Shown here: one piece after another, positions 1 to 64,000 of the stretch | Position numbering within the stretch: the stretch's first letter is position 1 | Layout of the letters: each line of letters starts with the position of its first letter | Made by a program: the position numbers and the translations under genes | The notes under the pieces: generated by a model | What the model was told of the DNA's origin: nothing | Databases searched by the model: none | Seen by the model: only the letters and a program-made list of their open reading frames with translations | From: Candidatus Spongiisociaceae bacterium | Lineage (GTDB): Bacteria > Actinomycetota > Acidimicrobiia > Spongiisociales > Spongiisociaceae | Assembly (NCBI GenBank): GCA_965202665.1 | Contig: OZ241841.1 | Location: 453,743 to 517,742, forward strand | DNA: 64,000 nucleotides | Direction: 5' to 3'

Positions 1-572
1 TCGGGGGGAATCTCCGCCACCCCCCGCCGCACCGTATCCCCAGTTGCGAAAGCCACCGGCCCGGCGAAGGAGAAAGTGACCCCCAAGTCGGCGAACCGGC
101 GGGACCATTTCGGACCGCCCGTCCAGCAGTGCAACACCACCCACGGCCCCGCCCCTTCCCGTTCCAAAATGTCGTGCGTTTCCCGAAAAGCGTCCCGGCA
201 ATGGGTCACCAAAGGTTTACCGATCTGGATGGCGGCACGCAGGTGAGCGGTGAAACTTTCCACCTGCGCCGGGCGGGGGGACAGGTTGCGGTAGAAGTCG
301 AGGCCCGTCTCCCCCACTGCGTCGGCTTCGTCCATCATCGCCCGCAGGCCGTCCCATTCCTCCGGGAAACGGGACGCTTCGTGCGGGTGCAGTCCGGCCG
401 CAAACCGCACCCGCCCCGGAAAGTCCCGGGACAGGCGGCGGGCCGCCCGGCTGGAGGCCAAGTCGACTCCGGGAACCACCACCCATTTGACATGTCCGGC
501 TTCTTCCAAAAGGCGGGCCGGGTCGCGCCCGTCCAGCTGCAAATGGCAATGCGTGTCCACCCATTTTTCCAT
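1..572 (-). CDS. tatD: TatD family metal-dependent hydrolase/DNase (C-terminally truncated by window edge)
   Basis: Reverse complement of 541-572 reads ATGGAAAAATGGGTGGACACGCATTGCCAT = MEKWVDTHCHLQLDG, the TatD signature, continuing ...GLHPHEA...GETGLDFYR. This frame is not in the ORF track because it runs off the window. The listed + ORF 129..587 is its antisense. Confidence 0.75.
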   Translation of the reverse strand, partial: MEKWVDTHCHLQLDGRDPARLLEEAGHVKWVVVPGVDLASSRAARRLSRDFPGRVRFAAGLHPHEASRFPEEWDGLRAMMDEADAVGETGLDFYRNLSPRPAQVESFTAHLRAAIQIGKPLVTHCRDAFRETHDILEREGAGPWVVLHCWTGGPKWSRRFADLGVTFSFAGPVAFATGDTVRRGVAEIPP

Positions 573-716
573 CCCCGACAAGGGTAGTGAATAACTTTTC
601 AACCTGATTACCCTATCACCGGAACCCAACTTGCCGTCGGCAAAGGGCCTTGCGCGCCCCGCCCGGCGGAAAGGTTGGTAGCACGGATAAAGAAACAGGG
701 AAGGAGCGGAGGACCA

Positions 717-1001
717 ATGTCAATGGGCATGTCCCGCAAGCTGGATGACTTGGGCCGCTTGGTTATACCCATCGAAACCCGGCGTATGCTCAGTATCCGC
801 CGGGGGGACAAACTGGGCATCGAGGTGAACGGCAACACCATTGTCCTCACCAAGATGACCCATTCGGTCACGGTAGGCCCCTTTGAGTTGGACGTGGACC
901 GTCAGGCCCTGTCCAACTGGGTCGACCAGATGGTGGATGAGGTCGGCAGCGACGATCCGGAAGCAATCGCGGAGGAGATTCGCCGCCGACTAGGACTTTA
1001 G
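717..1001 (+). CDS. AbrB/MazE/SpoVT-family DNA-binding transcriptional regulator
   Basis: ORF 675..1001. MSRKLDDLGRLVIPIETRRMLSIRRGDKLGIEVNGNTIVLTK matches the AbrB swapped-hairpin N-domain. The likely start is the ATG at 717, 4 nt after GGAGGA; ATGs at 675, 723 and 729 are alternatives. Confidence 0.7.
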   Translation: MSMGMSRKLDDLGRLVIPIETRRMLSIRRGDKLGIEVNGNTIVLTKMTHSVTVGPFELDVDRQALSNWVDQMVDEVGSDDPEAIAEEIRRRLGL

Positions 1002-1017
1002 GGCCATCCGAGCAGTA

Positions 1018-1055
1018 TTGGCCGCGCCCCGCCCCGGGGCGCGGCCAATCTTTCA
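1018..1055. terminator. Bidirectional rho-independent terminator between convergent genes
   Basis: Perfect GC-rich inverted repeat TTGGCCGCGCCCCG-cccc-GGGGCGCGGCCAA followed by TCTTTC. It lies between the stop of the + gene (1001) and the stop of the - gene (1062). Confidence 0.6.
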
Positions 1056-1061
1056 GTGAAA

Positions 1062-2387
1062 CTAGGGGGCGGGCCCGGCGCGGGCGGGCGGTTTTACGGT
1101 TCTGGTCGAGGGCGGAGGGGCGTTGGGCGGTTTGCTCCGGGGCCGGGTTTGCCATCTTTTTCCATTTTTTTCCAATTCCAGGTTGTGTTCCTGCAACTGC
1201 CGGTGATGGGGCCCGCACAGCAAAGCCAAGTTGTCGATGTCGGTGGGACCCCCGTCGCGCCAGTCCAGCAGGTGATGCAAATCCGTCTGGTGGGAAGAAA
1301 TGTCGCATCGGACGCATCCCCGATCCCGCACCGCGGCGGCCAGCCGTTGCGCGTCGTTGCCCAAGCGACGGCTGCGTCCCAGCCACAGCACCCGCCCGTC
1401 GCCGCCGAAGATAATCCCGCACACGTTGTCGTCCGGGGAGAGGTCCGCCAACAGGGAAGGCGGAACCGGCCCGCTGCCCAAAATCTCGCATGACCCGTCG
1501 GGGCGGGTCCCGTCCAACAACCCCAGGTCGGCCACTACCACCAACTGCGTAACCGCTTTACCCGACTTATTGTCGGGAAGGGGACGCATGGTGTCGGCGT
1601 CCCGGCCGGTCAACAGTTCCACCAAAGCGTCCGCCCGCCGTTGCGGGTTGGTGCGGATGTCATCGGGATGAGCCTCCCCGCCGGAGTCGGCCCGCCGCAG
1701 ATTCTCGGCGTGCAAGTCCAAGGCCTGCCGCACCTGCCCGAACCGGATGGGATCCAACTCGGCGTGCAAGATTCCCATCCCGGTTCCCGGTTCGGTGAAC
1801 ATTTTCACTTTCCGCAGGCGCCGTTGCCGTTCCAGCAGTTTCTCCCCCCGGTCGGCGGAGTGGGCGTTGGCCCACTGCTTGGCCTCCTTGCGGAAATGGT
1901 CCGGGTTGGTTCGGGCGGCGTTCTCCAACAAGTCCCGGTTCTGATCGACCTGCGCCGCCCCGCACTCCCCCGCCGCCGCGGTCAGCGCCGTGGCGTTCTC
2001 CAAAGTGATCTCCCCCGCCTGCAACTTGGCCCGCGTGTTGGGCATCTCCTCCAACTTCTGCGCTACCCGTGAGAGGTGCTTGGCCCCATGGTTGGTCATG
2101 CCCAACTGGTCCCGCAACACATGGTCCGCCCCGGCCCCTCCGTCGGCGCGGCTCAGTTGTCCGGCCAAGTCGCATTTCAAAGAGGACACCTGGGCTTCCA
2201 TCCGTTTCACCGTCTCCGCCAGCTCGCCCAACGCCGCCCGGGACAGGCCCGCCCCCACCTGCCCGCGCAACTCAGCCACGGCGTCGGCGGTGGCGGCCTC
2301 GGCCCGCTGGCAGACCCGCCGCAACTTGTCGGTAATAGGGTTGTGCTGTTTCATAGTGTTCACCATAGTAAATAGAGGGTGTGACAT
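1062..2387 (-). CDS. DUF222 (13E12-repeat) domain protein with C-terminal HNH endonuclease motif
   Basis: 441-aa ORF. The C-terminal ...DIDNLALLCGPHHRQLQEHNLE is the HNH signature, and the N-terminal architecture is typical of actinobacterial DUF222-HNH proteins. Alternative starts are M at 2354 or 2387. Confidence 0.7.
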   Translation of the reverse strand: MSHPLFTMVNTMKQHNPITDKLRRVCQRAEAATADAVAELRGQVGAGLSRAALGELAETVKRMEAQVSSLKCDLAGQLSRADGGAGADHVLRDQLGMTNHGAKHLSRVAQKLEEMPNTRAKLQAGEITLENATALTAAAGECGAAQVDQNRDLLENAARTNPDHFRKEAKQWANAHSADRGEKLLERQRRLRKVKMFTEPGTGMGILHAELDPIRFGQVRQALDLHAENLRRADSGGEAHPDDIRTNPQRRADALVELLTGRDADTMRPLPDNKSGKAVTQLVVVADLGLLDGTRPDGSCEILGSGPVPPSLLADLSPDDNVCGIIFGGDGRVLWLGRSRRLGNDAQRLAAAVRDRGCVRCDISSHQTDLHHLLDWRDGGPTDIDNLALLCGPHHRQLQEHNLELEKNGKRWQTRPRSKPPNAPPPSTRTVKPPARAGPAP

Positions 2388-2436
2388 TTTTGGATTGTAT
2401 AGGGTATAACCGATTAGAGAACTATATTATTCCCAT

Positions 2437-2465
2437 ATTCTACATTATTTAAAAATATCTGTCAA
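2437..2465 (-). promoter_or_regulatory. Sigma70-like promoter (TTGACA-17 bp-TAGAAT) in an AT-rich island, reading toward the HNH gene
   Basis: The reverse complement of 2437-2465 reads TTGACAgatatttttaaataatgTAGAAT. The 2390-2470 stretch is strikingly AT-rich compared with the ~70% GC flanks. Confidence 0.45.
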
Positions 2466-2599
2466 ATCGGAAGATGCCAGTAGTAGGAAAGGGCACAGGA
2501 AAAATCAAGGAACGGCGAGCGGGGGTGGAGGCGCCGATCCCGACCGCCAGTTTCCCGCCATGGGGCTGGCAACGGCTCGCGTTGGGCGGCGGGCTCTAA

Positions 2600-3060
2600 G
2601 AAAACTTTTCGCGTTCTCGAAAAATTTAAAAATTCGGGGTACCCACCCACCCCCCGCCCACCCGCCCATAACATACGGCGATTTTTTGGAAAATTCAAGG
2701 GGGGCGATAGAGATATTTTTCGCGTTCTGGAATACCGCCGATGGCCACCGGCTTCCAGGTCAAGTTCCGCATGGGGCCACAGTGATATTTTTCGCGTTCT
2801 GGAATACCGGGGCCGCGAAGGCAACCGCCTGGGGTGTGCTTTCCGCACCCACCCCAAACATCACGCCACTAGCCGAACCGGAACCGCGAAAGCAACCGCC
2901 AGAAGCATGCTCACCGCACCCACCCTAAACGTTGCGCCGCTGGCTGAACCGGAACCGCGAAGGCAACCGCCAGAAGCATGCTTGCCGTTTAGCCACCACT
3001 TCCTTTCCTCCGTCCGATGAGGCGCAACGCGAAGGCAATCGCCTGGGGCGTACTGCTGTT
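2600..3060. repeat. Degenerate ~70-bp tandem direct repeats, noncoding
   Basis: TTTTCGCGTTCT(G/C)G occurs at 2606, 2718 and 2790. GAACCGGAACCGCGAA(A/G)GCAACCGCCAGAAGCATGCT occurs at 2874 and 2944. GCGAAGGCAA(C/T)CGCCTGGGG occurs at 2815 and 3030. GCACCCACCC(C/T)AAAC occurs at 2845 and 2915. The period is ~69-73 bp. Confidence 0.6.
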
Positions 3061-3084
3061 TCAGCCGTACACCGGGTCAGTGGC

Positions 3085-3150
3085 CGAATGCCTGCTGGGC
3101 GGGGGCGGCGGCCTCGTGGGGGTGTTGCAGGATGTTGTTCCAGATCCATA
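3085..3150 (-). pseudogene. Relic 3'-end fragment of a fourth DUF1156-family methyltransferase copy
   Basis: The reverse complement reads ...IWNNILQHPHEAAAPAQQAFGH*. Compare the paralog C-termini ...[20 protein letters not shown]. The DNA motif GGCGGCCTCGTGGG(G/C)GTGTTGCA..GTTGTTCCAG is shared with the 3' ends at 3177-3226 and 5999-6050. Confidence 0.55.
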
Positions 3151-3157
3151 GGAAGGG

Positions 3158-5536
3158 TCAGGATTGAAAGATTTGCTGGGATGGGGCGACGGCCTCGTGG
3201 GCGTGTTGCAAAAGGTTGTTCCAGGAAACAATCAGCGAATTATAAGCCACCGCATCCTCAGTGCGACCGGCTCCGTTGGCCACCTCATACAGCAAGTAGG
3301 CCAGATGACGGGCGTAGTCGCCCAAACCCGGTCCCGCCCGAGCCAGCAACACCCCGGCCTGGGCATCCGACCTGCCCTGGCGGGCCACCAAATGCTGAGT
3401 GAGCTCCCACACCGTCAACCGCCGATCCTCCGCCGGATCCCACTCCGGATCCAACTCATCCCTGGTCAACAACCGCACTCGGCCCCCTTTGGATTCCGCC
3501 ACCTCCGCCTCCACCACCCCCGACACTGACGTGTTCATCGCCTTCGCCAACGTCTCCGCATCCCCAAACGGACCCGGCTGATGACCGAACTGCCGATACC
3601 AGGTAAGGGCGAACCTGCTGTCGGCATCCAAATCGGTCTCCTCCTGGGACAGGATTTCCTCCAGCACCCCGTTAATCAGAGCCAGGGCGGTGCGTACCCG
3701 CATCGTGGAACCGTCTGCTTCCACCACCCGCTTATACCGGGAGAACACCCGCATACCCGGCCCGATAGCCGACTGCGCCATATCCACCGGCGGGATAGCC
3801 TGCTCCTGCAACAAACCCACCGCCTCCGGCAACTCCTCCCGCAACGCCGCCAAAAACCCACCCCGCGTCTCCAACCGAGCATCCACCCCCCGAGGCCGAC
3901 AAGCCAACACCACCGACGACGACAACGCCGCGGCACCCTCGGCCACCGCCCGATTCGCCATCTCAGTTCGAACCGGCCAAGTCGCAGTAACCTCTAACCC
4001 AGCATCCACCAAGCCCTGCAAAAACGTCTCCCAACCGGTAGATGTTGTTGTCCCCTCTTTTATTTCCTGCTGTTTGAAACCATAAAAAAGGGTTGACGGA
4101 AAGTCGGAATGTTGATTTTGGGCTATCTGTTCCATTACTGCCAACATCCCCGACTCAAAATGTTTCCTCGCGTCATCTTGGGAACCTGCTCTCCAAGTAT
4201 TAGAAACCAACTCATCTTTTTTTGGCGTCTGCAAGGTAGCACACTCATCCGGCCACACATCCGACAGATTATGACGAAGCCACACATAGAAAAAATCAGA
4301 TATATCCGCATACTGAATATTGTCATAGTAGGGAGGATCAGTGCAAACAAGCGGTCTCTCCACTTCAACCAACCGAGCTGCCGCATCCCGTTGTAAAATC
4401 TCCCCAATATCGGAAGCTGGAAAATGAGCAACAGCCTTCGCTACCCAGTTCACCTGCCCCAGCCAGTTACCAGTTGATCCAGAAAATGGATTAACCTCAG
4501 CATAATCCCAAATCATCGCTATTGCCTGCCTTCCGAATGTACAACGGATTTTTTCGGATCTGTTTTGCCAACTGCACACTGAGGACCAGTAATCGGCGCA
4601 CCTATCAACTGCGAAAGCCAAATAGGTAACCAACGCATCAGCATACGCAACTACGCCCAACCCACCATCACGAACCCTTGTTCCATCATCAATCCACCCA
4701 ACATTACGAATATCCTGCTCAACCTTCTCTCTCAATTCGGATAACAAATCGGAAAAGGTCGTCAAAGCAACCAACTGACGAGAAGTAAACAAATCACCCC
4801 ACTCGGTCATACCATACGCAGGAACACTGTCAGTAGCTTTTCCTTGTAACTTACCAGATGGCCTCCATCGTGGCTCCGGAACATCCGGTTTTTCAGGTGG
4901 CGATACGTACTCGCGACCTCTGCTCCCTTCAACTACAGCACCTATACATTCTTCCCTCATCAATCCACGCTGACCCTGCTCCCTTACATATCCGAGCGCA
5001 ATCGGCGCTCCGGTCGCCACGCAGATGCCTCCTCCCCTGGCGATGGTGCCTCCCTTTGGAGTTCCGCCTTCCCTCACCTGGTAGGTCACTGTTTGGGTGT
5101 CCCGGTTCACAATCGGTTCTACCCACACCACCGGCTTGCCCGGCTTGTTGCGCAGCACCCCAGATTTGAGCAGGGGCACATGGCCTTTCCAGGACGGGTC
5201 GGGGGACTGGACGGTCCTGGCCCACAACCAGGCAATCACCGTTTTGCCATCCACCTTTGGGTATAGATGGCCTATTTGTTCCCACGCCCGCTCCCGCATC
5301 CACTCTCCGTAGTATCTGATGTCCTCGGCTAAACCCTGCGCACCCTTCCAAGTCTTCAACCCCGACTCCCCACGGCTGACGGGATTGACCGGGGGCCGTC
5401 CCGCGAAGCGAGGCGGAATCTCCACCATCGCCTTTGTTATCAAGACGGGGACGGGGTTTAGATCGCCCCCGTAAGCGGACAGGCCCAACCGTTGGGCCTC
5501 TAGTGGAATCGTCCCGCCGCCGCAGAACGGGTCCAA
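3158..5536 (-). CDS. DNA methyltransferase, DUF1156-family paralog 1, catalytic body (motif I DPFCGGGT, motif IV DPPY). It is separated from its N-terminal domain by a frameshift inside a (GT)12 tract.
   Basis: 792-aa ORF starting [15 protein letters not shown], then ...[22 protein letters not shown]. The frame stays open upstream through the dinucleotide repeat as (HT)n. It is 90-99% identical to copies 2 and 3 at both ends and divergent in the middle. Confidence 0.8.
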   Translation of the reverse strand: MDPFCGGGTIPLEAQRLGLSAYGGDLNPVPVLITKAMVEIPPRFAGRPPVNPVSRGESGLKTWKGAQGLAEDIRYYGEWMRERAWEQIGHLYPKVDGKTVIAWLWARTVQSPDPSWKGHVPLLKSGVLRNKPGKPVVWVEPIVNRDTQTVTYQVREGGTPKGGTIARGGGICVATGAPIALGYVREQGQRGLMREECIGAVVEGSRGREYVSPPEKPDVPEPRWRPSGKLQGKATDSVPAYGMTEWGDLFTSRQLVALTTFSDLLSELREKVEQDIRNVGWIDDGTRVRDGGLGVVAYADALVTYLAFAVDRCADYWSSVCSWQNRSEKIRCTFGRQAIAMIWDYAEVNPFSGSTGNWLGQVNWVAKAVAHFPASDIGEILQRDAAARLVEVERPLVCTDPPYYDNIQYADISDFFYVWLRHNLSDVWPDECATLQTPKKDELVSNTWRAGSQDDARKHFESGMLAVMEQIAQNQHSDFPSTLFYGFKQQEIKEGTTTSTGWETFLQGLVDAGLEVTATWPVRTEMANRAVAEGAAALSSSVVLACRPRGVDARLETRGGFLAALREELPEAVGLLQEQAIPPVDMAQSAIGPGMRVFSRYKRVVEADGSTMRVRTALALINGVLEEILSQEETDLDADSRFALTWYRQFGHQPGPFGDAETLAKAMNTSVSGVVEAEVAESKGGRVRLLTRDELDPEWDPAEDRRLTVWELTQHLVARQGRSDAQAGVLLARAGPGLGDYARHLAYLLYEVANGAGRTEDAVAYNSLIVSWNNLLQHAHEAVAPSQQIFQS

Positions 5537-5567
5537 GACTTTGATGTTTTGGAGGGCTTTTAGATGG

Positions 5568-5921
5568 TTAGTGTGTGTGTGTGTGTGTGTGTGTTACTAC
5601 ACTATTTATGATTTCTTGACGAGCCTCATCCAAAACATCCTGATCGTTGCTACTCTCCCAACGCACCAACCGTTCCAGAACGCCGAACAGACGCTTGCGC
5701 TCAATCTTCTGGTCTTCCACCGTTGGGAAAACATCCGGACGGGAAGACGGATCATCCACCAGCGACGCCCACAACACCGCCCGCGCCGCCGCCAACGGAC
5801 GACGGGCCCACCACAAATGCAAAGTCGAAGGATGGCCGTGACGAATAGACTTCTCGCGGGCCGACTCCCGGCTTATCACCTCCAACGGCAACGCCACCTC
5901 AATAAGTTTCCTTTTTTTCAA
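5568..5921 (-). CDS. N-terminal DUF1156 domain fragment of methyltransferase paralog 1 (terminates right after the (GT)12 tract)
   Basis: ORF 5568..5948. [58 protein letters not shown], then ...[12 protein letters not shown]. The probable start is the TTG at 5921, 4 nt after GGAGG. The product is encoded as (TH)n from the repeat, then TAA. Confidence 0.7.
5569..5592. repeat. (GT)12 dinucleotide simple-sequence repeat inside methyltransferase paralog 1 (inter-domain linker)
   Basis: gtgtgtgtgtgtgtgtgtgtgtgt at 5569-5592. A repeat length congruent to 1 mod 3 (for example 11 or 14 units) would fuse 5568..5921 with 3158..5536 into one ~920-aa ORF. Confidence 0.9.
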
Positions 5922-5985
5922 GCAACCTCCCAGAGCAAAGCCGTGCAAAAGCCTACCTGCACCACATCCGGGGGGTGGGGCAGGA

Positions 5986-8688
5986 TTAGAGGGTTTGCTG
6001 GAAGGGGGTGGCGGCCTCGTGGGCGTGTTGCAGGATGTTGTTCCAAGACAGGACCAGCGAATTGTAGGCTACCGCGTCCTCGGTGCGGCCGGTGCTGTTG
6101 GCCGCCTCGTATAACAGGTAGGACAAATGACGGGCTTGGTCGCCCAAACCGGGTCCCGCCTTCGCCAGCAACCACCCGGCTTGGGCGTCCGACCTGGCCT
6201 GGCGGGCCGCCATATGCTGAGTGAGCTCCCACACCGTCAACCGCCGATCCTTCGGCGGATTCCACTCCGGGTCCAACTCGTCCCTGGTCAGCAACCGCAC
6301 CTTGCTCCCCTTGGACTCCGCCACACCGGCATCCACTACCCCGGACACCGACGTGTTCATCGCCTTCGCCAACGTCTCCGCATCCCCGAACGGACCCGGC
6401 TGATGGCCAAACTTCTTATACCAAGTCAGGGCGAACCGGCTGTCGGCATCCAAATCGGCCTCCGCCGTTGACAGGACTTCTTCCAGCACCCCGTTAATCA
6501 GAGCCAAAGCGGTGCGCACCGGCATTGTGGAGCCGTCCGCTTCCACCACCCGGCGATACCGGGAGAACACCCGCATGCCCGGGCCGATAGCCGACTGCGC
6601 CATATCCACCGGCGGGATGGCCTGCTCCTGCAACAACCACACCGCCTCCGGTAACTCTTCCCGCAACGCCGACAAAAACCCGCCCCGCGTCTCCAACCGC
6701 GCATCCACCGACCGAGGCCGACACACCAACACCACCGACGACGACAACGCCGCGGCGCCCCTGGCCGCCGCCCGATTCGCCCTCTCGGTTCGAATCGGCC
6801 ATGTGGCGGTTACTTCTAAGCCGGCATCCACCAAACCCTGCAACATCTCCCAGCCGCCTGATTTCACGTCCTGCTGTTTGAAAGCGCAAAAGATCGTCGC
6901 TGGAAAGTCAGCGTGTTGATTATGGGCTATCTGTTTCATTACCGCGGACATTCCCGACTCAAAATATTCTCTTGCTTTATCTTGCGAACCCGCTCGTTGA
7001 ACATTAGCTACCAGTTCTTCTTTCTTTGGCGTCTGCAAAGTGGCGCACTCTTCCGGCCACACATCCGACAGGTTACGACGAAGCCATACATAGAAAAAAT
7101 CGGAAATATCCGCATATTGAATGTTATCATAATGGGGCGGGTCTGTACAAATAACCGGTCTCTCCACTTCAACCAATCGGGCTACCGCATCTCCTTGCAA
7201 AACCTCCCCGGTATCAGAACCCGGCAAATTGGCAACGGCCTTTGCTATCCACTCCACCTGCCCCATCCAGTTACCGGTTGACCCAGAAAACGGATTACCC
7301 TCAACATAATCCCAAATCATCGCTATTGCTTGCCTTCCAAATGTACCGCGAATGATTTCCCTACTGCTATTCCAACTGCACATTGAAGACCAATAATCGG
7401 CGCACCTGTCAACTGCGAAAGCCAAATAGGTTACCAAAGCATCAGCATAGGCGACCACACCCGACCCGTCATCCCGAAGCCTGATTGCATCATCAACTCC
7501 ACTCACGCTGCGGGCGTCTCGCTCAACCATCTCCCTCATCTCGGATAGCAAATCAGAAAAGGTCGTCAGGGCAACCATCTGACGAACGGTAAACAAATCC
7601 GCCCACTCATTTATCCCATACAAGGAAACATTGCTACCTGCTTTTCCTTGTAACTTACCGGATGGCATCCATCGCGGCTCCGGAACATCCGGCATTATGG
7701 GCGGAACGACATATTCACAACCGCCACTACCTTCAACCACTGCGCATACGCACGCTTCCCCCATCAACCCCCGCTGACCTTGCTCTCTTACATAATGGAG
7801 CGTAATGGGGGCTCCGGTCGCAACGCAGACGCCCCCGCCCCTGGCGATGGTGCCTCCTTTAGGCGTTCCGCCTTCCCTCACCTGAAAGGCCACCGTTTGG
7901 GCATCCCGATTTGCTATTGGCTCCACCCACGCCGCCGGTTTGCCCGGCTTGTTGCGCAACACCCCGGATTTGAGCAGGGACACATGGCCTTTCCAGGCCG
8001 GGTCGGGGGACTGGACGGTTCTGGCCCACAACCAGGCGATCACCGTTTTGCCATCCACCTTCGGATACAGACGGCCGATACGCTCCCAGGCTCGCTCCCG
8101 CATCCACTCCCCGTAAAAACGGATGTCCGCGGCCAACCCCTGCGTCCCCTCCCAAACCTTCGAACCCGACTCGGCAAGGCGGGAAGGATTGACCGGCGGC
8201 CGTCCCGCAAAGCGGAACGGGATCTCCACCATCGCCTTCGTTATCAAAACCGGAACCGGATTCAAATCGCCCCCGTACGCGGACAGGCCCAAACGTTGGG
8301 CCTCCAACGGAATCGTCCCGCCCCCGCAGAAGGGGTCCAACACGTTGGGCAAATCATCCCCGCACGACGCCCCAATCTCGGCCTTGGCTTCAGCCAACAC
8401 CTCCTGATTGTTGCTGTTTTCCCACACCACCAAGCGTTCCAAAATGTCAAACAGGCGCTTGCGCTCCCTCTTCTGGTCTTCAACCTTAGGGAACCTGCCG
8501 GGATGGGCGGACGGGTCGTCCACCAGCGACGCCCACAACACCGCCCGCGCCGCCGCCAACGGACGGCGGGCCCACCACAAATGCAAAGTGGAAGGATGGC
8601 CGTGCCGGATGGATTTCTCCCGGGCCGACTCCCGACTGATCGCCTCCAACGGCAACGCCACCTCAATCAGTTTTCTTTTCAGATTCAA
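5986..8688 (-). CDS. DNA methyltransferase, DUF1156-family paralog 2 (intact, no SSR in linker)
   Basis: 900 aa, starting (M)[42 protein letters not shown], then ...[15 protein letters not shown]...[22 protein letters not shown]. The start is the TTG at 8688, preceded by GGGAGGTGG. The linker is [17 protein letters not shown] with no repeat. Confidence 0.85.
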
Positions 8689-8751
8689 ACCACCTCCCAG
8701 AGCAAACCGCCAAAAGCCTACCCCGCATCACATTCCAAGGGAAGGTCGGGA

Positions 8752-11541
8752 TTAGAGGGTTTGCTGGACGGGGGCGACGGCCTCGTGGGCGTGTTGCAGA
8801 AGGTTGTTCCAGGAAACAATCAGCGAATTGTAAGCCACCGCATCCTCAGTGCGGCCAGCACTGTTGGCCACCTCATACAGCAAGTAGGCCAGATGACGGG
8901 CATAGTCGCCCAAACCCGGTCCCGCCCGAGCCAGCAACACCCCGGCCTGGACATCCGACCGGCCCTGGCGGGCCACCAAATGCTGAGTAAGCTCCCACAC
9001 CGTCAACCGCCGATCCTCCGCCGGATCCCACTCCGGGTCCAACTCATCCCTGGTCAACAACCGCACCTTGCCGCCCTTAGATTCCGCCACCTCCGCCTCC
9101 ACCACCCCCGACACCGACGTGTTCATCGCCTTCGCCAACGTCTCCGCATCCCCAAACGGACCCGGCTGATGCCCAAACTGCCGATACCAGGTAAGGGCAA
9201 ACCGGCTGTCGGCATCCAAATCGGTCTCCTCCTGAGACAGGATTTCCTCCAGCACCCCGTTAATCAAGGCAAGGGCGGTGCGCACCCGCATCGTGGAACC
9301 GTCCGCTTCCACCACCCGCTTATACCGGGAGAACACTCGCATACCAGGTCCGATAGCCGACTGCGCCATATCCACCGGAGGAATGGCCTGCTCCTGCAAC
9401 AACCCCACCGCCTCCGGCAATTCTTCCCGCAACGCCGCCAAAAACCCACCCCGCGTCTCCAACCGAGCATCCACCGACCGCGGCCGACAAGCCAACACCA
9501 CCGACGACGCCAGTAACGCTTTAGTCTTAGAACCCAATTTTCCAGGCCTTTCAGTCCGAATAGGCCAAGTCGCAATTACCTGCAAACCAGCATCCACCAG
9601 ACTTTGCAGAAACGTCTCCCAACCGGTAGATGTAGTCTCACCAGATTTGATCTCCTTCTGTTTGAAAGCATAGAAAATCGTCGACGGGAAATCGGGATGT
9701 TGATTATGGGCTATCTGCTCCATCACTTTAAACATTCCTGACTCAAAATGTTCTTTTGCTACTTCTTTGGACCCTGCTCGCCAACGATTAGCAACTAACT
9801 CCTCTTTCTTTGGCGTCTGTAGTGTTGAACATTCATCTGGCCATACATCCGACAGGTTACGACGGAGCCATACATAGAAAAAATCTGAAATATCGGCATA
9901 AAAAATATTATCATAATAAGGCGGATCCGTACTAATAACCGGTCTTTCCACCTTACCTAACTGTGCTACTGCATCTCGTTGCCAAATATCACCAAACGGC
10001 GAACTTGGTAAATGAGCAACGGATTTAGCTACCCATTCAATCTGGCCTAACCAATTACCAGTTGAAAAAGAGAATGGGTTGGCTTCCGCAAAGTCCCAAA
10101 CCATACCTATTACCTGCCTACCAAAAAGGCTTGCGATTTTTTCGGCACCGTCCTGCCATCTTGATAAGCTATTCCATCGGTCAGTACACCTATCTATAGC
10201 AAAAGCTAGGTATGTTATAACTGCATCTGCATAGGCAATATTACCAATCCCACCATCCCTGAAACCTCTTTTCTCATTAGTCAGTCCCCTGTGAATTGCG
10301 TCTTCCTCTACCATCGCTCTTATGTCTAATAGTAAATCGGAAAAGATATTTAAAGCAATCAACTGGCGATTAGTAAACAAGTCTCCCCACTCAATCATCC
10401 CGTACAAAGGAACATTACCTGAGGCCTTGCCATGCAAAGTACCAACAGGCATCCAGAAAGGTGCCGGAATATCGGGTATTACAGGCGCAGAAACATACTC
10501 ACGACCTCTGCTTCCTGCAACTACAACCCCTATACATACTTTTCGTATTAATCCTTTCTTGCCTTGCTCCTTAATATAATCGAGCAAAATCGGGGCACCG
10601 GTCGCAATGCAGACACCTCCTCCCCTCCCAATAGTGCCTCCACTCGGCGTTCCACTTTTCCTTACTTGGTAGATCACTGTTTGGGTATCCCGGTTCACAA
10701 TTGGCTCTACCCACACCACTGGCTTGCCCGGCTTGTTGCGTAGCACCCCGGATTTGAGCAAGGGCACGTGGCCTTTCCAGGACGGGTCGGGGGACTGTAC
10801 CGTCCTAGCCCACAACCAGGCGATCACCGTTTTGCCATCCACCTTTGGGTATAGATAACCTATTTGTTCCCACGCCTTCTTTCGCATCCACTCTCCGTAG
10901 TATCTGATGTCCTCTGCTAAACCCTGCGCTCCCTTCCAAGTCTTCAACCCCGACTCCCCACGACTGACAGGGTTGACCGGCGGCTGTCCCGCGAACCGAG
11001 GTGGGATTTCCACCATCGCCTTGCTGATTAGTACTGCAACAGGGTTTAGGTCACCCCCATACGCGGAGAGGCCCAAACGTTGGGCCTCCAGTGGAATCGT
11101 CCCTCCCCCACAGAAGGGATCTAAAACCTTGATTTTTGATAGAATCTCTGCTAGGTTATCATTAGCTGTTGTGTTGTGTTGTGTTGTGTTGTGTTGTGTT
11201 GTGTTGTGTTGTGTTGTGTTGTGTTGGCTATTTGCGATTTCTCTTCGGGCTTGATCCAACACGTCCTGGTTGTTGGAATTTTCCCAAACCACAAGCCTTT
11301 CCAGGATTCCGAATAGTCTTTTTCTCTCGACCTTTTGATCTTCTGCGGTGGGGAACTGGTCGGGGTGGGAGGACGGGTCATCCACCAGCGACGCCCACAG
11401 CACCGCCCGCGCCGCCGCCAGCGGGCGGCGGGCCCACCATAGATGCAGGGTGGAAGGGTGGCCGTGCCGGATGGCTTTCTCGCGGGCGGATTCCCTGCTT
11501 ATGGCCTCCAGGGGCAGGGCTACTTCTATCAGTTTCTTCAT
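8752..11541 (-). CDS. DNA methyltransferase, DUF1156-family paralog 3 (in-frame (GTGTT)12 linker repeat)
   Basis: The ORF track gives 8752..12360. The real start is the ATG at 11541 ([40 protein letters not shown]); upstream of that the frame overlaps rsmI. The linker is ...[45 protein letters not shown]. Confidence 0.85.
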   Translation of the reverse strand: MKKLIEVALPLEAISRESAREKAIRHGHPSTLHLWWARRPLAAARAVLWASLVDDPSSHPDQFPTAEDQKVERKRLFGILERLVVWENSNNQDVLDQARREIANSQHNTTQHNTTQHNTTQHNTTANDNLAEILSKIKVLDPFCGGGTIPLEAQRLGLSAYGGDLNPVAVLISKAMVEIPPRFAGQPPVNPVSRGESGLKTWKGAQGLAEDIRYYGEWMRKKAWEQIGYLYPKVDGKTVIAWLWARTVQSPDPSWKGHVPLLKSGVLRNKPGKPVVWVEPIVNRDTQTVIYQVRKSGTPSGGTIGRGGGVCIATGAPILLDYIKEQGKKGLIRKVCIGVVVAGSRGREYVSAPVIPDIPAPFWMPVGTLHGKASGNVPLYGMIEWGDLFTNRQLIALNIFSDLLLDIRAMVEEDAIHRGLTNEKRGFRDGGIGNIAYADAVITYLAFAIDRCTDRWNSLSRWQDGAEKIASLFGRQVIGMVWDFAEANPFSFSTGNWLGQIEWVAKSVAHLPSSPFGDIWQRDAVAQLGKVERPVISTDPPYYDNIFYADISDFFYVWLRRNLSDVWPDECSTLQTPKKEELVANRWRAGSKEVAKEHFESGMFKVMEQIAHNQHPDFPSTIFYAFKQKEIKSGETTSTGWETFLQSLVDAGLQVIATWPIRTERPGKLGSKTKALLASSVVLACRPRSVDARLETRGGFLAALREELPEAVGLLQEQAIPPVDMAQSAIGPGMRVFSRYKRVVEADGSTMRVRTALALINGVLEEILSQEETDLDADSRFALTWYRQFGHQPGPFGDAETLAKAMNTSVSGVVEAEVAESKGGKVRLLTRDELDPEWDPAEDRRLTVWELTQHLVARQGRSDVQAGVLLARAGPGLGDYARHLAYLLYEVANSAGRTEDAVAYNSLIVSWNNLLQHAHEAVAPVQQTL
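11166..11225. repeat. (GTGTT)12 pentanucleotide simple-sequence repeat inside methyltransferase paralog 3
   Basis: ctgtt followed by 11 gtgtt units, 60 nt in total, encoding (QHNTT)4 in frame. A change of one or two units gives a frameshift. Confidence 0.9.
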
Positions 11542-11555
11542 CGGGGCAACCTTAG

Positions 11556-12380
11556 TTACTTGGCCCGGAGCGTGGCCTGATATAGGGCCCGGCGGCTTAG
11601 GCCTGTGTTTTCGGCTACTTGGCGCACTGCGTCCGACATGGCCGCGCCCGCCTCCATTCGGGACAGCACTTCGGTTACCGCTTCGTCCAGCGGGGCTTCC
11701 CCGGCCTCCGCCCCCTCGACGACCAGGGTGAATTCGCCTTGGGGCTTTTCCGACCCCCATTTTTCCTCCGCCTCCTCCAGCGTGCCCCACCATATTTCTT
11801 CGTGCATTTTGGTCAGCTCCCGGGCGGCGCACGTCCGCCGGTGGCCGCCCAGGGCTTCGGCCAAACTTTCCAGGTCGTCCAACAGGTGGTGGGGGGCGAT
11901 GAACAGCACCATCGGGCGTTCCTCCCCGGCCAAGGATTCCAGGCGCCGGGCGCGGTCGCCTCCTTTGCGGGGCAGAAACCCTTCGAACGTGAACCGGTCG
12001 GCGGCGAACCCGGATACGGCCAGGGCGGCCGGGACGGCGCAGGGGCCGGGAATCACCGACACTTCCGCCCCGGCCCGCAGGGCGTCCGCCACCGCCCGGC
12101 GCCCCGGATCGGCCACCCCCGGCGTCCCGGCGTCGGTGATCAGGGCCGCCGTCCCCCCCGCCTCCAACATGCGCGCCAGCCGCTCCGACTTCTGCGCTTC
12201 GTTGCCCGCGTAATAAGATTCGGGGCGGACGGACGCCCCGCAATGTTCCAGCAAAATCCGGGCCCGGCGGGTGTCTTCGGCGAACACCGCGTCCGCTTCC
12301 CGCAACGTTTCCAGCAGGCGGGCGGAAACATCCCCCAGGTTGCCGATGGGGGTGGCGCACAGAATCAGCCGGCCGCTCAT
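11556..12380 (-). CDS. rsmI: 16S rRNA (cytidine1402-2'-O)-methyltransferase RsmI
   Basis: 274 aa. MSGRLILCATPIGNLGDVSARL...ITDAGTPGVADPG...TFEGFLPRKG...TKMHEE is the RsmI/tetrapyrrole-methylase fold. The start is the ATG at 12380. The ORF-track N-terminal extension is spurious. Confidence 0.85.
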   Translation of the reverse strand: MSGRLILCATPIGNLGDVSARLLETLREADAVFAEDTRRARILLEHCGASVRPESYYAGNEAQKSERLARMLEAGGTAALITDAGTPGVADPGRRAVADALRAGAEVSVIPGPCAVPAALAVSGFAADRFTFEGFLPRKGGDRARRLESLAGEERPMVLFIAPHHLLDDLESLAEALGGHRRTCAARELTKMHEEIWWGTLEEAEEKWGSEKPQGEFTLVVEGAEAGEAPLDEAVTEVLSRMEAGAAMSDAVRQVAENTGLSRRALYQATLRAK

Positions 12381-13927
12381 TCTTCGGCCCTCATCTGGGC
12401 GGCGGCCCGTCTTCCCGCCTCGGCGTCGTCGGCCACCACCAAAGTCAGCGTCTCCCCCTGTCGGCCCAGCAGGGCGTACACGTCCCCGCCCGGCCATTCC
12501 AAAGTGGTGCCCGACAGGGTGGAAATCCCCACCGGCAACCCGCCCACCAGGTCCACCAGGGCGGCGGCCATGCGCGAGGCGTCCGCGAAAGAGTCGCCCC
12601 GGTAGCGCACCGCCCACACCAGATGCCCCCGCTCCGGGTTCCACAGCAGTTGGAACCGGTCGCCCCCCCATCCCCGGGCGGCGTCGGCGGCCTGCGCGAA
12701 CCGGCCTCCGCCGCCCAGCAGGGCCCGCCATCCCCGTTCCCCCCAAGTTCCCTCCTCCGCCGTCTCGTAGCCTTCCAACGCCACCGCGAACGGCTCCAGC
12801 GGGACGGGCGGCTCCATCCGGTTGTACAGGTCGGGGTGCAGCACCTGTTCGGTGGAGACGGGCGGGGCGGCCAAAGCCCGGTCCAACCCGGTCGTCCCCT
12901 CCTGCCGGTAAAGATGCAGGGCCAGGGCGGAACCGGCCGCCGTCGCGAACCGGGCCTGCTCCGCCAGGAAGGGCGGCCCCTGGGCGAACCCGGGCCGGGC
13001 GTCGGCCGCGGCCTGCTCGGCCAGGGCCGCCCGCCGCTCCTCCGGCAGGGCGTCGGCGTACAAGGTCTGAACGAGGGCCGCCTCCCCGGCCAGCAACGCC
13101 CCCACGGCAGCCGCCCGGTCGGGATCGCCGTCTTCCGCCAAAGCCGAATGTTCCTCCACCGTTTCCGGATAGTGCAGATGGGCCAGCATCCGGGTCAAAG
13201 CCCCCGCCAGGGCCCACTGCTGATACTCGTCCAACCCGTCCAAGCCCTCCCCCTCCCCCTCAGGTTGCGCCCCCTCCGGCGACGCAGCGTCTTCCCCTTC
13301 CCCCTCAGGTTGCGCCTGCGGCGGCGGGTCTTCTTCCCCGTCCGGCGGCTCCTCCCCCTCCCCCGCTTCGGCCTCCTCGGCGGGTTGCGGGGGGTCGGGG
13401 GTCAGCGGGATCACCACCCGTCCCCGTTCCGCCTGGTAGAAGGGCAGTTCCGGGGTGCGCCCCGTTTGAAAAGAACGGTAGAAGGATTCCAGGTCGGCTT
13501 CGGGGGGGAGCAGGTTGAACAAGTCCAGAAAAGCCCGCTCATAGTCTTCCGGGACGGTTGGGGGGGCCTCCGCCGCAGGTTGCGTCACCACCAACGGGAG
13601 GGAAGGAAACTTTCTCCCCCGCAACTGTTCGACGCGGGCGGTCAACTCGTTCACCTGTTCTTCCAAAGCACCGGGCAGGGGCGGACGGGGGGGGACGGTG
13701 GTGGTCGTGGTAGGCGGGAGGGTGGTGGTGGTGACGACGCGGGTGGCAGGGGGGACGGTGGTGGCGACGGAAACGGCGGAGGTGGCGGCCGGCGCGGCGG
13801 ACGGGGGCGGGGCGGTGGGCCCGGCGGTTTCGGAACCGCACCCGGCGACTACCGCCAGCAGGACGGACAGTATCGTCGCCCGCAACGCGGGGCGGTTGAA
13901 TATCACGGGTTTCACGGGCGATGCCAA
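12377..13927 (-). CDS. Putative lipoprotein of unknown function (Pro/Glu-rich linker). Its stop overlaps the rsmI start in an ATGA overlap.
   Basis: 516-aa ORF with signal peptide and lipobox (LLAVVAGCGSE), a (T/P)-rich segment, and an acidic PEGEGE low-complexity insert. High-GC codon usage is consistent with a real gene. Confidence 0.5.
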   Translation of the reverse strand: MASPVKPVIFNRPALRATILSVLLAVVAGCGSETAGPTAPPPSAAPAATSAVSVATTVPPATRVVTTTTLPPTTTTTVPPRPPLPGALEEQVNELTARVEQLRGRKFPSLPLVVTQPAAEAPPTVPEDYERAFLDLFNLLPPEADLESFYRSFQTGRTPELPFYQAERGRVVIPLTPDPPQPAEEAEAGEGEEPPDGEEDPPPQAQPEGEGEDAASPEGAQPEGEGEGLDGLDEYQQWALAGALTRMLAHLHYPETVEEHSALAEDGDPDRAAAVGALLAGEAALVQTLYADALPEERRAALAEQAAADARPGFAQGPPFLAEQARFATAAGSALALHLYRQEGTTGLDRALAAPPVSTEQVLHPDLYNRMEPPVPLEPFAVALEGYETAEEGTWGERGWRALLGGGGRFAQAADAARGWGGDRFQLLWNPERGHLVWAVRYRGDSFADASRMAAALVDLVGGLPVGISTLSGTTLEWPGGDVYALLGRQGETLTLVVADDAEAGRRAAAQMRAEE

Positions 13928-13991
13928 ACCAACAAGAGGAGGGTAGCGTTCCCCAACCCGTAAACGGGGTTGCGGTTGCCCGTATCATAGA

Positions 13992-15335
13992 ATGGAAACC
14001 GTGCGGATAGCGCTTATCTCCACCTACGAACTCGGCCATCAGCCGGTTCATCTGGCTTCGCCGGCCGCCGCCCTGCGCCGCCGGGGGCACCAGGTGGCCG
14101 TCTTGGATCTGGCGGTGCAGCCCTGGGACGAAGGCTTGGCAGAATGGGCGGAGGGGGTTGCGTTCAGCGTTCCCATGCACACCGCCCTGCGCCTGGCCAC
14201 CCGGGCCGCCCGCCGCCTGCGGGAGGAGCGCACCGGTTTGCCGATCGCCGCCTACGGCCTGTACGCCCCGTCCGCCGAAGACGACCCGGCGTTTGACCGC
14301 GCCATCGGGGGGGAATACGAAACGGGGCTGGCGGAATGGGCGGAGGGGATAGGCCGGGGCCGGGCGGAGGCGGGGGCCTCCGTCTACCGGGGGCGCACGG
14401 TTTTCGAAGTGCCGGACCGGACCGGCCTGCCCTCCCTGGACCGCTACGCCCGGCTGGAAACGGGGGGCGTCCGGCGGTTGGCGGGGGCGGTGGAAAGCGG
14501 CCACGGATGCCGGCACCGTTGCCGCCACTGCCCGTTGCCCGCCGTCTACGACGGGCGGTTCCGGGCCGTTCCCCGGGAGACGGTCCTGGCCGACATCGGG
14601 CAACTGGCGGAGGCGGGGGCGGAGCATATTACCTTCGCCGACGCCGACTTTTTCAACGGCCCGCAACATTCGTTGCGCATCGTTCGGGAAATGCGCCGCC
14701 GCTGGCCCCGTCTCACCTTCGACGCCACCGTCAAAGTGGAGCATCTGCTGGTTCATTCCGGGCTGTTGGGGGAGTTGCGGGACAACGGGTGCCTGTTCGT
14801 AGTGTCGGCTTTTGAAAGTCTCAACGACCGCATACTGGAGATTTTGGACAAGGGGCACACCGCCGCCGAAGCGGGGGCGGCGTTGCATCTGGTTCGGCGG
14901 GCCGGGCTGGAAATCCACCCCACCTGGCTGCCGTTCACGCCTTGGACGGAGATGGGGGACGTAGCCGACATTTTCGCTTTTGTGGCGGATCACGACCTGG
15001 TGGAAATCACCGACCCGGTGCAACTGTCCATCCGGCTGTTGGTTCCCCGCCGGTCGTTGCTGGCCGACCACGCGGAGTTTGCGCCCCACCGGGGGGAATA
15101 CGACCCGGAGGCGGCCACTTACCGATGGCGCTCCCCCGACCCGGGGGTGGATGAGTTGGCCGAGCGCCTGGCGGCCATCGCGGAAGAGGGGACGGGCCGG
15201 CCGCCCCGGGAAACTTTTACCCGAATGCGGAGGGCGGTGCGGGAGGCGGCCGGTGGCGACCGGCGTTTGGCGGAGGCCATTCCCGGAGGAGCGACGGAGG
15301 GGAGGCCGCGGCTAACCGAGCCGTGGTTCTGCTGA
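13992..15335 (+). CDS. B12-binding-domain radical SAM protein
   Basis: 447 aa. CRHRCRHCP is a CxxxCxxC radical-SAM cluster motif. The N-terminal region (IALISTYELGHQPVHLASPAAALRRRGHQVAVLDL) looks like a B12-binding/Rossmann domain. Confidence 0.6.
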   Translation: METVRIALISTYELGHQPVHLASPAAALRRRGHQVAVLDLAVQPWDEGLAEWAEGVAFSVPMHTALRLATRAARRLREERTGLPIAAYGLYAPSAEDDPAFDRAIGGEYETGLAEWAEGIGRGRAEAGASVYRGRTVFEVPDRTGLPSLDRYARLETGGVRRLAGAVESGHGCRHRCRHCPLPAVYDGRFRAVPRETVLADIGQLAEAGAEHITFADADFFNGPQHSLRIVREMRRRWPRLTFDATVKVEHLLVHSGLLGELRDNGCLFVVSAFESLNDRILEILDKGHTAAEAGAALHLVRRAGLEIHPTWLPFTPWTEMGDVADIFAFVADHDLVEITDPVQLSIRLLVPRRSLLADHAEFAPHRGEYDPEAATYRWRSPDPGVDELAERLAAIAEEGTGRPPRETFTRMRRAVREAAGGDRRLAEAIPGGATEGRPRLTEPWFC

Positions 15336-15499
15336 GCGGAACCCACCGCGGACCAGTTAGGTTCGCTAACCCCAACCTAAAACCGGCCCCGCCGTTTCCC
15401 CCGCCCGCATCTCGGCCCTAAACATCCGAAAAATATTTTCCGGTTTTGGACGCGGCGGGTTTAATCCTGTGATAACGTAGAGGAATAAGGGCAAGCGAG

Positions 15500-15781
15500 A
15501 TGCACCAGCAAACCAACCCAATGTTTGAAACACCGCCAAAGATAGCACTGTGGGCAGTCGTAACATTACTGTTAGCAGGTTGCGCTAGTGCCTCCAACAG
15601 CTCCTCTGCGTCCACCATCAACGATGGGATTGTTCCATTGTATTTGGAGGAGGTGGTTCCGCCGTGTGTTCCCACTGAGTTGGAACCTGATCCTTGTCCG
15701 CCGGATTTACCTGCTCATATTGTAGAATCTAACCATCAGGGGCTTGCTGCCGTGCTTATGCGTGGTTCCTTCCTTCAATGA
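15500..15781 (+). CDS. Lipoprotein signal-peptide ORF (probable N-terminal part of the following surface protein, separated by a frame change)
   Basis: MHQQTNPMFETPPKIALWAVVTLLLAGCASASNS carries a lipobox LAGC. It ends at 15781, where GC content drops abruptly. Confidence 0.4.
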   Translation: MHQQTNPMFETPPKIALWAVVTLLLAGCASASNSSSASTINDGIVPLYLEEVVPPCVPTELEPDPCPPDLPAHIVESNHQGLAAVLMRGSFLQ

Positions 15782-17030
15782 AAGGCTATTGTGGGATCCC
15801 CAAATGGATGGATCTAGTAGTATCCATATTGTTGTAAGAGGAACTGTTAAAACCAACACTACCAGATGCGATCTCTATAAAGATAAAGTAGCTGATTATG
15901 TAGTAAAGTTATATACAACAATTCGTGTGGTTGATCAATACCTAGTAGATTATTATGATTATAATTGCTTTGCAGAAGTCGCAGTGAAAGAATATATAGT
16001 AGGCGAAGGCCCACCTTCTCTAACAGTAATAACTTATAAACAAGGTATGCATAGGAGTCATCTAGATTCTGAGGGAAATGTTAGTGATTATTTCTTAGAA
16101 TATATTGATCCCAAAACGAAAGCAATCGCTCATGAAGGTAGAGAAATTATCTTTTTCCTGGGTCCTTCTCCGTCTATAGAAGTAGAGGCCTGGGCTGGAT
16201 TAGGGGGTGGAAGCATGTGGTTCCTGCAACAGACCGAAGATGGCATAAGGGCCATAGCTGATTACTATCGAATAGCCGTACTAGAAGAACATCGCCAAAA
16301 ATTGAATCTGCCGCTAGATGAAATGATAGAAGACATCAAACAAGCCGCCATAAATAGAGCCACCCTGACCGGAGGACGGATAGGAACCGATCCGGAACTA
16401 CCCATGTATATTACCGATGCCAACAAACTACGCGACCACTATATCGAAGTAGGAGCCGTATACGATGCTACCGAACAAGCAACCAAATTACCTCCACCGG
16501 TTCCTGGGGAAGGTGATCCTCCTGCGCCTACTATTCCAACCAACGATGGAACGACGGGAACCACCGTACCGGCACCGGGGGCAGAACCGACCATTCCACC
16601 ACCGACGGATGATGCGGGACTTTCCATCGAGCAGGAAACCACAACCACCACCGAAACAACTACTACCACCACCACCACCACAACAGAGGTTGCGTCCGTA
16701 GTGTCGACCACTACCGAACCGGTGGCAACCACGACCACTACTGCGGGAACCGTAACGGAACCTGTCACTGGTACGACTACCACATCCACCACAACTACAT
16801 CGGAACCACCGGGCGGGGAAAATGATGCTCCGTCTGTGAATGTCGGTCCTCCGGAAGAAGAACAGACCACCACCACTACAGAAACGCCAGAGTCAGGGGA
16901 AGGCGACATTCCGGAGGAAACCCCCTCAACAACCGTCCCAGCCGGCGACAGCATTCCCCCGCCCGCCGAAGACAACCAACCCGGCCAAGAACCGGCGCCT
17001 GCCGGCCCGGTTGATGAACCCGCAAGCTAA
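15744..17030 (+). CDS. Thr/Pro-rich secreted or surface protein of unknown function. Its N-terminal domain is encoded by an AT-rich (~40% GC) island.
   Basis: 428-aa ORF. 15790-16480 is AT-rich. The C-terminal half is TTTTTETTTTTTTTTT..PPPAEDNQPGQEP low-complexity linker. There is no signal peptide in this frame, whereas the upstream ORF in another frame supplies one. This suggests a frameshift or pseudogene. Confidence 0.45.
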   Translation: MLPCLCVVPSFNERLLWDPQMDGSSSIHIVVRGTVKTNTTRCDLYKDKVADYVVKLYTTIRVVDQYLVDYYDYNCFAEVAVKEYIVGEGPPSLTVITYKQGMHRSHLDSEGNVSDYFLEYIDPKTKAIAHEGREIIFFLGPSPSIEVEAWAGLGGGSMWFLQQTEDGIRAIADYYRIAVLEEHRQKLNLPLDEMIEDIKQAAINRATLTGGRIGTDPELPMYITDANKLRDHYIEVGAVYDATEQATKLPPPVPGEGDPPAPTIPTNDGTTGTTVPAPGAEPTIPPPTDDAGLSIEQETTTTTETTTTTTTTTTEVASVVSTTTEPVATTTTTAGTVTEPVTGTTTTSTTTTSEPPGGENDAPSVNVGPPEEEQTTTTTETPESGEGDIPEETPSTTVPAGDSIPPPAEDNQPGQEPAPAGPVDEPAS

Positions 17031-17158
17031 TCCAATGTTTGACGCTCCGGCGCCCGGCGGGGCGGCGCCTATCCGTCCGCCGGTTCAACCGGCTAGCGAT
17101 GTTCCGGCGCCGACGGGGGTGGTTCGGTTAGCGGCGCGGAGGGGTTATCATCGGGGAG

Positions 17159-17938
17159 ATGGAAATACCGGTTGACAGCTGGGGCGACCGCCCGGGGGAC
17201 TATGTGCCGCCCGGCGGGTGGTTGCGGACGGCGTGGAACTACTGCTGGAAACACGGCCTGACGCAACCTTTCCCGCACGACTCCGAAACGTTGGACGGCC
17301 TGCGGCGGGGACTGCGCGCCCATCTGCGGGAACGAGGGGCCCCCTCCTACAAGTTGGAGGCCCTGGCCGACTGGGGGATGGACCAGTACCACGTCAAACG
17401 GCGGCGGCGGGCCGAGCCGCAACCCTCCTACGAGGAGCGAACCAGAATGCTGGGGCGGCCCCCGATACGGCCCCGGCCTTATCTGCTGATACCGGAACTG
17501 CCGCCCATGATGCGCCCGCCCAACATCCGGGGCCGTTTCCGCCCGTTGGTGCAGTACTGCAAAGACTGGGCGGCGCAACCGGCGCACCGGGGGAAGATGA
17601 TGGCCGACCGGCCGCCCTCCGACACCGAACCAGCCATGGCGGCCTCCATCGCGGCGGTGGTGCACGCGCTGTGCGACCTGGACGAACTCCCCCCGGCGGA
17701 ATGGGTGTACGAATACCGCTTCCCGTATCCGATGGGCCCGTGGGGGACAATGCCCCTCGACCTACAAAAAAGCTATGACAGGAGAATGATCGCCGAAGCG
17801 CCCGCCGCCTGCGCCTATCACAATGTCTTCTTCGACGACTCCTTCATTGAAGGGCCGTTGTGGATCAACCCCCCCGTGGACAACCCGATCAGCCCGGAAC
17901 GAATACCGCCCCGCTACCGCAATGCCGCAACGGCCTGA
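17159..17938 (+). CDS. Hypothetical protein
   Basis: 259-aa ORF with normal high-GC coding bias. I do not recognise a family. Confidence 0.3.
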   Translation: MEIPVDSWGDRPGDYVPPGGWLRTAWNYCWKHGLTQPFPHDSETLDGLRRGLRAHLRERGAPSYKLEALADWGMDQYHVKRRRRAEPQPSYEERTRMLGRPPIRPRPYLLIPELPPMMRPPNIRGRFRPLVQYCKDWAAQPAHRGKMMADRPPSDTEPAMAASIAAVVHALCDLDELPPAEWVYEYRFPYPMGPWGTMPLDLQKSYDRRMIAEAPAACAYHNVFFDDSFIEGPLWINPPVDNPISPERIPPRYRNAATA

Positions 17939-18572
17939 GCAGGAACTGGACGGCCGGCGCATCCTGGAGCTGTACGGCAAAATCGACTCCCGGCTGAAAA
18001 GGCCCACCGAGGTGCTGGTAGTGGGCGGGGCCGCCCTGGCGGTGCATTGGTTCGTAAAAGGAACCTACCCGCGCGGCACGGCCGACATAGACGCCGCCCA
18101 TACGCAATCGGTTTTCACCGACCCGCGCCGCACCACCTTCATAATCGATACCATCAACCCTTTTTTGCCTCCCCATCTGCAACAAGTGTTGGACGATGTA
18201 GCGCAACGAGAAGGGTTGGAAGAAGATTGGTTCAACAACAAGGTGATCAACACCATGCCGGACGGAGTGGAATATGAGCCGCTGATGGCTTATCGCGGGG
18301 AACGGTTGGGCGTTTACCGGCCCAGCCTGAAAATTCTGCTGGCTATGAAACTCAAATCATCCCGGCGGCACAAGGACTTGGAAGACGCGGCGCGGCTGGC
18401 GGATGAAACCGGAATCCATCTGGTCCGGGATCTGACGGACCTGGTGGAAGAGGTCTACGGGCCCGGGCAGATCACCCCGCGGGTGGAAGAGTTCATTGAC
18501 AGGACGGTGGAACAATACCTGCAACTGCGCTGGCAAAAGGCCGGACGGGAGATTGACCTCCGGGACTGGTAG
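17922..18572 (+). CDS. Hypothetical protein, possibly nucleotidyltransferase-fold
   Basis: ORF 17823..18572. The likely start is the ATG at 17922 (MPQRPEQELDGRRILELYG...LVVGGAALAVHW...RRHKDLEDAARL). The family assignment is weak. Confidence 0.35.
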   Translation: MPQRPEQELDGRRILELYGKIDSRLKRPTEVLVVGGAALAVHWFVKGTYPRGTADIDAAHTQSVFTDPRRTTFIIDTINPFLPPHLQQVLDDVAQREGLEEDWFNNKVINTMPDGVEYEPLMAYRGERLGVYRPSLKILLAMKLKSSRRHKDLEDAARLADETGIHLVRDLTDLVEEVYGPGQITPRVEEFIDRTVEQYLQLRWQKAGREIDLRDW

Positions 18573-18590
18573 AGGATGTGCACCGGCCGG

Positions 18591-20327
18591 TCAGGCCAGG
18601 CCCATATGGGCGGCTAAGGCGTCGGCTACCGAACCGGCCTGGGACGCAATCCGCCCCTCCAGGCGGAACGGGTCGGTCCCTTCCGGGACGAAGCCGGGCA
18701 GGTCAACGTAGATTTTCAGTTTCGGTTCGGTTCCGCTGGGACGGGCCAAAGTGCGGCCCCCGCCCTCCAAATCCAGGGCGATCACCGGCGCGGCGTTCCG
18801 CCAGCGGGGACGGGTTTCGTCGCCGAACCGGTAATCGGTCACCCCCCGCACCGCCCGCCCGGCCAACTCCGCCGGAGGCGAATCCCCCAGTTTTTCCATC
18901 GCCCCCTCCAACTCCTCCTTCCCGCCCGGCCCGGGCCGGGCCACGCTCCGTTGCGCGGAAGCCCACAACCCGAACCGCCGGTAGAGGGAGGACAGCCGGT
19001 CCGTGAGCGTCGTCCCCGACCGGCGGCATTCGGCGGCCAGATCGGCCAAAGCCAGGGCCGCCCCCACCCCGTCTTTGTCCCGCACCACCGAACCCACCGC
19101 ATAACCCAGCGCCTCCTCGTAGCCGAAGGCGAACCGAACCGGGTGGTCCGCTCCCCCGGCCGCCTCCGCCTCCAATTCCATGGCGGCGGCGGCGATCCAT
19201 TTGAAACCGGTGAAAGTGGTCTCGCAGCGGGCCCCGTGGGCGGCCGCCACCGCCCCCAGCATGGGCGAAGAGACGATGGTGTTCAACACCAGGGGGGCGG
19301 CCTCCTCCCCCGGCGGAAAATGGGACAGGACGTAGTCGGCCAGCAGAATCCCCACCTGGTTGCCGGTCAGAACCTTCCAGCCGCCGCCGCGGGGAACCGC
19401 CGCCGCCAGCCGGTCGGCGTCCGGGTCGTTGGCCAGCAACAGGTCGGCCCCCGTCTCCTCCGCCAAGTCCAAAGCCAAATCCAGGGCCCCCGGCTCCTCC
19501 GGGTTGGGAAAGGCAACGGTGGGAAACCGCCCGTCCGGCTCCGTCTGCTCCGGCACCGGACGCACCTCCCGGTACCCGGCCCGCCCCAAAACTTCCCGCA
19601 CCGGCCCCCATCCCACCCCGTGCAACGGGGTGTAAACGATGCGCAGCGACCCGTCCCCCGCCCCGGCCGGGCGCAAAGCGGCCAAGTCCCGGAAGTAGTC
19701 TTCCAGGGTTTCCCGGCCGATGGGCTCCGCCCCGGCCAACCCTTCCCGCATCGGCACCCGGTTGGCCGGGCCCGCCCGTTCCATGGCGGCGGCGATGGCC
19801 GCGTCGGCGGGCGGGACGATCTGGGCCCCGGCCCCGTCGTACACTTTGAACCCGTTGTCCCGGGGCGGGTTGTGGCTGGCGGTGATCACCACCGCCGCGC
19901 ACGCCCCCAGGGACAGGGCGGAATAGGCGACCAGCGGGGTGGCGACCGGTTCCTCCCAGAAACGGACCGGCAAACCGGCCGCGGTCAGAACTCCCACCGC
20001 ATCGGCCATGAAACGGGCGCTGGAAAGGCGGGCGTCCCTCCCCACCGCCACCGGGCCGGGCGGAACCCCCCCATGGCGCTCCAAAAGAAAGTCGGCCAGG
20101 CCGCGGGCGGCCCGGATCACCACCGCCCGGTTCATCCGGTTGGAACCGGCCTCCACCGCCCCCCGCAAACCGGCCGTCCCGAAAGCCAGGTTTCCCGCCA
20201 TCCGGTCGGCCACCTCCGCCCCGTCCCCGGATTCCATCAGCCGGGCCAACTCGGCCCTGGTTTCCGGGTCGGGGTCGCCTTCCATCCACCGCCGGGCCCG
20301 TTCCGCAACCCGGGCCGGGCCGGTCAT
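18591..20327 (-). CDS. Phosphomannomutase/phosphoglucomutase family phosphohexomutase
   Basis: ORF 18591..21011. The real start is MTGPARVAERARRW (ATG at 20327). It contains the TASHNP active-site serine loop and the GTEPKLKIY sugar-binding loop. Its start overlaps the upstream gene's stop in an ATGA overlap. Confidence 0.85.
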   Translation of the reverse strand: MTGPARVAERARRWMEGDPDPETRAELARLMESGDGAEVADRMAGNLAFGTAGLRGAVEAGSNRMNRAVVIRAARGLADFLLERHGGVPPGPVAVGRDARLSSARFMADAVGVLTAAGLPVRFWEEPVATPLVAYSALSLGACAAVVITASHNPPRDNGFKVYDGAGAQIVPPADAAIAAAMERAGPANRVPMREGLAGAEPIGRETLEDYFRDLAALRPAGAGDGSLRIVYTPLHGVGWGPVREVLGRAGYREVRPVPEQTEPDGRFPTVAFPNPEEPGALDLALDLAEETGADLLLANDPDADRLAAAVPRGGGWKVLTGNQVGILLADYVLSHFPPGEEAAPLVLNTIVSSPMLGAVAAAHGARCETTFTGFKWIAAAAMELEAEAAGGADHPVRFAFGYEEALGYAVGSVVRDKDGVGAALALADLAAECRRSGTTLTDRLSSLYRRFGLWASAQRSVARPGPGGKEELEGAMEKLGDSPPAELAGRAVRGVTDYRFGDETRPRWRNAAPVIALDLEGGGRTLARPSGTEPKLKIYVDLPGFVPEGTDPFRLEGRIASQAGSVADALAAHMGLA

Positions 20328-21295
20328 AGGATGGCGTACGCCTTGGGCCTCGACTCTTTGGGTTCCATCTGCTGCGCCGTCATCAGCAACTCCCCTTCGG
20401 CGGTCAGCTCCGCCTCCCCCACCACCAGCGGGGCGATCAACCGGCTGTCCTCGTCCGCCCACTGGTAGGTGACGGTGAACAGCGAACCGGTGATGGACTC
20501 CTGCACCCACTCCTCCTCCGGTTCCAGTTCGCCGTCTTCGGCCAGGCAGGCCACTTTGGCGCTGGTTCCGGTCCCGCACGGCGAACGGTCGTAGGTTCCG
20601 CTGGGGCACAGCACGAAGTTGCGGGAGTCGGCTTCCGGAACGGTGGGCGGCCCGTACAATTCGATATGGTCCACGTCTTTGTAACCGGAGTCGCGGGCGC
20701 CGGCCATAATCGCCTTGGTGATGGAAAGCAGATCCTCCACCGGCTGGCCCAAGTCGATCTCCGGGCTTTTCACCAGCAGGAAAGTGTTGCCGCCGTAGGC
20801 GATGTCGGCGGTCACCTCCCCCACCCCTTCGGCCTTCAAGGTGACGTCGGAGGCCAGGCGGCGGCTGGGAACATTGCTCAACGCCACTTTGCCGTCCGGG
20901 AGGCATTCCACATGCACCGACCCCACCGGGGTGTCCAGCCGGTGGGAGCCTTCCCCGATGCGGCCCAGGGCGCGCAGGGTGTGGGCCAGCCCGATGGCCC
21001 CGTGCCCGCACATTCCGATCACCTCCGCCTGATCGAAGAAGATGACCCCGGCGGCCGCTTGCGGCGTGTCGGGCTGGACCAGCAGGGCGGCCACCATGGC
21101 CTCGTTGCCGCGCGGCTCCGCCACCACCGCCCGCGTCAGGCCGCCGAAACGGCGGGCCAGGTCTCCCCGCCGTTTGGCAACCGACTGCCCCTGCAAGGCG
21201 GGGAAGCCGTCGGTGATAACCCGGGTGGGCATCCCACCGGTGTGGGAGTCGATCACCGAAATTCTGGAAAAGTCGTTGGACGTTATTTGAGTCAT
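20324..21295 (-). CDS. Proline racemase family protein (4-hydroxyproline 2-epimerase / hydroxyproline dehydratase-like)
   Basis: 323 aa, with both catalytic-Cys motifs, MCGHG and SPCGTGTSA. Confidence 0.85.
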   Translation of the reverse strand: MTQITSNDFSRISVIDSHTGGMPTRVITDGFPALQGQSVAKRRGDLARRFGGLTRAVVAEPRGNEAMVAALLVQPDTPQAAAGVIFFDQAEVIGMCGHGAIGLAHTLRALGRIGEGSHRLDTPVGSVHVECLPDGKVALSNVPSRRLASDVTLKAEGVGEVTADIAYGGNTFLLVKSPEIDLGQPVEDLLSITKAIMAGARDSGYKDVDHIELYGPPTVPEADSRNFVLCPSGTYDRSPCGTGTSAKVACLAEDGELEPEEEWVQESITGSLFTVTYQWADEDSRLIAPLVVGEAELTAEGELLMTAQQMEPKESRPKAYAIL

Positions 21296-22593
21296 TGGAA
21301 TCTCTCCGGCGAACAGGGTCCTATGTCAATTTCAGTTGGCTCCCCGCATATTACCCGCGTCGCCAGCCGTCCGGTGGCCGGAGCCAAAGAAAGTCCGAGC
21401 AGGGCGTGCCCGGCGGCGTAAGTCAAATTGCGCCACCCGGGGGCCCGGCCGATTACGGGGAGCCCGTCCGGGGTCACCGGACGGAACCCCGCCCACCGTT
21501 GCGCCACCCGCAGGTCGGAGTCCAGTTGGAGGCGGGAACGTGCGTTGCGCTCCACCTGCGCCAAGCGGGCGGGGGGCAGGCGGGAGTCCAGCCGCCCCAG
21601 TTCGAACCAGCCGCTCATCCGCAGGAGATCCCCCATCGGGGCCACCGCCACGTATTTTTCCCCCAGCAACATGCGGAGCCGGGGGCCGCGGCGGGGGCGG
21701 CGCACCGTGATGCTGTAACCTTTGGCGGGCTGAATGGGCAGGCGGTTGCCGAACCGGGCGGCCAACTGCGGGGTCCAAACCCCGGCGGCCAGCACCGCCT
21801 CCCCCGTCCGGATTTCCCCCCGGGTGGTGATCAGGCGCCGCACCGTTCCGCCTCCGGTTTCCGCCCCCAGGACTTCGGTGTTGGGAACCACTTTCACCCC
21901 CCGCCGGACGGCCGCCTCCGCCAACCCGGCCATGAACCGGCCCGGGTCCAGCCCGGCGTCGTCCGGGTAGAAGACCGCTCCCGTCACCGACCCGTTCAAA
22001 GCCGGTTCTTTTTCCCGCGCCCCGTCCCCGTCCAGAATTTGGATGGGGACCCCGAATTTGGCCTCCCATTCCGCCCGGCGGCGCCCTTCGGCGAACTCCC
22101 GCCCGCCGCCGAACACGTTCAACAGGCCGTTCGGCTCATAGGCGCATTCGATTCCCTCCGCAGCCAGCCATTCTTTGAACAGTCCGGCGCTCAGGTTGCC
22201 GAGGGCGGCCAGCGCCGGAGCGGCCGCTTCCACCGCCTGCGGCCGGCAGTTGCGCAGAAAAGCCGCCGCCCACCGCCACAGGCCGGGGCTGAGGGGGGAG
22301 CGGACGGTCACCGGGCCTTTTCCGCTCAGCATGGAACGCACCGCGAGGGAGAACATCCCCGGCTCCGGCACCGGTATCACATGGCTGGGAACCACGAACC
22401 CGGCGTTGCCCGACGAAGTCCCCACCCCCACCGAGCCCCGTTCGATGACCGTAGTGTCCACTCCCCGCCCGGCCAGTTGGTAGGCGATGGACATTCCGAC
22501 CGCGCCCGCCCCCACCACCACCGCCTCCGCCGCGTCGGGCAGGGCGCCCGCGGCGGTCCCGTCGGCGTTGCGTTCGCTGCCAGGTTGGCTCAC
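21292..22593 (-). CDS. FAD-dependent oxidoreductase (DadA/D-amino-acid or D-hydroxyproline dehydrogenase-like)
   Basis: 433 aa. VVVGAGAVGMSIAYQLAGRG is the GxGxxG FAD motif. GTG start after GGAG. There is a 4-nt overlap with the downstream gene. Confidence 0.75.
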   Translation of the reverse strand: MSQPGSERNADGTAAGALPDAAEAVVVGAGAVGMSIAYQLAGRGVDTTVIERGSVGVGTSSGNAGFVVPSHVIPVPEPGMFSLAVRSMLSGKGPVTVRSPLSPGLWRWAAAFLRNCRPQAVEAAAPALAALGNLSAGLFKEWLAAEGIECAYEPNGLLNVFGGGREFAEGRRRAEWEAKFGVPIQILDGDGAREKEPALNGSVTGAVFYPDDAGLDPGRFMAGLAEAAVRRGVKVVPNTEVLGAETGGGTVRRLITTRGEIRTGEAVLAAGVWTPQLAARFGNRLPIQPAKGYSITVRRPRRGPRLRMLLGEKYVAVAPMGDLLRMSGWFELGRLDSRLPPARLAQVERNARSRLQLDSDLRVAQRWAGFRPVTPDGLPVIGRAPGWRNLTYAAGHALLGLSLAPATGRLATRVICGEPTEIDIGPCSPERFQ

Positions 22594-22712
22594 CTCGACT
22601 CCTCCAGGCCGATTCCGGACCCGGCGCCCCGGACCGCCCGGCCAACTATGATTGCCGCGTAAGCAAACGGCGGGCGGGCGACCGGTTCGCCCGGCAACAA
22701 GGAGTGTAATCC

Positions 22713-23660
22713 GTGGGCCGTGACATTTTCCGGGGATGCATCCCCGCTCTTATGACCCCCTGCGACGCCGCCGGCGTCCCCGACTTCGACCGACTGGTGG
22801 AAAAAGCCCGCTGGCTGATCAGCCGGGGGATGTCGGGGGTGGTCTACTGCGGTTCCATGGGCGAATGGCCGTTGCTGTCCCCCGCCCAGCGGAAAGAAGG
22901 GACGGCCCGGCTGGTGGAAGCGGGGGTGCCGGTGGTGGTGGGAACGGGGGCCCCCAATCCGACCGAAGCCGCCGACTACGCCGCCCACGCCCGGAAGATA
23001 GGAGCGGGCGGGCTGATGGTCATCCCCCGGGTGCTGTCCCGGGGGCCCTCCTACGCCGCCCAGCGCAGTCATTTCGCCGGTATTCTGGAAGCGGCCGGGG
23101 AGGTTCCGGCCGTCATCTACAACAGCCCCTACTACGGGTTTGAAACCAAAGCCGACCTGTTCTTCGACCTGCGCGGCCAATATTCCAACCTGGTCGGATA
23201 CAAGGAGTTCGGAGGCCTGGATTCCCTCACCTACGCCGCCGAGCACATCACTTCCGCCGACGACGACCTGTCGCTGGTGATCGGGGTGGACACCGGGGTG
23301 GTGCACGGCTACGTCAACTGCGGGGCGGCCGGGTGGATCACCGGCATCGGCAACGTGCTGCCCGAAGAAACTTTGGCACTGGACCGGCTGTCCGCGTTGG
23401 CGGCCGCCGGGGATCAAACCGCCCACCGCCTGGCCTGCGAGTTGGATTCTGCCCTGCTTCCCCTGTCCCGGCTGGACTCCGGCCCCGATTTGGTCCTCTA
23501 CTTCAAGCATTTGACAGTGTTGCGGGGCGACTCCGCCTACGCCCATCCGTTGCTGGCCGGGGATGTGCTGTCCCCCGCCCAAGCCAACCATTCCGCCGCC
23601 CAGCTGCGCCGGTTTGAAAGCTGGTGGTCGGACTGGGAGGGGAAAAACTACCGGTCGTAA
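22713..23660 (+). CDS. Dihydrodipicolinate synthase/N-acetylneuraminate lyase family protein (candidate pyrroline-4-hydroxy-2-carboxylate deaminase)
   Basis: 315 aa. IPALMTPCDAAG...VYCGSMGEWPLLS...GYKEFGG is the DapA-family fold. GTG start after AAGGAG. It is divergent from the epimerase/dehydrogenase pair. Confidence 0.7.
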   Translation: MGRDIFRGCIPALMTPCDAAGVPDFDRLVEKARWLISRGMSGVVYCGSMGEWPLLSPAQRKEGTARLVEAGVPVVVGTGAPNPTEAADYAAHARKIGAGGLMVIPRVLSRGPSYAAQRSHFAGILEAAGEVPAVIYNSPYYGFETKADLFFDLRGQYSNLVGYKEFGGLDSLTYAAEHITSADDDLSLVIGVDTGVVHGYVNCGAAGWITGIGNVLPEETLALDRLSALAAAGDQTAHRLACELDSALLPLSRLDSGPDLVLYFKHLTVLRGDSAYAHPLLAGDVLSPAQANHSAAQLRRFESWWSDWEGKNYRS

Positions 23661-23667
23661 CCGGGGG

Positions 23668-24489
23668 TCAGTCGCCGGGCGGTTCCTCCGGGGTTTCCTT
23701 GTCCGGGGAGGAAACCTGGTCGCCGGCCGGGGGCGGGGCGGAAAACATGGGCGGCGGGGGGCCGGGAGGGGCGGCCGGCGGTTGGGCGGCGGGCGGGCGC
23801 CTCCGTTGATAGTAAAACAGGTCCGAGCCGGCGAAGGCCAGCACCAGCACGGCCCCGATGCGGAGATCCCGTTGCCAGAGCCACACTGCGGCCGCCACCC
23901 CCACAATCAAACCGATGATGCGGGCATGGAGGTCGCCGCTCGGCCCCAAAAGTTTTATCAGCACCTCCCGGAGCATCTTGGAGCCGTCCAAACCGCCGAT
24001 GGGCAGCCAGTTGACCAGCCCCCACACCACCGACACCCAAATGAAGGCGCCGACTGCGAACACCAGATACTCCCCCATTCGGTCGGCCGTTCCCAGATAC
24101 ACCCGCCAGGGGGTTTCTATGAGCAGGCGGGCGGGGTTTCCCAAACCTCCCAGGGCGGTCAGCAGATACAGCCCCAACCCGGCGAACAGGCCCACCCCCG
24201 ACCCGGCCGCCGATACCAGAAAACTCCGCCAGCCGCGGATGGGTTTGTCCTTCTCCCGCCACAGGGTGGCCCCGCCCAGGGCGTAGATGGTGATGGCCTC
24301 CACATGTCCGCCGAACCGGCGCACCGTCGCCGCGTGCCCCAACTCGTGCAACAGCACGGATACCAAAATGGCGGCCGTCCACAACCCGACCGCCGCCGGG
24401 CTCCAATCGGCGTAGATGAAAAACACCAGCAACAGCAGAAAACTGAGGTGGATATGGACCGGAAACCCAAGCACCCGAAACCGAAGCAT
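23668..24489 (-). CDS. Site-2 protease family (M50) membrane metalloprotease
   Basis: 273 aa, multi-TM, with the HELGHA zinc motif and a GGLDG (LDG) motif. The C-terminal tail is Pro-rich. Confidence 0.75.
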   Translation of the reverse strand: MLRFRVLGFPVHIHLSFLLLLVFFIYADWSPAAVGLWTAAILVSVLLHELGHAATVRRFGGHVEAITIYALGGATLWREKDKPIRGWRSFLVSAAGSGVGLFAGLGLYLLTALGGLGNPARLLIETPWRVYLGTADRMGEYLVFAVGAFIWVSVVWGLVNWLPIGGLDGSKMLREVLIKLLGPSGDLHARIIGLIVGVAAAVWLWQRDLRIGAVLVLAFAGSDLFYYQRRRPPAAQPPAAPPGPPPPMFSAPPPAGDQVSSPDKETPEEPPGD

Positions 24490-24625
24490 CCCCCCAGACT
24501 AGACCCCCGGCGCCCCAAAAACGCAAACCGCCGGGCGGACGGCGAACGCCGTCAAGAAAGATTGCGCATCCGAAGCCCGGAAAAACTGTTATCAAAGCGT
24601 CCGGCCGGCGAGCCGGGGCGACGCG

Positions 24626-24844
24626 TCAGCCGCGTTCCCACTCGTCCCGGCTGGGTGCGGCGGCGTCGGGGTTCACGCCGAAGGCGGCGGCCAGCGCGGG
24701 CCCCGGATCCGGATATTCGTCATCGCAGTACGCGTCCAATGCGCGGCTGACTATCTCGGTCATCGTCACCCCCTCCGCCTCCGCCAACCTGCCCAGCCTG
24801 CGAATTTGCTCATCCGACAGGCAAACCTGCGTGCCAGCGTCCAT
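24626..24844 (-). CDS. Ribbon-helix-helix (CopG-like) domain protein
   Basis: 72 aa. LSDEQIRRLGRLAEAEGVTMTEIVSRALDAY resembles an RHH DNA-binding fold. Confidence 0.45.
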   Translation of the reverse strand: MDAGTQVCLSDEQIRRLGRLAEAEGVTMTEIVSRALDAYCDDEYPDPGPALAAAFGVNPDAAAPSRDEWERG

Positions 24845-24928
24845 ACAGCCAGATTATAAGCGCATAGGGTAATTTGGGATGCCGGGAACCGCCAGAGTAC
24901 GCCCTTCCGCCGATGGAGGTTTGGAGAA

Positions 24929-25720
24929 GTGAAAACGTTTGAAGTAATGGAGGTGATGAGTTTCGCCAAAACGGGCGTTGACCGGCTCAACGAAGACAGC
25001 TACGCCATCACCGACTATGCGGCGGCGGTTTTCGACGGGGCTACCGACAAGAAAGGGTCGGCGCCTCCCACGCCCGGTCGCCGCGCCGCGCAGGCCCTCG
25101 CCGAGGCGGTCTCTGAAATCGGCAAAGACTGCGAGCCGGAAGTGTTGGTCAAAAACCTGCATGCCGCGGTGGCTCCGCTGGCGAACGGCGACTGCGAGCC
25201 GACGGCGGCGGGCGCCCTGCTTCACGTCCCCGCCCGCAAAGTCATTCGGGTGGGCGATGTTTCAGTAGCCGTCAACCGGGTGTTTGACATCCCGCGTAAA
25301 CGGGTCGACGAAACAGCCGCCGAGGCCCGGGCCGCCCTGCTCAGGGCCCGTCTGTCCGCCGGAGCATCGGTGGAGCATCTGTTGGAAACGGACCCGGGCC
25401 GGGAAATGATCCTGCCGCTGTTGCGGGAATCGGGCCAGTGGCGGAACCGGGAAGACGATGTTTACGGCTTCGCCGCCATCGACGGAGACGGGACGCCCAC
25501 TTCCATGATCGAGGTGTTCGACATCCCGCCGGACAGCGAAGTGATTTTGGCCACCGACGGATATCCTTCCCCGCAACCCACGTTGGCGGACAGCGAGCGG
25601 ATTCTGGCCGCCTCCCTGCGGCGCGATCCGCTCCGACTGGGTCCTCCCGCCGCCACCAAAGGCGTGAAACCGGGACATGTCAGTTTCGACGACCGCACCT
25701 TCCTGCGCGTTGGGCTGTAA
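24929..25720 (+). CDS. PP2C-like serine/threonine phosphatase domain protein (tentative)
   Basis: 263 aa. DSYAITDYAAAVFDGATD and ILATDGY resemble PP2C metal-binding motifs. The last ~60 nt plus the 3' flank are duplicated at 38740-38870. Confidence 0.45.
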   Translation: MKTFEVMEVMSFAKTGVDRLNEDSYAITDYAAAVFDGATDKKGSAPPTPGRRAAQALAEAVSEIGKDCEPEVLVKNLHAAVAPLANGDCEPTAAGALLHVPARKVIRVGDVSVAVNRVFDIPRKRVDETAAEARAALLRARLSAGASVEHLLETDPGREMILPLLRESGQWRNREDDVYGFAAIDGDGTPTSMIEVFDIPPDSEVILATDGYPSPQPTLADSERILAASLRRDPLRLGPPAATKGVKPGHVSFDDRTFLRVGL

Positions 25721-25777
25721 CTCCTCTTAGGTCGCCAAGAAAGCCGCCGGTTGGCGCGCGGAGCAACCGGGGGTGGG

Positions 25778-28700
25778 TTATGAGCTGGCGCCGGCGTCGT
25801 CGTTGGTGGGGGCTTGGTTTATTACTCTTACGAAGAAAGATGCCATCTGGGCGCGGGTTACCGGGTTGTTGGGGCAGTACCTGAGGGGGGGCGTGGTGGT
25901 GCATCCTCTGGTTACTTCGCTTTCGGCTATGCCTTCGATAGCCCGCACCACGGCCGCGTCCAGGTTGGCGGTGTCGGCGAACAGGTTTTGCGATTCGGTT
26001 ACGGCTTGGATGTGGGGGAAAGCGGCGACCATCATCACGGCCATGTCGGCTCGGGTTACTATGCCCCGGGGGTTGAAGTTCCCATCGTCTAGTTGGAAGG
26101 CCCCGATGCTTACCAGCCAGTCGGCGTAGGGGCGGTAGCTGGCGTCGGCGGGGACGTCGGCGATTTCTATGCCGGTGGGAATTTGGATGGGCCAGCGGGG
26201 GTTGACGGCCCGGTAGATGAAAGTGGCCATTTGCCTGCGGGTGATTTGGGCGCTGGGGCAGTATTTGGTGGGATCGTTGGCGTCGCATCCGACGGTTATT
26301 CCCCATTCGGCCATCAACTCGATGTTTGGTTCGTGGACGCTGCCGTCGTCGTCGCAGAACCGACCCTGGCAGGCCACCGGCGCGGGGGGCGCCACCGGAG
26401 CGACGGGTGCGGCGGGACCGGCCGGGGGCGGGGCCCCTCCTCCGGCGGGGGGCGGGGCTCCTCCGCCTCCGCCTCCTCCACCACCTCCACCGGCGGCGGG
26501 GGGCGGCGCGGCCGGAGGCGGCGCGCTTCCACCCCCACCTCCTCCTCCTCCACCTCCTCCTCCACCACCTCCTCCTCCACCACCTCCGGTGGGTGCGCTT
26601 GGTGTGCTGGTTGGCGGCGGCGGTGGGGGTGTGTATGTGTTGGCGGGAATGGTGAGGGCGGCGGGGGTGATGGTAAATCCGTCGGCGGCGCCGGTTATGT
26701 TGATTCGTTCGGTTGGTTCTCTGGGTATTTGGTCGGTTTTGATGTTGATGGTGAAGGTTCCGGAGCCGGATGATGCCGCGGGGCGGATATTTATGGTGGT
26801 GAGCTGGCTGGTGATTTGGTAGTCGTCGTTGGGGGTGGCGGTGCTGTCGGGGCCGGGGATGGTTATAGCCACGGAAGTGGCTTCAAACCGGGTGGTGGAG
26901 CCGTCCAGCCGGGCGGTGACGGTAACCCGACGGTTGGTTTCTCCTTCAGATAGGCTGGCGGAGGGGCCGACAGTGAGGGTGATGCCGGTGGGTGGATCGT
27001 CGTTGTCTTTGATAGTAAATGCCACGGGTTCGATAGCGATCCCAGCGGAGGTTCCGGTTATTTGTATGGTTTCATCCGGTTCGTCGATGCTGTCATCGGT
27101 GATGGGCAGGCTGAGGGTTCGGGTGGCGCTGTTTTGATTAGCGGAGATGGTCAGCGGGGTGAGGGCGGGGGCGGTGTAGTCGTCTCCGGCGACGGCGGTT
27201 CCACCGAAGGCCAAGGTTACGGTGTGGGCGTTGGGAAGCGTTTCCGTGCCCGGGTAGGCGGCTTGCAGGGTTACGGACGTGCCGGTGTCCCCTTCGGTCG
27301 CTTCAGTTGTTGGGGTGAGGGTTAGCGTGACGGTCAGGTCGTCGTCGATGATGGTGAGGGTGTCTTGCGCGATAGTGAAACCGGCGAGCGTCCCACCGGC
27401 AACGGTTAGCGTTTCCGGCCCCTCGAAGGCGTCGTCGTTATATGTTCCGTCGGTTTTGAGCAGGAAAGTTGCGGTTCCGCTGGTTTCGTAGCCGGAAATT
27501 CGCACGTTGAAGGCATCCACCGTTTCATAGTCGGTTCCCTCAGTTGCTTCCCCAGTAGCCGTTTTGCCGACCACGATGGGTACGAAGGTAGCGGCGGAGC
27601 GGGTGGCGGTACCCTGGAAAGTGGCTACCACCCGCACCCGAATCTCTTGGTTTTCGTGGGCTTGGGTGAGGTGTTCCCCGCTGCTGTCGGCTCGGGTGCT
27701 GTGCAGGGAGAGGGTGACAGCGGTAGGAGGAGCGTCGTTATCGTTCAAAGCCAAAGCGACGGCTACCGTGTGATAATCCACGTTGTTGATGGTTACTTGA
27801 CTGCCGTTGATGACTATCCGTCTCGCCGGTTCATCGACGTTGTCGTCGTTCACCGTGACTTGGATGTCGACGTAGCCGGTTTTAGTACCGGCGGGGATGG
27901 TGATGCCGGTGTCGTATCCGGAGGGAGTTGAGGCTGGTCGGGAGGGCCAAACTATCCGGTAGTCTTCCCGGTTCGTCCAAACGTTGTTGGAGTCCGCGGT
28001 GGCGGTACTGTCCTCGTCTATCTCCAAACCCACTACCACACCCCCGGTAGGGGCGTTCACCGGCAGGGTAGCGGTAACCCGCACAGTGGTTGTTCCGCTG
28101 TTTTCCCCCAATGCGGACAGGGCGTTGTTGTTGGAGGGGTTGGTTAGGGCGAGGGTGATGCCGCTGTCCGCAATGTTGATAGTCGTAGAATCGGAGGCGG
28201 CCGTTCCGGCGACGGTGGCCGAACCGCTGATTTTCACCGTTTCCGCAGTAGTTTCCGCGTCAGTATCAACCCGGGCGGTCAGCTGAAACGACCCCGTATG
28301 ATGATGCTGCCCAGCGGGAATGCGGATAGTGAACGAGTTGCCCGTCTGGTCAGTGCACACATCTTCAGTCATCGACTGAGAACACGCTGTCGCCACCGTA
28401 GCCCCGTTGGTGTCCCCGGCCGCTATTGTTACCGTCACGTCAGTGTTGGTCGCCAGCGCGGAGGAGGTCGCTCCGGCGAACCCGGCGGTTACCGTTACGT
28501 TGTGGGCGCTGGCGCTTTCCGTCACCCTCCCCGGCGAGGCGGTTACCTCCAAAGCGGTGTCGCTGGCCCCGATAGTCAACGTGTCCGGGGTAATCCCCAC
28601 GCCGCTGTTCACCGACGTCCCGGCGATCCTGAACGTTTCCGCCAGCTCGGTTATCGCATCGTCTGTTATCGCTAATCCGGTTAGGTTGGTCCAGGCGCTT

Positions 28701-31700
28701 TGCGTTTGCCCGGCGGGGATGGACACCGTAACCGGGGTAGCGGGAGGAGTGAAATCGATTCCCCCCGCCTCCGCCGACGCCGGCGACAAAGCCTCCGCAG
28801 TCACCCGCACCTGCAAAGCAGATCCTATATCGTTGCTGGTGGCGGTGGTGAACGCGGCCCGTACCCGCACCGCAACCGTTGAGCCCTCCGACAAAGTTTT
28901 CTGATTCCCGCTTTCCACACCGTCAGTATCCGCCGTCAGGGTCACTTCTAGATCATCGTCTGTGATAACCAGCGTCGTTCCACTAACCGCAAACCCCCCG
29001 GCGGTACCGTCGATGTCAATACTCTCCGCGTCCTCCGCGATGGCGTCCCCCGTAATCAGCAAACCAGACAGAGCAACCGCCGAACTACTAGTAGAACCAG
29101 CCGGGATGGTCACCGTCACCGCCGTACCCGGGGCGGTGAAATCCGTCGCTTCCGCGTTCTCTCCCGCCCCGAACGATAAGGTTACGTCGGTGGCTTGAGT
29201 GAGCGAGGAGCTGGACGCCCCGGCGAATGAGGCGGTAACGGTTACGGCTCCGGCGTTGGCGTCTCTTTCATCCACCGTGGACTGACTGAGGGCCAAAGTG
29301 ATCGTTTCCAAAATCGGCAAATCAGCTACCGCGGGCAGATACCCGCCGGTAGCGGAAGCGGTGAAACGAATAGTCTCCGCCCCCTCCACCGTCCCATCAT
29401 CCCGGGGAGTGAGCACAACATCCGCCGTCCCACTGGTTTGGCCGCTAGCGATGGTGATAGTCGCAGTGCTACTCCCGCGGGTGTAATCCCCGGTCGCTCC
29501 CAAAGCGGCGGTTCCGCCCGCGGCCCCTACGTTTACCATCACCGTGGCGGACGATGAAGCGGCTGCGCCGAGGGTGGCTTTCACCCGCACCGTCTGCGCT
29601 CCCCCATCCTCGGTAATCCCCGACAAGGCCGGAGCGGCGCTTGTCGCTTGATGGAAGGACAAAGTAACCGCCCGACCCGGATCGAAAACGCCCATCTGAG
29701 CGGACGCCACCTGACCTATAGAAGTAGAACCAGTCAGTTTCAAATACTCGATACCCTCAGTATCATCCCCATCGACGCGGGCCCGCAGCTGAAAAGAACC
29801 CGAACCGCTAACATCCCCGGCGGGGATACTGACCGTGAACTGATTGCCCGTCTGGTTAGTGCACACATCCGCTGTCATCGTCATCGTAGAACATACCGCG
29901 GTATGCACCGTCGCGCCGCTGGTGTCCCCCGACCCAACCGTTACCGTCACCGGAGTCGCCGCCGACAACACCGACGTAGCCCCCTGAAAACGGGCTGTCA
30001 CCATTATCTGATGATCCGCCGTCCGCTCCACCACCTCCGCCGGAGACGCCGACAAAGACACATCCACATCATCATCAACAATAGTCACCGTCTCCGCAAC
30101 CACCGTCCCGCCTGTCGCGGTACCGGTGATGAGAAACGTCTCCGCTCCCTCCGCTATAGTATCATCCGCCACCGACAACCCGGTCAGATTCACCCAACCG
30201 CTCTGCAAGGCGGTTCCGACGGGCATAGTCACCGTCGCCGCCGCGCCCGGGGCGGTGAAATCAACACCCCCACCGGTCGCCGACACCGGAGAACCCTCCC
30301 CCGCAGTTACCTGAACCGTATACGCGGCGGTCAAGTCGTTGGTAGTAGCTGATGTGAACCGGGCCCGCACCCGCACCGCCGCCTCCTCACCCTCCGGCAA
30401 AGTCTGCTGCACCCCAGAAGCGCTGTCCGTGTCCGCCGTTAAAGTAACCCCCAGATCATCGTCGGTTATCGCCAGCTCCGTTCCGCTCACCACAAACCCA
30501 TCCGCCGTCCCCCCAACATCGATCTTCTCCTCCCCCTCCGCAATCGAATCAGACGTAATCAGCAAACCAGTCAAAGCAGTAGCGGAACTGGAGGTGGAAG
30601 AAGCCGGGATGCTCACCGTGATCGCCGTACCGGGAGCGGTGAAATCCGCCGCCTCCCCGTTCTCGCCCGCCCCGAACGACAACGTAACAACCGTCGCCCC
30701 CGTCAACGTCGAAGTAGACGCCCCCGCGAACGCCGCCGTCACCGACGCCGCCCCCGCGTTCGTTGCGCCCTCGCCTACCGATGACTGGCTGAGCGTCAAC
30801 GTAATCTCTTCCATAATTTTCAAATCAACCGGAACAACCCTGAACCCAGTGGCGGAACCGGTGAACTGAACCGTTTCCTCCCCCTCCGCCACCGTATCCG
30901 ACAAAGGAGTGATCGTCACATCCGCCGTCCCGGAAGTCTCACCCGACGCAATCGTCACATCCACCGTCGCCGCCCCCCGGTCGTAGTCGCCGCTCGAACA
31001 CGACCGGGACTGGCCGCTCCCCGTGCACGTCCCCAACGTCGCCGTACCCCCCGCCGCCCCCACATTCACGCTAATCGTCGTATCCGAACTCACCATCGCT
31101 CCCGCCGTAGCTTTCACCCGCACCGTCTCCGCCCCCCCACCCTCCGCTATCCCCCCCAAAGCCGCCTCCCCCGCCGTCGCCTCATGCAACGACAAATCCA
31201 CCCGCGTCCCCACATCCACAATCGGCAAATCCACCGACTCCACCGCCACCGCCGCCCCGCCCACCGACGCCGACCCCGACAGCGTCAGATTCTCCCCCGA
31301 CTCGCTCGTACTATCATCAGGAACCGTCACCATAAACGTGCCGCTCCCCGACGTCCCACCCGCCGGAATAGACACCGTCATCTGATTATTAGTCAAACTC
31401 GTACAAGCATCCTGCCCGCTAGTTGTCGGACACGACGACCCCAACGAAGCCCCACCCGACCCCGCCACCGACACCGTCACAGTTGTAGCAGTCGTCAGAA
31501 TCGACGACGAACCCTTAAACCGGGCGGTCACCGTAACCTGCTGCGCCGTCGCCTGCTCATCCACCGACAATGGAGACACCTCCAACTCAATATCAGCGTC
31601 ATTATCATAAATCGTCAACGTGTCCGCCGTAGCGGATCCCAGCACCGACGACCCACCCACCAAAAAGGTTTCCGGCCCCTCCACAATCGCATCATCGGTG

Positions 31701-32953
31701 ATCGTCAACCCCGCCAACGTAGCCGAACCCGAAGCAGTAATACTCCGAGCCGGGAAAGAAATCGTATTCGCCGTGGACGGAGCATACGAAAAATCAGCCG
31801 TCGTCGCCTTCCCCGCCCCCGCCGGAGTCTCCGCCGCCGTCGACAGCGTCACTGCCGTCGCCGAAGACAACGCCGAAGACGTCGCGTTCCAAAAACTAGC
31901 CGACACCGACACCCCCGAACCGGAATCCCCCTCAGATATAATGTCTTGATTCCCCATAGCCTCACTATCGGTATCCACCGTCAAATCCACACGACTATTA
32001 GCATCCTTAACAGTTATCGGTGTCTTATACTGGGTCCAATCCGGAACGTCCACCCTAAGATAAAATATCTCGTCCGGCTCCACCTTCCCATCAGTTACCG
32101 TTGTTAAAGAAAGTCTAATAGGTGTGAAAGTTCCGGAAAGAGAGTTGGCGTTTATCGTTACAGACAAAGGATCATTCCAATGATCATGCTGATGATAGAT
32201 ATCGTGGGCACCACTTGTATCCGAGGTGCTTACCGTAGCTGTCCCGCTGTCAATTCTTATTTGCTTATCCGAAATATTTTGGCTGTACGTCGAAGAAGTA
32301 GAAGCAGTGAACACACCGTTAGTCACCCCACCCACGATAGCCTTCGGCGTAGTAAAATTGCCTTTACCATAGTTAATAAAACCCGAAGATTCACCTTCTT
32401 TTAGCTCCGACAATACTAAATAATTCGATGGTACAACTACCTTAACCGCCCGGTCCTGATCGGTAATCGTCAAAGTAGCCGGAGCCACCCTATACCCAGA
32501 AGGGCCGGTGCCGGAGAAAATGATGGTCTCATGCTCTTCCGTAATCCTATCCGACCGCAAATCCATCGTAAAACTATTAGACGTAACACTCCTTTGATTC
32601 CTATGAATAGTTACATTCCAAGGCTCACGAGTACAGTAATCACCAGAATTGCAAACATATCTCGGAGGACGACCCGGATCAAACCTATTCACATTTATAG
32701 TCGCTCCTTGAGTGGCTGTACCGGATAACCTACTGATGCTAATCCGCAAATCGGAGGACGGCGCCGAGGCCACCGACGCCTTCAACCGCAACACCTTCGA
32801 ACCGCTGTCCTCCCCCACCGAAGTCACCGCGTTGCCCGAAGCATCAACCACACTGAACGTAATAGTCGTCTGCGCCCCCACCACCGCAGGCGCGGCCGGC
32901 AACAGTGACAGGACCAAACCCGCCGCCAACGCCAACAGCCCCAGCCGTCGCAT
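25778..32953 (-). CDS. Giant SLH-anchored cell-surface protein, paralog A (signal peptide, Calx-beta-like repeat array, poly-Gly/Pro linker, 3 C-terminal SLH domains)
   Basis: ORF 25778..32980. The real start is the ATG at 32953 (MRRLGLLALAAGLVLSLLPAAPAVVGAQT) after GGAGGTTGGGTG. The ~100-aa repeats carry ...DY...F..GET...TI.DDD..E..E.. motifs. The C-terminus reads FCDDDGSVHEPNIELMAEWGIT...ITRRQMATFIYRAV / ...VTRADMAVMMVAAF / ...VTRAQMASFFVRVI, which is three SLH domains. Confidence 0.85.
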   Translation of the reverse strand: MRRLGLLALAAGLVLSLLPAAPAVVGAQTTITFSVVDASGNAVTSVGEDSGSKVLRLKASVASAPSSDLRISISRLSGTATQGATINVNRFDPGRPPRYVCNSGDYCTREPWNVTIHRNQRSVTSNSFTMDLRSDRITEEHETIIFSGTGPSGYRVAPATLTITDQDRAVKVVVPSNYLVLSELKEGESSGFINYGKGNFTTPKAIVGGVTNGVFTASTSSTYSQNISDKQIRIDSGTATVSTSDTSGAHDIYHQHDHWNDPLSVTINANSLSGTFTPIRLSLTTVTDGKVEPDEIFYLRVDVPDWTQYKTPITVKDANSRVDLTVDTDSEAMGNQDIISEGDSGSGVSVSASFWNATSSALSSATAVTLSTAAETPAGAGKATTADFSYAPSTANTISFPARSITASGSATLAGLTITDDAIVEGPETFLVGGSSVLGSATADTLTIYDNDADIELEVSPLSVDEQATAQQVTVTARFKGSSSILTTATTVTVSVAGSGGASLGSSCPTTSGQDACTSLTNNQMTVSIPAGGTSGSGTFMVTVPDDSTSESGENLTLSGSASVGGAAVAVESVDLPIVDVGTRVDLSLHEATAGEAALGGIAEGGGAETVRVKATAGAMVSSDTTISVNVGAAGGTATLGTCTGSGQSRSCSSGDYDRGAATVDVTIASGETSGTADVTITPLSDTVAEGEETVQFTGSATGFRVVPVDLKIMEEITLTLSQSSVGEGATNAGAASVTAAFAGASTSTLTGATVVTLSFGAGENGEAADFTAPGTAITVSIPASSTSSSATALTGLLITSDSIAEGEEKIDVGGTADGFVVSGTELAITDDDLGVTLTADTDSASGVQQTLPEGEEAAVRVRARFTSATTNDLTAAYTVQVTAGEGSPVSATGGGVDFTAPGAAATVTMPVGTALQSGWVNLTGLSVADDTIAEGAETFLITGTATGGTVVAETVTIVDDDVDVSLSASPAEVVERTADHQIMVTARFQGATSVLSAATPVTVTVGSGDTSGATVHTAVCSTMTMTADVCTNQTGNQFTVSIPAGDVSGSGSFQLRARVDGDDTEGIEYLKLTGSTSIGQVASAQMGVFDPGRAVTLSFHQATSAAPALSGITEDGGAQTVRVKATLGAAASSSATVMVNVGAAGGTAALGATGDYTRGSSTATITIASGQTSGTADVVLTPRDDGTVEGAETIRFTASATGGYLPAVADLPILETITLALSQSTVDERDANAGAVTVTASFAGASSSSLTQATDVTLSFGAGENAEATDFTAPGTAVTVTIPAGSTSSSAVALSGLLITGDAIAEDAESIDIDGTAGGFAVSGTTLVITDDDLEVTLTADTDGVESGNQKTLSEGSTVAVRVRAAFTTATSNDIGSALQVRVTAEALSPASAEAGGIDFTPPATPVTVSIPAGQTQSAWTNLTGLAITDDAITELAETFRIAGTSVNSGVGITPDTLTIGASDTALEVTASPGRVTESASAHNVTVTAGFAGATSSALATNTDVTVTIAAGDTNGATVATACSQSMTEDVCTDQTGNSFTIRIPAGQHHHTGSFQLTARVDTDAETTAETVKISGSATVAGTAASDSTTINIADSGITLALTNPSNNNALSALGENSGTTTVRVTATLPVNAPTGGVVVGLEIDEDSTATADSNNVWTNREDYRIVWPSRPASTPSGYDTGITIPAGTKTGYVDIQVTVNDDNVDEPARRIVINGSQVTINNVDYHTVAVALALNDNDAPPTAVTLSLHSTRADSSGEHLTQAHENQEIRVRVVATFQGTATRSAATFVPIVVGKTATGEATEGTDYETVDAFNVRISGYETSGTATFLLKTDGTYNDDAFEGPETLTVAGGTLAGFTIAQDTLTIIDDDLTVTLTLTPTTEATEGDTGTSVTLQAAYPGTETLPNAHTVTLAFGGTAVAGDDYTAPALTPLTISANQNSATRTLSLPITDDSIDEPDETIQITGTSAGIAIEPVAFTIKDNDDPPTGITLTVGPSASLSEGETNRRVTVTARLDGSTTRFEATSVAITIPGPDSTATPNDDYQITSQLTTINIRPAASSGSGTFTINIKTDQIPREPTERINITGAADGFTITPAALTIPANTYTPPPPPPTSTPSAPTGGGGGGGGGGGGGGGGGGGGSAPPPAAPPPAAGGGGGGGGGGGAPPPAGGGAPPPAGPAAPVAPVAPPAPVACQGRFCDDDGSVHEPNIELMAEWGITVGCDANDPTKYCPSAQITRRQMATFIYRAVNPRWPIQIPTGIEIADVPADASYRPYADWLVSIGAFQLDDGNFNPRGIVTRADMAVMMVAAFPHIQAVTESQNLFADTANLDAAVVRAIEGIAESEVTRGCTTTPPLRYCPNNPVTRAQMASFFVRVINQAPTNDDAGASS

Positions 32954-33004
32954 CACCCAACCTCCATCTTTCGCTTCCACCCGTATCAGGGCCGATTACG
33001 AAAA

Positions 33005-33032
33005 ACGCTACCCCCCCCCCCCAATTTGTCAA
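33005..33032 (-). promoter_or_regulatory. Promoter-like element of paralog A: TTGACA-aatt-G12-TAGCGT (16-bp spacer)
   Basis: The + strand reads acgcta C12 aatt tgtcaa. It lies ~52 nt upstream of the start codon. The same element precedes all five paralogs with G-tract lengths of 11-13. Confidence 0.5.
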
Positions 33033-33074
33033 ATCAAACCTCGATGAAGGCGTCTTCTATGTTGCTTATGTTCC

Positions 33075-36000
33075 TCAGTTCCCGCCGGTGGCGGCGGGGG
33101 CGAGGTTGACGGCGCGGACGAAGAAAGAGGCCATCTGCGCTCTGGTTACCGGTTTGTTCGGGCAGTAGTTGAGGGGGGTGGTGGCGCAACCTCTGGTTAC
33201 GCCTCTGCCGTACATTCCTTCAATAGCCCGGATGATGGCGGGGTCTAGTCCTGTTGCGTCTTGGAAGAGGTTTTGGGGTTCTTCCACGGATTGGAGGTGG
33301 GGAAAGGCGGCGATCATCATGATGGCCATATCGGCCCGGGTTACCACACCGCCGGGGTTGAAGTTTCCGTCGGTGAGCGCGAAGGCGTTTACGGAGACGC
33401 CCCATTCGGCGTAGGTGCGGTACCAAGCATCGGCTGGAACATCGCTGATTTCTATGTCCTCGGGGGGTTGGATGGTCCAGCGTTGGGAGACGGCGCGGTG
33501 GAGGAAGGCGGCCATTTGCCTGCGGGTGATTTGGGCTCCGGGGCAGTATTTGGTGGAGTCTTCGGTGTCGCAGCCGAGGGTGATTCTCCATCCGGCTATC
33601 CGTTCGATGTTGGCTTCATGGACGCTGCCGTCGTCATCGCAGAACCGGCCCTGGCAGACCGGTTCGGGGGGAGGCGCAGGGGCCGGCGGGGGCGCGGCGG
33701 GCGGCGGGGTGCCGCCTCCTCCCCCTCCGCCTCCACCTCCCCCGCCGCCGCCTCCTCCTCCGCCGCCGCCTCCGCTACCCCCTCCGCCGCTGGGGCTGGG
33801 GGGCGGGGCGTCGTTGGCGGGGATGGCGAGGGTGAGGGTGGCGGGGCTGGGGGTTAAACCGGCTGGGGCGGTGGCGGTGAGAACGATTCGTTCAGCTCGT
33901 TCTGGGGTGTTGTCGTTGATGATGGTTATGGTCAGGTTGGGGGCCTGGGTTTGCCCGGCGGGAATGACCGCGGTCAGGTTGCTTATCCGATAGTCGGAGT
34001 TACGGATGGCGTCTCCGCCGAGGCTGAAGGTAACGGCGGTGTCGGTGGAAAGCGGGTTCGATCCGGCGGGGAAGCGGGTAGCGATAGCGGCGGTGGCGCC
34101 GGTAGTTTCAGCCACGCTGGTTCGGGAGAGGCTGATTTGGACGCTGGTGGGCGGAGCGTCGTTGTCTTTGATGGTGAGCGTAGCCGGTTCGACGGTGAAC
34201 CCGGCCAGCGTTCCGATTATCTGCAAGGTTTCGTCCCCTTCGGCGATGTTGTCGTCGGCCACGGCGGACAGGGTGATGGTTTGAGGGGTAGCGCTGTTTT
34301 GGTTAGCGGAGATGGTCATATCAGCAAGCGCGGAGGCGGTGAAGTCAGACGAAGAAGCGGTACCCCCGTAGGCCAGACTGACGGTCTGGGAAGCACCTAA
34401 AGTTTCCGTACCCGGATAGGCGGCCCGCAGGCTTAGAGTGATGTTGGCGTCCCCTTCGGTCACCTCGTCTGGCGTGACGGCAAGAATAACAGTCAGGTCA
34501 TCGTCGAGGATGGACAGCGTGTCCTCCCCGATAGTGAAACCGGCGAGGGTCCCCCCGGCGACGGTCAACGTTTCCGGCCCCTCAAAAGCCGCATCATTGT
34601 ATGTTCCATCAGTTCTAAGAACAAAACTGCTAACCCCGCTGGATTGGTAAGCGGGAATGGCAACAGTAAAGTCGCCTACCGTTTCGTAATCCGTTCCCTC
34701 AGTGGCCTCCCCGGAAGGCTTTCCGACCACAATCGGCACGAAAGTAGCGGCGGAACGGGTGGCGGTTCCTTGAAAAGCGGCCCGTACCCGCACGGTGGTG
34801 CTTGTTCCGCCTTCGGGTACTTGGGTCAGCTCCGCTCCTACCTCGCCGCCGTCATCTTCATAAAGAGAGACATCGATGACGGTAGGAGGAGAATCGTTGT
34901 CGTTTAGGGTCAAACTGGCATCTACCGTCTGGTAGGTGTCGGCGCTGATAGTTACATCACTGCCTTCGAAAAGAATGGTCTTCGCCGGTTCGGCAACGCT
35001 GTCGTCATTTACAACAATGGTGACATCAGCGAAACTGTTGGTGCTTCCTTGGGCGATGGTGATGCCGGTGGAGTATCCGCCGGGAGTTCCGGTCGGTTTG
35101 GAGGGCCAAGTCACACGGTAGTCCTCCCCATCCGCCCATACGTTGTTAGAGGCCGCAACGGCGGTACTGCCCTCGGCTATTCTCAGGCCTACTACCACTC
35201 CACCCGAGGGGACGGTGACCCCGGTGGGCAGGGTAGCGGTCACCCGTATAGTGGAGGATCCGCTGTTCTCATCCAACGCAGACACGGAACTCCCGGACTT
35301 AGCCAGAGTGAGGGTGATGGCGCTGTCTACTACGTTGATAGTGTCAGTATCTGACTCCGATTCTCCAGCGACGGTGGCGCTTCCGGTTATTTTCACCGTT
35401 TCAGTGGTGGCTTCCTGTGTTCCATCGTCCCGGGCGGTCAGCTTGAATGTTCCCGTATGGCTGACTTCCCCGGCGGGGATGGTAATGGTAAACGAGTTGC
35501 CCGTCTGATCGGTGCAAACATCGTTCTGACCGATCGCGGAGCACGACGCCGCCATCGTCGCCCCGTTGGAATCCCCGGCCGCTACCGCCACCGTCACATC
35601 GGTGCCCGCCGCTAAAGCGGAGGAGGACGCTCCCGCGAACCCGGCGGTTACCGTAACATCATGGGCGGCGCCGCTTTCATACACCGTTCCCGGCGACGCG
35701 GTGACTTCCAAAGCGGTGTCGCTAGCCCCGATAGTCAACGTGTCCGAAGTTACCGTCACGCCGCTTCTCCCAACAACAGTACCGGTGATGGCAAACGTTT
35801 CCGCCGCCTCGGTCTCCGCGTCGTCTGCAACCGACAAGCCCGACAAGTTCACCCAAGGGCTTGCCAGACTGCTTTGCCCGGCGGGGATGGACACCGTGAC
35901 CGGCGTAGCGGGAGCGGTGAAATCAACACCACCGCCCGCCGCTGACTGCGGCGACGAAACCCCGGCGGTGACGCGCACCTGCAGAGCGGATCCTAAATCG

Positions 36001-38636
36001 TTGGAAGTAGCAGATGTGAACCTGGCCTGTACCCGCACCGCCGCCGTTGCCCCCTCCGACAGGGTCTTCTGCTCCCCGACCATCACATCCGTATCCGCTT
36101 TTACAGTCACCCCCAAATCATCATCGGCGATAACCAACGATGTTCCGCTGACCGAAAACCCCGTCGCGCTGCCCCCAATGTCGATGCTCTCCGCTCCCTC
36201 CGCGATCGTATCCCCGTCAATTAGCAAACCGGTCAACGCCGTAGCCGAGCTGGAGATGGAACCAGCCGGGATGCTCAACGTCAACGCCGTGCCCGGAGCG
36301 GTGAAATCCGCCGCCTCCGCGTTCTCACCCTCGCTGAACGACAACGTAACAGACGTGGCCCCGGTCAGCTCCGAAGTAGACGCCCCCGCAAACGCGGCCA
36401 TCACCGACGCCGCACCCGCGTTTGTCGCTCCCTCGCCCACCGACGACGAGCTGAGCGTCAACTCTATCATTTCCGTGATTTTCAAATCCGCGGGAATAAC
36501 CGTAAACCCGGCAGCGGAACCGGCGAACCGAATCGTTTCCTCCCCCTCCGCCACCGTGTCCGACAGGGGAGTAATGGTCACATCCGCGGTTGCCGACGTA
36601 TCACCCGACGGGATCACCAAGTCCACCGTTTCCGCTCCCCGGTCGTAGTCGCCGCTCGAACAAGACCGGGACTGGCCGCTCCCCGAACACACCCCCACCG
36701 TCGCCGTCCCACCCATAGCACCCACGTCTACGACGACGGACGTCTGCGAAGTCACCGCGGTTTCGGCGGTGGCTTTCACCCGCACCCTCCGCGCCCCCCC
36801 ACCCTCCGCTACCCCCGCCAACGCCGCCTCCCCGCTCGCCGCCTCATGCAAAGACAAATCCACCCGCGTCCCCGCATCGATAATCGGCAAATCCACCGAC
36901 TCCACCACCACATCCGACCCGCCCACCGACGCCGTACCCGACACCACCATCTTCTCCCCCGACTCACCCGTACCATCATCAAGAACCGTCACCGTAAACG
37001 TTTCGCTCGCCGACGTCCCACCCGCCGGAATGGAAATCGTGGTCGCATTACCCGTCAAACTGGTACAAGCATCATCCCCGCCAGACACCGGACACGACGA
37101 CGACAAAGCCGCCCCGCCCTCCCCCGCCACCGTCACCGCCACATCAGTAGCAGCTGTCAGAATAGACGACGACCCCTTAAACCGAGCCGTCACCCTAACC
37201 TGCTGCGCCCCCGCCTGCTCCTCCACCGACGACGGAGACACCTCCAACTCAACATCAGCGTCATCATCATAAATAGTCAACACAGACGACCGAGCGTCCC
37301 CCAACGCCGACGACCCACCCACCAAAAAAGTCTCCGGCCCCTCCACCACCGCATCATCGGTGATCGTCAACCCCGCCAACGTCGCCGTACCCGACGCAGT
37401 CACACTCCTAGCCGGAAAAGAAATCGTATTCGCCGTCGACGGAGCATACGAAAAATCAGCCGCCGCCGCCTTCCCCGCCCCCGCCGGAGTCTGCGCCTCC
37501 GCCGACAACGTCACCACCGTCGCCGAAGAAATCACCGACGACGTCGCATTCCAAAAAGCAGCCGCCACCGACACCCCCGAACCAGACGCCCCCTCCTCCA
37601 ACACAGCCTGATTCCCATCTTCGCCACCATCGGTATCCACCGTAAAACCCACCCGATTCGCATCCTTGACAGTAAGCGGGGTTGGGAACGCCGTCCAACC
37701 CATCGGAACACCTTGATTTAGCCTAACGTAAAATATCTCATCCGGCTCCACCACCCTATCTCTCATAACCCTCAGACCTATATAAGAGATACCACCACCC
37801 ACACCACTGTGAGTAGACTGAGAAACAGTATTGGCGGGTATGGTCATCCGCTGAATCTCGTCCCAATTATGTAATTGGTAGACATCGGTGGGACTGCCTT
37901 TCGAATCTTTCTGTATAGCGGTCCCGCTATCGAAATACAATTGCATATCCGCCAAAGCTTGGCCGTATGTCGAAGAAGTAGACTGGGTGAACACACCATT
38001 CGTCACCCCACCCAATACAGCCGTCGGTGCAGGTTCATATATATGACCATCGGGTCTATTCATAGATTCACCCTCTTCCTTCTCCGGCAAAACCTCATAC
38101 GACATGTTCACCTTAATCGCCCGATCCTGATCGGTGATAGTCAAAGTAGTCCCAGTCACCGTATACCCAGACTTAGAAGCGGTACCGGAGAAGGTGATAG
38201 TCTCATGCTCCTCCGTAATCCTATCCGCCCGCGTAAAAAGTTGCCAAGGGATTATATTATAACCGATCGTCTGACCCACACCAATAGTAACATTAAAATT
38301 AGTAGATGAGTCAATACACGCATCACCACCTCGACACTCCATCCTAGTTTCCAGTAGGGTAACGGTCCTGTACACATTATTTACGGTAGCGGTCCCACCC
38401 CGAGTAACCGTCACCGTCACACTAGAAGTCACCGCCGAAGGCACCGACGCCCTCAAAAAAAGGTACTTACCCGAAGTAGCACTGTCCTCCCCCACCGAAG
38501 TGATCGCGGCTCTGGCGCTCGTCGCCTCCACCACGCTGAGCGTAATCGCCGTCTGCGCCCCCACCGCCGCCGGCGCAACCGGCAACACCGACCACACCAA
38601 CCCCGCCGCCAACGACAACACCGCCAACCGCCGCAT
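33075..38636 (-). CDS. Giant SLH-anchored cell-surface protein, paralog B (shorter; B/C-type SLH anchor)
   Basis: ORF 33075..38687. The start is the ATG at 38636 (MRRLAVLSLAAGLVWSVLPVAPAAVGAQTA). It has Calx-beta-like repeats, a (G)25 linker, and a C-terminal anchor HEANIERIAGWRITLGCDTEDSTKYCPGAQITRRQMAAFLHRAV... that is nearly identical to paralog C. Confidence 0.85.
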   Translation of the reverse strand: MRRLAVLSLAAGLVWSVLPVAPAAVGAQTAITLSVVEATSARAAITSVGEDSATSGKYLFLRASVPSAVTSSVTVTVTRGGTATVNNVYRTVTLLETRMECRGGDACIDSSTNFNVTIGVGQTIGYNIIPWQLFTRADRITEEHETITFSGTASKSGYTVTGTTLTITDQDRAIKVNMSYEVLPEKEEGESMNRPDGHIYEPAPTAVLGGVTNGVFTQSTSSTYGQALADMQLYFDSGTAIQKDSKGSPTDVYQLHNWDEIQRMTIPANTVSQSTHSGVGGGISYIGLRVMRDRVVEPDEIFYVRLNQGVPMGWTAFPTPLTVKDANRVGFTVDTDGGEDGNQAVLEEGASGSGVSVAAAFWNATSSVISSATVVTLSAEAQTPAGAGKAAAADFSYAPSTANTISFPARSVTASGTATLAGLTITDDAVVEGPETFLVGGSSALGDARSSVLTIYDDDADVELEVSPSSVEEQAGAQQVRVTARFKGSSSILTAATDVAVTVAGEGGAALSSSCPVSGGDDACTSLTGNATTISIPAGGTSASETFTVTVLDDGTGESGEKMVVSGTASVGGSDVVVESVDLPIIDAGTRVDLSLHEAASGEAALAGVAEGGGARRVRVKATAETAVTSQTSVVVDVGAMGGTATVGVCSGSGQSRSCSSGDYDRGAETVDLVIPSGDTSATADVTITPLSDTVAEGEETIRFAGSAAGFTVIPADLKITEMIELTLSSSSVGEGATNAGAASVMAAFAGASTSELTGATSVTLSFSEGENAEAADFTAPGTALTLSIPAGSISSSATALTGLLIDGDTIAEGAESIDIGGSATGFSVSGTSLVIADDDLGVTVKADTDVMVGEQKTLSEGATAAVRVQARFTSATSNDLGSALQVRVTAGVSSPQSAAGGGVDFTAPATPVTVSIPAGQSSLASPWVNLSGLSVADDAETEAAETFAITGTVVGRSGVTVTSDTLTIGASDTALEVTASPGTVYESGAAHDVTVTAGFAGASSSALAAGTDVTVAVAAGDSNGATMAASCSAIGQNDVCTDQTGNSFTITIPAGEVSHTGTFKLTARDDGTQEATTETVKITGSATVAGESESDTDTINVVDSAITLTLAKSGSSVSALDENSGSSTIRVTATLPTGVTVPSGGVVVGLRIAEGSTAVAASNNVWADGEDYRVTWPSKPTGTPGGYSTGITIAQGSTNSFADVTIVVNDDSVAEPAKTILFEGSDVTISADTYQTVDASLTLNDNDSPPTVIDVSLYEDDGGEVGAELTQVPEGGTSTTVRVRAAFQGTATRSAATFVPIVVGKPSGEATEGTDYETVGDFTVAIPAYQSSGVSSFVLRTDGTYNDAAFEGPETLTVAGGTLAGFTIGEDTLSILDDDLTVILAVTPDEVTEGDANITLSLRAAYPGTETLGASQTVSLAYGGTASSSDFTASALADMTISANQNSATPQTITLSAVADDNIAEGDETLQIIGTLAGFTVEPATLTIKDNDAPPTSVQISLSRTSVAETTGATAAIATRFPAGSNPLSTDTAVTFSLGGDAIRNSDYRISNLTAVIPAGQTQAPNLTITIINDNTPERAERIVLTATAPAGLTPSPATLTLAIPANDAPPPSPSGGGGSGGGGGGGGGGGGGGGGGGGGGTPPPAAPPPAPAPPPEPVCQGRFCDDDGSVHEANIERIAGWRITLGCDTEDSTKYCPGAQITRRQMAAFLHRAVSQRWTIQPPEDIEISDVPADAWYRTYAEWGVSVNAFALTDGNFNPGGVVTRADMAIMMIAAFPHLQSVEEPQNLFQDATGLDPAIIRAIEGMYGRGVTRGCATTPLNYCPNKPVTRAQMASFFVRAVNLAPAATGGN

Positions 38637-38687
38637 CACCCAACCTCCAATCCTCCACACGGCGCCGCGAACCGGCACCCTACGCAA

Positions 38688-38714
38688 ACGCTACCCCCCC
38701 CCCCAATATGTCAA
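38688..38714 (-). promoter_or_regulatory. Promoter-like element of paralog B: TTGACA-tatt-G11-TAGCGT (15-bp spacer)
   Basis: The + strand reads acgcta C11 aata tgtcaa. It is a variant with the duplicated -35 region TTGACTTGACA. Confidence 0.45.
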
Positions 38715-38855
38715 GTCAATCCCCCGCGCCAAGCGGTCGCGTAAACCGGGACATGTCAGTTGCGATGACCGCACCTTCCTGCACGTTGGGCTGTAACTCC
38801 GCTTAGGTCGCCAAGAAAGCCGCCGGTTGGTACGCGGAGCGGAGGGGGGCGGGGG

Positions 38856-41800
38856 TTATGAGCCGGCGGCGGCGGGGGCGAGGTTGACGGCGCGGACGAA
38901 GAAGGAGGCCATCTGCGCTCTGGTTACGGGTTTGTTGGGGCAGTAGTTGAGGGGGGTGGTGGTGCAGCCTCTGGTTACGCTTCTGCCGTACATTCCTTCG
39001 ATGGCCCGTATTATCGTCGGGTCTAGTCCTGTTGCGTCTTGGAAGAGGTTTTGGGGTTCTTCTACGGGTTGGAGGTGGGGGAAGGCGGCGATCATCATGA
39101 TGGCCATGTCGGCTCGGGTTACTACTCCGCCGGGGTTGAAGTTTCCGTCGGTGAGTTCGAAGGCGTTTATGGAGACGCCCCATTCGGCGTAGGTGCGGTA
39201 CCAGGCGTCTTGGGATACGTCGTTGATTTCTATGTTTTGGGGGTTTTGGATGGTCCAGCGTTGGCTGACGGCGCGGTGGAGGAAGGCGGCCATTTGCCTG
39301 CGGGTGATTTGGGCTCCGGGGCAGTATTTGGTGGAGTCGGTGGCGTCGCAGCCGAGGGTGATTCTCCATCCGGCTATCCGTTCGATGTTGGCTTCATGGA
39401 CGCTGCCGTCGTCGTCGCAGAATCGTCCTTGGCATGCCGGTTCGGGGGGAGGCGCGGGGGCGGGTGGGGGCGCGGTCGGCGGGGCGGCCGGGGGCGGTGG
39501 GGCTGGGGCGCCGCCGCCTCCTCCTCCGCCGCCACCTCCTCCGCCGCCACCTCCCCCGCCGCCACCTCCGCCTCCGGCGGGCGGGTTTCCTCCGCTGGGA
39601 GCGGGGGGTGGGGCGGGGGGTGGGGCGTCGTTGTCGGTGATGGTGAGGGTGAGGGTGGAGGGGTTGGGGGTTAATCCGGCTGGGGTGGCGGCGGTGAGGA
39701 CGATTCGTTCGTTTGGTTCGTCGTCGGTGTCATGGAGGATGGTTATGGTGAGGTTGGGGGCTTGGGTTTGCCCGGCGGGGATGACCGCGGTCAGGCTGTT
39801 TATTCGGTAGTCGGAGTTGCGTTGGGCGTTTCCGCTGAGGGTGAAAGCGACGGCGGTGTCGGTGGGGAGCGTGTCGGACCCGGCGGGTAAGCGGGTGGCG
39901 ATGGTAGCGGTAGCGCCGGTAGTTTCAGCCAGGTTGTTGGCGGAGAGGCTGATTTGGATGCCGGCGGGCCGGTCGTCGTCGTCTTTGATAGTGAAGACGG
40001 CGGGGGTGACGGCGTATCCGGCGACCGTTCCGGTTATTTGCAAGGTTTCGTCTCCCTCGGCAATGCTGTCTTCGGTGGTTTGCAGGGCGAAGGTGGGGAG
40101 GGTGGCGCTGTTTTGGTTGGCGGGGATGGTCAGAGAGGTAAGAGAGGGGGCGGTGTAGTCAGCTCCGGCGACGGCGTCTCCTCCGAGGGCCAGGTTTACG
40201 GTTTGGGAAGTGGTGAGGGCCGCGCCCGGGTAGGCGGCTCGCAGGGTTGCGGCCGCGACCGCGTCGCCTTCGTTCACCTCGTCTGGGGTGAGGGTGAGGG
40301 TGATGGTTTCGTCGTCGATGATGGTGAGGGTGTCTTGCCCGATAGTGAAACCGGCGAGGGTTCCGCCGGCGACGGTCAACGTTTCGTTCCCTTCAAGGTT
40401 TTCGTCGTCATATGTTCCGTCGGTTTTGAGGGTGAAAGTGCCGGTTCCGCTGGTTTGGTAGGGGTCGATCACCAAGTTGAAGGCGCTTACCGTTTGATAA
40501 TCGGTTCCTGGTGTGGATTCCCCGGCGGCTTTACCGACCACAATCGGCACGGAAGTTGCGGCGGAGCGGGTGACGGTTCCCTGAAAAGAAGCCCGCACCC
40601 ACACTACATCTTCGCCGCCTTCAGGTACTTGGGTAAGCGCCGCCCCGATGTCGCCTTCGTCGTCGCGGTGGAGGGCGAGGTCGATGTTGGCGGGCGGGTC
40701 GTCGTTGTCGCTGATAGTAAGCGCGGCGGCTACCGCGTGGTAGACGACGCTGCTGATGGTTACCGTGCTGCCGTTGACGGTTATGGTTTTGTCCGGTTCG
40801 TCTACGCTGTCGTCGTTTACCGTGATGGTAATATCGGCGGCGCCGCTGGTTTGCCCCTGCGCGATGGTGACGCCGGTGGCGTATCCATCAGGAGTGGAGG
40901 CTGGTTTGGGGGGCAGGCTGATCCGGTAGTCTTCTTGTTCCGTCCAGACGTTGTCGGAGTCCGCAGTAGCGCTACCGGCTATGTTCAGGCCTACAACCAC
41001 CCCGCCGGAGGGGACGGTCGTACCGGTGGGGATGGTGGCGGTCACCCGTATGGTGGCAGACGCGCTGCTCTCGGACAACGTAGATATGGCGTTGTTGTTG
41101 GAGGCGTTGGTTAGGGAAAGGGTGATGCCGCTGTCTACAACGTTGATAGTGTCGGAATCCGATTCTGATTCTCCGGCGACGGTGGCCGAGCCGGTTATTT
41201 TCACCTTTTCCACGCTTTCCGGCGTGTTGTCGTCCCGGGCGGTCAGCTGGAACGTTCCCGTATGGCTGGTTTGCCCGGCGGGGATGGTGACGGTAAACGA
41301 GTTGCCCGTCTGATCGGTGCAAACATCGTTCTGTCCGATCGCGGAGCACGACGCCGCTACCGTCGCTGGGTCGGTGTCCCCGGCCGCTACCGCTACCGTC
41401 ACCGCGGTGCCCGCCGACAAAGCCGATGAGGTCGCTCCGGCGAACCCGGCGGTCACCCTTATCGTATGAGCAGAACCGCTTTCATGCACCGTCCCCGGCG
41501 ACGCGGCAACCTCCAAAGCGGTGTCGCTGGCCCCGATAGTCAACGTATCCGAAGTTATCGTCACGTCGCTTCTCCCGGAAACGGTACCGGTGATGGCAAA
41601 GGTCTCCGCCGGTTCAGTCACAGTGTCGTCCGTAACCGCAAGTCCTGTCAGGTTCGCCCATGCGCTTTCCAGGCTGCTTGTACCGGTGGGAATGGACACC
41701 GTAACCGGCGTAGCGGGAGCGGTGAAATCTGTTCCCCCGCCCACCGCCGACTCCGGCGACGAAACCCCGGCGGCGACGCGCACCTGCAGAGCGGAACCTA

Positions 41801-44800
41801 AATCATTGGAGGTAGCGGTGGTGAACTTGGCCCGTACCCGCACCGCGGGGGTGGTTCCTTCCGACAGGTTTTTTTGCTCCCCGTTCATTACGCTGTCCGT
41901 ATCCGCCTCTACGGTCACTCCCAAATCGTCGTCTGCTATCTCCAGCTCGGTTCCGCTGACTCGGAAGCCCCCCGCCGTGCCTCCGATGTCGATCTTCTCC
42001 GCTCCCTCGGCGATGGCATCCCCCGTGATCAGCAAACCGGTCAAGGCGGTAGCCGAGCTGGAGACGGAACCAGCGGGGATGCTCACCGTTAGCGCGGCGC
42101 CCGGGGCGGTGAAATCCGCCGCTTCCGCGTCCTCACCCGCCCCGAAAGTCAACGTGACATCCGTTGCTTGGGTGAGTAAGGAGCTAGACGCCCCAGCAAA
42201 GGAAGCCGTCACCGACGCCGCTCCCGCGTTTCCCGCTCCCTCACCCACCGAAGACCGGCTGACCGTCAACTGGATGGCTTCAGTGATGGACAGGTCGGCG
42301 GAGTCGGGCAGATACCCAGTAGCGGAGGCGGTGAAACGAATAGTTTCCGCCCCCTCGGCTGTTCCATCATCCCGGGGAGTGAGCACAACGTCGGCTGTTC
42401 CATCGGCTTGGTTGCTGTTGATGGTGATAGTCGCGGTGGCGCTCCCGCGGGTGTAATCCCCAGTGGATCCCAGGGTGGCGGTCCCGCCTGCGGCCCCCAC
42501 GTTTACGGTCACTGTGGTAGCCGACGCGGCGTTTCCGCCGAGGGTGGCTTTCACCCGTACCGTCTGCGCGCCCCCGTCCTCGGTAATACCCGACAGGGCA
42601 GGGTCGCCGCTGGAGGCCTGATGGAAGGACAAAGTAATCTGCCGGTCTGGGTCGTAAACGCCCATCTGGGCGGGAGCTACCGAGCCTATGGAAGTAGCAC
42701 CGGTGAGCTTCAAGTATTCGATATCCTCGGTGTTATCCTCGTCGACGCGGGCTCGCATTTGGAAGGAACCCGAGGCGTTGACGTCCCCGGCGGGGATGCT
42801 GATCGTAAACTGATTGTTCGTTTGGTCGGTGCACACATCCGCCGATGACGAAAAAGGACACGCCGCCGTCTGTACCCCTGCCCAGTTGGTGTCCGCTGGG
42901 GCGACTGTCACTGTTACCGGAGTCGCCGCCGACAACACCGAAGTGGCCCCCTGGAAACGGGCGGTTACCGTAATCTGATGCGCCGCCGCTTGCTCCACCA
43001 CCTCCGCCGGAGACGCCGACAAAGTCACGTCAACGTCATCATCAACGATAGTCACCGTGTCCGAAGCCACCGTCGCGCCGCCCGTTGCGGTACCGGTGAC
43101 GAGAAACGTCTCCGACCCTTCCGCTACCGTATCATCCGCTACCGACAACCCGGTGAGATCCGCCCAGCTGCTTTGCAAGCTGGTCGACCCGGTTGGTATA
43201 GACAACACCACCGCCGTACCGGGAGCTGTGAAATCAACACCCCCTCCAGTCGCCGACGCCGGCGACGAAGCCCCCGCGGTGACGCTTATTTGCAGAGCGG
43301 ATCCTAAACCATTGGAAGTGGCGCTAGTGAAAGCGGCACGCACCCGCACCGCCGCCGCCTCACCCTCCGACAGGTTTCTCTGCACCCCGGACGCGCTGTC
43401 CGTGTCCACCGTCAAAGTAACCCCCATATCATCGTCGGTTATCGCCAACTCCGTTCCGCTCACCCCAAACCCCTCCGCCGTCCCCCCAACATCGATTTTC
43501 TCCTCCCCTTCCGCGATCGCATCCCCCGTAATAAGCAAACCAGACAAAGCGGTAGCGGAACTAGAAGTGGAAAAAGCCGGGATGCTCAACGTCAACGCCG
43601 GGGCGGTGAAATCCTGAGCCTCCGCGTTCTCGCCCGCCCCAAACGACAACGTAACAACCGTCGCCCCGCTCAACTCTGAAGTAGTCGCCCCCGCGAAGGC
43701 GGCCGTCACCGTCGCCGCTCCCGCGTTCGTTGCGCCCTCGCCAACCGATGACTGGCTAAGCGTCAACGTAATCTCTTCCGTGATTTTCAAATCAACGGGA
43801 AACACCGTGAACCCGGAAGCGGAACCGGTAAATCGAACAGTTTCCTCCCCCTCCGCCACCGTATCCGACAAAGGAGTGATCGTCACATCCGCCGTCCCGG
43901 AAGTCTCACCCGACGCAATCGTCACATCCACCGTCTCCGCCCCCCGATCATAATCACCGCTCGCGCAAGACCGGGACTGACCGCTCCCCGAGCACGTCCC
44001 CAAAGTCGCCGTCCCCCCCGCCGCCCCCACGTTCACGCTAATGGTCGTGTCCGAGGTCACCGCCGCCCCCGCAGTAGCCTTCACCCGCACCGTCTCCGCC
44101 CCTCCATCCTCCGCTATCCCAGCCAACGCCGCCTCCCCGCTCGTCGCCTCATGCAACGACAAATCCACCCGCGTCCCCGCGTCGATAATCGGCAAATCCG
44201 CCGACTCCACCGCCACCGCTGTCCCACCCACCGACGCCGCCCCCGACACCGTCAACTTCTCCCCCGTCTCGCTCGTACTATCATCAGAAACCGTCACCAT
44301 AAACGTGTCGCTCCCCGACGTCGCACCCGCCGGAATAGACACCGTCATCTGATTATTAGTCAAACTAGTACAAGCATCGTTCGTATTCGCCGGACACCCC
44401 AAAGAAGCCCCGCCCGCCCCCGCCACCGTCACCGCCACGTCAGTAGCCGACGTCAAAACCGACGACGAACCCTTAAACCGAGCCGTCACCGTAACCTCCT
44501 GCGACCCCGCCTGCTCAGACACCGCCAACGGAGACACCTCCAACTCAATATCAGCATCGTTGTCATAAATCGTCAACGTGTCCGCCGTAGCGGATCCCAG
44601 CGCCGACGACCCACCCACCAGAAAAGTTTCCGGCCCCTCCACTATCGCGTCGTCGGTGATCGTCAACCCCGCCAACGTAGCCGTATCCGAAGGAGTGACG
44701 CTTCTAGCCGGGAAAGAAATCGTATTCGCCGTGGACGGAGCATACGTGAAATCAGCCGATGTGGCCTTCCCCGCTCCCGCCGGGGTCTGCGCCGTCGCCG

Positions 44801-45926
44801 ACAACGTCACCGTCGTCGCCGAAGAAATCACCGACGACGTCGCGTTCCAAAAACTAGCCGACACCGACACCCCCGACCCGGAATCCCCCTCCGTCAACAC
44901 ATCCTGATTCCCCATAGCCTCACTATCGGTATCCACCGTCAAATCCACCCGACTATTAGCATCCTTAACAGTTATCGGTGTCTTATACTGTGTCCAACCC
45001 GGAACGTCCACCCTAAGATAAAAAGTCTCATCCAGCTCCACCTTCCCATCAGTTACCGTTGTTAAAGAAAGTCTAATAGGTGTGAAAGTTCCGGAAAGAG
45101 AGTTGGCGTTTATCGTCACAGACAAAGGATCATTCCAATGATCATGCTGATGATAGATATCGTAGGCACCACTTCTATCCGAGTGGCTTACCGTAGCTGT
45201 CCCGCTGTCAATTCTTATTTGCTTATCCGAAATATTTTGGCTGTACGTCGAAGAAGTAGAAGCAGTGAACACACCATTAGTCACCCCACCCACGATAGCC
45301 TTCGGCGTAGTAAAATTGCCTTTACCATAGTTAATATAACCCGAAGATTCACCTTCTTTTAGCTCCGACAATACTAAATAATCCGATGGTACAACTACTT
45401 TAACCGCCCGGTCCTGATCGGTAATCGTCAAAGTAGCGTCAGTCACCGTATACCCGGAAGCGGTGCCGCTGATCAGGATGGTCTTATGATCCTCCGTAAT
45501 CTTATCCGACTTCAGATAGAATTTAGTGGCAAAACGATCAGTATAGGTAGTAGTGCCCGCGCTGATTGTTACTGAAGAAGGTACGTTAACACAGTAATCA
45601 GCACCATTGCAAACAATCCTCGGAGGACGCCCTAATCTATAATCCTCGGTGGTTCTAGCATCACGCCATGTTGATCCAGAGGCGGTACCGCTCGGCGTAC
45701 TATCAAGCGACACCCGCAAATCGGAGGATGGCGCCGAGGTCACCGACGCCTTCAAACGCAAATCCCTCGAACCGATGTCCTCCCCCAACGCGGTCACCGC
45801 GTTGCCCGAAGAATCAACCCAACTGAGCGTAACCACATTTGCCTGCGCCCCCACCCCCGCAGGCACGGCTGGCAACACCGACAGTACCATCCCCGTCGCC
45901 AACGCCAACAGCCCCAGCCGTCGCAT
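38856..45926 (-). CDS. Giant SLH-anchored cell-surface protein, paralog C
   Basis: ORF 38856..46010. The start is the ATG at 45926 (MRRLGLLALATGMVLSVLPAVPAGVGAQAN). It has Calx-beta-like repeats, a (G)24 linker and three SLH domains. Confidence 0.85.
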   Translation of the reverse strand: MRRLGLLALATGMVLSVLPAVPAGVGAQANVVTLSWVDSSGNAVTALGEDIGSRDLRLKASVTSAPSSDLRVSLDSTPSGTASGSTWRDARTTEDYRLGRPPRIVCNGADYCVNVPSSVTISAGTTTYTDRFATKFYLKSDKITEDHKTILISGTASGYTVTDATLTITDQDRAVKVVVPSDYLVLSELKEGESSGYINYGKGNFTTPKAIVGGVTNGVFTASTSSTYSQNISDKQIRIDSGTATVSHSDRSGAYDIYHQHDHWNDPLSVTINANSLSGTFTPIRLSLTTVTDGKVELDETFYLRVDVPGWTQYKTPITVKDANSRVDLTVDTDSEAMGNQDVLTEGDSGSGVSVSASFWNATSSVISSATTVTLSATAQTPAGAGKATSADFTYAPSTANTISFPARSVTPSDTATLAGLTITDDAIVEGPETFLVGGSSALGSATADTLTIYDNDADIELEVSPLAVSEQAGSQEVTVTARFKGSSSVLTSATDVAVTVAGAGGASLGCPANTNDACTSLTNNQMTVSIPAGATSGSDTFMVTVSDDSTSETGEKLTVSGAASVGGTAVAVESADLPIIDAGTRVDLSLHEATSGEAALAGIAEDGGAETVRVKATAGAAVTSDTTISVNVGAAGGTATLGTCSGSGQSRSCASGDYDRGAETVDVTIASGETSGTADVTITPLSDTVAEGEETVRFTGSASGFTVFPVDLKITEEITLTLSQSSVGEGATNAGAATVTAAFAGATTSELSGATVVTLSFGAGENAEAQDFTAPALTLSIPAFSTSSSATALSGLLITGDAIAEGEEKIDVGGTAEGFGVSGTELAITDDDMGVTLTVDTDSASGVQRNLSEGEAAAVRVRAAFTSATSNGLGSALQISVTAGASSPASATGGGVDFTAPGTAVVLSIPTGSTSLQSSWADLTGLSVADDTVAEGSETFLVTGTATGGATVASDTVTIVDDDVDVTLSASPAEVVEQAAAHQITVTARFQGATSVLSAATPVTVTVAPADTNWAGVQTAACPFSSSADVCTDQTNNQFTISIPAGDVNASGSFQMRARVDEDNTEDIEYLKLTGATSIGSVAPAQMGVYDPDRQITLSFHQASSGDPALSGITEDGGAQTVRVKATLGGNAASATTVTVNVGAAGGTATLGSTGDYTRGSATATITINSNQADGTADVVLTPRDDGTAEGAETIRFTASATGYLPDSADLSITEAIQLTVSRSSVGEGAGNAGAASVTASFAGASSSLLTQATDVTLTFGAGEDAEAADFTAPGAALTVSIPAGSVSSSATALTGLLITGDAIAEGAEKIDIGGTAGGFRVSGTELEIADDDLGVTVEADTDSVMNGEQKNLSEGTTPAVRVRAKFTTATSNDLGSALQVRVAAGVSSPESAVGGGTDFTAPATPVTVSIPTGTSSLESAWANLTGLAVTDDTVTEPAETFAITGTVSGRSDVTITSDTLTIGASDTALEVAASPGTVHESGSAHTIRVTAGFAGATSSALSAGTAVTVAVAAGDTDPATVAASCSAIGQNDVCTDQTGNSFTVTIPAGQTSHTGTFQLTARDDNTPESVEKVKITGSATVAGESESDSDTINVVDSGITLSLTNASNNNAISTLSESSASATIRVTATIPTGTTVPSGGVVVGLNIAGSATADSDNVWTEQEDYRISLPPKPASTPDGYATGVTIAQGQTSGAADITITVNDDSVDEPDKTITVNGSTVTISSVVYHAVAAALTISDNDDPPANIDLALHRDDEGDIGAALTQVPEGGEDVVWVRASFQGTVTRSAATSVPIVVGKAAGESTPGTDYQTVSAFNLVIDPYQTSGTGTFTLKTDGTYDDENLEGNETLTVAGGTLAGFTIGQDTLTIIDDETITLTLTPDEVNEGDAVAAATLRAAYPGAALTTSQTVNLALGGDAVAGADYTAPSLTSLTIPANQNSATLPTFALQTTEDSIAEGDETLQITGTVAGYAVTPAVFTIKDDDDRPAGIQISLSANNLAETTGATATIATRLPAGSDTLPTDTAVAFTLSGNAQRNSDYRINSLTAVIPAGQTQAPNLTITILHDTDDEPNERIVLTAATPAGLTPNPSTLTLTITDNDAPPPAPPPAPSGGNPPAGGGGGGGGGGGGGGGGGGGGGGAPAPPPPAAPPTAPPPAPAPPPEPACQGRFCDDDGSVHEANIERIAGWRITLGCDATDSTKYCPGAQITRRQMAAFLHRAVSQRWTIQNPQNIEINDVSQDAWYRTYAEWGVSINAFELTDGNFNPGGVVTRADMAIMMIAAFPHLQPVEEPQNLFQDATGLDPTIIRAIEGMYGRSVTRGCTTTPLNYCPNKPVTRAQMASFFVRAVNLAPAAAGS

Positions 45927-45982
45927 CACCCAACCTCCATCTTCGCTTCCGGTCCAACCCGTAAACGGGACCGATGCGAAAA

Positions 45983-46011
45983 ACGCTACCCCCCCCCCCC
46001 AATTTGTCAAA
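45983..46011 (-). promoter_or_regulatory. Promoter-like element of paralog C: TTGACA-aatt-G13-TAGCGT (17-bp spacer)
   Basis: The + strand reads acgcta C13 aatt tgtcaa. Confidence 0.5.
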
Positions 46012-46092
46012 TTAAGCCTCCGCGCCAGCGGAGGCGTTGAACCACTTTGCGCCGTTTCCCCAATTAGGCCACCTTTTGAACAGGAGGGTGGG

Positions 46093-49000
46093 TTATGATT
46101 CTCCGGTGGTAGTGGGGGCTTGGTTGATTACTCTTACGAAGAAGGATGCCATCTGCGCCCGGGTTACCGGATTGTTGGGGCAGTACCTGAGGGGGGGCGT
46201 GGTGGTGCATCCTCTGGTCACTTCGCTTTCGGCTATGCCTTCGATAGCACGCACCACCGCTGCGTCCAGGTTGGCGGTGTCGGCGAACAGGTTTTGGGAT
46301 TCGGATACGGCTTGGATGTGGGGGAAAGCGGCGACCATCATGACGGCCATGTCGGCTCGGGTGACTATGCCGCGGGGGTTGAAGTTCCCGTCGTTTAGCT
46401 GGAAGGCTCCGATGCTGACTAGCCAGTTGGCGTAGGGGCGGTAGCTGGCGTCGGCGGGGACGTCGTTGATTGTTATTCCGGTGGGGATTTGGATGGGCCA
46501 GCGGGGGTTGACTGCGCGGTAGATGAAGGTGGCCATTTGCCGGCGGGTGATTTGGGCGCTGGGGCAGTATTTGGTGGGGTCGTTGGCGTCGCATCCGATG
46601 GTTATTCCCCATTCGGCCATTAGCGCGATGTTGGGTTCGTGGACGCTGCCGTCGTCATCGCAGAACCGTCCCTGGCAGACCACCGGCGCAGGCGGCGGCG
46701 CAACCGGCGGGGCGGGCCCAGCAGGCGGCGGGGCCCCTCCTCCGGCGGGGGGCGGGGCTCCTCCGCCTCCAGCGGCGGGTGGCGGGGCGGCCGGCGGCGG
46801 CGCACCCCCTCCTCCTCCGCCCCCTCCACCACCTCCACCTCCTCCGCCACCACCACTACCGGTGGGTGCGCTTGGTGTGCTGGTTGGGGGCGGCGGGGGC
46901 GGCGGCGGGGGTGCGCTGTTGCGGATGGTGAGGACGGCGGGGGTGATGGTGAAGTCGGCGGCGGTTCCGGTTATTTGGAGGGTTTCGTTTGGTTCGGGGC
47001 CGTCGGTGTTGGGGATGGTTATGTTGAAGGTTGCGCTACCGGTTTGTGTCGCGGGGCGGATGGTTATGGTAGTGGGTTGGTTGGTGATTTGGTAGTCGTC
47101 GTTGGGGGTGGCGGTGCTGTCGGGGCCGGGGATGGTTATAGCCACAGAGGTGGCTTCAGAGCGGGTGGTGGTACCATCCAGCCGTGCGGTGATGGTGATC
47201 TGACGGTTGGTTTGTCCTTCGGGTAGGCTGGCGGGGTTGACGGTGAGGGTGATACCGGTGGGTGGATCGTCGTTGTCTTTGATAGTAAACGCGGCGGGTT
47301 CGATGGTGATTCCGGCGGAGGTTCCGGTTATCTGTACGGTTTCATCCGGTTCATCGATGCTGTCGTCGGTGATAGGCAGGCTGAGGGTTCGGGTGGCACT
47401 GTTTTGATTAGCGAGGATGGTTAGGGGGGTGAGGGCGGGGGCGGTGTAGTCGGCGGCGACGGCGGTTCCACCGAAGGCCAGGTTTATGGTGTGGGGGTTG
47501 GGGAGAGTTTCCCCGGTCGGGTAAGCGGCTTGTAGGGTTACGGACGTGTTGGTGTCTCCTTCGGTCCCTTGGTTTGGGGTGAGGGTTAGGGTAACGGTCA
47601 GGTCGTCGTCGATGAGGGTGAGGGTATCTTGCGCGATAGTGAAACCGGCGAGCGTTCCACCGGCGACGGTCAGCGTTTCCGGCCCCTCAAAGTTGTTGTC
47701 GTTATATGTTCCGTCGGTTTTGAGCAGGAAAGTGTCGGTGCCGCTGTTTTGATAGCCGGGGATTTCCACATTGAAGGCATCCACCGTTTCATAGTCAGTT
47801 CCCTCAGTTGCTTCCCCAGCAGCCGTTTTACCGACCACGATCGGGACGAAGGTAGCGGCGGAACGGGTGGCTGTTCCCTGGAAGGTGGCTACCACCCGCA
47901 CCCGGGTTTCTTCGTTTTCATGGGCTTCGGTGAGGTGTTCCCCACTACTGTCGGCACGGGTGCTGTGCAGGGAGAGAATGATAGCAGTGGGAGGGCCGTC
48001 GTTGTCGTTGATGGTGAGGGCGGCGGCTACCGTGTGATAATCCACATTGTTGATTGTTACATGACTGCCGTCGATGATTATCCTTCTCGCCGGTTCATCG
48101 ACGTTGTCATCGTTCACCGTAATATCTATATCCACATAACCGGTTTTGGTACCGGCGGCGATGGTGATACCGGCGGCGTAGCCGGAAGGGGTTCCGCTCG
48201 GTTTAGAGGGCCAGGCCACCCGGTAGTCCTCCCGGTTGGTCCAAACCCGGTTGGAGTCCGCGGTGGCGGTGCTGTCCTCGTCGATCTCCAAACCCACTAC
48301 CACACCCCCGGTAGGGGCGTTCACCGGCAGGGTAGCGGTAACCCGCACAGTGGTTGTTCCGCTGTTTTCCGCCAACGCGGACACCGCGCTGCTATTGGAG
48401 GGGTTGGTCAGGGCCAGCCGGATGCCGCTGTCCGCGATGTTAATGGTGGCGGCATCGGAGGTGGATGTTCCGGCTACGGTGGCCGAACCGCTGATTTTCA
48501 CCGTTTCCGCAGTAGTTTCCGCATCAGTATCAACCCGGGCGGTCAGCTGAAACGACCCCGCATGATGATGCTGCCCAGCCGGAATGCGGATAGTGAACGA
48601 GTTGCCCGTCTGGTCGGTGCACACATCTTCAGTCATCAACGGAGAACATGCCGTCGCCACCGTAGCCCCGTTGGAGTCCCCGGCCGCTACCGTCACCGTC
48701 ACGTCAGTGTTGGTTGCCAGCGCGGAGGAGGTCGCTCCCGCGAACCCGGCGGTCACCGTTACGTTGTGGGCGTCGGTGCTTTCCGTTACTCTCCCCGGCG
48801 AGGCGGTTACTTCCAAAGCGGTGTCGCTGGCCCCGATAGTCAACGTATCCGGGGTAATCCCCACGCCGCTGTTCCCCGACGTCCCCGCGATCCTGAACGT
48901 TTCCGCCAACTCCGTCACCGCATCATCGGTAACCAACAGGCCCGTCAAGTTCGTCCAAGCGCTCTGCGTTTGCCCGGCGGGGATGGACACCGTAACCGGG

Positions 49001-52000
49001 GTAGCGGGAGGCGTGAAATCGATTCCCCCCGCCTCAGCCGACGCCGGCGACAAAGCCTCCGCAGTCACCCGCACCTGCAAAGCAGACCCTAAATCGTTGC
49101 TGGTAGCAGTAGCGAACGCCGCCCTTACCCGCACCGCGACCGTCTCGCCCTCCGACAAGGTTTTCTGATTCCCGCTTTCCACGCCGTCAGTATCCGCTGT
49201 CAGGGTTACGTCTAGATCGTCGTCGGTGATGACCAGCGTCGTTCCGCTGACCGCGAACCCCCCGGCGGTGCCGTCGATGTTGATGGTTTCCGCGTCCTCG
49301 GCGATGGTGTCCCCTGTTATCAGCAAACCAGACAAAGCGACCGCGGAGCTGGTGGTGGCGGAGGCGGGGATGGTCACCGTTACCGCAGTGCCTGGTGCGG
49401 TGAAATCCGCCGCTTCCGCGTTTTCGCCCGCCCCGAACGACAAAGTTACGTCGGTGGCTTGGGTGAGAGAGGAACTGGACACCCCCGCGAATGAGGCGGT
49501 AACGGTCACCGCTCCGGCGTTGGCGTCTCTTTCATCCACCGTGGACTGACTGAGAGCCAAAACGATCGTTTCCAGAATGGGCAGGTCAGCGACTGCGACC
49601 GCCGGTAGATACCCGGTGGCGGAAGCGGTGAAACGGATGGTTTCCGCTCCCTCCATTGTCCCGTCATCCCGGGGAGTGAGCACGACATCCGCCGTCCCGC
49701 TGGTATCACCGCTGTTGATGGTAATAGGCGCCGTAGCGGCCCCGCGGGTGTAATCCCCGGTTGCCCCCAGAGTGGCGGTCCCGCCCGCGGCTCCTACGTT
49801 TACCGTGACTGTAGTGTTGGACGCGGCGGCTTTGCCGAGGGTGGCTTTCACCCGCACCGTCTGCGCGCCTCCGTTCTCGGTAATCCCCGACAGAGCAGGG
49901 GCGTCGCTGGACGGCTCGTGGAACGACAAAGTAAGTGCCCGGGTTGGGTCGTATACTTCCAGCTGGGCGGGGGTTACCGAGCCTATGGTGGTGGTACCGG
50001 TGAGTTTCAGGTTTTCTATGTCCTCGTTGTTGTCCATGTCATTGCGGGCTTGCAGTTGGAAGGAACCCGAGGCGTTGAGGTCCCCGGCGGGGATGCTGAC
50101 CGTGAACTGATTGTTCGTCTGATTAGTACACACATCCGCCGCTGTCGGCGTTATGGAACATACCGCTGAATCTACCGTCGCGCCGTTGGTGTCCCCCGCC
50201 CCGACCGTGACTGTCACCGGGGTGGCCGCTGACAGTACCGAGGTGGCTCCTTGGAAGCGGGCGGTTACCGTTATCTGATGAGCCGCCGCTTGTTCCACCA
50301 CCCCGGTAGGCGACGCCGACAGCGTCACGTCAACATCGTCGTCGACGATGGTCACCTTCTCTGAAGCCACCGTCGCTCCGCCTGTTGCGGTGCCGGTGAT
50401 GAGGAACGTTTCCGCTCCTTCCGCTATCGTGTCATCCGCTACCGACAACCCGGTTAGGTTCACCCAGCCGCTTTGCAGGGCGGTTCCGGTGGGTATCGTC
50501 ACCGTCGCCGCCGCGCCGGGGGCGGTGAAATCGACACCCCCGCCGGTAGCTGACACCGGCGAACCCTCCCCGGCGGTTACTTGAATCTGGTAAGCAGCGG
50601 ACAGGTCGTTGGTAGTAGCGGTGGTGAACGCGGCCCGTACCCGCACCGCCGCCGTTTCCCCCTCCGGCAAAGTTTGCTGCTCCCCGGTGGCGCTGTCGGT
50701 GTCCGCGGTTAACGTAACTCCCAGGTCGTCGTCGGTTATGGTCAGCTCCGTTCCGCTCACCCCGAACCCGTCCGCCGTTCCCCCAACATCGATTTTCTCC
50801 TCCCCTTCCGCGATCGTATCCCCCGTAATCAACAAACCGGTCAAAGCGGCGGCGGAACTGGAGGTGGAACCAGCCGGGATGCTCAACGTGAGCGCGGCGC
50901 CCGGGGCGGTGAAATCCAGCGTCTCCGCCTCCTCACCCGCACCGAACGACAACGTAACAGCCGTCGCCCCGGTTAGCGTCGAAGAAGACGCCCCCGCAAA
51001 CGCCGCGGTTACCGTCGCCGCCCCCGCGTTTGTTGCGCTCTCGCCTATTGATGACTGACTGAGCGTCAACTCAATCGTTTCCGTGATCTTCAAATCAGCG
51101 GGAAAAATAGTGAACCCGGCAGCGGAACCGGTGAACCTAATCGTCTCCGCTCCCTCCACCACCGTGTCCGACAAACCGGTGATCGTCGCATCCGCCGTAC
51201 CAGACGACTCACCCGACGCAATCGTCACATCCACCGTTCCCGATCCCGGGTCGAAGTCGCCGCTCGTGCACGACCGCCCCGGACCGCTCCCCGTGCACGT
51301 CCCCAACGTCGCCGTACCCCCCGCAGACCCCACATTCACGCTGATCGTCGTGTCCGAGGTCACCGCCGCCCCCGCAGTGGCCTTCACCCGCACCGTCTGC
51401 GCCCCCCCATCCTCCGCGATCCCCGCCAAAACAGCCTCCCCCGCCGCCGCCTCATGAAAAGACAAATTAACCTTCGTCCCCGCATCGATAATCGGCAAAT
51501 CCGCCGACTCCACTACTACCGCCGACCCGCCCACCGACGCCGAACCCGACACCCTAAGCTTCTCCCCCGACTCACCCGCACCATCATCAGGAACCGTCAC
51601 CGAAAACGTAGCGCTCGCCGACGTACCACCCGCCGGAATAGAAATCGTCGTCGCATTGCCCGTCAAACTGGTACAAGCATCATTCCCGCCGGCCACCGGA
51701 CACGCCGACGACAAAGAAGCCCCACCCGCCCCCGCCACCGACACCGCCACAGCAGTCGCAGTTGTCAGGATCGACGACGACCCTTTGAACCGGGCCGTCA
51801 CCGTAACCTGACGCGCCGCCGCCTGCTCCTCCACCGACGACAAAGACCACCCCAACTCAATATCAGCATCATCATCATAAATCGTCAACTCCGACTCCGC
51901 AATCGTGTACTCAGAACCCAAACTAGACGTCCCCCCGCCAAACGTCAACGTCTCCGGCCCCTCCACCACCGCATCATCAACCACCGACAAACCCGCCAAC

Positions 52001-53241
52001 GACCCATTACCGCTCTTCACCGCGCCAGCGGGAATAGAAAACGTGCTCGCAGACGACGAAACATAATTGACATCCGCGTCCCCCGCCTCCCCCGCCGCCG
52101 GCGAAGCCTTCTCATCCACCGACAAAACAGCCGTCGTCGCCGACGCATGAGTCGACGACCCAACCCCATCCGGCCACCCCGCCCACGCCACCACCCCCGA
52201 ACCCGACGCCCCCTCCGCCAACACAGACTGATTCCCCTCAGTTTCACTATCGGTGTCCACCCTGAACACCACCTGCGAATCCACCAAATCCCTAATAATC
52301 ACCGGGCCTCTCTCCACCGTAAACCCCGCGACAGAGCCATAAACCCCTAACCGTATGTGCACCCGGTCCGCATCTGCGGTATTATTCGCATGCAAACCGT
52401 AATAATAATTACTGGTGGTAGAGGTTAACCTACCACCCGAAAAGTTTAAAAACCTCTTTTCTGATGGGTGCCATTTATTTCTTGAATTTATGCCTGAAGA
52501 GATAGTGCCAAGCTGTATAAAGTGATTCCACACCTGTACTGAGTTTGCCGGATCGAGTGATTTGTTCTGAGTTTGTATTGTTCCTGTGTATGTAGAAGAT
52601 GTAGAAGAAGTGAACCGGCCACCCGACAAACCTCCCAAAGTACCAGTAGCATTAACATAAATTCTATTTTGATACGTAGCCGCCTCGTATACCACAATCG
52701 GGCTGATTTTGATAGTCCGATCCTGATCCGTAATAGTCAAATCAGTCGGAGAGACCGTATACCCAGCAACGGTGGTAGTACCGGTCAACCGGATTGTCTC
52801 ATGATCCTCTGTAATCCTATCCGACCGCAGAAAGAGTGTAGCGTCAAAAGGATAAGTATAGCTAGTAGCACCCGCCCTAATAGTTATACTAGGAGGCGCG
52901 CCCCTAATACAGTAATCACCAGCAGAGCAAACCCACCTCGAAGGACGACCCTGTCTTCGCTCCTCGTAAGATGTCGCATCACGCGCTACTCCTTGAGTGG
53001 CGGTACCACTTATCAAAGAATTGACATTCACCCGCAAATCGGAGGACGGCGCCGAGGGCACCGACGCCTTCAACCGCAAAGCCTTCGTACCGCTGTCCTC
53101 CCCCACCGAGGTCACCGGGTTGCCCGCAGGATCAACCCAACTGAGCGTAATCGCCGTCTGCGCCCCCACCACCGCAGGCGCGGCCGGCAACACCGACAGG
53201 ACCAAACCCGCCGCCAACGCCAACAGCCCCAGCCGCCGCAT
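46093..53241 (-). CDS. Giant SLH-anchored cell-surface protein, paralog D
   Basis: 2382 aa, starting MRRLGLLALAAGLVLSVLPAAPAVVGAQTA. It is nearly identical to paralog E over most of its length. It has a (G)18 linker and an A/D/E-type SLH anchor. Confidence 0.85.
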   Translation of the reverse strand: MRRLGLLALAAGLVLSVLPAAPAVVGAQTAITLSWVDPAGNPVTSVGEDSGTKALRLKASVPSAPSSDLRVNVNSLISGTATQGVARDATSYEERRQGRPSRWVCSAGDYCIRGAPPSITIRAGATSYTYPFDATLFLRSDRITEDHETIRLTGTTTVAGYTVSPTDLTITDQDRTIKISPIVVYEAATYQNRIYVNATGTLGGLSGGRFTSSTSSTYTGTIQTQNKSLDPANSVQVWNHFIQLGTISSGINSRNKWHPSEKRFLNFSGGRLTSTTSNYYYGLHANNTADADRVHIRLGVYGSVAGFTVERGPVIIRDLVDSQVVFRVDTDSETEGNQSVLAEGASGSGVVAWAGWPDGVGSSTHASATTAVLSVDEKASPAAGEAGDADVNYVSSSASTFSIPAGAVKSGNGSLAGLSVVDDAVVEGPETLTFGGGTSSLGSEYTIAESELTIYDDDADIELGWSLSSVEEQAAARQVTVTARFKGSSSILTTATAVAVSVAGAGGASLSSACPVAGGNDACTSLTGNATTISIPAGGTSASATFSVTVPDDGAGESGEKLRVSGSASVGGSAVVVESADLPIIDAGTKVNLSFHEAAAGEAVLAGIAEDGGAQTVRVKATAGAAVTSDTTISVNVGSAGGTATLGTCTGSGPGRSCTSGDFDPGSGTVDVTIASGESSGTADATITGLSDTVVEGAETIRFTGSAAGFTIFPADLKITETIELTLSQSSIGESATNAGAATVTAAFAGASSSTLTGATAVTLSFGAGEEAETLDFTAPGAALTLSIPAGSTSSSAAALTGLLITGDTIAEGEEKIDVGGTADGFGVSGTELTITDDDLGVTLTADTDSATGEQQTLPEGETAAVRVRAAFTTATTNDLSAAYQIQVTAGEGSPVSATGGGVDFTAPGAAATVTIPTGTALQSGWVNLTGLSVADDTIAEGAETFLITGTATGGATVASEKVTIVDDDVDVTLSASPTGVVEQAAAHQITVTARFQGATSVLSAATPVTVTVGAGDTNGATVDSAVCSITPTAADVCTNQTNNQFTVSIPAGDLNASGSFQLQARNDMDNNEDIENLKLTGTTTIGSVTPAQLEVYDPTRALTLSFHEPSSDAPALSGITENGGAQTVRVKATLGKAAASNTTVTVNVGAAGGTATLGATGDYTRGAATAPITINSGDTSGTADVVLTPRDDGTMEGAETIRFTASATGYLPAVAVADLPILETIVLALSQSTVDERDANAGAVTVTASFAGVSSSSLTQATDVTLSFGAGENAEAADFTAPGTAVTVTIPASATTSSAVALSGLLITGDTIAEDAETINIDGTAGGFAVSGTTLVITDDDLDVTLTADTDGVESGNQKTLSEGETVAVRVRAAFATATSNDLGSALQVRVTAEALSPASAEAGGIDFTPPATPVTVSIPAGQTQSAWTNLTGLLVTDDAVTELAETFRIAGTSGNSGVGITPDTLTIGASDTALEVTASPGRVTESTDAHNVTVTAGFAGATSSALATNTDVTVTVAAGDSNGATVATACSPLMTEDVCTDQTGNSFTIRIPAGQHHHAGSFQLTARVDTDAETTAETVKISGSATVAGTSTSDAATINIADSGIRLALTNPSNSSAVSALAENSGTTTVRVTATLPVNAPTGGVVVGLEIDEDSTATADSNRVWTNREDYRVAWPSKPSGTPSGYAAGITIAAGTKTGYVDIDITVNDDNVDEPARRIIIDGSHVTINNVDYHTVAAALTINDNDGPPTAIILSLHSTRADSSGEHLTEAHENEETRVRVVATFQGTATRSAATFVPIVVGKTAAGEATEGTDYETVDAFNVEIPGYQNSGTDTFLLKTDGTYNDNNFEGPETLTVAGGTLAGFTIAQDTLTLIDDDLTVTLTLTPNQGTEGDTNTSVTLQAAYPTGETLPNPHTINLAFGGTAVAADYTAPALTPLTILANQNSATRTLSLPITDDSIDEPDETVQITGTSAGITIEPAAFTIKDNDDPPTGITLTVNPASLPEGQTNRQITITARLDGTTTRSEATSVAITIPGPDSTATPNDDYQITNQPTTITIRPATQTGSATFNITIPNTDGPEPNETLQITGTAADFTITPAVLTIRNSAPPPPPPPPPTSTPSAPTGSGGGGGGGGGGGGGGGGGAPPPAAPPPAAGGGGAPPPAGGGAPPPAGPAPPVAPPPAPVVCQGRFCDDDGSVHEPNIALMAEWGITIGCDANDPTKYCPSAQITRRQMATFIYRAVNPRWPIQIPTGITINDVPADASYRPYANWLVSIGAFQLNDGNFNPRGIVTRADMAVMMVAAFPHIQAVSESQNLFADTANLDAAVVRAIEGIAESEVTRGCTTTPPLRYCPNNPVTRAQMASFFVRVINQAPTTTGES

Positions 53242-53298
53242 TCTCCAACCTCCATACTCGCTTCCGGCCAGCCCGTAAAACAGGACCGATTACGGGAA

Positions 53299-53325
53299 AC
53301 GCTACCCCCCCCCCCAATTTGTCAA
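53299..53325 (-). promoter_or_regulatory. Promoter-like element of paralog D: TTGACA-aatt-G11-TAGCGT (15-bp spacer)
   Basis: The + strand reads acgcta C11 aatt tgtcaa. Confidence 0.5.
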
Positions 53326-53364
53326 ATCAACCCCCGATGAGGGCGTCGACGTTGCCTAGCTGGC

Positions 53365-56300
53365 TCAACCCGATTCTTCGGTGGTGGTGGGGGCTTGGTT
53401 GATTACTCTTACGAAGAAGGACGCCATCTGGGCGCGGGTTACCGGATTGTTGGGGCAGTATCTGAGAGGCGGCGTGGTGGTGCATCCTCTGGTCACTTCG
53501 CTTTCGGCTATGCCTTCTATGGCCCTTACCACGGCCGCGTCCAGGTTGGCGGTGTCGGCGAACAGGTTTTGGGATTCGGATACGGCTTGGATGTGGGGGA
53601 AAGCAGCTACCATCATGACCGCCATGTCGGCTCGGGTTACTATGCCCCTGGGGTTGAAGTTCCCGTCGTCTAGTTGGAAGGCCCCGATGGATACTAGCCA
53701 GTTGGCGTAGGGGCGGTAGCTGGCGTCGGCGGGGACGTCGTTGATTGTTACGCCGGTGGGGATTTGGATGGGCCAGCGGGGGTTGACGGCGCGGTAGATG
53801 AAGGTGGCCATTTGCCTGCGGGTGATTTGGGCGCTGGGGCAGTATTTGGTGGGGTCGTTGGCGTCGCATCCGATGGTTATTCCCCATTCGGCCATTAGCG
53901 CGATGTTGGGTTCGTGGACGCTGCCGTCGTCGTCGCAGAACCGACCCTGACAGGCCACCGGCGCGGGAGGCGGCGGTGCGGGCGCGGCGGGCCCAGCCGG
54001 GGGTGGGGCCCCTCCTCCTGCGGCGGGAGGCGGGGCTCCGCCTCCTCCTCCTCCGGCGGCGGGGGGCGGCGCGGCCGGCGGCGGCGCGCCTCCACCGCCT
54101 CCTCCGCCGCCGGTGGGTGGGTTGGGGGTGGTGGTTGGTGGCGGCGGGGGCGGGGGCGGGGGTGCGCTGTTGCGGATGGTGAGAACGGCGGGGGTGATGG
54201 TGAACCCGGCGAGGGTTCCGTTTATTTGGAGGGTTTCGTTTGGTTCGGGGCCGTCGGTGTTGGGGATGGTTATGTTGAAAGTTGCGGTTCCGGTTTGCGT
54301 TGCGGGGCGGATGGTTATGGTGGTGGGCTGGTTGGTGATTTGGTAGTCGGCGGGGGTGGTGGTGCTGTCGGGGCCGGGGATGGTTATAGCCACGGAGGTG
54401 GTTTCAGATCGGGTGGTGGAGCCGTCCAGCCGGGCGGTGATGGTGATCTGACGGTTGTTTGCTCCTTCGTCTAAGCCGGATGGGCTGGTGGTGAGGGTGA
54501 TGCCGGTGGGTGGGTCGTCGTTGTCTTTGATAGTGAAGGTGGCGGGGGTGATAGTGATTCCGGCGGAGGTTCCAGTTATCTGTACGGTTTCATCCGGTTC
54601 ATCGATGCTGTCATCGGTGATAGGCAAGCTGAGGGTTCGGGTAACGCTGTTTTGATTAGCGAGGATGGTTAGGGGGGTGAGGGCGGGGGCGGTGTAGTCG
54701 GCTCCGGCGGTGGCGGTTCCTCCGAGGGCCAGGGTTATGGTGTGGGGGTTGGGGAGGGTCTCCCCGGTCGGGTAGGCGGCTTGTAGGGTTACGGACGTGT
54801 TGGTGTCTCCTTCGGTCCCTTGGTTCGGGGTGAGGGTGAGTGTAACGGTCAGGTCGTCGTCGATGAGGGTGAGGGTATCTTGCGCGATCGTGAATCCGGC
54901 GAGCGTTCCACCGGCGACGGTTAGCGTTTCCGGGCCCTCAAAGTTGTTGTCGTTGTATGTTCCGTCGGTTTTGAGCAGGAAAGTATCGGTGCCGCTGTTT
55001 TGGTAGCCGGGGATTTCCACATTGAAGTCGGCTACCGTTTGGTAGTCGGTTCCTTCGGTGGCTTCCCCGGTTTTGCCAACCACGATGGGGACGAAGGTGG
55101 CGGCGGAGCGGGTGGCTGTTCCCTGGAAGGTAGCTACCACCCGCACCCGGGTTTCTTCGTTTTCATGGGCTTCGGTGAGGTGTTCCCCACTACTGTCGGC
55201 CCGGGTGCTGTGCAAGGTGAGAGTGACAGCAGTGGGAGGGCCGTCGTTGTCGTTGATGGTGAGAGCGGCGGCTACCGTGTGATAATCCACATTGTTGATT
55301 GTTACATGACTGCCGTCGATGATTATCCTTCTTGTCGGTTCGTCGACGTTGTCATCGTTTACCGTAATATCTATATCCACGTAGCCGGTTTTGGTACCGG
55401 CGGCGATGGTGATACCGGTGTTGTAGCCGGAGGGGGTTCCGCTCGGTTTAGAGGGCCAGGCCACTCGGTAGTCTTCCCGGTTGGTCCAAACCCGGTTGGA
55501 GTCCGCGGTGGCGGTGCTGTCCTCGTCGATCTCCAAACCCACCACCACACCGCCGGTAGGGGCGTTCACCGGCAGGGTAGCGGTAACCCGCACAGTGGTT
55601 GTTCCGCTGTTTTCCGCCAACGCGGACACCGCGCTGTTGCTGGAGGGGTTGGTCAGGACAAGCCGGATGCCGCTGTCCGCGATGTTGATAGTCGTAGAAT
55701 CGGAGGCGGCTGTTCCGGCGACGGTGGCCGAACCGCTGATTTTCACCGTTTCCGCAGTAGTTTCCGCATCAGTATCAACCCGGGCGGTCAGCTGAAACGA
55801 CCCCGTATGATGATGCTGACCAGCCGGAATGCGGATAGTGAACGAGTTGCCCGTCTGGTCGGTGCACACATCTTCAGTCATCGACGGAGAGCATGCCGTC
55901 GCCACCGTCGCTCCGTTGGAATCCCCGGCCGCTACCGTAACCGTCACGTCGGTGTTGGTTGCCAGCGCGGAGGAGGTCGCTCCGGCGAACCCGGCGGTGA
56001 CCGTTATGTTGTGGGCGTCGGTGCTTTCCGTCACCCTCCCCGGCGACGCGGTTACCTCCAAAGCGGTGTCGCTGGCCCCGATAGTCAACGTATCCGGGGT
56101 AATCCCCACGCCGCTGTTCACCGACGTCCCCGCGATTCTGAACGTTTCCGCCAACTCCGTCACCGCATCATCCGTAACCAACAGGCCCGTCAAGTTCGTC
56201 CAGGCGCTTTGGGTTTGCCCGGCGGGGATGGACACCGTGACCGGGGTGGCGGGAGGGGTGAAATCTATTCCCCCCGCCTCAGCCGACGCCGGCGACAAAG

Positions 56301-59300
56301 CCTCCGCGGTCACGCGTACTTGCAGAGCGGATCCTATATCGTTGCTGGTAGCAGTCGTGAACGCGGCTCGTACCCGCACCGCAACCGTCTCTCCCTCCGA
56401 CAAAGTTTTCTGATTCCCGCTTTCCACGCCGTCAGTATCCGCCGTCAGGGTCACTTCTAGATCATCGTCTGTGATAACCAGCGTCGTTCCGCTAACCGCA
56501 AACCCCCCAGCGGTACCGTCGATGTCAATACTCTCCGCGTCCTCCGCGATGGTGTCCCCCGTAATCAGCAAACCGCTCAACGCAACGGCGGAGCTGGTGG
56601 TGGCGGAGGCTGGGATGGTCACCGTGATCGCGGTGCCCGGGGCGGTGAAATCCGCCGCCTCCGCGTTCTCACCCGCCCCGAACGACAAGGTTACGTCGGT
56701 GGCCTGGGCGAGCGAGGAACTGGACGCCCCCGCAAAAGAGGCGGTAACAGTCACGGCTCCGGCGTTGGCGTCTCTTTCATCCACCGTGGACTGACTGAGG
56801 GCCAAAGTGATCGTCTCCAGGATCGACAAATCAGCGACCGCGGGCAGATACCCGCCGGTAGCGGAAGCGGTGAAACGAATAGTTTCCGCCCCCTCAATCG
56901 TCCCATCATCGCGGGGAGTGAGTACGACATCCGCCGTCCCACTGGTTTGGCCGCTAGCGATGGTGATAGTCGCCGTGCTACTCCCGCGGGTGTAATCCCC
57001 AGTCGCTCCCAAAGCGGCGGTTCCGCCCGCAGCCCCTACATTTACAGTCACCGTGGCTGACGACGAAGCGGCTGCGCCGAGGGTGGCTTTCACCCGCACC
57101 GTCTGCGCCCCCCCATCCTCGGTAATCCCCGACAAGGCCGGAGCGGCGCTGGTCGGCTCATGGAAAGACAAAGTAACCGCCCGACCCGGATCGAAAACAC
57201 CCATCTGAGCGGACGCCACCTGACCTATAGAAGTAGAACCAGTCAGTTTCAAATACTCGATACCCTCAGTGTCATCCCCATCGGCGCGGGCCCGCAGCTG
57301 AAAAGAACCCGAACCGCTGACATCCCCGGCGGGGATGCTGACCGTGAACTGATTGTTCGTCTGGTTAGTGCACACATCCGCTGTCATCGTCATCGTAGAA
57401 CATACCGCGGTATGCACCGTCGCGCCGCTGGTGTCCGCCGACCCAACCGTTACCGTCACCGGAGTAGCCGCCGACAACACCGAAGTAGCCCCCTGAAAAC
57501 GGGCCGTTACCACTATCTGATGATCCGCCGTCCGTTCCACCACCTCCGCCGGCGACGCCGACAAAGACACATCCACATCATCATCAACGATAGTTATCGT
57601 CTCCGCAACCACCGTCCCGCCTGTCGCGGTACCGGTGATGAGAAAAGTCTCCGCTCCCTCCGCTACCGTGTCATCCGCCACCGACAGGCCGGTGAGATTC
57701 ACCCAGCCGCTTTGCAGGGCGGTTCCGACGGGCATAGTCACCGTCGCAGTCGTGCCGGGGGCGGTGAAATCAACACCCCCGCTGGTCGCCGACACCGGAG
57801 AACCCTCCTCCGCGGTCACCTGAACCGTATACGCGGCGGTCAAGTCGTTGGTAGTAGCTGATGTGAACCGGGCCCGTACCCGTACCGCCGCCGCCTCACC
57901 CTCCGGCAGGGTTTGCTGCTCCCCGTTCGTGCCGCTATCGGTGTCCGCCGTTAACGTAACCCCCAGATCATCGTCGTTTATGGTCAGCTCCGTTCCGCTC
58001 ACCACAAACCCATCCGCCGTCCCCTCAACATCGATTTTCTCCTCCCCCTCCGCGATCGAATCAGACGTAATCAGCAAACCGGTCAGAGCGGTAGCGGAAC
58101 TGGAGGTGGAAGAAGCCGGAATACTCACCGTGATCGCGGTGCCGGGAGCGGTGAAATCCAACGTCTCCGCGTTCTCGCCCGCCCCGAACGACAACGTAAC
58201 AACCGTCGCCCCCGTCAACATCGAAGTAGCAGCCCCCGCGAACGCGGCCGTCACCGTGGCCGCCCCCGCGTTCGTCGCGCTCTCGCCTATTGACGGCTGG
58301 CTGAGGGTCAACGTAATCTCTTCGGTGATTTTCAAATCCGCGGGGAACACGGCAAACCCGGCGGCGGAACCGGTGAACTGAACCGTTTCCTCCCCCTCCG
58401 CCACCGTATCCGACAAAGGAGTAATAGTCACATCCGCCGTCCCGGAAGTCTCACCCGACGCAATCGTCACATCCACCGTCGCCGCCCCCCGATCGTAGTC
58501 GCCGCTTGCGCAAGACCGGGACTGTCCGCTACCCGTGCATGTCCCCAAAGTCGCCGTACCCCCCGCCGCCCCCACATTCACGCTAATCGTCGTATCCGAG
58601 GTCACCGCCGCTCCCGCCGTAGCCTTCACCCGCACCGTCTCCGCCCCCCCACCCTCCGCTATCCCCGCCAGCGCCGCCTCGCCCGCCGTCGCTTCATGCA
58701 ACGACAGATCCACCCGCGTCCCCACATCCACAATCGGCAAATCCACCGACTCCACCGTCACCGCCGTCCCGCCCACCGACGCCGAACCCGACAGCGTCAG
58801 CTTCTCCCCCGACTCGCTCGTACTATCATCAGGAACCGTCACCATAAACGTGCCGGTCCCCGACGTCGCACCCGCCGGAATAGACACCGTCATCTGATTA
58901 TTAGTCAAACTAGTACAAGCATCGTTCGTATTCGCCGGACACCCCAAAGAAGCCCCACCCGACCCCGCCACCGACACCGTCACATTTGTAGCAGTCGTCA
59001 GAATCGACGACGAACCCTTAAACCGGGCGGTCACCGTAACCTGCTGCGACCCCGCCTGCTCATCCACCGACGACGGAGACACCTCCAACTCAATATCAGC
59101 ATCGTTGTCATATATCGTCAACGTGTCCGCCGTAGCGGTTCCCAAAGCCGACGACCCACCCACCTCAAAAGTTTCCGGTCCCTCCACAATCGTATCATCG
59201 GTGATCGTCAAACCAGCCAACGTAGCCGAACCCGAAGCAGTGATACTCCGAGCCGGGAAAGAAATCGTATTCGCCATCGACGGAGCATACGAAAAATCAG

Positions 59301-60504
59301 CCGCAGTCGCCTTCCCCGCCCCCGCCGGAGTCTCCGCCGCCGCCGACAACGTCACCGTCGTCACCGAAGAAATTTGCGACGACGTCGCGTTCGGAAAACT
59401 AGCCGACACCGACACCCCCGAACCGGAATCCCCCTCCGTCAACACATCCTGATCCCCTATAGCCTCACTATCGGTATCCACCGTCAAACCCACCTGACTA
59501 TTAGCATCCTTAATCGTAACCGGAGCCCTTAACACCGTCCAACCTGACGGGACGGATTGCAACCCAACATAAAAAACCTCATCCGACTCCGCCGCCTCAT
59601 CCCTCATAACTAGTGAAAAGAAAAAAACAAGAGGGCTATCTACGCCGTGAAAACTCCCAGAAACCTGACCGGCGGTTATCCTCGCACCAATAGGATCATC
59701 ATTGTTACTATTATGGGATGAAACGACATCCGCAGGAAAATCATCATTTGAATTGACCGACTGCAGATGGGTAGCGGTTCCCGCCTCTGTCACTATTCGC
59801 ATAAGCCTCGTATCTCCCCTCTGTTGGTACGCTAAATCTTGGCCGTACGTTGAAGAAGTAGAAGCAGTGAACACACCACCCTTCACCCCACCCACCACAA
59901 CCGATGGCCCAGGTCTATGTAGAAAACCATGAGCACGGTTATCACCGGCTGGCGTAACCTGATCCTCCCGCAACACATCCCGCGATAAGTTCACCTTAAT
60001 CACCCGGTCCTGATCGGTAATCCTCAAAGTAGCCGGAGTTACCGTATACCCAGAAGCGGAACCGGAAAAAATGATGGTCTCATGCTCCTCCGTAATCCTA
60101 TCCGACCGCAGTTCAATCGTAAAATTAGTAGACGTAACACTTGTTTGATTCCTATGAATAGTTAAATTCCAAGGCTCATTAGCACAGTAATCACCAGAAT
60201 TGCAAACAAGCCTCGGAGGACGGTGCCGATCATACGCATTCAAATTTACACGCACTCCTTCAGTGGCAGTACCGGATAACGCCCTGATGCTAATCCGCAA
60301 ATTGGAGGACGGCGCCGAAGCCACCGACGCCCTCAACCGCACAACCTTCGAACCGCTATCCTCCCCCAGCGTGGTCACCGCGTTACCCGAAGGATCAACC
60401 ACACTGAACGTAATCGCCGTCGCCGCCCCCACCACCGCAGGCACGGCCGGCAACACCGACAGGACCAAACCCGTCGCCAACGCCAACAGCCCCAGCCGTC
60501 GCAT
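53365..60504 (-). CDS. Giant SLH-anchored cell-surface protein, paralog E
   Basis: ORF 53365..60507. The start is the ATG at 60504 (MRRLGLLALATGLVLSVLPAVPAVVGAATA). It has Calx-beta-like repeats, a short Gly linker and three SLH domains. Confidence 0.85.
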   Translation of the reverse strand: MRRLGLLALATGLVLSVLPAVPAVVGAATAITFSVVDPSGNAVTTLGEDSGSKVVRLRASVASAPSSNLRISIRALSGTATEGVRVNLNAYDRHRPPRLVCNSGDYCANEPWNLTIHRNQTSVTSTNFTIELRSDRITEEHETIIFSGSASGYTVTPATLRITDQDRVIKVNLSRDVLREDQVTPAGDNRAHGFLHRPGPSVVVGGVKGGVFTASTSSTYGQDLAYQQRGDTRLMRIVTEAGTATHLQSVNSNDDFPADVVSSHNSNNDDPIGARITAGQVSGSFHGVDSPLVFFFSLVMRDEAAESDEVFYVGLQSVPSGWTVLRAPVTIKDANSQVGLTVDTDSEAIGDQDVLTEGDSGSGVSVSASFPNATSSQISSVTTVTLSAAAETPAGAGKATAADFSYAPSMANTISFPARSITASGSATLAGLTITDDTIVEGPETFEVGGSSALGTATADTLTIYDNDADIELEVSPSSVDEQAGSQQVTVTARFKGSSSILTTATNVTVSVAGSGGASLGCPANTNDACTSLTNNQMTVSIPAGATSGTGTFMVTVPDDSTSESGEKLTLSGSASVGGTAVTVESVDLPIVDVGTRVDLSLHEATAGEAALAGIAEGGGAETVRVKATAGAAVTSDTTISVNVGAAGGTATLGTCTGSGQSRSCASGDYDRGAATVDVTIASGETSGTADVTITPLSDTVAEGEETVQFTGSAAGFAVFPADLKITEEITLTLSQPSIGESATNAGAATVTAAFAGAATSMLTGATVVTLSFGAGENAETLDFTAPGTAITVSIPASSTSSSATALTGLLITSDSIAEGEEKIDVEGTADGFVVSGTELTINDDDLGVTLTADTDSGTNGEQQTLPEGEAAAVRVRARFTSATTNDLTAAYTVQVTAEEGSPVSATSGGVDFTAPGTTATVTMPVGTALQSGWVNLTGLSVADDTVAEGAETFLITGTATGGTVVAETITIVDDDVDVSLSASPAEVVERTADHQIVVTARFQGATSVLSAATPVTVTVGSADTSGATVHTAVCSTMTMTADVCTNQTNNQFTVSIPAGDVSGSGSFQLRARADGDDTEGIEYLKLTGSTSIGQVASAQMGVFDPGRAVTLSFHEPTSAAPALSGITEDGGAQTVRVKATLGAAASSSATVTVNVGAAGGTAALGATGDYTRGSSTATITIASGQTSGTADVVLTPRDDGTIEGAETIRFTASATGGYLPAVADLSILETITLALSQSTVDERDANAGAVTVTASFAGASSSSLAQATDVTLSFGAGENAEAADFTAPGTAITVTIPASATTSSAVALSGLLITGDTIAEDAESIDIDGTAGGFAVSGTTLVITDDDLEVTLTADTDGVESGNQKTLSEGETVAVRVRAAFTTATSNDIGSALQVRVTAEALSPASAEAGGIDFTPPATPVTVSIPAGQTQSAWTNLTGLLVTDDAVTELAETFRIAGTSVNSGVGITPDTLTIGASDTALEVTASPGRVTESTDAHNITVTAGFAGATSSALATNTDVTVTVAAGDSNGATVATACSPSMTEDVCTDQTGNSFTIRIPAGQHHHTGSFQLTARVDTDAETTAETVKISGSATVAGTAASDSTTINIADSGIRLVLTNPSSNSAVSALAENSGTTTVRVTATLPVNAPTGGVVVGLEIDEDSTATADSNRVWTNREDYRVAWPSKPSGTPSGYNTGITIAAGTKTGYVDIDITVNDDNVDEPTRRIIIDGSHVTINNVDYHTVAAALTINDNDGPPTAVTLTLHSTRADSSGEHLTEAHENEETRVRVVATFQGTATRSAATFVPIVVGKTGEATEGTDYQTVADFNVEIPGYQNSGTDTFLLKTDGTYNDNNFEGPETLTVAGGTLAGFTIAQDTLTLIDDDLTVTLTLTPNQGTEGDTNTSVTLQAAYPTGETLPNPHTITLALGGTATAGADYTAPALTPLTILANQNSVTRTLSLPITDDSIDEPDETVQITGTSAGITITPATFTIKDNDDPPTGITLTTSPSGLDEGANNRQITITARLDGSTTRSETTSVAITIPGPDSTTTPADYQITNQPTTITIRPATQTGTATFNITIPNTDGPEPNETLQINGTLAGFTITPAVLTIRNSAPPPPPPPPPTTTPNPPTGGGGGGGGAPPPAAPPPAAGGGGGGAPPPAAGGGAPPPAGPAAPAPPPPAPVACQGRFCDDDGSVHEPNIALMAEWGITIGCDANDPTKYCPSAQITRRQMATFIYRAVNPRWPIQIPTGVTINDVPADASYRPYANWLVSIGAFQLDDGNFNPRGIVTRADMAVMMVAAFPHIQAVSESQNLFADTANLDAAVVRAIEGIAESEVTRGCTTTPPLRYCPNNPVTRAQMASFFVRVINQAPTTTEESG

Positions 60505-60561
60505 CACCCAACCTCCATCCTTCGCTTCCGGCCCAACCCGTATCAGGACCGACTACGAGAA

Positions 60562-60590
60562 ACGCTACCCCCCCCCCCCAATTTGTCAAA
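60562..60590 (-). promoter_or_regulatory. Promoter-like element of paralog E: TTGACA-aatt-G13-TAGCGT (17-bp spacer)
   Basis: The + strand reads acgcta C13 aatt tgtcaa. Confidence 0.5.
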
Positions 60591-60632
60591 TCAAGCCCCC
60601 CGCGCCAACCGGTCGCGTGGAGGGAGGGGCCG

Positions 60633-61664
60633 TTATCCGTCCAGCTGGGTTAGGGCGGCTTGGGCCAGGCGGGGCACGGCGGCGGCCAGGGCGGGCAAAT
60701 CCGCTTCCCCGGCGTCGCCTCGGGCGCCGTGCCGGTAGCGGGAAAAGACTCCTTCCAGGATGGCGCCCAGACGCCAGTACTGGAAAGCCCGGTAAAAGCC
60801 GATGCCGGACAGGTCGTTGCCGGCGGCCCGGGCGTAACGGGACAGCATTTCCCCCCGGTCGGGAAACCCGTCCAGTTTGGTGACCGGCTCCACCCACAGG
60901 GCCTCTTCGTCCGGCCCCGCCCAGTCGTTGGCCAGATATCCGACATCGGCCAGCGGATCCCCCAACGTGCACAACTCCCAATCCACCACCGCCCGCACCC
61001 GGCCCCCGGCGATGATCAAATTCCCCCACCGGAAGTCGCCGTGCACGATGGAGGACCGCTCCTGGCGGGGGATGCGGGATTCCAACCGGGCCCGGGCTTC
61101 CTCCATCTCCGGGATTTCCCGCTGTTTGACGGCCTCCCACTGCCGGGCCCAGCGGCGAATCTGACGGGCGACGTAGTCCTCCCGCCGGCCCAACTCCCCT
61201 AAACCGACCTCCTCCGGGGACAACGCGTGCAAAGCGGCCAAAGCATCCACCGCGCTTTCCGCCGCCGCCCGCCGCTCCCCCGGCGGAATCTCCGCCCCCG
61301 CCCCGATGTCGTGGGGGACCGCCCCCTCCACGAACCCCATCACATAGAAGGGGGCGCCGTTCACCTCCGGTTCCTCGCACAACCCCAAGGCGGGGGGGAC
61401 GGGAACCCCGGTTCCCCCCAAGGCGGCGATCACCCGGAACTCCCGCACCATGTCGTGGGCGGTGGCCAGCACCCGGCTGAGGGGCGGGCGGCGCAGGGCC
61501 AAATCGGAGCCGTCGGCCCCGGTCACCCGGTAGGTAAGGTTGGAGTTGCCCCCGGGGATCACCTGGAAGCGGAAAGGCGGGCGGGCCCCGGCGATGTTGG
61601 CTTCCAGCCAAGCGCTCACCGCCCCGTGATCGACTCCCGGAACTTTCCTCCCGTCTCGTTCCAT
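60633..61664 (-). CDS. Phosphotransferase enzyme family protein (APH/ChoK-like kinase fold)
   Basis: ORF 60633..62330. The real start is the ATG at 61664 (MERDGRK...) after GAAGG. The Brenner/catalytic loop is IVHGDFRWGNLII and the Mg-binding motif is DWELCTLGDP. The N-terminal extension in the ORF track overlaps the neighbouring gene and is spurious. Confidence 0.7.
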   Translation of the reverse strand: MERDGRKVPGVDHGAVSAWLEANIAGARPPFRFQVIPGGNSNLTYRVTGADGSDLALRRPPLSRVLATAHDMVREFRVIAALGGTGVPVPPALGLCEEPEVNGAPFYVMGFVEGAVPHDIGAGAEIPPGERRAAAESAVDALAALHALSPEEVGLGELGRREDYVARQIRRWARQWEAVKQREIPEMEEARARLESRIPRQERSSIVHGDFRWGNLIIAGGRVRAVVDWELCTLGDPLADVGYLANDWAGPDEEALWVEPVTKLDGFPDRGEMLSRYARAAGNDLSGIGFYRAFQYWRLGAILEGVFSRYRHGARGDAGEADLPALAAAVPRLAQAALTQLDG

Positions 61665-61693
61665 ACCTTCAAGAATAGGGGCCCCGGGCCGGG

Positions 61694-62347
61694 TCAGGCC
61701 CCGGTCGCCGGACGGGGCGCGCCGTCCCCGCTTCGGCGGCCCTCCCCGATTTCCCCCATGTCGAACATGTCCAAGAAGAAATGCACCAGCGGGCCGATCA
61801 GGACCGCGAACGCCAATGTCCCCCATCCCACCGAGCCGCCCAACAGCCAACCGAATCCCAGAACGGCCGCCTCGATCAGGAACCGGGAGAGGCGGATGGA
61901 AAGGCCGCGGGCAGCCAAGCCGGTCATCAGGCCGTCGCGGGGCCCGGTTCCCAGGCGCACCCCGATGTAGAGGCCGGAGCCGACCGCCATGATGAACACG
62001 CCCCCCAGGAACACCGTCCAGCGCAGCGCCCAGCCGGATGGTTCCCCCACCGCCCACAGCACCACGTCGATGATCAGGCCCACCGCCACCACGTTGGCCA
62101 CCGTCCCCCAGCCGATCCGTTGCCGGAGGGGAATCCACATCAGCAGCACCGCCCCGCCCACCAGGATGGCCGTTGCCCCGAAGGTGAGGGGCGTGCGCCG
62201 GGCCAGGCCCTGATGCAACACGTCCCAGGGGGACAGGCCCAGGCCGGCTTCCACCTGCAGGGCGATCCCCGAGCCGAACAGCGCCAGGCCGACCGCCAGC
62301 CGGGGCAGCCGCCGCCGCGCCTCCCGCCAATAATCGCGGCGGTTCAA
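61694..62347 (-). CDS. YczE/YitT-like small integral membrane protein
   Basis: 217 aa, multi-TM. GLGLSPWDVLHQGL is typical of the YczE family. The start is uncertain (TTG at 62347 in the ORF track). Confidence 0.5.
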   Translation of the reverse strand: MNRRDYWREARRRLPRLAVGLALFGSGIALQVEAGLGLSPWDVLHQGLARRTPLTFGATAILVGGAVLLMWIPLRQRIGWGTVANVVAVGLIIDVVLWAVGEPSGWALRWTVFLGGVFIMAVGSGLYIGVRLGTGPRDGLMTGLAARGLSIRLSRFLIEAAVLGFGWLLGGSVGWGTLAFAVLIGPLVHFFLDMFDMGEIGEGRRSGDGAPRPATGA

Positions 62348-62400
62348 GGCCCGGACCGGCGGCGGCGCGGGGCGGGAAAAAGGAAAATCAGGGAGGCCGT

Positions 62401-63420
62401 TCAGGCGGGGGAGGGAAGGGCCGCCATCTTCTCAATCAGATCCACCACCCGGTTGGAGTATCCCCATTCGTTGTCGTACCAGGAGATCACTTTCACCAGG
62501 TTGCCCCCCAGGACTTCGACGGCGGCGGCGTCGAAGATGCTGGAATGGGCGTTGCCGATGATGTCGGAGGAAACCAGCGGTTCGTCGCAGAACTCCAAGA
62601 TGTCCGACATCGGCCCAGCCGCCGCCCGGCGCACCGCTTCCCGCACCTCCTCGGCGTCCACCTCCCGGGAAACTTCCACCACCAGATCCACCAACGAGCC
62701 GTCCGGCACCGGCACCCGCATGGCCAGCCCGTCCAGACGGCCGTTCAACTCGGGGAGCACCTTGCCCACCGCCTTGGCGGCCCCGGTGGTGGTGGGGATG
62801 ATGTTCTCGGTGGCGGCCCGCGAACGGCGGAAGTCCTGGTGGGGGACGTCGGCCAGCCGCTGGTCGTTGGTGTAGGCGTGGACGGTGGTCATCACCCCCC
62901 GCTCAATCCCGAACTCGTCGTGCAGCACTTTGGCCAGCGGGGCCAGGCAGTTGGTGGTGCAGGAGGCGTTGGACACGATGCGGGCGGAGCCGTCCAAATC
63001 CCCGTCGTTCACCCCCAGCACGATGGTGGCGTCTATCTCGTCTTTGGCGGGGACGGTCAGCAGCACCCGCCCGGCCCCCGCCGCCAAATGCTTCTCCAAG
63101 TCGGCCCGGGTGGTGAAAACCCCGGTGGATTCCACCGCCACGTCCACCCCCAGTTCGGCCCAGGGCAGGTCCGCCGGGTCCCGTTCCCGCAACATGCGGA
63201 TGTGATGGCCGCCCACGGTCATCACCCCTTCGCCCACCGTTATCCGGCGATCCAGGGTTCCCATCACCGAATCGCGGCGCAACAGGTAGGCCAGCAGGTC
63301 GTTGTCGGCCAAGTCGTTGACCGCTACCACGTTGATGGGGGCGTCCGGCCGTTCCAAGACGATGCGCAACACCGCCCGGCCGATGCGGCCGAACCCGTTG
63401 ATGGCCACCCGGGCGGTCAT
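62401..63420 (-). CDS. gap: Type I glyceraldehyde-3-phosphate dehydrogenase
   Basis: 339 aa, with INGFGRIGR, the SNASCTTNCLAP catalytic Cys loop, and WYDNEWGYS. Confidence 0.9.
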   Translation of the reverse strand: MTARVAINGFGRIGRAVLRIVLERPDAPINVVAVNDLADNDLLAYLLRRDSVMGTLDRRITVGEGVMTVGGHHIRMLRERDPADLPWAELGVDVAVESTGVFTTRADLEKHLAAGAGRVLLTVPAKDEIDATIVLGVNDGDLDGSARIVSNASCTTNCLAPLAKVLHDEFGIERGVMTTVHAYTNDQRLADVPHQDFRRSRAATENIIPTTTGAAKAVGKVLPELNGRLDGLAMRVPVPDGSLVDLVVEVSREVDAEEVREAVRRAAAGPMSDILEFCDEPLVSSDIIGNAHSSIFDAAAVEVLGGNLVKVISWYDNEWGYSNRVVDLIEKMAALPSPA

Positions 63421-64000
63421 GGCTTCCCCTCCTCCCCCAAATATTGTTTGATGAGTTCCACGATGCGGGCCGCGTACCCCCAGCCGGTGTCGAACCAGAC
63501 CACCGTTTTGAGGAGGGTCCCCCCCACCACCATGGCGGCCAGGCTGTCGTACAGCCCGGAGAAGGCGGAACCCCGCACATCGCTGGACACGATCGGGTCG
63601 TCGGTGAACCCGAGAATCCCCGGATAGCGGTCGGTGGCCGCCACCCGCACCGCCTCGTTTACCTCTTCCGCCGAGGCCGGGGCCGCCAAGCGGGTGACCG
63701 CGTCCACCGTGGAACCGTCGTCCACCGGAACGTTGAGGGACAGGGAGGATATCCGCCCCCGCAGGTCGGGGAAAACGGAGGCCAGAATGTCGCAGGAGTT
63801 GCTTTCGGCGGGGATGATGTTCTCCCCCGCCGCCCGGCTGGTGCGGAAACCCCCGCTGGGCACGTCCCCCAGGCGGGCGTTGTTGGTGTAAGCGTGGACG
63901 GTGGTGAAAAACATCCGCTCCATTTGAAAATGTTCGTTCAGTATTTCCACCAGCGGGGCCATGGCGTTGGAAGTGTTGGAACCCATGGCCACCACCGGCG
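63417..64000 (-). CDS. GAPDH-like paralog (C-terminal catalytic-domain fold). The catalytic Cys is replaced (SNTSNAMAPL). The N-terminus lies beyond the window.
   Basis: Over the whole C-domain it aligns with the downstream gap gene (TTVHAYT..., ...WFDTGWGYAARIVELI), but the Cys loop SNASCTTNCLAPL is replaced by SNTS-NAMAPL. Its stop overlaps the gap start (TCATGG). Confidence 0.7.
   Translation of the reverse strand, partial: PVVAMGSNTSNAMAPLVEILNEHFQMERMFFTTVHAYTNNARLGDVPSGGFRTSRAAGENIIPAESNSCDILASVFPDLRGRISSLSLNVPVDDGSTVDAVTRLAAPASAEEVNEAVRVAATDRYPGILGFTDDPIVSSDVRGSAFSGLYDSLAAMVVGGTLLKTVVWFDTGWGYAARIVELIKQYLGEEGKP

Follow-up and report, generated by a model that had tools for sequence, protein, structure and literature searches.

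A tandem array of three HmaB paralogs

The window, the whole stretch of 64,000 nucleotides analysed here, contains a tandem array of three co-directional HmaB paralogs that share 81% amino acid identity and lie on the minus strand. Gene 1 (8752..11541) encodes an HmaB/DUF1156 methyltransferase paralog of 929 amino acids and is in frame (ON), gene 2 (5986..8688) encodes an intact HmaB paralog of 900 amino acids and has no repeat, and gene 3 (3158..5921) is an HmaB paralog that is out of frame (OFF) and is divided into an N-terminal DUF1156 ORF (5568-5921) and a body ORF (3158-5536). Genes 1, 2 and 3 correspond to copies 3, 2 and 1, respectively, of the original prediction, and the ORFs and repeats agree with the coordinates given there within 1-2 nt. 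A fourth HmaB copy had been proposed to survive next to the array as a relic 3' end; this relic is real and is retained in the sister genome L081, but it extends past 3085, where it had been taken to end, to a stop codon at 3077-3079; the complete relic (3077..3150, minus strand) reads WNNILQHPHEAAAPAQQAFGH followed by this stop.

Gene 1 starts with MKKLIEV at 11541, 14 nt past the stop codon of rsmI, and a longer ORF reaching up to 12360 was rejected as read-through into rsmI. A protein identical to the gene 1 product (P0001) exists in public data. The rsmI gene itself (11556..12401, minus strand; 16S rRNA 2'-O-methyltransferase with Pfam TP_methylase and RsmI_C domains) lies directly upstream of the array and is the same neighbour in L081-L084. 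The array is probably co-transcribed with rsmI; given that counts of promoter and terminator signals in the array spacers are not above those in shuffled sequences, this operon structure is one that we infer.

The assignment to the DUF1156 family was borne out by profile searches, in which all three copies matched Pfam DUF1156 (PF06634) with E-values of 5e-29 to 5e-30 (6.5e-30 for gene 1). Their predicted identity as methyltransferases is likewise upheld by full-length matches to the PADLOC HmaB profiles PDLC00660 and PDLC00661 (973-1019 bits, profile positions 8-967), the score of gene 1 being 1019 bits. The NCBIfam equivalog model DUF1156_antiphage (NF042963) was matched only partially, at 106-125 bits relative to a curated cut-off of 1000 bits, and the proteins thus represent another HmaB subfamily than the one that this model describes. 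All three copies contain the SAM-binding motif I (DPFCGGG), at 11101..11121 (gene 1), 8317-8337 (gene 2) and 5513-5533 (gene 3), and the catalytic motif IV (DPPYY) is present in gene 1 (9913..9927) and gene 3 (4325-4339) but not in gene 2, which has DPPHY at 7129-7143 (all on the minus strand). Both motifs of gene 1 fall on invariant columns of the 60-sequence alignment A2.

The predicted fold of the gene 1 product (AF2 model, pLDDT 85.5) is that of a class I Rossmann SAM methyltransferase. Because the best structural matches of this fold are tRNA m2G methyltransferases, the DNA substrate is assigned from family context only. Foldseek against the PDB gave zero matches at E <= 0.001, and phmmer and profile searches against PDB sequences gave only short matches around motif I that do not separate DNA from RNA substrates. 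Our literature search found no demonstrated methylation activity for HmaB, and a restriction-modification-like effect of HmaB on T4 was not found in PMC11232893.

The DPPH/NPPH variant of gene 2 is conserved within the lineage (P0007-P0010), and the gene 2 orthologue in the sister genome has lost one nucleotide from a G4 run. With DPPH in place of DPPY, gene 2 may add no methylation state and may be a constitutive, an altered or an inactive copy; together with the frameshift in the sister genome, the variant suggests ongoing decay in part of the array.

Linker repeats and their alleles

As had been predicted, simple repeats occupy the same linker position, between the DUF1156 domain and motif I, in genes 1 and 3. 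In gene 1 the repeat is (CAACA)12, read as (TGTTG)12 on the plus strand (11167..11226), and in gene 3 it is (AC)12, read as (GT)12 on the plus strand (5571..5594); both genes are on the minus strand, and Tandem Repeats Finder (TRF) reports 12.0 copies at 100% for each tract. The linker of gene 2 is ordinary, with 26 repeat-free amino acids. The pentanucleotide repeat of gene 1 is in frame and is translated as (QHNTT)4, as proposed, and beyond it both other frames hit stops within 1-5 codons. Residues 111-124 of the gene 1 product have a pLDDT below 50 in the AF2 model, and the linker encoded by the repeat is thus predicted to be disordered.

Gene 3 is frameshifted by its (AC)12 tract, which is the sole lesion in the gene. 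Its body frame is open across the tract, in agreement with the original prediction, and a TAA stop directly follows the tract in the N-terminal frame. An uninterrupted ORF of 921 amino acids is restored if the tract gains one AC unit or loses two; by the same frame arithmetic, the loss of a single unit does not restore it. At 24 and 60 nt the two repeats compare with a longest di- or pentanucleotide repeat of 9.9 nt on average, and 16 nt at most, in 200 random windows generated with a Markov-1 model. They are accordingly perfect non-triplet repeats within ORFs and longer than expected by chance, as in contingency genes. No other simple repeats in the 64 kb exceed the threshold, except for five poly-G tracts in promoters. 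These lie within the promoter spacers of five giant SLH surface-protein genes in the window.

The rsmI-adjacent locus could be compared between the window and seven other assemblies. In the window, the array reads (CAACA)12 ON, no repeat and (AC)12 OFF. In L081, the sister genome that is ~95% identical, it reads (CAACA)12 ON, no repeat and (AC)13 ON, and the gene 3 orthologue (P0137) is an intact protein of 922 amino acids. L082 carries (CAACA)11, which is OFF and cuts the product (P0121) to 124 amino acids. L083 carries (CAACA)12 ON and two (AC)12 tracts that are both OFF, L084 carries (AC)16 ON, L089 has two (AC)11 tracts, both OFF, and L090 has (AC)12 OFF; in L088 an (AC) tract of at least 26 units reaches the contig end and a second copy is (AC)13 ON. 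Summed over the locus, (AC)n is out of frame at 11 (two copies) and 12 units (four copies) and in frame at 13 (two copies) and 16 units (one copy), and (CAACA)n is out of frame at 11 (one copy) and in frame at 12 units (three copies). Repeat number predicts the frame state with zero exceptions in the eight assemblies of the locus; tract length is thus polymorphic among close relatives in a manner that toggles the frame, as in contingency genes. The allele calls are consistent between Illumina scaffolds and long-read chromosomes. This series in seven other assemblies backs the repeat-driven switch, which had been only proposed. With three repeat-bearing copies in the L083 haplotype, the suggested maximum of four methylation states does not hold as an upper limit.

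Tracts at this site extend beyond the syntenic locus. Homologues elsewhere carry (TCCAA)9, (CAACC)11, (TC)13 or (AG)16 in the same linker, and in L001, L005, L006 and L080 motif I is encoded by a G11-12 tract that is mostly out of frame. HmaB genes contain 13 homopolymers of at least 9 nt within 245 kb, compared with 2 within 1,227 kb of flanking sequence. Among the best 120 protein homologues, 27 are truncated N-terminally at the linker point. Tract-bearing HmaB copies lack intact HmaA and HmaC, and HmaB genes in canonical operons (e.g. L002-L004) are free of tracts (80 loci examined). The original prediction was aware of no repeat switching in DUF1156-family methyltransferases, and our literature search found no prior report for the HmaB/DUF1156 family either.

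Central inserts and genomic context

The paralogs had been predicted to have divergent central regions; these regions differ not only among paralogs but also between orthologues of the two ~95%-identical genomes. In gene 1 the hypervariable, low-GC central region covers 9472..10644 (~aa 300-690), and the equivalent regions are ~6694-7821 in gene 2 and ~3854-5026 in gene 3 (all on the minus strand). The region spans the interval between motifs I and IV and continues beyond motif IV. Between window and sister orthologues its amino acid identity is 30-77% as opposed to 97-100% in the flanks, its GC content is 41-50% against 60-68%, and its dS is 0.8-1.5. A target recognition domain (TRD) insert after core strand 2 has been described for the HmaB family (bioRxiv 10.1101/2025.10.09.681413), and we presume that the central region, which is swapped between strains, is a target-recognition insert.

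The near-identical C-terminal block is shorter than the ~340 amino acids first estimated and comprises ~240 (aa 689-929; 93-100% identity between genes 1 and 3). The near-identity of the N-terminal domains holds for the proteins but not for the DNA, which is just 72-89% identical; the N-terminal proteins are ~100% identical despite a dS of up to 2.2. These values rule out recent gene conversion as the origin of the N-terminal identity. An inversion-type shufflon was also ruled out, since all copies are direct and a recombinase is absent. In L083 and L084 an AC-type N-terminal module is found at a different position in the array.

The canonical Hma system consists of the helicase HmaA, the methylase HmaB and the ATPase HmaC (PMC8565338, PMC11232893) and has also been named among DUF499-centred BREX-related systems (bioRxiv 10.1101/2025.10.09.681413). 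In tblastn searches with the PADLOC-verified HmaA of L027, this Snf2 helicase-nuclease was absent from the 64-kb window and from L001, L005 and L080, and was found at most other loci searched. Searches with a PADLOC-verified HmaC (DUF499 ATPase) found none within the 64-kb window, and among the best 120 of 8000 HmaC homologues zero lie on the 2,768,541-bp or the 2,764,661-bp chromosome. Either partner could be encoded at another chromosomal site.

Downstream of the array and co-directional with it lies a gene for a DUF222-HNH endonuclease (1062..2387, minus strand; Pfam). PADLOC had no match for this gene and NCBIfam gave nothing useful. Homologues are present downstream of orphan HmaB genes in L001, L085/L086, L019 and L080, and none were found in the canonical Hma loci examined; the gene is possibly a partner of the array or a mobile passenger. 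The original prediction described the genome as environmental in type. Going by its nearest relatives, which are sponge-symbiont Acidimicrobiia, and by the syntenic contigs, which appear to come from sponge metagenomes, the organism is probably a sponge symbiont.

A model for repeat-driven switching

Combining these data, we consider it highly probable on the sequence evidence that the locus is a contingency locus, i.e. a tandem array of HmaB-family methyltransferase genes with repeat-switched copies and without the Hma partners. In this model, (i) an array of HmaB (DUF1156, BREX-related) genes would have lost the Hma helicase and ATPase partners, (ii) slipped-strand mispairing would alter the number of units in the linker repeats, and (iii) this number would decide whether the full-length product is made. 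As the comparison shows, (AC)n is in frame only if n = 1 mod 3 and (CAACA)n only if n = 0 mod 3; all other states meet a stop within 0-5 codons and leave a DUF1156 stub of ~120 amino acids. With the frame set by unit number, genes 1 and 3 would each be a heritable and reversible ON/OFF switch. We infer methylation, the DNA substrate and the biological role of the array: each ON gene would methylate DNA, probably at N6-adenine, in a motif set by its own central insert, and the methylation pattern would differ between cells of a population. N-terminal repeat modules and central inserts may be reshuffled when the paralogs recombine with one another or with imported cassettes. The benefit would most likely lie in the arms race with phages and foreign DNA inside the sponge; epigenetic gene regulation by a phasevarion is about equally possible.

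Alternatively, the repeats switch the genes but the products modify RNA or protein, or act non-catalytically, in which case there would be no methylome switch. We consider this improbable. [quoted passage not shown] Less likely still is that the genes are redundant, decaying paralogs in which neutral repeat expansions accumulated in a tolerant linker and frameshifts are ordinary inactivation. Gene 3 is broken in the window, gene 2 is broken in the sister genome by the 1-nt deletion and has the non-canonical DPPH, a fourth copy is a relic and many homologues are truncated, all of which would fit decay. However, dN/dS is 0.03-0.21 in every segment of every copy, including both halves of the frameshifted gene 3 compared with its intact orthologue, where the repeat is the only lesion, and pseudogene decay is therefore rejected as the main explanation. 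Moreover, the repeat units are all non-triplet (1, 2 or 5 nt), where triplets would serve a peptide linker, six different units arose at one site, the tracts are perfect and uninterrupted, and the same gene is repeatedly found as an ON and as an OFF allele. That the repeats or their lengths are assembly or consensus artefacts is hardly credible: long-read consensus is error-prone in homopolymers, such that the frameshifts in the G11-13 tracts of the long-read MAGs L001, L005 and L080 could partly be consensus errors, and the L088 Illumina contig breaks within its (AC) tract, but the same repeats recur at the same position in independent assemblies, namely the window, an independent 2.76-Mb chromosome (383x) and six Illumina scaffolds from different samples, and di- and pentanucleotide tracts of 24-60 nt are well inside read length.

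ON/OFF switching of the genes by slipped-strand mispairing is thus well supported, as judged from the allele series, the tracts in homologues and the dN/dS values. The tract-length differences are differences between samples or strains, and switching could be slow.

The array shares several features with the phase-variable Type III mod (modA, modH, modS) and repeat-bearing Type I hsdM/hsdS genes that have been surveyed (PMC5909438, PMC7383803). As in these genes, a non-triplet repeat lies in the ORF near its 5' end, frameshifts switch the gene ON or OFF, the recognition regions are allelic between strains with conserved flanks, and several methyltransferase genes per genome would switch independently. 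Unlike in these systems, the enzymes are HmaB/BREX-related, with ~920 amino acids and an N-terminal DUF1156 domain, the genes lie in direct tandem without a visible res or hsdR, and the host is an uncultivated high-GC member of the Acidimicrobiia, probably a sponge symbiont, and not a host-adapted pathogen. The array also resembles Type I hsdS shufflons and recombination switches with multiple hsdS genes (PMC7394358), in that specificity variants are kept side by side and that modules show evidence of movement between positions. However, the array consists of direct repeats of whole genes and has no inverted repeats or recombinase, and any shuffling would be evolutionary, by homologous recombination, rather than by programmed inversion.

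Similarly, the array shares with the Hma system the end-to-end match to the HmaB profile, DUF1156, motifs I and IV and the C-terminal region. It differs by the lack of HmaA and HmaC in the window, by its three gene copies and by linkers that are interrupted or lengthened by repeats. The original prediction knew of no precedent for such switching in a high-GC genome. One is provided by the phase-variable G tract of pglX of the Pgl system (BREX type 2) of Streptomyces coelicolor (PMC4365076, citing Sumby & Smith 2003). Its product is likewise an N6-adenine-type methyltransferase of a defence system in a high-GC actinobacterium, and the gene switches by tract length; the relatives in L001, L005, L006 and L080 resemble it in using G tracts. 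However, pglX lies within an entire pglWXYZ system, and without it defence is turned off, whereas the array comprises three paralogs with di- and pentanucleotide repeats and has no partner genes within 64 kb.

Phase-variable mod genes and the pglX G tract, then, are already known; what sets the array apart is its enzyme family, its orphan tandem architecture and its host lineage, all of which are new. This architecture combines an orphaned defence methyltransferase, its tandem triplication and the recruitment of at least six repeat units to one linker. Genes of this kind are now annotated as fragments or pseudogenes, and roughly one in four of the closest homologues in the databases is "truncated" at this point. 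Where long-read metagenomes contain natural alleles in both states, ON and OFF, the methylation signals of the same molecules would allow the recognition motif to be read.

To our knowledge, reports of phase-variable DNA methyltransferases come almost exclusively from host-adapted pathogens and concern Type I, Type III and BREX pglX enzymes. If the model is correct, phase variation extends to the HmaB/DUF1156 family and to an uncultivated, high-GC actinobacterial lineage of probable sponge symbionts. More tentatively, and with considerable doubt, we raise the idea that sponge-symbiont Acidimicrobiia run a systematic programme of contingency loci. In it, defence-derived HmaB genes without HmaA and HmaC, amplified in tandem and equipped with exchangeable recognition cassettes and independent repeat switches, would serve for combinatorial epigenetic switching or self-marking. 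The conserved DUF222-HNH protein encoded downstream may then be a new nuclease partner, giving rise to a new minimal phase-variable system resembling restriction-modification, and the five giant SLH proteins of the same genome would be tuned by the poly-G tracts in their promoter spacers. If so, HmaB arrays and SLH poly-G tracts would together generate population heterogeneity towards phages and towards the host in a mutualistic symbiont.

The methyltransferase array and its protein family

The array lies directly downstream of rsmI (11556-12401, minus strand; Pfam TP_methylase and RsmI_C) and consists, as originally predicted, of three co-directional paralogs on the minus strand: gene 1 (8752-11541, an ORF of 929 aa), gene 2 (5986-8688, an ORF of 900 aa) and gene 3 (3158-5921, an ORF split in two). 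The spacers between them are 63-64 nt long and alike in sequence, and the predicted relic of a fourth copy is present downstream of gene 3 as a 66-nt 3' remnant that ends at 3077 and reads WNNILQHPHEAAAPAQQAFGH followed by a stop. Tandem Repeats Finder identifies two perfect tracts, (TGTTG)12 in gene 1 (11167-11226; (CAACA)12 on the coding strand) and (GT)12 in gene 3 (5571-5594; (AC)12 on the coding strand), and frame arithmetic agrees with the prediction that the former is in frame and the latter frameshifts its gene. The 60-nt tract of gene 1 encodes (QHNTT)4. In gene 3, a TAA lies directly behind the tract in the N-terminal frame; gain of one unit or loss of two regains a 921-aa ORF, and loss of one unit does not. 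Downstream of each repeat, both other frames run into a stop within 1-5 codons. No di- or pentanucleotide repeat longer than 16 nt arose by chance in 200 Markov-1 random windows.

Profile HMMs confirm the family assignment: Pfam finds the N-terminal DUF1156 as the sole domain in the three paralogs (E about 1e-29), and the PADLOC model of HmaB, the methylase of the Hma system, matches from end to end (973-1019 bits). All three score far under the cut-off of the NCBIfam DUF1156_antiphage equivalog, which places them in a different subfamily. They all carry the SAM-binding motif I (DPFCGGG), and the catalytic motif IV reads DPPYY in genes 1 and 3 and DPPHY in gene 2 (7129-7143). Modeled with AlphaFold2 from an alignment of 60 sequences, gene 1 reaches a pLDDT of 85.5 and a pTM of 0.84; the repeat-encoded residues 111-124 have a pLDDT below 50, which argues that this linker between DUF1156 and motif I is disordered. 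Foldseek and sequence searches of the PDB added nothing significant. The modeled fold confirms the products as predicted SAM-dependent amino-methyltransferases, with either DNA or RNA as possible substrate. HmaB is the predicted methylase of a three-gene candidate defence system (PMC8565338) and has no demonstrated activity (PMC11232893). A comparative study describes Hma-type loci as DUF499-centred BREX-related systems, likens their methyltransferase to PglX of Type-3 BREX, and assigns to this same family a target-recognition insert behind core strand 2 and HTH-like C-terminal domains (bioRxiv 10.1101/2025.10.09.681413).

Orphan status of the array

When the window and 80 related loci were searched with HmaA (helicase) and HmaC (ATPase) from a PADLOC-verified canonical HmaA-HmaB-HmaC operon (L027), most of the related loci had both partners and the 64-kb window had neither. 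Neither is present at the loci of the nearest relatives, L001 and L005 (Candidatus Spongiisociaceae) and L080, L013 and L019 (Acidimicrobiales), and L006 retains a truncated HmaA as its sole partner. Among the best 120 of 8000 matches no HmaC homologue lies on the window's chromosome, a weak negative. Tandem HmaB copies also occur in L080 (three) and L006 (at least five). The best genome matches are sponge-associated Acidimicrobiia MAGs with amino acid identities of 70% or less, and the syntenic contigs come from one metagenome project, whose label (PANK22) would fit a sponge holobiont study.

Downstream of the array lies a co-directional DUF222-HNH endonuclease gene (1062-2387, minus strand) that has no PADLOC match. 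Homologues follow orphan HmaB genes co-directionally in five distinct loci or species (L001 13063-14307, L085 13759-14943, L086 14323-15567, L019 16311-17312 and L080 13449-14429), and none of the canonical HmaA-HmaB-HmaC loci examined has the gene. Two roles are conceivable for it, nuclease partner and co-travelling mobile element. Between this gene and the array lies a 71-bp tandem repeat (2806-2982; 2.5 copies, 83% match), to which a stretch of the sister genome L081 (13016-13121) is related.

Repeat alleles and the variable central region

A protein search retrieved gene 1 itself (P0001), whose contig measures 2,768,541 bp, together with many close relatives, and via protein cluster members and their contigs we reached seven other assemblies with the same rsmI-adjacent locus. 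In array order, the window reads (CAACA)12 ON, no repeat and (AC)12 OFF, where ON alleles keep the ORF in frame. The sister chromosome L081 (2,764,661 bp; flanks about 95% identical to the window in nucleotides) reads (CAACA)12 ON, no repeat and (AC)13 ON, with P0137 intact at 922 aa. L082 carries (CAACA)11 OFF with a 124-aa stub (P0121); L083 (CAACA)12 ON, (AC)12 OFF and (AC)12 OFF; L084 (AC)16 ON and no repeat; L088 an (AC) tract of at least 26 units at the contig start, no repeat and (AC)13 ON; L089 (AC)11 OFF twice; and L090 no repeat and (AC)12 OFF. One frame rule accounts for every state: an (AC)n copy is ON only at n = 1 mod 3 and a (CAACA)n copy only at n = 0 mod 3. In L088, the Illumina scaffold begins inside the tract (1-52), suggesting that (AC) alleles can be far longer and that the repeat causes breaks in assemblies.

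That the repeats are assembly artefacts is contradicted by their recurrence in short-read scaffolds and long-read chromosomes alike. Decay of the array genes is argued against by dN/dS values of 0.03-0.21 in all segments and all pairs, also where the frameshifted gene 3 is compared with its intact orthologue. As predicted, the N-terminal domains are nearly identical, but only as protein; their DNA is 72-89% identical with dS up to 2.2, which rules out recent gene conversion and, together with dN/dS, indicates from sequence that the genes are under purifying selection. Close relatives differ in tract length, and the difference toggles the frame; the linker that holds the repeats is disordered and tolerates changes in length, and OFF alleles leave a stub of about 120 aa. 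This allele series supports the predicted switching of individual copies, and we consider repeat-driven ON/OFF switching likely.

Repeats recur in the same linker at other genomic sites, as (TCCAA)9 in L085, (CAACC)11 in its orthologue L086, (TC)13 in L087 and (AG)16 in L091; in L085-L087 the linker repeat is the only one above threshold in 13-23 kb, and L091 was screened at identical thresholds. In the more distant Acidimicrobiia relatives L001, L005, L006 and L080, tracts of G11-12 (three in L080) encode the GGG of motif I and are mostly out of frame. Across the first 80 loci, 13 homopolymers of at least 9 nt lie in 245 kb of HmaB genes versus 2 in 1,227 kb of flanks; HmaB genes of canonical operons (e.g. 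L002-L004) have none. Internal G15, G14, C13 and C12 tracts (L006 13740-13754, L006 17140-17153, L080 5559-5571 and L028 7181-7192), near aa 230-300 or 410, each coincide with a frame change, suggesting that the linker is not the sole switch site in the family. The N-terminal domain is missing in 27 of the 120 best protein homologues, which start at or just past motif I.

The predicted divergence of the central regions holds even between window and sister orthologues, whose identity is 97-100% in aa 1-300 and 690-929 and 30-77% in aa 300-690, a stretch running from between motifs I and IV to beyond motif IV. These regions (9472-10644 in gene 1, about 6694-7821 in gene 2 and about 3854-5026 in gene 3) are the most strain-divergent parts of the paralogs and have a GC content of 41-50% versus 60-68% in the conserved ends (genome about 63-70%). 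By this pattern, aa 300-690 behaves like an exchangeable target-recognition cassette. The array position of the repeat-bearing N-terminal module varies between haplotypes, pointing to recombination among paralogs. The repeat-less gene 2 lineage keeps DPPH or NPPH throughout (P0007-P0010 and cluster members), a G4 run in the sister-genome copy has lost a single nucleotide, and gene 2 may be altered or inactive.

Candidate contingency loci and the possible role of switching

Five tandem giant paralogs (25778-60552, minus strand; 2400, 1870, 2384, 2382 and 2380 aa) with signal peptide, SLH and Calx-beta matches look like a second contingency-locus family in the window. Each has a G11 or G12 tract 60-70 nt upstream of its ATG (plus-strand poly-C at 33011-33022, 38694-38704, 45989-46000, 53305-53315 and 60568-60579) in a conserved TTGACA-AATT-Gn-TAGCGT context, placing the tract within the 15-16 nt that separate the -35 and -10 elements of a promoter, a pattern that resembles phase or volume variation of putative surface proteins through the promoter spacer. 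Separately, a 428-aa ORF (15744-17030, plus strand) without a Pfam match has a GC3 of only 0.41 in low-GC surroundings (52-55%) and is possibly foreign DNA.

The closest known systems are phase-variable Type III mod and Type I genes (PMC5909438, PMC7383803) and the G-tract switch of pglX in Streptomyces coelicolor (PMC4365076). The latter is a precedent that runs against the original remark on high-GC genomes and shows high GC to be no barrier. In the literature we found repeat switching described neither for DUF1156/HmaB proteins nor for sponge symbionts. The switching principle is already known; new are the enzyme family, the loss of its system partners, its arrangement in tandem and the range of repeat units that occupy one site.

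We suggest that slipped-strand mispairing would change unit number and that ON genes would methylate DNA at cassette-specific motifs, so that the cells of one population would differ in methylation pattern. The switching array may serve in an arms race with phages and foreign DNA, a role favoured by the defence origin of the family, by the strain-specific recognition regions and by reports (PMC11410982) that methyltransferases are often encoded by the viruses of sponge Acidimicrobiales and that frequency-dependent selection acts on methylase genes both in sponge symbionts and in their viruses. A regulatory role, as in a phasevarion, would agree just as well with the orphan status.

Follow-up and report, generated by a model that had tools for sequence, protein, structure and literature searches.

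The window analysed in this study is a stretch of 64 kb (64,000 nucleotides), which carries three tandem full-length DUF1156 methyltransferase paralogs on its minus strand (3158..11541), placed between the rsmI gene and a gene for a DUF222-HNH endonuclease. Copy C (8752..11541) is an intact gene of an HmaB-type (DUF1156) N6-adenine methyltransferase of 929 aa and is ON. Copy B (5986..8688) is an intact HmaB paralog of 900 aa without a long repeat; both copies were identified by ORF, Pfam and PADLOC analysis. Copy A (3158..5921) is an HmaB paralog in the OFF state, split by a single frameshift at an (AC)12 tract into two minus-strand ORFs, namely the N-part with the DUF1156 domain (5568..5948) and the C-part of 792 aa (3158..5536). 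The initial annotation had placed a methyltransferase trio in this interval, packed 38–64 bp apart and flanked by rsmI and the DUF222-HNH gene. Three large minus-strand ORFs were found there and Pfam identified both flanking genes, while the measured spacing was 63 nt between C and B and 37 or 64 nt between B and A, depending on the choice of the TTG start. The trio itself stood as three copies but not as three uninterrupted genes, given the frameshift in copy A.

The DUF1156 domain (PF06634) was recognised by Pfam in copies C and B and in the N-part of copy A with E values of about 1e-30 (6.5e-30 for copy C). The full-length scores of the three copies against the PADLOC HmaB model ranged from 879 to 1019 bits. 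Copy C was matched with 1019 bits over residues 2-925, versus just 78 bits for the PADLOC DUF1156_MTase model on the window methylases. Judged by these profile scores, all three copies are HmaB, the methylase of the Type-1 BREX-related (BR) systems. The sequence of copy C holds motif I DPFCGGG (11099..11115, minus strand) and motif IV DPPY (9907..9927, minus strand). In copy B the G-run of motif I is interrupted, GGGGGCGGG (8314..8331, minus strand), and motif IV is a non-canonical DPPH in place of DPPY (7123..7143, minus strand); DPPH or NPPH is kept in the copy B orthologs P0007-P0010. No meaningful match was returned by the search of PDB sequences with the methylase, nor by the Foldseek search with its AlphaFold model (pLDDT 71.5).

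The C–B spacer (8689..8751, minus strand) is homologous to the B–A spacer (5922..5985). Both read ggtaggcttttg...gctctgggaggt and are followed by a TTG start codon. Directly after the stop codon of copy A, alignment to the 3' ends of A, B and C revealed the relic of a methylase gene 3' end (3085..3143, minus strand), which, judging by this alignment, was left behind by a further copy or by unequal recombination.

The upstream neighbour of the array is rsmI (11556..12380, minus strand), encoding the 16S rRNA 2'-O-methyltransferase and recognised by the Pfam families TP_methylase and RsmI_C. Copy C starts 14 nt past the rsmI stop codon. Since the gap is this short, has no promoter or terminator consensus, and the rsmI–copy C junction is also present in the related loci L087 and L088, a single operon reading through from rsmI is plausible. 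In other relatives, rsmI does not adjoin the methylase. Downstream of the array, 771 nt from copy A and on the same strand, lies the DUF222-HNH endonuclease gene with an intact HNH motif (1062..2387, minus strand; Pfam DUF222 and HNH). The AT-rich stretch upstream of this gene contains a sigma-70-like promoter match, TTGACA-17-TAGAAT (2437..2465, minus strand; 11 of 12 positions), which was the sole strong promoter site in 900..13000. The left boundary of the island (1..1001) is marked by a MazE-like antitoxin gene (675..1001, plus strand; Pfam MazE), and the 5' part of tatD (~570..1, minus strand), recognised by the TatD N-terminus VDTHCHL, runs off the window edge. The G+C content of the island is below that of its surroundings.

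Copy C contains a perfect (CAACA)12 repeat (11167..11226, minus strand; 12.0 copies with a 100% match in TRF), which encodes four QHNTT units. In the simulation of repeat number, copy C was in frame only when n was a multiple of 3: n of 9, 12 or 15 gave the full ORF, and any other n led to a stop at aa 125-132. The same-locus ortholog in L087 has (CAACA)11 with a truncated ORF of 124 aa and is OFF, while L088 has (CAACA)12 at the same locus and is intact and ON, as is copy C of the window. The repeat-encoded peptide (aa 106-127) has a pLDDT <50 in the AlphaFold model, which is consistent with a predicted linker. The frameshift site of copy A is a perfect (AC)12 tract (5571..5594, minus strand; 12 copies with a 100% match in TRF). 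Simulated changes to (AC)13 or (AC)10 restored ORFs of 921 aa and 919 aa, respectively, and copy A has no other lesion. The tract is (AC)12, and the gene OFF, in all four A-type copies (the window, L084 and two in L088), with no variation at the tract.

Nearly every copy examined in the clade to which these genes belong, here called the orphan clade, carries a frameshifting repeat at one hotspot: (CAACA)12, 11, 12 and 16, (CAACC)11, (AC)12, (TC)13, and G11, G12 and G16. A long repeat at this hotspot was found in every orphan-clade locus examined, but in only about 3 of 78 other loci. The repeats, of at least five types at one hotspot, are convergent, which suggests selection for switchability. 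The poly-G tracts lie in motif I of several orphan-clade genes, and at one shared locus the methylase is ON with G11 in L081 and L085 but OFF with G16 in L082. The poly-G length differences may in part be due to sequencing or assembly error. N-truncated gene calls were rejected as the sole proof of an OFF state; P0035, for instance, is a third copy in the genome of L001, and L001 itself is intact. Of the features by which phasevarions are recognised, a frame-setting simple sequence repeat within the methylase ORF was found in copies C and A by TRF and simulation, and ON and OFF variants at one locus were found as length differences between samples of the same locus, not within one culture.

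A further such feature is allelic variation of the target-recognition domain (TRD), which was seen in copy A when the window was compared with L084, the same locus of a near-identical strain. The TRD segment of copy A (~3950..5100) is 58-89% identical to L084, while its flanks are 97-100% identical. By alignment, the TRD allele of copy A has evidently been swapped between these near-identical strains. The identity among the paralogs is likewise mosaic. The dN/dS values against L084 were 0.35 for copy B and 0.20 for the C-part of copy A, by which the methylases are evidently under purifying selection. In the phylogenetic tree, the orphan genes form one monophyletic clade nested within the HmaB proteins of complete Hma systems, a topology that gives the orphan clade a single origin. 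Its genes occupy five conserved chromosomal sites, and sites are kept across species (L001/L086; L002/L083; L081/L082/L085).

The Hma system, or Type-1 DUF499-centred BR system, consists of the SNF2 helicase-nuclease HmaA, the DUF1156 methylase HmaB and the HEPN-DUF499 ATPase HmaC (PMC12839542; Payne et al. 2021, as cited in PMC11232893). Meanwhile, DUF3780 is a component of the Type-2 BR system (MANTIS) and not of Type-1 (PMC12839542). The initial annotation had named DUF499 and DUF3780 proteins as the expected partners. This is the Type-2 BR/MANTIS module, and the expectation has to be replaced, as PADLOC assigns the genes to Type-1 HmaB with HmaA and HmaC as partners. In tblastn searches with queries from two complete loci (E<=1e-3), neither HmaA nor HmaC had a match in any frame of the 64-kb window. 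Besides the array, Pfam and PADLOC analysis of the GC3-supported window ORFs found only housekeeping genes, MazE, TatD and five giant SLH/Calx-beta proteins; DUF499, DUF3780 and PLD-helicase were not among the matches, and no ATPase or helicase gene was present anywhere in the 64 kb. The earlier statement that no ATPase gene accompanies the trio thus held by tblastn, Pfam and PADLOC. Its companion, that neither partners nor restriction genes are present, held for HmaA, HmaC, DUF499 and DUF3780 but not for nucleases, as the DUF222-HNH gene is there and its linkage to the methylases recurs in relatives.

HmaA and HmaC lie within 10 kb of the methylase in 72 of 80 related GTDB loci. L001 and L002, the two closest relatives, which come from a Ca. 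Spongiisociaceae MAG, are the only ones to lack HmaA and HmaC in a full 22-kb locus; in the six further exceptions, the sequence available on the side of the missing partner is too short (a short or truncated contig, or a methylase near the contig end). The scan of genome contigs returned OZ251578.1, a relative of the source. The flanks beyond position 1, where DUF499 or DUF3780 genes would have contradicted the initial annotation, could be followed in L084, which is 98-100% identical in the flanks and reaches 4 kb past window position 1. There, L084 continues into mazE-tatD-ksgA-ispE-glmU-prs, with housekeeping genes past the window edge and no DUF499 or helicase gene, so the window edge does not account for the local solitude. 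Partners within 10 kb are also missing from seven more orphan-clade loci (L081-L083, L085-L086, L088 and L089), and HmaA had no tblastn match in the window, L001, L002 or L081-L083. Altogether, no HmaA or HmaC was found within 10 kb at the five chromosomal sites in 11 loci (the window and 10 related ones). The methylases are solitary locally, without partners for at least 10 kb.

The partners may still be encoded elsewhere in the genome. The HmaB copies, scattered as well as tandem, would then be alternative, phase-variable specificity subunits for one distant HmaA/HmaC pair, and it is the defence target that would be switched, not gene regulation. Such an arrangement has some precedent, since phase variation of the BREX-type pglX via a G tract is known in Streptomyces (as described in PMC4365076). 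We consider it rather improbable, although it is the strongest of the alternatives. It is opposed by the proximity of the three genes in the 72 of 80 loci and by the absence of HmaA and HmaC from the neighbourhoods of all 11 loci. Moreover, the best 120 HmaC matches included no orphan-clade contig, among them contigs of 2,768,541 bp and 3,175,414 bp, whereas they included 22 contigs of the more distant, canonical HmaB relatives; as these best 120 matches covered just 22 of the roughly 85 canonical HmaB contigs, this absence is weak evidence.

We therefore favour, at a probability of roughly 55%, the explanation that the genes are locally solitary, phase-variable HmaB-type methylases derived from the Hma defence system, which act as a phasevarion-like switch or as a switchable self-marking device. 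The array would descend from the methylase of the three-gene Hma/Type-1 BR system in a lineage from which both the helicase-nuclease HmaA and the ATPase HmaC have disappeared, and in each gene of the clade the partners would have been replaced by a hypermutable simple sequence repeat. The repeat is located either within AdoMet motif I or in the disordered linker that joins this motif to the DUF1156 N-domain. When strand slippage adds or removes repeat units, the frame would shift and each methylase would be toggled independently; in the state captured by the window, copy C is ON, copy A OFF, and copy B, with its interrupted repeat, fixed ON. Since the paralogs appear to vary mainly in the central target-recognition region and to exchange segments by recombination, the array could yield several alternative methylation states within a clonal population. 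The role of the device would be that of a phasevarion-like epigenetic switch, or of switchable self-marking, in host-associated Acidimicrobiia. We infer that HmaC is not needed for DNA methylation by these proteins, and that switching occurs often and alters the phenotype. The suggestion of phase-variable orphan methyltransferases made in the initial annotation has gained strong genetic support from the frameshifting repeats, the ON and OFF lengths at the same loci, the exchange of TRD alleles and the purifying selection.

The DUF222-HNH gene offers a different explanation, namely that the methylases are cargo or co-travellers of a mobile or selfish HNH cassette, forming an anti-restriction or addiction-type pair whose function serves the element and not host regulation. 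At three of the five sites, an intact HNH gene lies on the same strand 0.8-1.6 kb downstream of the methylase (window/L084; L001/L086; L002, with a remnant of the HNH gene in L083), and the orthologs in L001, L002 and L086 are 68-70% identical and located 1-1.6 kb downstream. The lower G+C content of the island and the strong promoter ahead of the HNH gene would also suit a cassette. However, each site is kept across species (L001/L086, L002/L083, L081/L082/L085), which indicates long residence and not recent mobility. An HNH gene is absent from the VWA site. At the rsfS site (L089) none was seen either, but there the contig stops 54 nt past the methylase and leaves the downstream side unobserved. 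Copy A is OFF beside an intact HNH gene; that methylase would thus not restrain the nuclease, which argues against a dependent Type II pair. Close relatives of the methylases were not found among the IMG/VR viral contigs, which also counts against this explanation. We regard it as unlikely, somewhat more so than partners at a distance.

Still far less probable is that the genes are decaying remnants of a degraded Hma system, with repeats and frameshifts arising from pseudogenisation or assembly artefacts: the frameshift in copy A, the many homologs called as N-truncated proteins, the DPPH motif of copy B and the relic after copy A would fit decay, but it was rejected on the dN/dS of 0.20-0.35 and on the single lesion of copy A, located exactly at the repeat, and is opposed as well by the five repeat types at the same hotspot of a monophyletic clade, by the intact ON versions at the same loci and by the retention of the genes at five sites across species.

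The explanation by locally solitary, phase-variable methylases can be extended to a bolder and more doubtful one. The HmaB clade of sponge-associated Acidimicrobiia, freed of its ATPase and helicase, would have become a set of autonomous, multi-allelic, repeat-switched epigenetic regulators, with expression mainly from the rsmI-proximal copy and with the paralogs downstream of it serving as a reservoir for TRD recombination. Its autonomy is questioned by the MANTIS preprint (bioRxiv 10.64898/2026.09.23.753747), according to which MtsC, the methylase of Type-2, is unable to bind DNA by itself and requires the DUF499 ATPase MtsA together with MtsB. By analogy, this argues against simple autonomy, and HmaB without HmaC may be inactive. 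In Halomonas, HmaB overexpression had no detectable effect on T4 (PMC11232893). The array is a natural test of the action of a BREX-related methylase without the DUF499 ATPase, of which the MANTIS work says that the Type-2 enzyme is incapable. If the clade is indeed freed in this way, it would mark the first appearance of a phasevarion-type system beyond Type I/III R-M, and also the first in a symbiont lineage that is not pathogenic, and it would provide a BR-type methylase able to work without the DUF499 loader.

Phase-variable methyltransferases are known mainly from restriction systems of Type I and Type III in pathogens adapted to a host. The same genetic logic, with repeats in the ORF, exchange of TRD alleles, several copies that switch independently and the lack of a restriction partner, would now appear in another methylase family in symbiotic Actinomycetota. 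The genes thus suggest an epigenetic switch that works reversibly in an actinobacterium, probably a sponge symbiont. A literature search for phase-variable methyltransferases in sponge symbionts found nothing. Annotators of defence systems would label these genes as 'incomplete Hma' and so miss their probable nature.

Among the known systems, the window methylase resembles that of Hma/Type-1 BR as a full-length HmaB with a predicted DUF1156 helical N-domain, an alpha-group core with FCGGG and DPPY, and a C-terminal helical region. It differs from that system in that no HmaA or HmaC is found in the 64 kb, nor within 10 kb in the 10 related loci, and in that the genes are multiplied (the tandem trio and the other sites) and equipped with frameshifting repeats. 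MANTIS, also named Gao_RL or Type-2 BR, consists of MtsA (DUF499), MtsB, the methylase MtsC and the PLD-helicase MtsD (bioRxiv 10.64898/2026.09.23.753747); MtsB is assigned to DUF3780 in the BR survey (PMC12839542) and to DUF3870 in the preprint. Its methylase is related, being likewise of the DUF1156-type alpha group and bearing a central TRD. Unlike it, the window genes fit HmaB over DUF1156_MTase, so that DUF3780 is not the expected partner, and the partners of the kind that MtsC needs for its activity, MtsA and MtsB, are missing near them. In the Pgl system (BREX type 2) of Streptomyces coelicolor, pglX is phase-variable via a G tract (Sumby and Smith 2003, as cited in PMC4365076). Like the orphan-clade genes, several of which have poly-G tracts, pglX is an actinobacterial BREX-family adenine methylase gene, and a G tract in its ORF switches it according to length. 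As described there, however, pglX acts within the complete pglWXYZ, whereas the orphan-clade genes are solitary and their repeat types are more diverse.

A parallel in genetic design is offered by the phasevarions, which are based on phase-variable Type III mod and Type I hsdM/hsdS methyltransferases of host-adapted bacteria (PMC5909438, PMC7383803). In both cases, a repeat within the ORF gives ON and OFF frames, the alleles vary in the central TRD, a genome holds several methylases that would switch independently, the restriction partner is absent or dispensable, and the lineage is host-associated, here by its name and family. In contrast to the phasevarions, the methylase of the putative switch is the BREX-related HmaB and not Mod or HsdM, and the carriers are Acidimicrobiia symbionts and not pathogens of the Proteobacteria or Firmicutes.

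Three large ORFs, all on the minus strand, fill positions 3158..11541 of the window. Copies C (8752..11541, 929 aa) and B (5986..8688, 900 aa) are intact, while copy A is a split gene with a 5′ ORF at 5568..5948 and a 792-aa 3′ ORF at 3158..5536 (both minus strand). The Pfam search placed DUF1156 (PF06634, E ~1e-30) N-terminally in C, B, and the 5′ ORF of A. The start codon of copy C lies 14 nt past the end of rsmI, the spacing inside the array is 63 nt and then 37-64 nt, and a DUF222+HNH gene (1062..2387, minus strand) follows on the same strand 771 nt downstream of copy A. The ORF, Pfam, and spacing data therefore confirmed the anatomy proposed in the initial annotation, namely three copies with rsmI on one side and the DUF222-HNH gene on the other. 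The spacer between copy A and the HNH gene contains a 71-bp tandem repeat (2806..2982, 2.5 copies, 83% match), close to which lie an AT-rich stretch and a terminator-like hairpin (2636..2653).

All three copies were assigned by PADLOC to HmaB over their full length (879-1019 bits), the generic DUF1156_MTase model scoring just ~80-96 bits. In the Hma system, now a Type-1 DUF499-centred BREX-related (BR) system, HmaB is the methylase and works alongside two partners: HmaA combines an SNF2 helicase with a nuclease at its C-terminus, and HmaC is in most cases a HEPN-DUF499 ATPase (PMC12839542; PMC11232893). DUF3780 is specific to the Type-2 BR systems, Gao_RL/MANTIS (PMC12839542; 10.64898/2026.09.23.753747). 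Thus, the earlier expectation of DUF499 and DUF3780 partners was right as to the superfamily but not as to the subtype.

The neighbours of the methylase were identified in 80 related loci from GTDB species representatives. In a typical locus it is flanked by HmaA (1,160-1,330 aa, PADLOC 1485-1568 bits, SNF2 + Helicase_C + NOV_C) and also by HmaC (~1,095 aa, 917-1009 bits, HEPN_Swt1 + DUF499), and tblastn detected both at ≤10 kb from the methylase in 72 of the 80 loci. Six loci had too little DNA on the missing-partner side (short or truncated contig, or methylase near the contig end). The only full 22-kb loci lacking both HmaA and HmaC were the two closest relatives, L001 and L002 (78% and 70% identity), both from one Ca. 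Spongiisociaceae (Acidimicrobiia) MAG, OZ251578.1. On this chromosome, orphan HmaB genes stand at three or more separate sites (proteins P0035 and P0109, loci L001 and L002); P0035 is counted as a third copy because it is just 76% identical to the L001 product.

As initially annotated, the window itself lacks an ATPase partner gene, and it has no helicase partner either: tblastn with HmaA and HmaC gave zero matches in any frame of the 64 kb. The remaining genes are housekeeping ones (proline racemase, DAO, DHDPS, PGM, GAPDH, APH, and others), MazE, TatD, and five giant SLH/Calx-beta proteins. The latter, probably cell-surface or S-layer proteins, are encoded by tandem paralogous ORFs spanning ~35 kb (25778..60507, minus strand; 2400, 1870, 2384, 2382, and 2380 aa; SLH and Calx-beta matches) with many proline-/glycine-rich tandem repeats in their 3′ regions. 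Two neighbouring glyceraldehyde-3-phosphate dehydrogenase ORFs occupy 62401..63995 (minus strand), the second running past the window end. The solitary status also holds beyond position 1. L084, a metagenome contig with the same locus from a near-identical strain, aligns to window 9008..1 (94% overall, 98-100% outside the centre of copy A) and runs 4 kb past position 1 through tatD, ksgA, ispE, glmU, and prs without any partner. Likewise, no HmaA or HmaC was found within 10 kb in the orphan-clade loci L081, L082, L083, L085, L086, L088, and L089.

In a neighbour-joining tree, the orphan, repeat-bearing genes form one clade nested among the HmaB of complete systems. They occupy at least five chromosomal sites: after rsmI (window, L084, L087, L088), after 5-formyl-THF cyclo-ligase (L001, L086), beside a xanthine-dehydrogenase-type (XDH) operon (L002, L083), in a VWA/adh_short neighbourhood (L081, L082, L085), and after dapB-nadD-rsfS. 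Four are represented by two or more contigs or genomes, and the rsfS site comes from the single contig L089. The adjacency to rsmI is confined to one site and gives no reason to connect the methylases functionally with rRNA methylation. At three sites, listed as rsmI, 5-formyl-THF cyclo-ligase, and the L001 site, the methylase begins no more than 14 nt beyond a same-strand housekeeping gene or overlaps it; the corresponding gap at the rsfS site is ~94 nt. In the window, neither the stretch ahead of the copies nor the spacers between them showed a promoter consensus; with the tight spacing, this makes it plausible that the methylases are expressed by read-through from the upstream housekeeping gene. 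A short conserved motif, GGTAGG / TAAGGTTGCC, stands ahead of methylase starts at different chromosomal sites and in inter-copy spacers (window 11542..11560, 8689..8725, and 5922..5960; L001 ~9520..9544; L086 ~9975..10000) and could serve the cassette as a ribosome-binding site or regulatory element. The L083 methylase, at the XDH site, lies in defence-island-like surroundings, near DarT + Macro (DarTG-like) genes and a CAP12/PCTIR TIR-domain gene (L083 313..3706, 16324..17220). A low-GC ORF of the window (15744..17030, plus strand, 428 aa, GC3 0.41, Thr/Pro-rich tail, no Pfam match) has homologs (39-47% identity) flanking the orphan methylase in L081 and L082, an ~800-aa two-domain protein and a 168-aa ORF.

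Perfect repeats lie inside copy C, (CAACA)12 at 11167..11226, and copy A, (AC)12 at 5571..5594 (both minus strand), each between the DUF1156 domain and AdoMet motif I. In simulations, copy C was open only at n = 9, 12, or 15, and copy A with (AC)13 or (AC)10 gave a clean ORF of 921 or 919 aa, so the frameshift at the repeat is its only lesion. The equivalent place holds (CAACA)16 in L001, (CAACC)11 in L086, and (TC)13 in L089, while L002, L081-L083, and L085 have a poly-G of 11-16 inside the FCGGG motif; (AC)12 recurs in L084 and both A-type copies of L088. A long tract at this hotspot was found in all orphan-clade loci versus ~3/78 other loci. The exception is copy B and its L084 ortholog, whose G-run is interrupted (GGGGGCGGG), so that both should be locked ON, as predicted from this sequence. 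The copy B lineage is without a long repeat in the window strain. Copy B and its orthologs P0007-P0010 have DPPH/NPPH instead of DPPY in catalytic motif IV (window 7123..7143), conserved across several metagenome samples. Outside the orphan clade, a C24 homopolymer occurs within the HmaB of a complete Hma locus (L065 10901..10924, Arenicellales MAG) and a G12 at motif I on a 5-kb contig (L069 2500..2511, Rhodothermales MAG). The AlphaFold model (pLDDT 71.5) places repeat-encoded residues 106-127 in a low-confidence linker before strand 1 and motif I, a predicted position that fits tolerance of in-frame length changes.

Repeat lengths also differed between samples. Among the loci at rsmI, L087 carries (CAACA)11, and its product is cut short at 124 aa within the repeat (P0121); with 12 units, the gene is full-length in L088 and in the window. 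The second case is a different conserved site, where G11 goes with a 908/909-aa gene in L081 and L085 and G16 with a split gene in the syntenic L082, poly-G lengths being error-prone. These are differences between consensus assemblies, not within-culture switching rates. No length variation was seen in (AC)12 among the A-type copies compared. The frameshifting repeats and the same-site ON/OFF differences are strong genetic support for the suggestion that these orphan methylases are phase-variable.

At three of the five sites, the orphan methylase is followed 0.8-1.6 kb downstream by an intact same-strand DUF222-HNH gene (window 1062..2387, minus strand; L001 13302..14681; L002 13538..15187; L086 14353..15645; L084 6637..7941), with a remnant in L083 and 68-82% identity between sites. 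This recurrence may mark a common cassette origin or a mobility module. The HNH protein is probably not a restriction enzyme restrained by methylation, since its gene is intact and has a strong predicted promoter even though copy A next to it is OFF.

The dN/dS values between the window and L084 were 0.35 for copy B, 0.20 for the 3′ part of copy A, and 0.17 for the HNH gene, which points to purifying selection and hence to function. The dS of copy A (0.47) was ten times that of its neighbours. Its divergence is concentrated at ~3950..5100 (58-89% identity; ~aa 270-650 once the frame is repaired, for the most part upstream of DPPY), which indicates that recombination has replaced the target-recognition allele. 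The paralogs are mosaic, the final 730 nt of A and C being 94-97% identical and the centres 61-78%; a methylase 3′-end relic lies directly downstream of copy A, and the array of L088 is composed differently (C-A′-A″).

The best-supported reading is that the array consists of independently switching, solitary HmaB methylases forming a phasevarion-like module. A defence-system methylase would thus have been domesticated, the repeats presumably taking the place of the lost HmaA/HmaC partners in the orphan clade. The main objection, by analogy, is biochemical: DNA binding by the Type-2 relative MtsC requires both the DUF499 ATPase MtsA and the co-factor MtsB (10.64898/2026.09.23.753747), and Halomonas HmaB alone had no detectable effect on phage T4 (PMC11232893). 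Either the orphan clade has become autonomous of the DUF499 ATPase, or the partner is encoded elsewhere in the genome and the orphan genes provide a defence system with switchable specificity subunits. The MtsC dependence argues against simple autonomy, and the second arrangement would be analogous to the G-tract switching of pglX in Streptomyces (PMC4365076). With HmaC of the nearest complete system (L003) as the query, 22 of the best 120 matches shared a contig with canonical HmaB (≤62% identity to copy C), whereas none of the 120 was on an orphan-clade HmaB contig (≥67% identity), including the 2.77-Mb source chromosome (2,768,541 bp) and the 3.18-Mb one. This search gives supportive but limited backing to orphan-clade contigs being HmaC-free.

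In the literature, we found no description of repeats or phase variation in DUF1156/HmaB methylases, nor of phase-variable methylases in sponge symbionts. The published phasevarion surveys cover Type III and Type I systems; compared with these known phasevarions, the repeat-switched HmaB methylases predicted here would be an apparently undescribed variant.

Follow-up and report, generated by a model that had tools for sequence, protein, structure and literature searches.

DNA methyltransferases switched by repeats have been described above all in pathogens adapted to a host, and in Type I and Type III systems. In the window studied here, that is, the whole stretch of 64,000 nucleotides that was analysed, a methyltransferase gene is divided into two reading frames at a perfect dinucleotide repeat. 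The gene, designated copy 1, is one of three methyltransferase paralogues arranged in tandem and co-directionally on the minus strand. The question raised by this locus is whether copy 1 is a dead gene or an intact gene held out of frame by a reversible switch. We favour the second answer: the tract is probably the switch of a contingency (phase-variable) gene that is currently OFF, and we assign this reading a probability of about 0.8. The host is an uncultured high-GC Acidimicrobiia bacterium. Its GAPDH shares 92% identity with the GAPDH of L019, the genome of one of the relatives compared below, and about 75% with those of Acidimicrobiia MAGs, including Candidatus Spongiisocius.

The AC tract and the reading frames of copy 1

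The features of the array and its neighbours are as follows, in the order in which the minus strand is read.

11556..12455, minus strand: rsmI (16S rRNA methyltransferase), conserved upstream of the array, with which it is probably co-transcribed
8752..11541, minus strand: methyltransferase copy 3, 929 aa, intact (ON), HmaB E = 0, starting 14 nt after rsmI
11167..11226, minus strand: (CAACA)12 repeat of copy 3, (TGTTG)12 on the plus strand, at the same linker position as in copy 1, in frame, encoding QHNTT four times
5986..8688, minus strand: methyltransferase copy 2, 900 aa, intact, with the canonical repeat-free linker and DPPH as motif IV
5926..5931, minus strand: GGGAGG, putative ribosome-binding site of copy 1; the short intergenic stretch around it is conserved with that upstream of copy 2
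3158..5921, minus strand: methyltransferase copy 1, 921 aa with 13 repeat units, linker (AC)12, split (OFF)
5568..5921, minus strand: N-terminal fragment of copy 1, DUF1156 domain (PF06634 E = 2e-30; HmaB E = 9e-44)
5571..5594, minus strand: (AC)12 simple sequence repeat, 12 perfect units, the putative frameshift switch in the inter-domain linker of copy 1
3158..5594, minus strand: C-terminal reading frame of copy 1 (HmaB E = 1e-264), with motif I DPFCGGG, a variable centre, motif IV DPPY and a conserved C-terminal helical region; stop at 3158
1062..2387, minus strand: DUF222-HNH endonuclease gene, downstream of the array

On the plus strand the tract of copy 1 is a perfect (GT)12 at window positions 5571-5594, and as the gene lies on the minus strand, the tract reads (AC)12 there. 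The preliminary description had recognized this 12-unit tract, which is real, but had placed it 2 nt too low, at 5569-5592. With an i.i.d. model of the window's base composition, the number of 12-unit tracts of this kind expected in 64 kb is 7e-8. The likely start of copy 1 is the TTG at 5921 (MKKRKLIEV...), and an alternative in-frame TTG is present at 5948 (ORF 5568-5948). The N-terminal DUF1156 reading frame (Pfam E = 2e-30) ends in a TAA stop directly after the repeat. The C-terminal frame stays open across the repeat and is preceded there by two stops. The end of the first frame and the openness of the second agree with the preliminary description.

The tract was resized in silico. With 7, 10, 13 or 16 AC units (n = 1 mod 3), the two frames are joined into a single ORF. 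The product at n = 13 has 921 aa, and the length of about 920 aa anticipated earlier is thus borne out. With n = 0 mod 3, which includes the assembled n = 12, a stop lies right after the repeat. With n = 2 mod 3 a second dead frame is entered, which ends in THTLTI and a stop. Every unit number outside 7, 10, 13 and 16 truncates the product at aa 122-132. The frame rule given in the preliminary description, namely that the assembled tract is one unit out of frame and that n = 1 mod 3 restores it, therefore holds, but the examples offered for it, 11 and 14 units, belong to n = 2 mod 3 and fall in the second dead frame. The length of the AC unit is not divisible by 3, and in silico a change in unit number by itself toggles copy 1 between a full-length and a truncated ORF. 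The first plausible downstream starts in copy 1 are a TTG at LDPFCGGG, which truncates strand beta-1 and is not preceded by a Shine-Dalgarno sequence, and MVEIPPRF, which lies after motif I. As none of these preserves both beta-1 and motif I, no enzyme is expected from the 12-unit allele, and copy 1 is classed as OFF.

Apart from the frame, copy 1 is intact. When resized to 13 units, it aligns with copies 2 and 3 from end to end. Additional inactivating lesions, which a closer alignment might have brought to light, were not found: no further stop or frameshift is present in 2.4 kb. The gene has retained DPFCGGG as motif I, DPPY as motif IV and the conserved GGGAGG region for ribosome binding, and the pairwise dN/dS among the paralogues is about 0.17 in all regions and pairs. 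Over the last ~250 aa, the protein of copy 1 is 96-100% identical to copy 3 and 80-94% identical to copy 2, and over the first 50 aa it is 89-94% identical to its paralogues. The first ~300 aa of the paralogues are 75-95% identical, the repeat-bearing linker excepted, and the segment between motifs I and IV is 50-80% identical. At the ends, DNA identity amounts to 79-95%, and no run of identical letters reaches 60 nt. The earlier figure of more than 95% identity at both ends is thus too high, since the DNA ends reach only the values given here and lack long identical tracts (at the protein level the two ends give 80-100% over the last ~250 aa and 89-94% over the first 50 aa). Recent gene conversion between the paralogues of the window was also considered and rejected, because identical DNA tracts of at least 60 nt are absent and because regions with the same protein sequence still show a dS of 0.2-0.4.

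The spacers between the three copies are about 60 nt long, and each contains a conserved GGGAGG. In copy 2 the linker spans 243 nt between the N-terminal and C-terminal flanking motifs, as in most of the DUF1156/HmaB-type family. DPPH replaces DPPY at the catalytic motif IV of copy 2 (5986-8688), and the same replacement is found in L020 gene 2 and L021 gene 2, so that it is conserved in three samples. A 71-bp tandem repeat (2.5 copies, 83% matches) is located at 2806-2982, within the 770 bp that separate copy 1 from the DUF222-HNH gene. An Rfam scan of the window gave no match. A promoter and terminator scan of positions 2300-13000 gave counts not above those of shuffled sequence, and for this reason transcription units are not deduced from it.

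Repeats at the same linker in related genes

The related loci are taken from metagenome assemblies, so that the repeat and poly-G lengths given below are consensus calls and can be wrong. ON and OFF refer to the reading frame of the assembled allele.

L020 gene 1 (rsmI, then methylase): (AC)16, in frame, ON; 921-aa product P0003
L021 gene 1: (CAACA)12, ON
L021 gene 2 (12858-15600): (AC)12, OFF
L021 gene 3: (AC)12, OFF
L022: (CAACA)11, out of frame, OFF
L030: (AC)12, OFF; gene order as in the window (copy-2-like gene, repeat-bearing methylase, DUF222-HNH, tatD)
L019 (syntenic, 3.18-Mb contig): (AACA)10A(AAAC)19, OFF
L023 (different chromosomal site): (CAACC)11, ON
L024 (different chromosomal site): (TC)13, ON
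L027: poly-G12 at 5907-5918 inside the GGG codons of motif I, canonical linker; OFF, 1-2 G restores the frame
L028: poly-G16 at 5906-5921 inside the GGG codons of motif I, canonical linker; OFF, 1-2 G restores the frame
L029: poly-G12 at 6005-6016 inside the GGG codons of motif I, canonical linker; OFF, 1-2 G restores the frame

The canonical Hma-system methylase of L025 also has a G10 tract in motif I, at about 10388-10397, and this tract is in frame. Small ORFs downstream of the L019 gene were considered as a decayed second copy; this was rejected, as they are not related to methyltransferases.

The preliminary description had pointed to related genomes as the place where variation of the tract should appear, and it does appear there: the same linker carries (AC)16, in frame, in L020, and (AC)12 in two genes of L021 and in L030. 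Polymorphism in repeat number, with both ON and OFF states, is therefore seen for two modules, (AC)16 versus (AC)12, and (CAACA)12 in the window and L021 versus (CAACA)11 in L022. Such alternative repeat counts and types, some of them in frame, suggest that the gene can be turned on and off reversibly and is not dead. Switching itself, that is, length heterogeneity within a population, we infer from these assembled alleles. Four of the five sightings of the (AC)n module (the window, L021 twice and L030) have exactly 12 units, including alleles with different flanks; a very unstable tract might have been expected to vary more. JGI metagenomes were also scanned at the DNA level for the linker with an (AC)n tract of variable length, and no match was obtained. 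In full-length relatives the repeats encode linker peptides, as in P0003, P0010 (TQPNP four times), P0011 (SNPIQ three times), P0015 (SLSLSLSLS) and P0029 (RE five times). The search with repaired copy 1 also returned the window's own products P0002 (the 756-aa C-terminal product) and P0004. A search of genome contigs with copy 3 returned only homologues that are 31-64% identical over the best segment.

The repeats are strongly confined to this clade of methylases. As a control, 86 distant homologues, 42-62% identical, were collected from genome and metagenome scans; the metagenome scan at the protein level yielded distant relatives only, at 42-61% identity. Repeats are carried by 14 of the 17 clade genes versus 2 of the 86 distant homologues (Fisher p = 1e-12), and the gene is out of frame in 9/17 versus 1/86 (Fisher p = 9e-8). 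Eight repeat types were found, with unit sizes of 1, 2, 4 or 5 and never 3 or 6; if equal unit sizes are assumed, the probability that no 3- or 6-nt unit occurs among eight types is about 0.04. In 165 kb of clade DNA, the non-homopolymer repeats are confined to these methylase linkers.

The alleles are also mosaic. Over 12 gene copies the central region is 37-80% identical and the ends are 85-100% identical, and chimeric alleles are present. In L021 gene 2 (12858-15600), the 5' part and the (AC)12 linker are ~100% identical to copy 1 of the window, and the body, including DPPH, is ~100% identical to copy 2. L020 gene 1 combines the (AC)n module and the conserved ends with a centre only 37-67% identical to any copy of the window, and L021 gene 3 has yet another centre. 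These chimeric alleles indicate that the switch module and the variable centre recombine among alleles, as they do in families of mod alleles. L021 gene 2 in particular, judged by its composite sequence, speaks for a transfer of the switch module from one paralogue to another through recombination.

Other explanations of the split gene were weighed against these data. The repeat could be a selectively neutral insertion tolerated in a permissive linker, with accidental frameshifts that are purged or endured and no evolved switch. The disordered linker does accept unrelated peptides (THTH, QHNTT, TQPNP, SLSL, RERE). A neutral process, however, should favour the 3- and 6-nt units that keep the frame, and none of the eight repeat types has such a unit (P about 0.04). 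Moreover, diverged alleles and different chromosomal sites have retained long perfect tracts of 11-30 units, and such repeats almost never occur in distant homologues. We therefore consider neutral insertion unlikely.

The unit count may instead be an assembly or sequencing miscount, in which case the true tract is in frame (e.g. 13 units) and copy 1 is ON. The window comes from a single contig of 2.77 Mb, plausibly assembled from long reads, and a consensus repeat length is an error-prone majority call. Nevertheless, exactly (AC)12 was obtained three more times in two other, independently assembled samples (L021 and L030), and dinucleotide tracts of 24 nt are usually well resolved. A miscount is quite improbable for these reasons, and it would alter only the current state of the locus and not its nature.

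Copy 1 may also be a fixed pseudogene, a redundant paralogue that suffered a one-way frameshift in a slippery tract and is heading for decay. The gene could be dispensable, because two other paralogues are intact, and the OFF length (AC)12 is the commonest state (4/5 sightings). The sequence speaks otherwise: a second lesion is absent in 2.4 kb, dN/dS is about 0.17, an in-frame (AC)16 allele exists in L020, and different repeats recur at the same site with units never divisible by 3 and a strong enrichment in the clade. The earlier view of copy 1 as a phase-OFF allele rather than a decayed pseudogene is accordingly supported by the single lesion, the intact motifs, the low dN/dS, the varied repeats of relatives and their confinement to the clade, and decay is considered very unlikely.

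Finally, a leaky 12-unit allele (through ribosomes slipping by -2 or +1, or through slippage during transcription of the AC repeat), or two fragments acting as a split protein, is the least credible account: a -2 shift on (ACA CAC)n would let both tRNAs re-pair perfectly and land in the C-terminal frame, which is open through the repeat, but a stimulatory structure and a known slippery heptamer are absent, programmed recoding leaves no sign despite the adjoining stop, the first plausible downstream starts truncate beta-1 or lie after motif I, and the in-frame alleles of relatives would be unnecessary under recoding.

Enzyme family, fold and neighbouring genes

Copies 1-3 match PADLOC HmaB (E = 1e-264 to 0) and Pfam DUF1156 (E about 1e-30). 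HmaB is the methylase of the Hma system, which was recently reclassified as a Type-1 DUF499-centred BREX-related (BR) system. Members of this family begin with a helical DUF1156 domain and end in HTH-like domains, and between these lies an N6-methyltransferase core in which a recognition insert follows strand 2 (PMC8565338, PMC11232893, PMC12839542). The SAM-binding motif I (FxGxG-like) and the catalytic motif IV, (D/N/S)PP(Y/F), are present as DPFCGGG and DPPY in copies 1 and 3. According to DPPY and the family annotation, the enzymes of the array are predicted to methylate N6 of adenine in DNA. Against NCBIfam NF042963, an equivalog of anti-phage-associated DUF1156 proteins, the intact copies score 106-125 bits, below the curated cut-off of 1000 bits. 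For the one HmaB that has been studied by experiment, neither the infectivity of T4 phage nor the defence mediated by HmaA was detectably affected.

An AlphaFold2 model of copy 3, built from 47 sequences, shows a Rossmann fold with a pLDDT of 83.7 and a pTM of 0.82. In the N-terminal part, the only long stretch with pLDDT below 50 is residues 110-124, which contains the repeat-encoded peptide. This loop is located between helix 92-107 and helix 126-135, and the latter leads into beta-1 (KVLD). As the repeat-encoded peptide falls within this low-confidence stretch, the repeats are placed in a permissive inter-domain loop, which the model predicts to be disordered. A Foldseek search of the PDB with the model gave weak, generic Rossmann matches (E about 0.05), and the closest solved folds are tRNA m2G methyltransferases. 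A sequence-profile search of the PDB gave a tRNA methyltransferase as the sole match, at the motif I region.

In L025 a homologue with the canonical linker, 62% identical, lies between an SNF2-NOV_C helicase and a HEPN-DUF499 ATPase, and this locus is a textbook Hma/BR system. Both partners were therefore sought by tblastn with the L025 proteins in the window and ten clade loci. Neither the DUF499 ATPase (HmaC) nor the SNF2 helicase-nuclease (HmaA) gave a match near the methylases, and PF04465 is absent from the neighbour Pfam lists of the clade loci. Among window ORFs of at least 800 aa, those that encode recognizable genes are only the methyltransferases and the giant genes with SLH domains described below. 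As a helicase and a DUF499 gene are missing from the window and the clade loci, the methylases are orphans within the visible DNA. The enzymes are thus HmaB/BR-type methyltransferases, but a complete Hma/BR system is not present locally.

The clade methylases directly follow housekeeping genes, namely rsmI, the 5-FTHF cyclo-ligase gene or rsfS, and the arrangement of rsmI and then methylase is common to L019-L022. A DUF222-HNH gene is often located 1-3 kb downstream of the clade methylases, at three or more chromosomal sites. In addition to that of the window, the following were recorded.

L019, 14782-16152: DUF222-HNH
L023, 14353-15645: DUF222-HNH
L027, 9436-11085: DUF222-HNH, with a GmrSD_C-like gene between it and the methylase
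L030, 6637-7941: DUF222-HNH

This recurrent gene could be a hitch-hiker on a mobile element or a functional partner.

The window also contains five tandem giant genes (1870-2400 aa) with a signal peptide, Calx-beta and SLH domains.

25778-32980, minus strand: giant gene with signal peptide, Calx-beta and SLH
33075-38687, minus strand: giant gene with signal peptide, Calx-beta and SLH
38856-46010, minus strand: giant gene with signal peptide, Calx-beta and SLH
46093-53241, minus strand: giant gene with signal peptide, Calx-beta and SLH
53365-60507, minus strand: giant gene with signal peptide, Calx-beta and SLH
33011-33022, 38694-38704, 45989-46000, 53305-53315 and 60568-60579: poly-G tracts before the giant genes

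Each giant gene has a conserved TTGACA-(A/T)ATT-G11/12-TAGCGT about 60 nt upstream of GGAGG-ATG, so that the poly-G makes up most of the spacer between the -35 box and a -10 box of the TANNNT type. From this arrangement, the poly-G spacers are candidate promoter-spacer switches for phase variation of a surface or S-layer protein family.

A proposed switch and its place among known systems

In the proposed mechanism, the disordered linker between DUF1156 and the Rossmann core would have repeatedly acquired, in this lineage, repeats with units of a length not divisible by three. Slipped-strand mispairing at replication would then add or remove units, and full-length copy 1 would be translated only at n = 1 mod 3. 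At n = 12 the product would be a DUF1156 stub of 117-126 aa, its length depending on which in-frame TTG is used as the start. Copy 3 would carry an independent (CAACA)n switch that is currently ON, and copy 2, which has no switch, would be constitutive. It is mainly between motifs I and IV that the paralogues diverge, and in this family that segment holds the target-recognition insert, so that the array may yield several heritable and reversible methylation states. With the pentanucleotide switch of copy 3 and a constitutive copy 2, four combinations of methylation specificity would be possible. The consequence of switching would be epigenetic regulation (a phasevarion) or altered interactions with phages and restriction systems.

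The mechanism of switching is already well known from phasevarions and from Streptomyces pglX; the novelty lies in the family of the enzyme, its orphan setting and its host. In a survey of Type III mod genes, unit sizes not divisible by 3 are taken as evidence of selection for switching (PMC5909438). The Type III phasevarions treated there (ModA, ModS) resemble copy 1 in that a repeat inside the ORF, with a unit not divisible by 3, toggles translation when the unit number changes (PMC5909438). Like the present genes, mod alleles are conserved at their 5' and 3' ends and vary in a recognition region at the centre, and several independent switches per genome are possible, as is proposed for the present array. 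Unlike Type III Mod, the enzyme described here is of the DUF1156, BREX-related HmaB type, has no res partner and occurs as three tandem paralogues. Some 115 codons of the gene precede the repeat, which lies in an inter-domain loop, and the host is an uncultured high-GC member of Acidimicrobiia, which also differs from the Type III cases.

In Streptomyces coelicolor, phase variation at the G-tract of pglX is reported to occur at rates of 1e-2 to 1e-4 (PMC4365076, citing Sumby & Smith 2003). PglX (Pgl, BREX type 2) is an actinobacterial methyltransferase of the BREX family switched by repeat length, as is proposed for the enzymes here, and the poly-G tracts of L027-L029 are directly analogous to its G-tract. 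In contrast to copy 1, pglX is one gene of a complete operon for defence and is toxic if PglZ is missing; in the present case partner genes are missing nearby, and the tract of copy 1 is a dinucleotide repeat. The Hma / Type-1 BR system has the same methyltransferase family and architecture as the array (PADLOC HmaB; PMC12839542). Unlike its canonical members, the genes here are triplicated and carry linker repeats, and a helicase or DUF499 gene is absent from the loci. Full-text literature searches found DUF1156 mentioned in five papers, none of which describes phase variation in the DUF1156/HmaB family. The present locus extends the phenomenon to DUF1156/HmaB (BREX-related) methylases, in an orphan setting and in uncultured high-GC Acidimicrobiia.

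The finding has a consequence for annotation. Among the best 120 database homologues, about 30 have 711-797 aa, lack DUF1156 and begin just after motif I. Many such 'truncated' methylases in metagenome catalogues are probably OFF alleles, and not pseudogenes or gene-calling errors.

A wider reading is offered tentatively, and we regard it as possible but doubtful as a whole. In these host-associated Acidimicrobiia, BREX-related (Hma/BR) methylases may have become detached from their partners and multiplied in tandem arrays with different recognition modules, each with its own repeat switch. Together they would form a combinatorial and heritable epigenetic switchboard (a multi-phasevarion), alongside the poly-G promoter switches on five giant proteins of the S-layer type. 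If this reading is true, an uncultured environmental or symbiotic actinobacterium would run the contingency-locus strategy in the style of pathogens.

Follow-up and report, generated by a model that had tools for sequence, protein, structure and literature searches.

Located within the reading frame of the third of three tandem DNA methyltransferase genes is a perfect (CAACA)12 pentanucleotide repeat in the window, that is, the whole 64-kb stretch of DNA analyzed here. We consider it probable (about 0.8) that this tract is a contingency locus in which slippage turns a solitary HmaB-type methyltransferase of the tandem array ON and OFF. The evidence supports classing the locus as a phase-variable DNA methyltransferase, which is a known kind of element.

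At window positions 11167-11226 the tract reads (TGTTG)12, and Tandem Repeats Finder scored it as a period-5 array, 12.0 copies long and 100% perfect. The original prediction had described a (GTGTT)12 repeat at 11166-11225, which is the same tract in another register and one base to the left, and its presence was borne out. The minus strand, which is the coding strand of copy 3, reads the tract as (CAACA)12, and this is translated in frame as QHNTTQHNTTQHNTTQHNTT, equivalent to (QHNTT)4, at residues 106-125. The tract is not a chance feature; when the window was simulated 200 times with a first-order Markov model, the longest perfect repeat (unit of at least 2 bases) was 16 nt, compared with the 60 nt observed. 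Only two non-homopolymer perfect repeats with a unit that is not a multiple of 3 occur in the window, the CAACA tract and (GT)12 at 5571-5594, and they occupy one common alignment position in two paralogous genes. The CAACA tract is thus a long, perfect, intragenic repeat of a non-triplet unit, as expected of a contingency locus. Two ORFs that overlap the tract on the plus strand (10907..11254 and 11169..11555) were rejected as spurious antisense frames in a high-GC region.

Tandem methyltransferase genes and their surroundings

The gene carrying the tract had been labeled methyltransferase copy 3, and this label proved correct: the window contains three tandem minus-strand paralogs, all with the Pfam DUF1156 domain (Table 1). 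Copy 3 consists of an N-terminal DUF1156 domain, a class I SAM-dependent amino-methyltransferase interrupted by a large insert, and a C-terminal helical region. The invariant residues of motif I are D141, P142, F143, G145 and G147, and copy 3 combines motifs I (FxGxG) and IV (DPPY) with a Rossmann fold, as is characteristic of the family. In copy 2, motif IV is DPPH, not DPPY. In copy 1, the other frame runs for 811 codons without a stop 3' of the tract.

The two intact copies, 3 and 2, matched the PADLOC HmaB profile end to end (E=0 with 1019 bits and 2.8e-293 with 973 bits, respectively), and residues 2-925 of copy 3 corresponded to positions 9-960 of the 967 in PDLC00660 HmaB. The NCBIfam model NF042963 ("anti-phage-associated DUF1156 protein") gave only a partial match to residues 443-711, which scored 106 bits and thus fell below its cut-off of 1000; this model seems to represent another DUF1156 branch. 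The other Pfam match in copy 3 besides DUF1156 was a weak one to UPF0020, and the Pfam search of copy 3 gave no match to N6_N4_Mtase.

Table 1. Features of the methyltransferase array and its neighbors (window coordinates)
Feature	Position	Strand	Remarks
DUF222-HNH endonuclease gene	1062..2387	-	downstream of array
Methyltransferase copy 1	3158..5921	-	frameshifted at repeat (OFF); TTG start 5921 after GGAGG site
(AC)12 dinucleotide repeat of copy 1	5571..5594	-	linker position matching copy 3 repeat
Methyltransferase copy 2	5986..8688	-	900 aa; canonical repeat-free linker
Methyltransferase copy 3	8752..11541	-	929 aa, intact (ON); ATG 11541, stop 8752
Central variable cassette of copy 3	9502..10680	-	residues ~288-680; target-recognition insert and part of core; GC 36-50%
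Motif IV DPPY of copy 3	9916..9927	-	residues 539-542; catalytic motif of amino-methyltransferases
Motif I DPFCGGG (SAM binding) of copy 3	11101..11121	-	15 codons 3' of repeat
(CAACA)12 pentanucleotide repeat	11167..11226	-	putative switch element; codons 106-125 of copy 3
DUF1156 domain of copy 3	11305..11520	-	residues 8-79; Pfam PF06634, E=6.5e-30, full profile covered
rsmI (16S rRNA 2'-O-methyltransferase)	11556..12380	-	ends 14 nt upstream of copy 3 start; housekeeping neighbor

Comparison of copy 3 in the window with its positional ortholog in the sister genome L001 showed that residues 1-288 and 681-929 were 98-100% identical, whereas residues 288-680 were 50-78% identical. The paralogs likewise have conserved ends and a differing center, with 5' and 3' ends that are 90-100% identical between copies and strains. 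Conserved ends with a swapped center are the pattern described for phase-variable mod alleles (PMC5909438), and copy 3 has this phasevarion-type architecture.

The array lies among housekeeping genes (rsmI, tatD, ksgA, ispE and glmU). The gene next to copy 3, rsmI, is a housekeeping gene and no defense partner, and its synteny with the methyltransferase is also found in L001, L002, L021 and L107. No res-like helicase was detected near copy 3, and the Mod-plus-res arrangement of Type III systems is thus absent. HmaA and HmaC (a DUF499 ATPase) were sought within 64 kb for the window and within 10 kb for each of nine related loci. By tblastn, two HmaA queries matched neither the window nor any of the nine related loci (control, 78/98 canonical loci), and HmaC gave none in the window or the repeat-clade loci (control, 84/98). 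Taken together, HmaA and/or HmaC adjoin 95 of the 98 canonical loci, whereas they adjoin none of the 10 repeat-clade loci. The 2.77-Mb genome could still encode partners outside the window. A DUF222-HNH gene is found near the methyltransferase in five related loci, with an unproven link between the two; such genes are multi-copy in actinobacteria. It was set aside as the cognate nuclease because it is missing from L104 and L106 despite this recurrence. A promoter and terminator scan of positions 2300-12600 yielded counts no higher than in shuffled sequence.

Repeat length and repeat type among related loci

Because the unit is 5 nt long and lies inside the reading frame, only multiples of three units yield the 929-aa enzyme. 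When copy 3 was rebuilt in silico with 8-16 units, the full-length product was obtained only at 9, 12 and 15 units, and every other number gave a stop 1-6 codons past the tract. These rebuilds agree with the original prediction that the current allele is ON, that a change of one or two units shifts the frame, and that only a change of three preserves it. The CAACA tract was sampled in four alleles, three of which (the window, the sister genome L001 and protein P0124) have 12 units and are ON. The fourth, on the L002 scaffold, is 96% identical with identical tract flanks and carries (CAACA)11 with a stop right after the tract, so that its product is truncated to 124 aa (the OFF allele L002/P0121). 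The ortholog comparison therefore did not return the outcome named beforehand as speaking against a switch, namely an in-frame linker fixed in length.

For copy 1, frame arithmetic predicts the ON state at 10, 13 or 16 AC units, and the natural alleles matched this prediction (12 units, OFF, in the window; 13, ON, in L001; 16, ON, in L107). At both tracts, length differs among close relatives and the ON/OFF state tracks the frame, as in contingency loci. In each of the six OFF alleles examined, 792-846 codons 3' of the repeat are free of stops and the gene is otherwise intact, which would make the length change reversible. Among the 120 best database matches, 34 were 711-797-aa products without DUF1156, all in the close clade. 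All four truncated matches for which DNA was fetched were split at a repeat, and the remaining ones are accordingly read as C-terminal ORFs of OFF alleles. The tract-length differences occur between assemblies that are 95-96% identical and hence reflect evolutionary lability, with the proviso that a metagenome consensus may misreport repeat lengths, those of poly-G tracts above all.

The positions of the tracts in copies 3 and 1 had been proposed to be homologous, and the DNA alignment confirmed this: both tracts come after ...GAAATC..AAATAG and before ...ATCAARGTYTTRGAYCC of motif I. Seven different repeat units were found at this linker site among close homologs. They include, at the DNA level, (CAACC)11 in L022, (TC)13 in L023 and (AACA)10A(AAAC)19 (~29 units, OFF) in L021, together with (TCCAA)n in P0005 and (AG)n in P0029 as deduced from protein. 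In the sister subclade L104-L106, a G12-G16 tract is located within the motif I glycine codons, and all three genes are split there. The linker of the canonical family has 41 residues and is repeat-free, and no non-triplet repeat was found in 98 distant family loci (1.14 Mb). A scan of JGI metagenome contigs returned solely distant, repeat-free canonical relatives, which were used as a control, and no further alleles of the CAACA tract; GTDB species representatives contained relatives of at most 64% identity, most of them 44-50%. An exact search with the protein from the window matched no recorded contig, and the literature yielded nothing for the sample accessions. In this part of the protein, the only residues to which the AlphaFold (AF2) model assigns a pLDDT below 50 are 112-123, which lie between a helix at 92-110 and another at 126-135. 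The model supports the location of the repeat in a loop predicted to be disordered, after the DUF1156 domain and before motif I, at a site that would tolerate insertion. The seven repeat units, the repeat-free canonical linker and the low-pLDDT loop uphold the earlier suggestion that different repeat types were acquired independently at a permissive linker.

Proposed switch and alternative explanations

In the mechanism that we propose, slipped-strand mispairing during replication would add or remove CAACA units, and lengths other than multiples of three would give a ~120-137-aa peptide that has the DUF1156 domain and lacks the catalytic domain. The three copies would represent tandem alleles with near-identical 5' and 3' ends and differing central specificity cassettes. 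Copy 3, through its pentanucleotide, and copy 1, through its dinucleotide, would switch independently, with copy 2 repeat-free, and up to four methylation states per clonal population could thus arise. Switching within a population is presumably reversible and of high frequency. The product is predicted to perform DNA N6-adenine methylation with allele-specific motifs, and the consequence may be epigenetic heterogeneity of a phasevarion-like kind and/or variable phage interaction.

It is hardly credible that the tract is a fixed, tolerated low-complexity linker, i.e., an in-frame (QHNTT)4 insert without a switching role. Three of the four sampled alleles do have exactly 12 units, and a disordered loop could take any insert, but one allele has 11 units and a premature stop, and selection on the peptide would not keep a 5-nt unit perfect across 12 copies. 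Moreover, the repeat units at this site in homologs include dinucleotides and a tetranucleotide, many of them out of frame, and canonical members do without an insert there. We also regard it as highly improbable that the length differences are assembly or sequencing artifacts of metagenome-assembled contigs. All of the comparison sequences come from metagenome assembly (two are probably long-read contigs), and homopolymer lengths such as G12-G16 are error-prone; however, perfect repeats with 5-nt or 2-nt units span 24-60 nt, fit within one read and are less error-prone than homopolymers. In addition, the splits occur only at repeats, across many independent samples and assemblies, and the AC alleles of 13 and 16 units both keep the reading frame.

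Another explanation is decay, in which methyltransferases that have lost their defense partners are turning into pseudogenes, the repeats are mere mutational hot spots, and OFF alleles are dead genes. The solitary state of the genes, the OFF state of about half of the sampled alleles and the splitting of copy 2 at another site, into 501 + 404 aa, in the sister genome would fit such decay. Decay is nevertheless very unlikely, because each of the six OFF alleles has a single lesion, at the repeat, catalytic motifs I and IV are conserved, sister strains hold ON alleles of the same genes, and the two gene ends have stayed nearly identical between copies and strains. The same switch might instead serve defense, with HmaA/HmaC-type or other restriction partners located elsewhere and with varying self-marking or restriction specificity, as for pglX in Streptomyces. 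The HmaB family is defense-associated (PADLOC; PMC8565338, PMC12839542), the BREX-type pglX of S. coelicolor phase-varies via a G tract (PMC4365076), and a GmrSD-like gene and a DarT-macrodomain pair are found near two homologs. A defense purpose is still rather unlikely, given the absence of HmaA and HmaC over the distances searched here and in the nine related loci, the housekeeping operon context of the array, and the self-toxicity expected when a methyltransferase is OFF while its restriction partner remains active.

A wider scenario, which we consider less likely than not, can be put forward. Uncultured environmental Acidimicrobiia may have taken the Hma methyltransferase from its helicase/ATPase partners and then repeatedly evolved slippage-prone repeats in it, of at least seven types in one loop, as well as poly-G in motif I. 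Tandem arrays with exchangeable cassettes, formed by duplication of the gene, would act as a combinatorial epigenetic switchboard, while in the same genome five giant S-layer-anchored surface proteins would be under poly-G promoter switches, and the whole organism might rely on contingency loci, perhaps as bet-hedging against phages. Such reliance is a lifestyle thought typical of small-genome pathogens.

Comparison with known systems

Type I, Type IIG and Type III methyltransferases provide well-documented cases of repeat-driven phase variation, mostly from host-adapted pathogens. The reason for repeat-driven phase-variable methyltransferases in environmental bacteria has been called an open question (PMC5909438). 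Our literature search found no paper tying a DUF1156/HmaB methyltransferase to phase variation. The present locus would add to this switch type a new enzyme family, the DUF1156/HmaB methyltransferase of BREX-related systems, and an unusual host, an uncultured Acidimicrobiia bacterium (63-73% GC); no earlier report was found for such organisms. The many repeat types at one loop, and the coexistence of solitary repeat-bearing genes with canonical, repeat-free, defense-embedded ones, constitute a natural experiment. Since ON and OFF alleles are both present in public metagenomes, long-read methylation calls by tract length could reveal the motifs of the alleles, which offers a route to learning what HmaB methylates.

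The Hma system, a DUF499-centered BREX-related type 1 system, comprises the HmaA helicase-nuclease (SNF2), the HmaB DUF1156 methyltransferase and the HmaC DUF499 ATPase (PMC8565338, PMC11232893, PMC12839542). Even for canonical HmaB, N6-adenine methylation at a specific motif has had no experimental demonstration (PMC11232893). Copy 3 is homologous to HmaB over its full length and shares 57-62% identity with canonical members that have HmaA and HmaC as neighbors, but it differs from these in having neither partner nearby, in its linker repeat (0/98 canonical members) and in its tandem array of three paralogs.

In Streptomyces coelicolor, pglX of the Pgl system (BREX type 2) undergoes G-tract phase variation (Sumby and Smith 2003, as cited in PMC4365076). 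Like pglX, the genes described here encode an actinobacterial, BREX-related methyltransferase, predicted to be N6-adenine-specific, with a repeat-length switch, and a poly-G tract is used in the sister subclade L104-L106. However, pglX is part of a complete multi-gene defense system, and its loss relieves toxicity and defense, whereas the genes here are solitary; in place of the G tract of pglX, copy 3 has a pentanucleotide repeat situated in an inter-domain loop.

The likeness to phase-variable mod alleles extends to the intragenic non-triplet repeat with ON/OFF switching by frameshift, the conserved 5' and 3' ends around a variable central specificity region, and the tandem arrangement of several alleles whose repeats share one position. 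Among mod alleles, pentanucleotide units (GCACA[n]) are also known. Unlike mod alleles, the genes belong to the DUF1156/HmaB family, give no N6_N4_Mtase match and have no res gene beside them; they come from an uncultured Acidimicrobiia bacterium of high GC content and not from a host-adapted pathogen; and many repeat units occur at one site within one close clade, with no known regulon. Pathogens also have Type I hsdM/hsdS and Type IIG methyltransferases that contain repeats (PMC7383803); these differ from the present locus in enzyme architecture and host range, but have the logic of the frameshift switch in common with it.

The pentanucleotide tract of copy 3

The period-5 array comprised 12 copies and was 100% perfect. 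The original prediction had placed it one base away and had correctly described it as a 12-fold repeat read in frame as (QHNTT)4 within copy 3; on the coding strand of this gene it was (CAACA)12, encoding residues 106-125. Across 200 Markov-simulated windows, perfect repeats with units of 2 bases or more reached 16 nt at most, versus 60 nt observed. Among non-homopolymer perfect repeats with a unit that is not a multiple of three, the window held only this tract and the (GT)12 tract of copy 1, and with homopolymers included only five poly-G tracts were added. When copy 3 was rebuilt with 8-16 units, a full-length product was obtained at 9, 12 and 15 units only, and every other number led to a stop 1-6 codons past the tract. 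The current allele is thus ON, and only changes of ±3 units keep the frame, as had been proposed. Rebuilt copy 1 was full length at 10, 13 and 16 units only.

In the predicted structure of copy 3, the single low-confidence stretch of the N-terminal half (residues 112-123) lay within the repeat, flanked by helix 92-110, which ends the DUF1156 helical domain, and by helix 126-135, which leads to the motif I strand (138-141). Canonical, repeat-free family members have a linker of fixed length (41 residues) at this site, as does copy 2. The tracts of copies 3 and 1 occupied one position in the DNA alignment, both preceded by GAAATC..AAATAG and followed by ATCAARGTYTTRGAYCC, in agreement with the proposed positional homology.

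Positions of the features, with repeat alleles (ON, full-length frame kept; OFF, frameshifted at the repeat). L numbers are related loci from metagenome assemblies, P numbers database proteins.
Feature	Position	Strand	Detail
Methyltransferase copy 3	window 8752..11541	minus	929 aa, intact; 929 uninterrupted codons, ATG 11541 to stop 8752
Methyltransferase copy 2	window 5986..8688	minus	900 aa, intact
Methyltransferase copy 1	window 3158..5921	minus	split at own repeat
Central cassettes	window 9502-10680 (copy 3), 6600-7800 (copy 2), 4000-5000 (copy 1)
CAACA tract	window 11167-11226	minus	12 units; ON
CAACA tract	L001		2.76-Mb sister genome, about 95% identical; 12 units; ON
CAACA tract	P0124		12 units, deduced from protein; ON
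CAACA tract	L002		scaffold, 96% identical; 11 units; OFF; product P0121, 124 aa
AC tract	window copy 1, 5571-5594	minus	12 units; OFF
AC tract	L001		P0143, 922 aa; 13 units; ON
AC tract	L107		P0004, 921 aa; 16 units; ON
(CAACC)11	L022		same linker site; ON
(TC)13	L023		same linker site; ON
(AACA)10A(AAAC)19	L021		same linker site; OFF; rsmI-linked position as in window, 3.17-Mb genome
(TCCAA)n	P0005		same linker site; inferred from SNPIQ peptide periodicity
(AG)n	P0029		same linker site; inferred from RERE peptide periodicity
Poly-G in motif I	L104:9906-9921		split exactly at tract
Poly-G in motif I	L105, about 9907-9918		split exactly at tract
Poly-G in motif I	L106, about 10003-10014		split exactly at tract
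DUF222-HNH endonuclease gene	window 1062-2387
DUF222-HNH endonuclease gene	L001:13562-14866
DUF222-HNH endonuclease gene	L021:14782-16152
DUF222-HNH endonuclease gene	L022:14353-15645
DUF222-HNH endonuclease gene	L105:13436-15085
Promoter-like site	window 2465-2437	minus	TTGACA-17-TAGAAT, near consensus
71-bp tandem repeat	window 2806-2982		2.5 copies, 83% matches; non-coding, between copy 1 and HNH gene
GC trough	window 15600-16600		36-44% vs about 70% in flanks
ORF in GC trough	window 15744..17030	plus	428 aa; no Pfam match; imperfect ACC/Thr-rich repeat at 16635-16681
Poly-G promoter tracts of giant genes	window 33011-33022, 38694-38704, 45989-46000, 53305-53315, 60568-60579	minus
GAPDH gene	window 62401..63420

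Length alleles and repeat types in related loci

Repeat number varied among orthologous loci (11 or 12 units for CAACA; 12, 13 or 16 for AC), and the ON/OFF states of the natural alleles matched the frame predictions from the rebuilt genes. Because natural alleles differ in length and their state follows the frame, and L002 carries an 11-unit OFF allele, the tract is not a fixed, conserved in-frame linker.

The expectation of different repeat types at the linker also held: in close homologs, whose full-length identity was 64-78%, several further units occupied the same site, a diversity that is unusual for a single site. A sister subclade had, instead of a linker repeat, a G12-G16 homopolymer formed by the motif I glycine codons (DPFCGGGGG), and its ON relatives P0002, P0003 and P0012 read DPFCGGGGGP. 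A control set of 98 loci from more remote members of the family, 1.14 Mb in total, contained no non-triplet repeat.

Products of 711-797 aa without DUF1156 made up 34 of the best 120 database matches, all in the close clade. DNA was fetched for four, all of them split at a repeat; on that basis the remaining short products were taken to be C-terminal parts of OFF alleles as well. Each of the six OFF alleles examined retained 792-846 stop-free codons after the repeat in an alternative frame; a single slippage step therefore separates each from ON, an argument against decay.

Gene family, neighbourhood and array variation

The three paralogs are arranged head to tail, and all contain Pfam DUF1156. 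Both intact copies gave end-to-end matches to HmaB of PADLOC (E=0 and 2.8e-293). Hma was described as a candidate defence system with three genes, for a helicase, a methylase and an ATPase, HmaB being the methyltransferase (PMC8565338). A recent reclassification counts it among BREX-related systems, as the DUF499-centred type 1; the N6-adenine methyltransferase of that type begins with a DUF1156 head, and its target-recognition insert follows strand 2 of the core (PMC12839542). DNA methylation by HmaB is a predicted activity, canonical members included (PMC11232893). Motifs I (DPFCGGG, residues 141-147) and IV (DPPY, residues 539-542) of copy 3 were conserved across 86 homologs. Copy 2, the sole copy without a repeat, and its entire 90%-identity cluster had DPPH (or NPPH) at motif IV, a position where conservation of the tyrosine across the family is 90% or higher; copy 2 activity may be altered or reduced.

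Canonical relatives are flanked by HmaA (helicase-nuclease) and HmaC (DUF499 ATPase). By tblastn, at least one of these partners was found at 95 of 98 canonical loci and at all 49 of those of at least 12 kb; neither was found at any of the 10 repeat-clade loci, the whole 64-kb window included. The array starts 14 nt downstream of rsmI and lies upstream of a DUF222-HNH gene, and the syntenic locus in L001 then continues with a mazE antitoxin gene, tatD, ksgA, ispE, glmU and prs. Because no HmaA or HmaC lies within the 64 kb covered, rsmI adjoins the array and housekeeping genes follow it in L001, the window methyltransferases are solitary genes in a housekeeping neighbourhood. In five loci, including two whose neighbourhoods otherwise differ, the DUF222-HNH gene follows the methyltransferase(s) at a distance of one to several genes; L104 and L106 lack it. 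It could be either a functional partner or a passenger that is mobile.

Copy number and order varied among the ~95%-identical strains. L002 has a single copy followed directly by the region found downstream of copy 1 in the window; in L107 an AC-type copy precedes one of the copy-2 type; L001 carries three copies, of which copy 2 is broken into 501 + 404 aa. This variation suggests unequal recombination between near-identical gene ends. Both ends of the window paralogs were 90-97% identical and their low-GC centres 57-80%. Between copy 3 and its positional ortholog in L001, residues 1-288 and 681-929 were 98-100% identical, and residues 288-680 just 50-78%. The central cassettes of all three copies had a GC content 15-25 points below the gene ends and genome, which fits horizontally exchanged specificity modules.

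Outside the methyltransferase cassettes, local GC was 63-73% (source genome, ~2.77 Mb). Among named organisms, GAPDH from the window and GlmU from L001 were closest to Acidimicrobiia MAGs and Candidatus Spongiisocius (60-75% identity), which makes an uncultured member of the Acidimicrobiia (Actinomycetota) the most probable source. The ORF in the GC trough may encode a surface protein or be of foreign origin. Five tandem giant genes (minus strand, about 1870-2400 aa) have signal-peptide-like starts (MRRLGLLALA...) and Calx-beta and C-terminal S-layer-homology matches. Each is preceded by the conserved element TTGACA-AATT-G(11 or 12)-TAGCGT, in which poly-G makes up the stretch separating a -35-like from a -10-like hexamer, the classic layout for transcriptional phase variation of surface proteins.

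A putative switch and its known counterparts

The observation is confirmed and its earlier interpretation supported: the best-supported explanation, with a probability of about 0.8, is that strand slippage switches a solitary HmaB-type methyltransferase ON and OFF. Slipped-strand changes in tract length would toggle the predicted copy 3 methyltransferase, independently of the dinucleotide switch of copy 1, so that the array could yield up to four methylation states. Possible outcomes are phasevarion-like epigenetic heterogeneity or, by analogy, a change in how the cell interacts with phages, or with restriction partners whose genes lie elsewhere.

Copy 3 would represent a kind already known, the repeat-driven phase-variable DNA methyltransferases. 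A literature search found no report of phase variation in the DUF1156/HmaB family, and the enzyme comes from an environmental high-GC lineage. The array resembles that of Mycoplasma bovis, with tandem triplets and repeats at the same site (PMC5909438), in being a tandem triplet whose copies 1 and 3 carry repeats at one site. For an effect on phage or restriction-partner interaction, the analogy would be the G-tract switch of pglX in Streptomyces coelicolor (PMC4365076).
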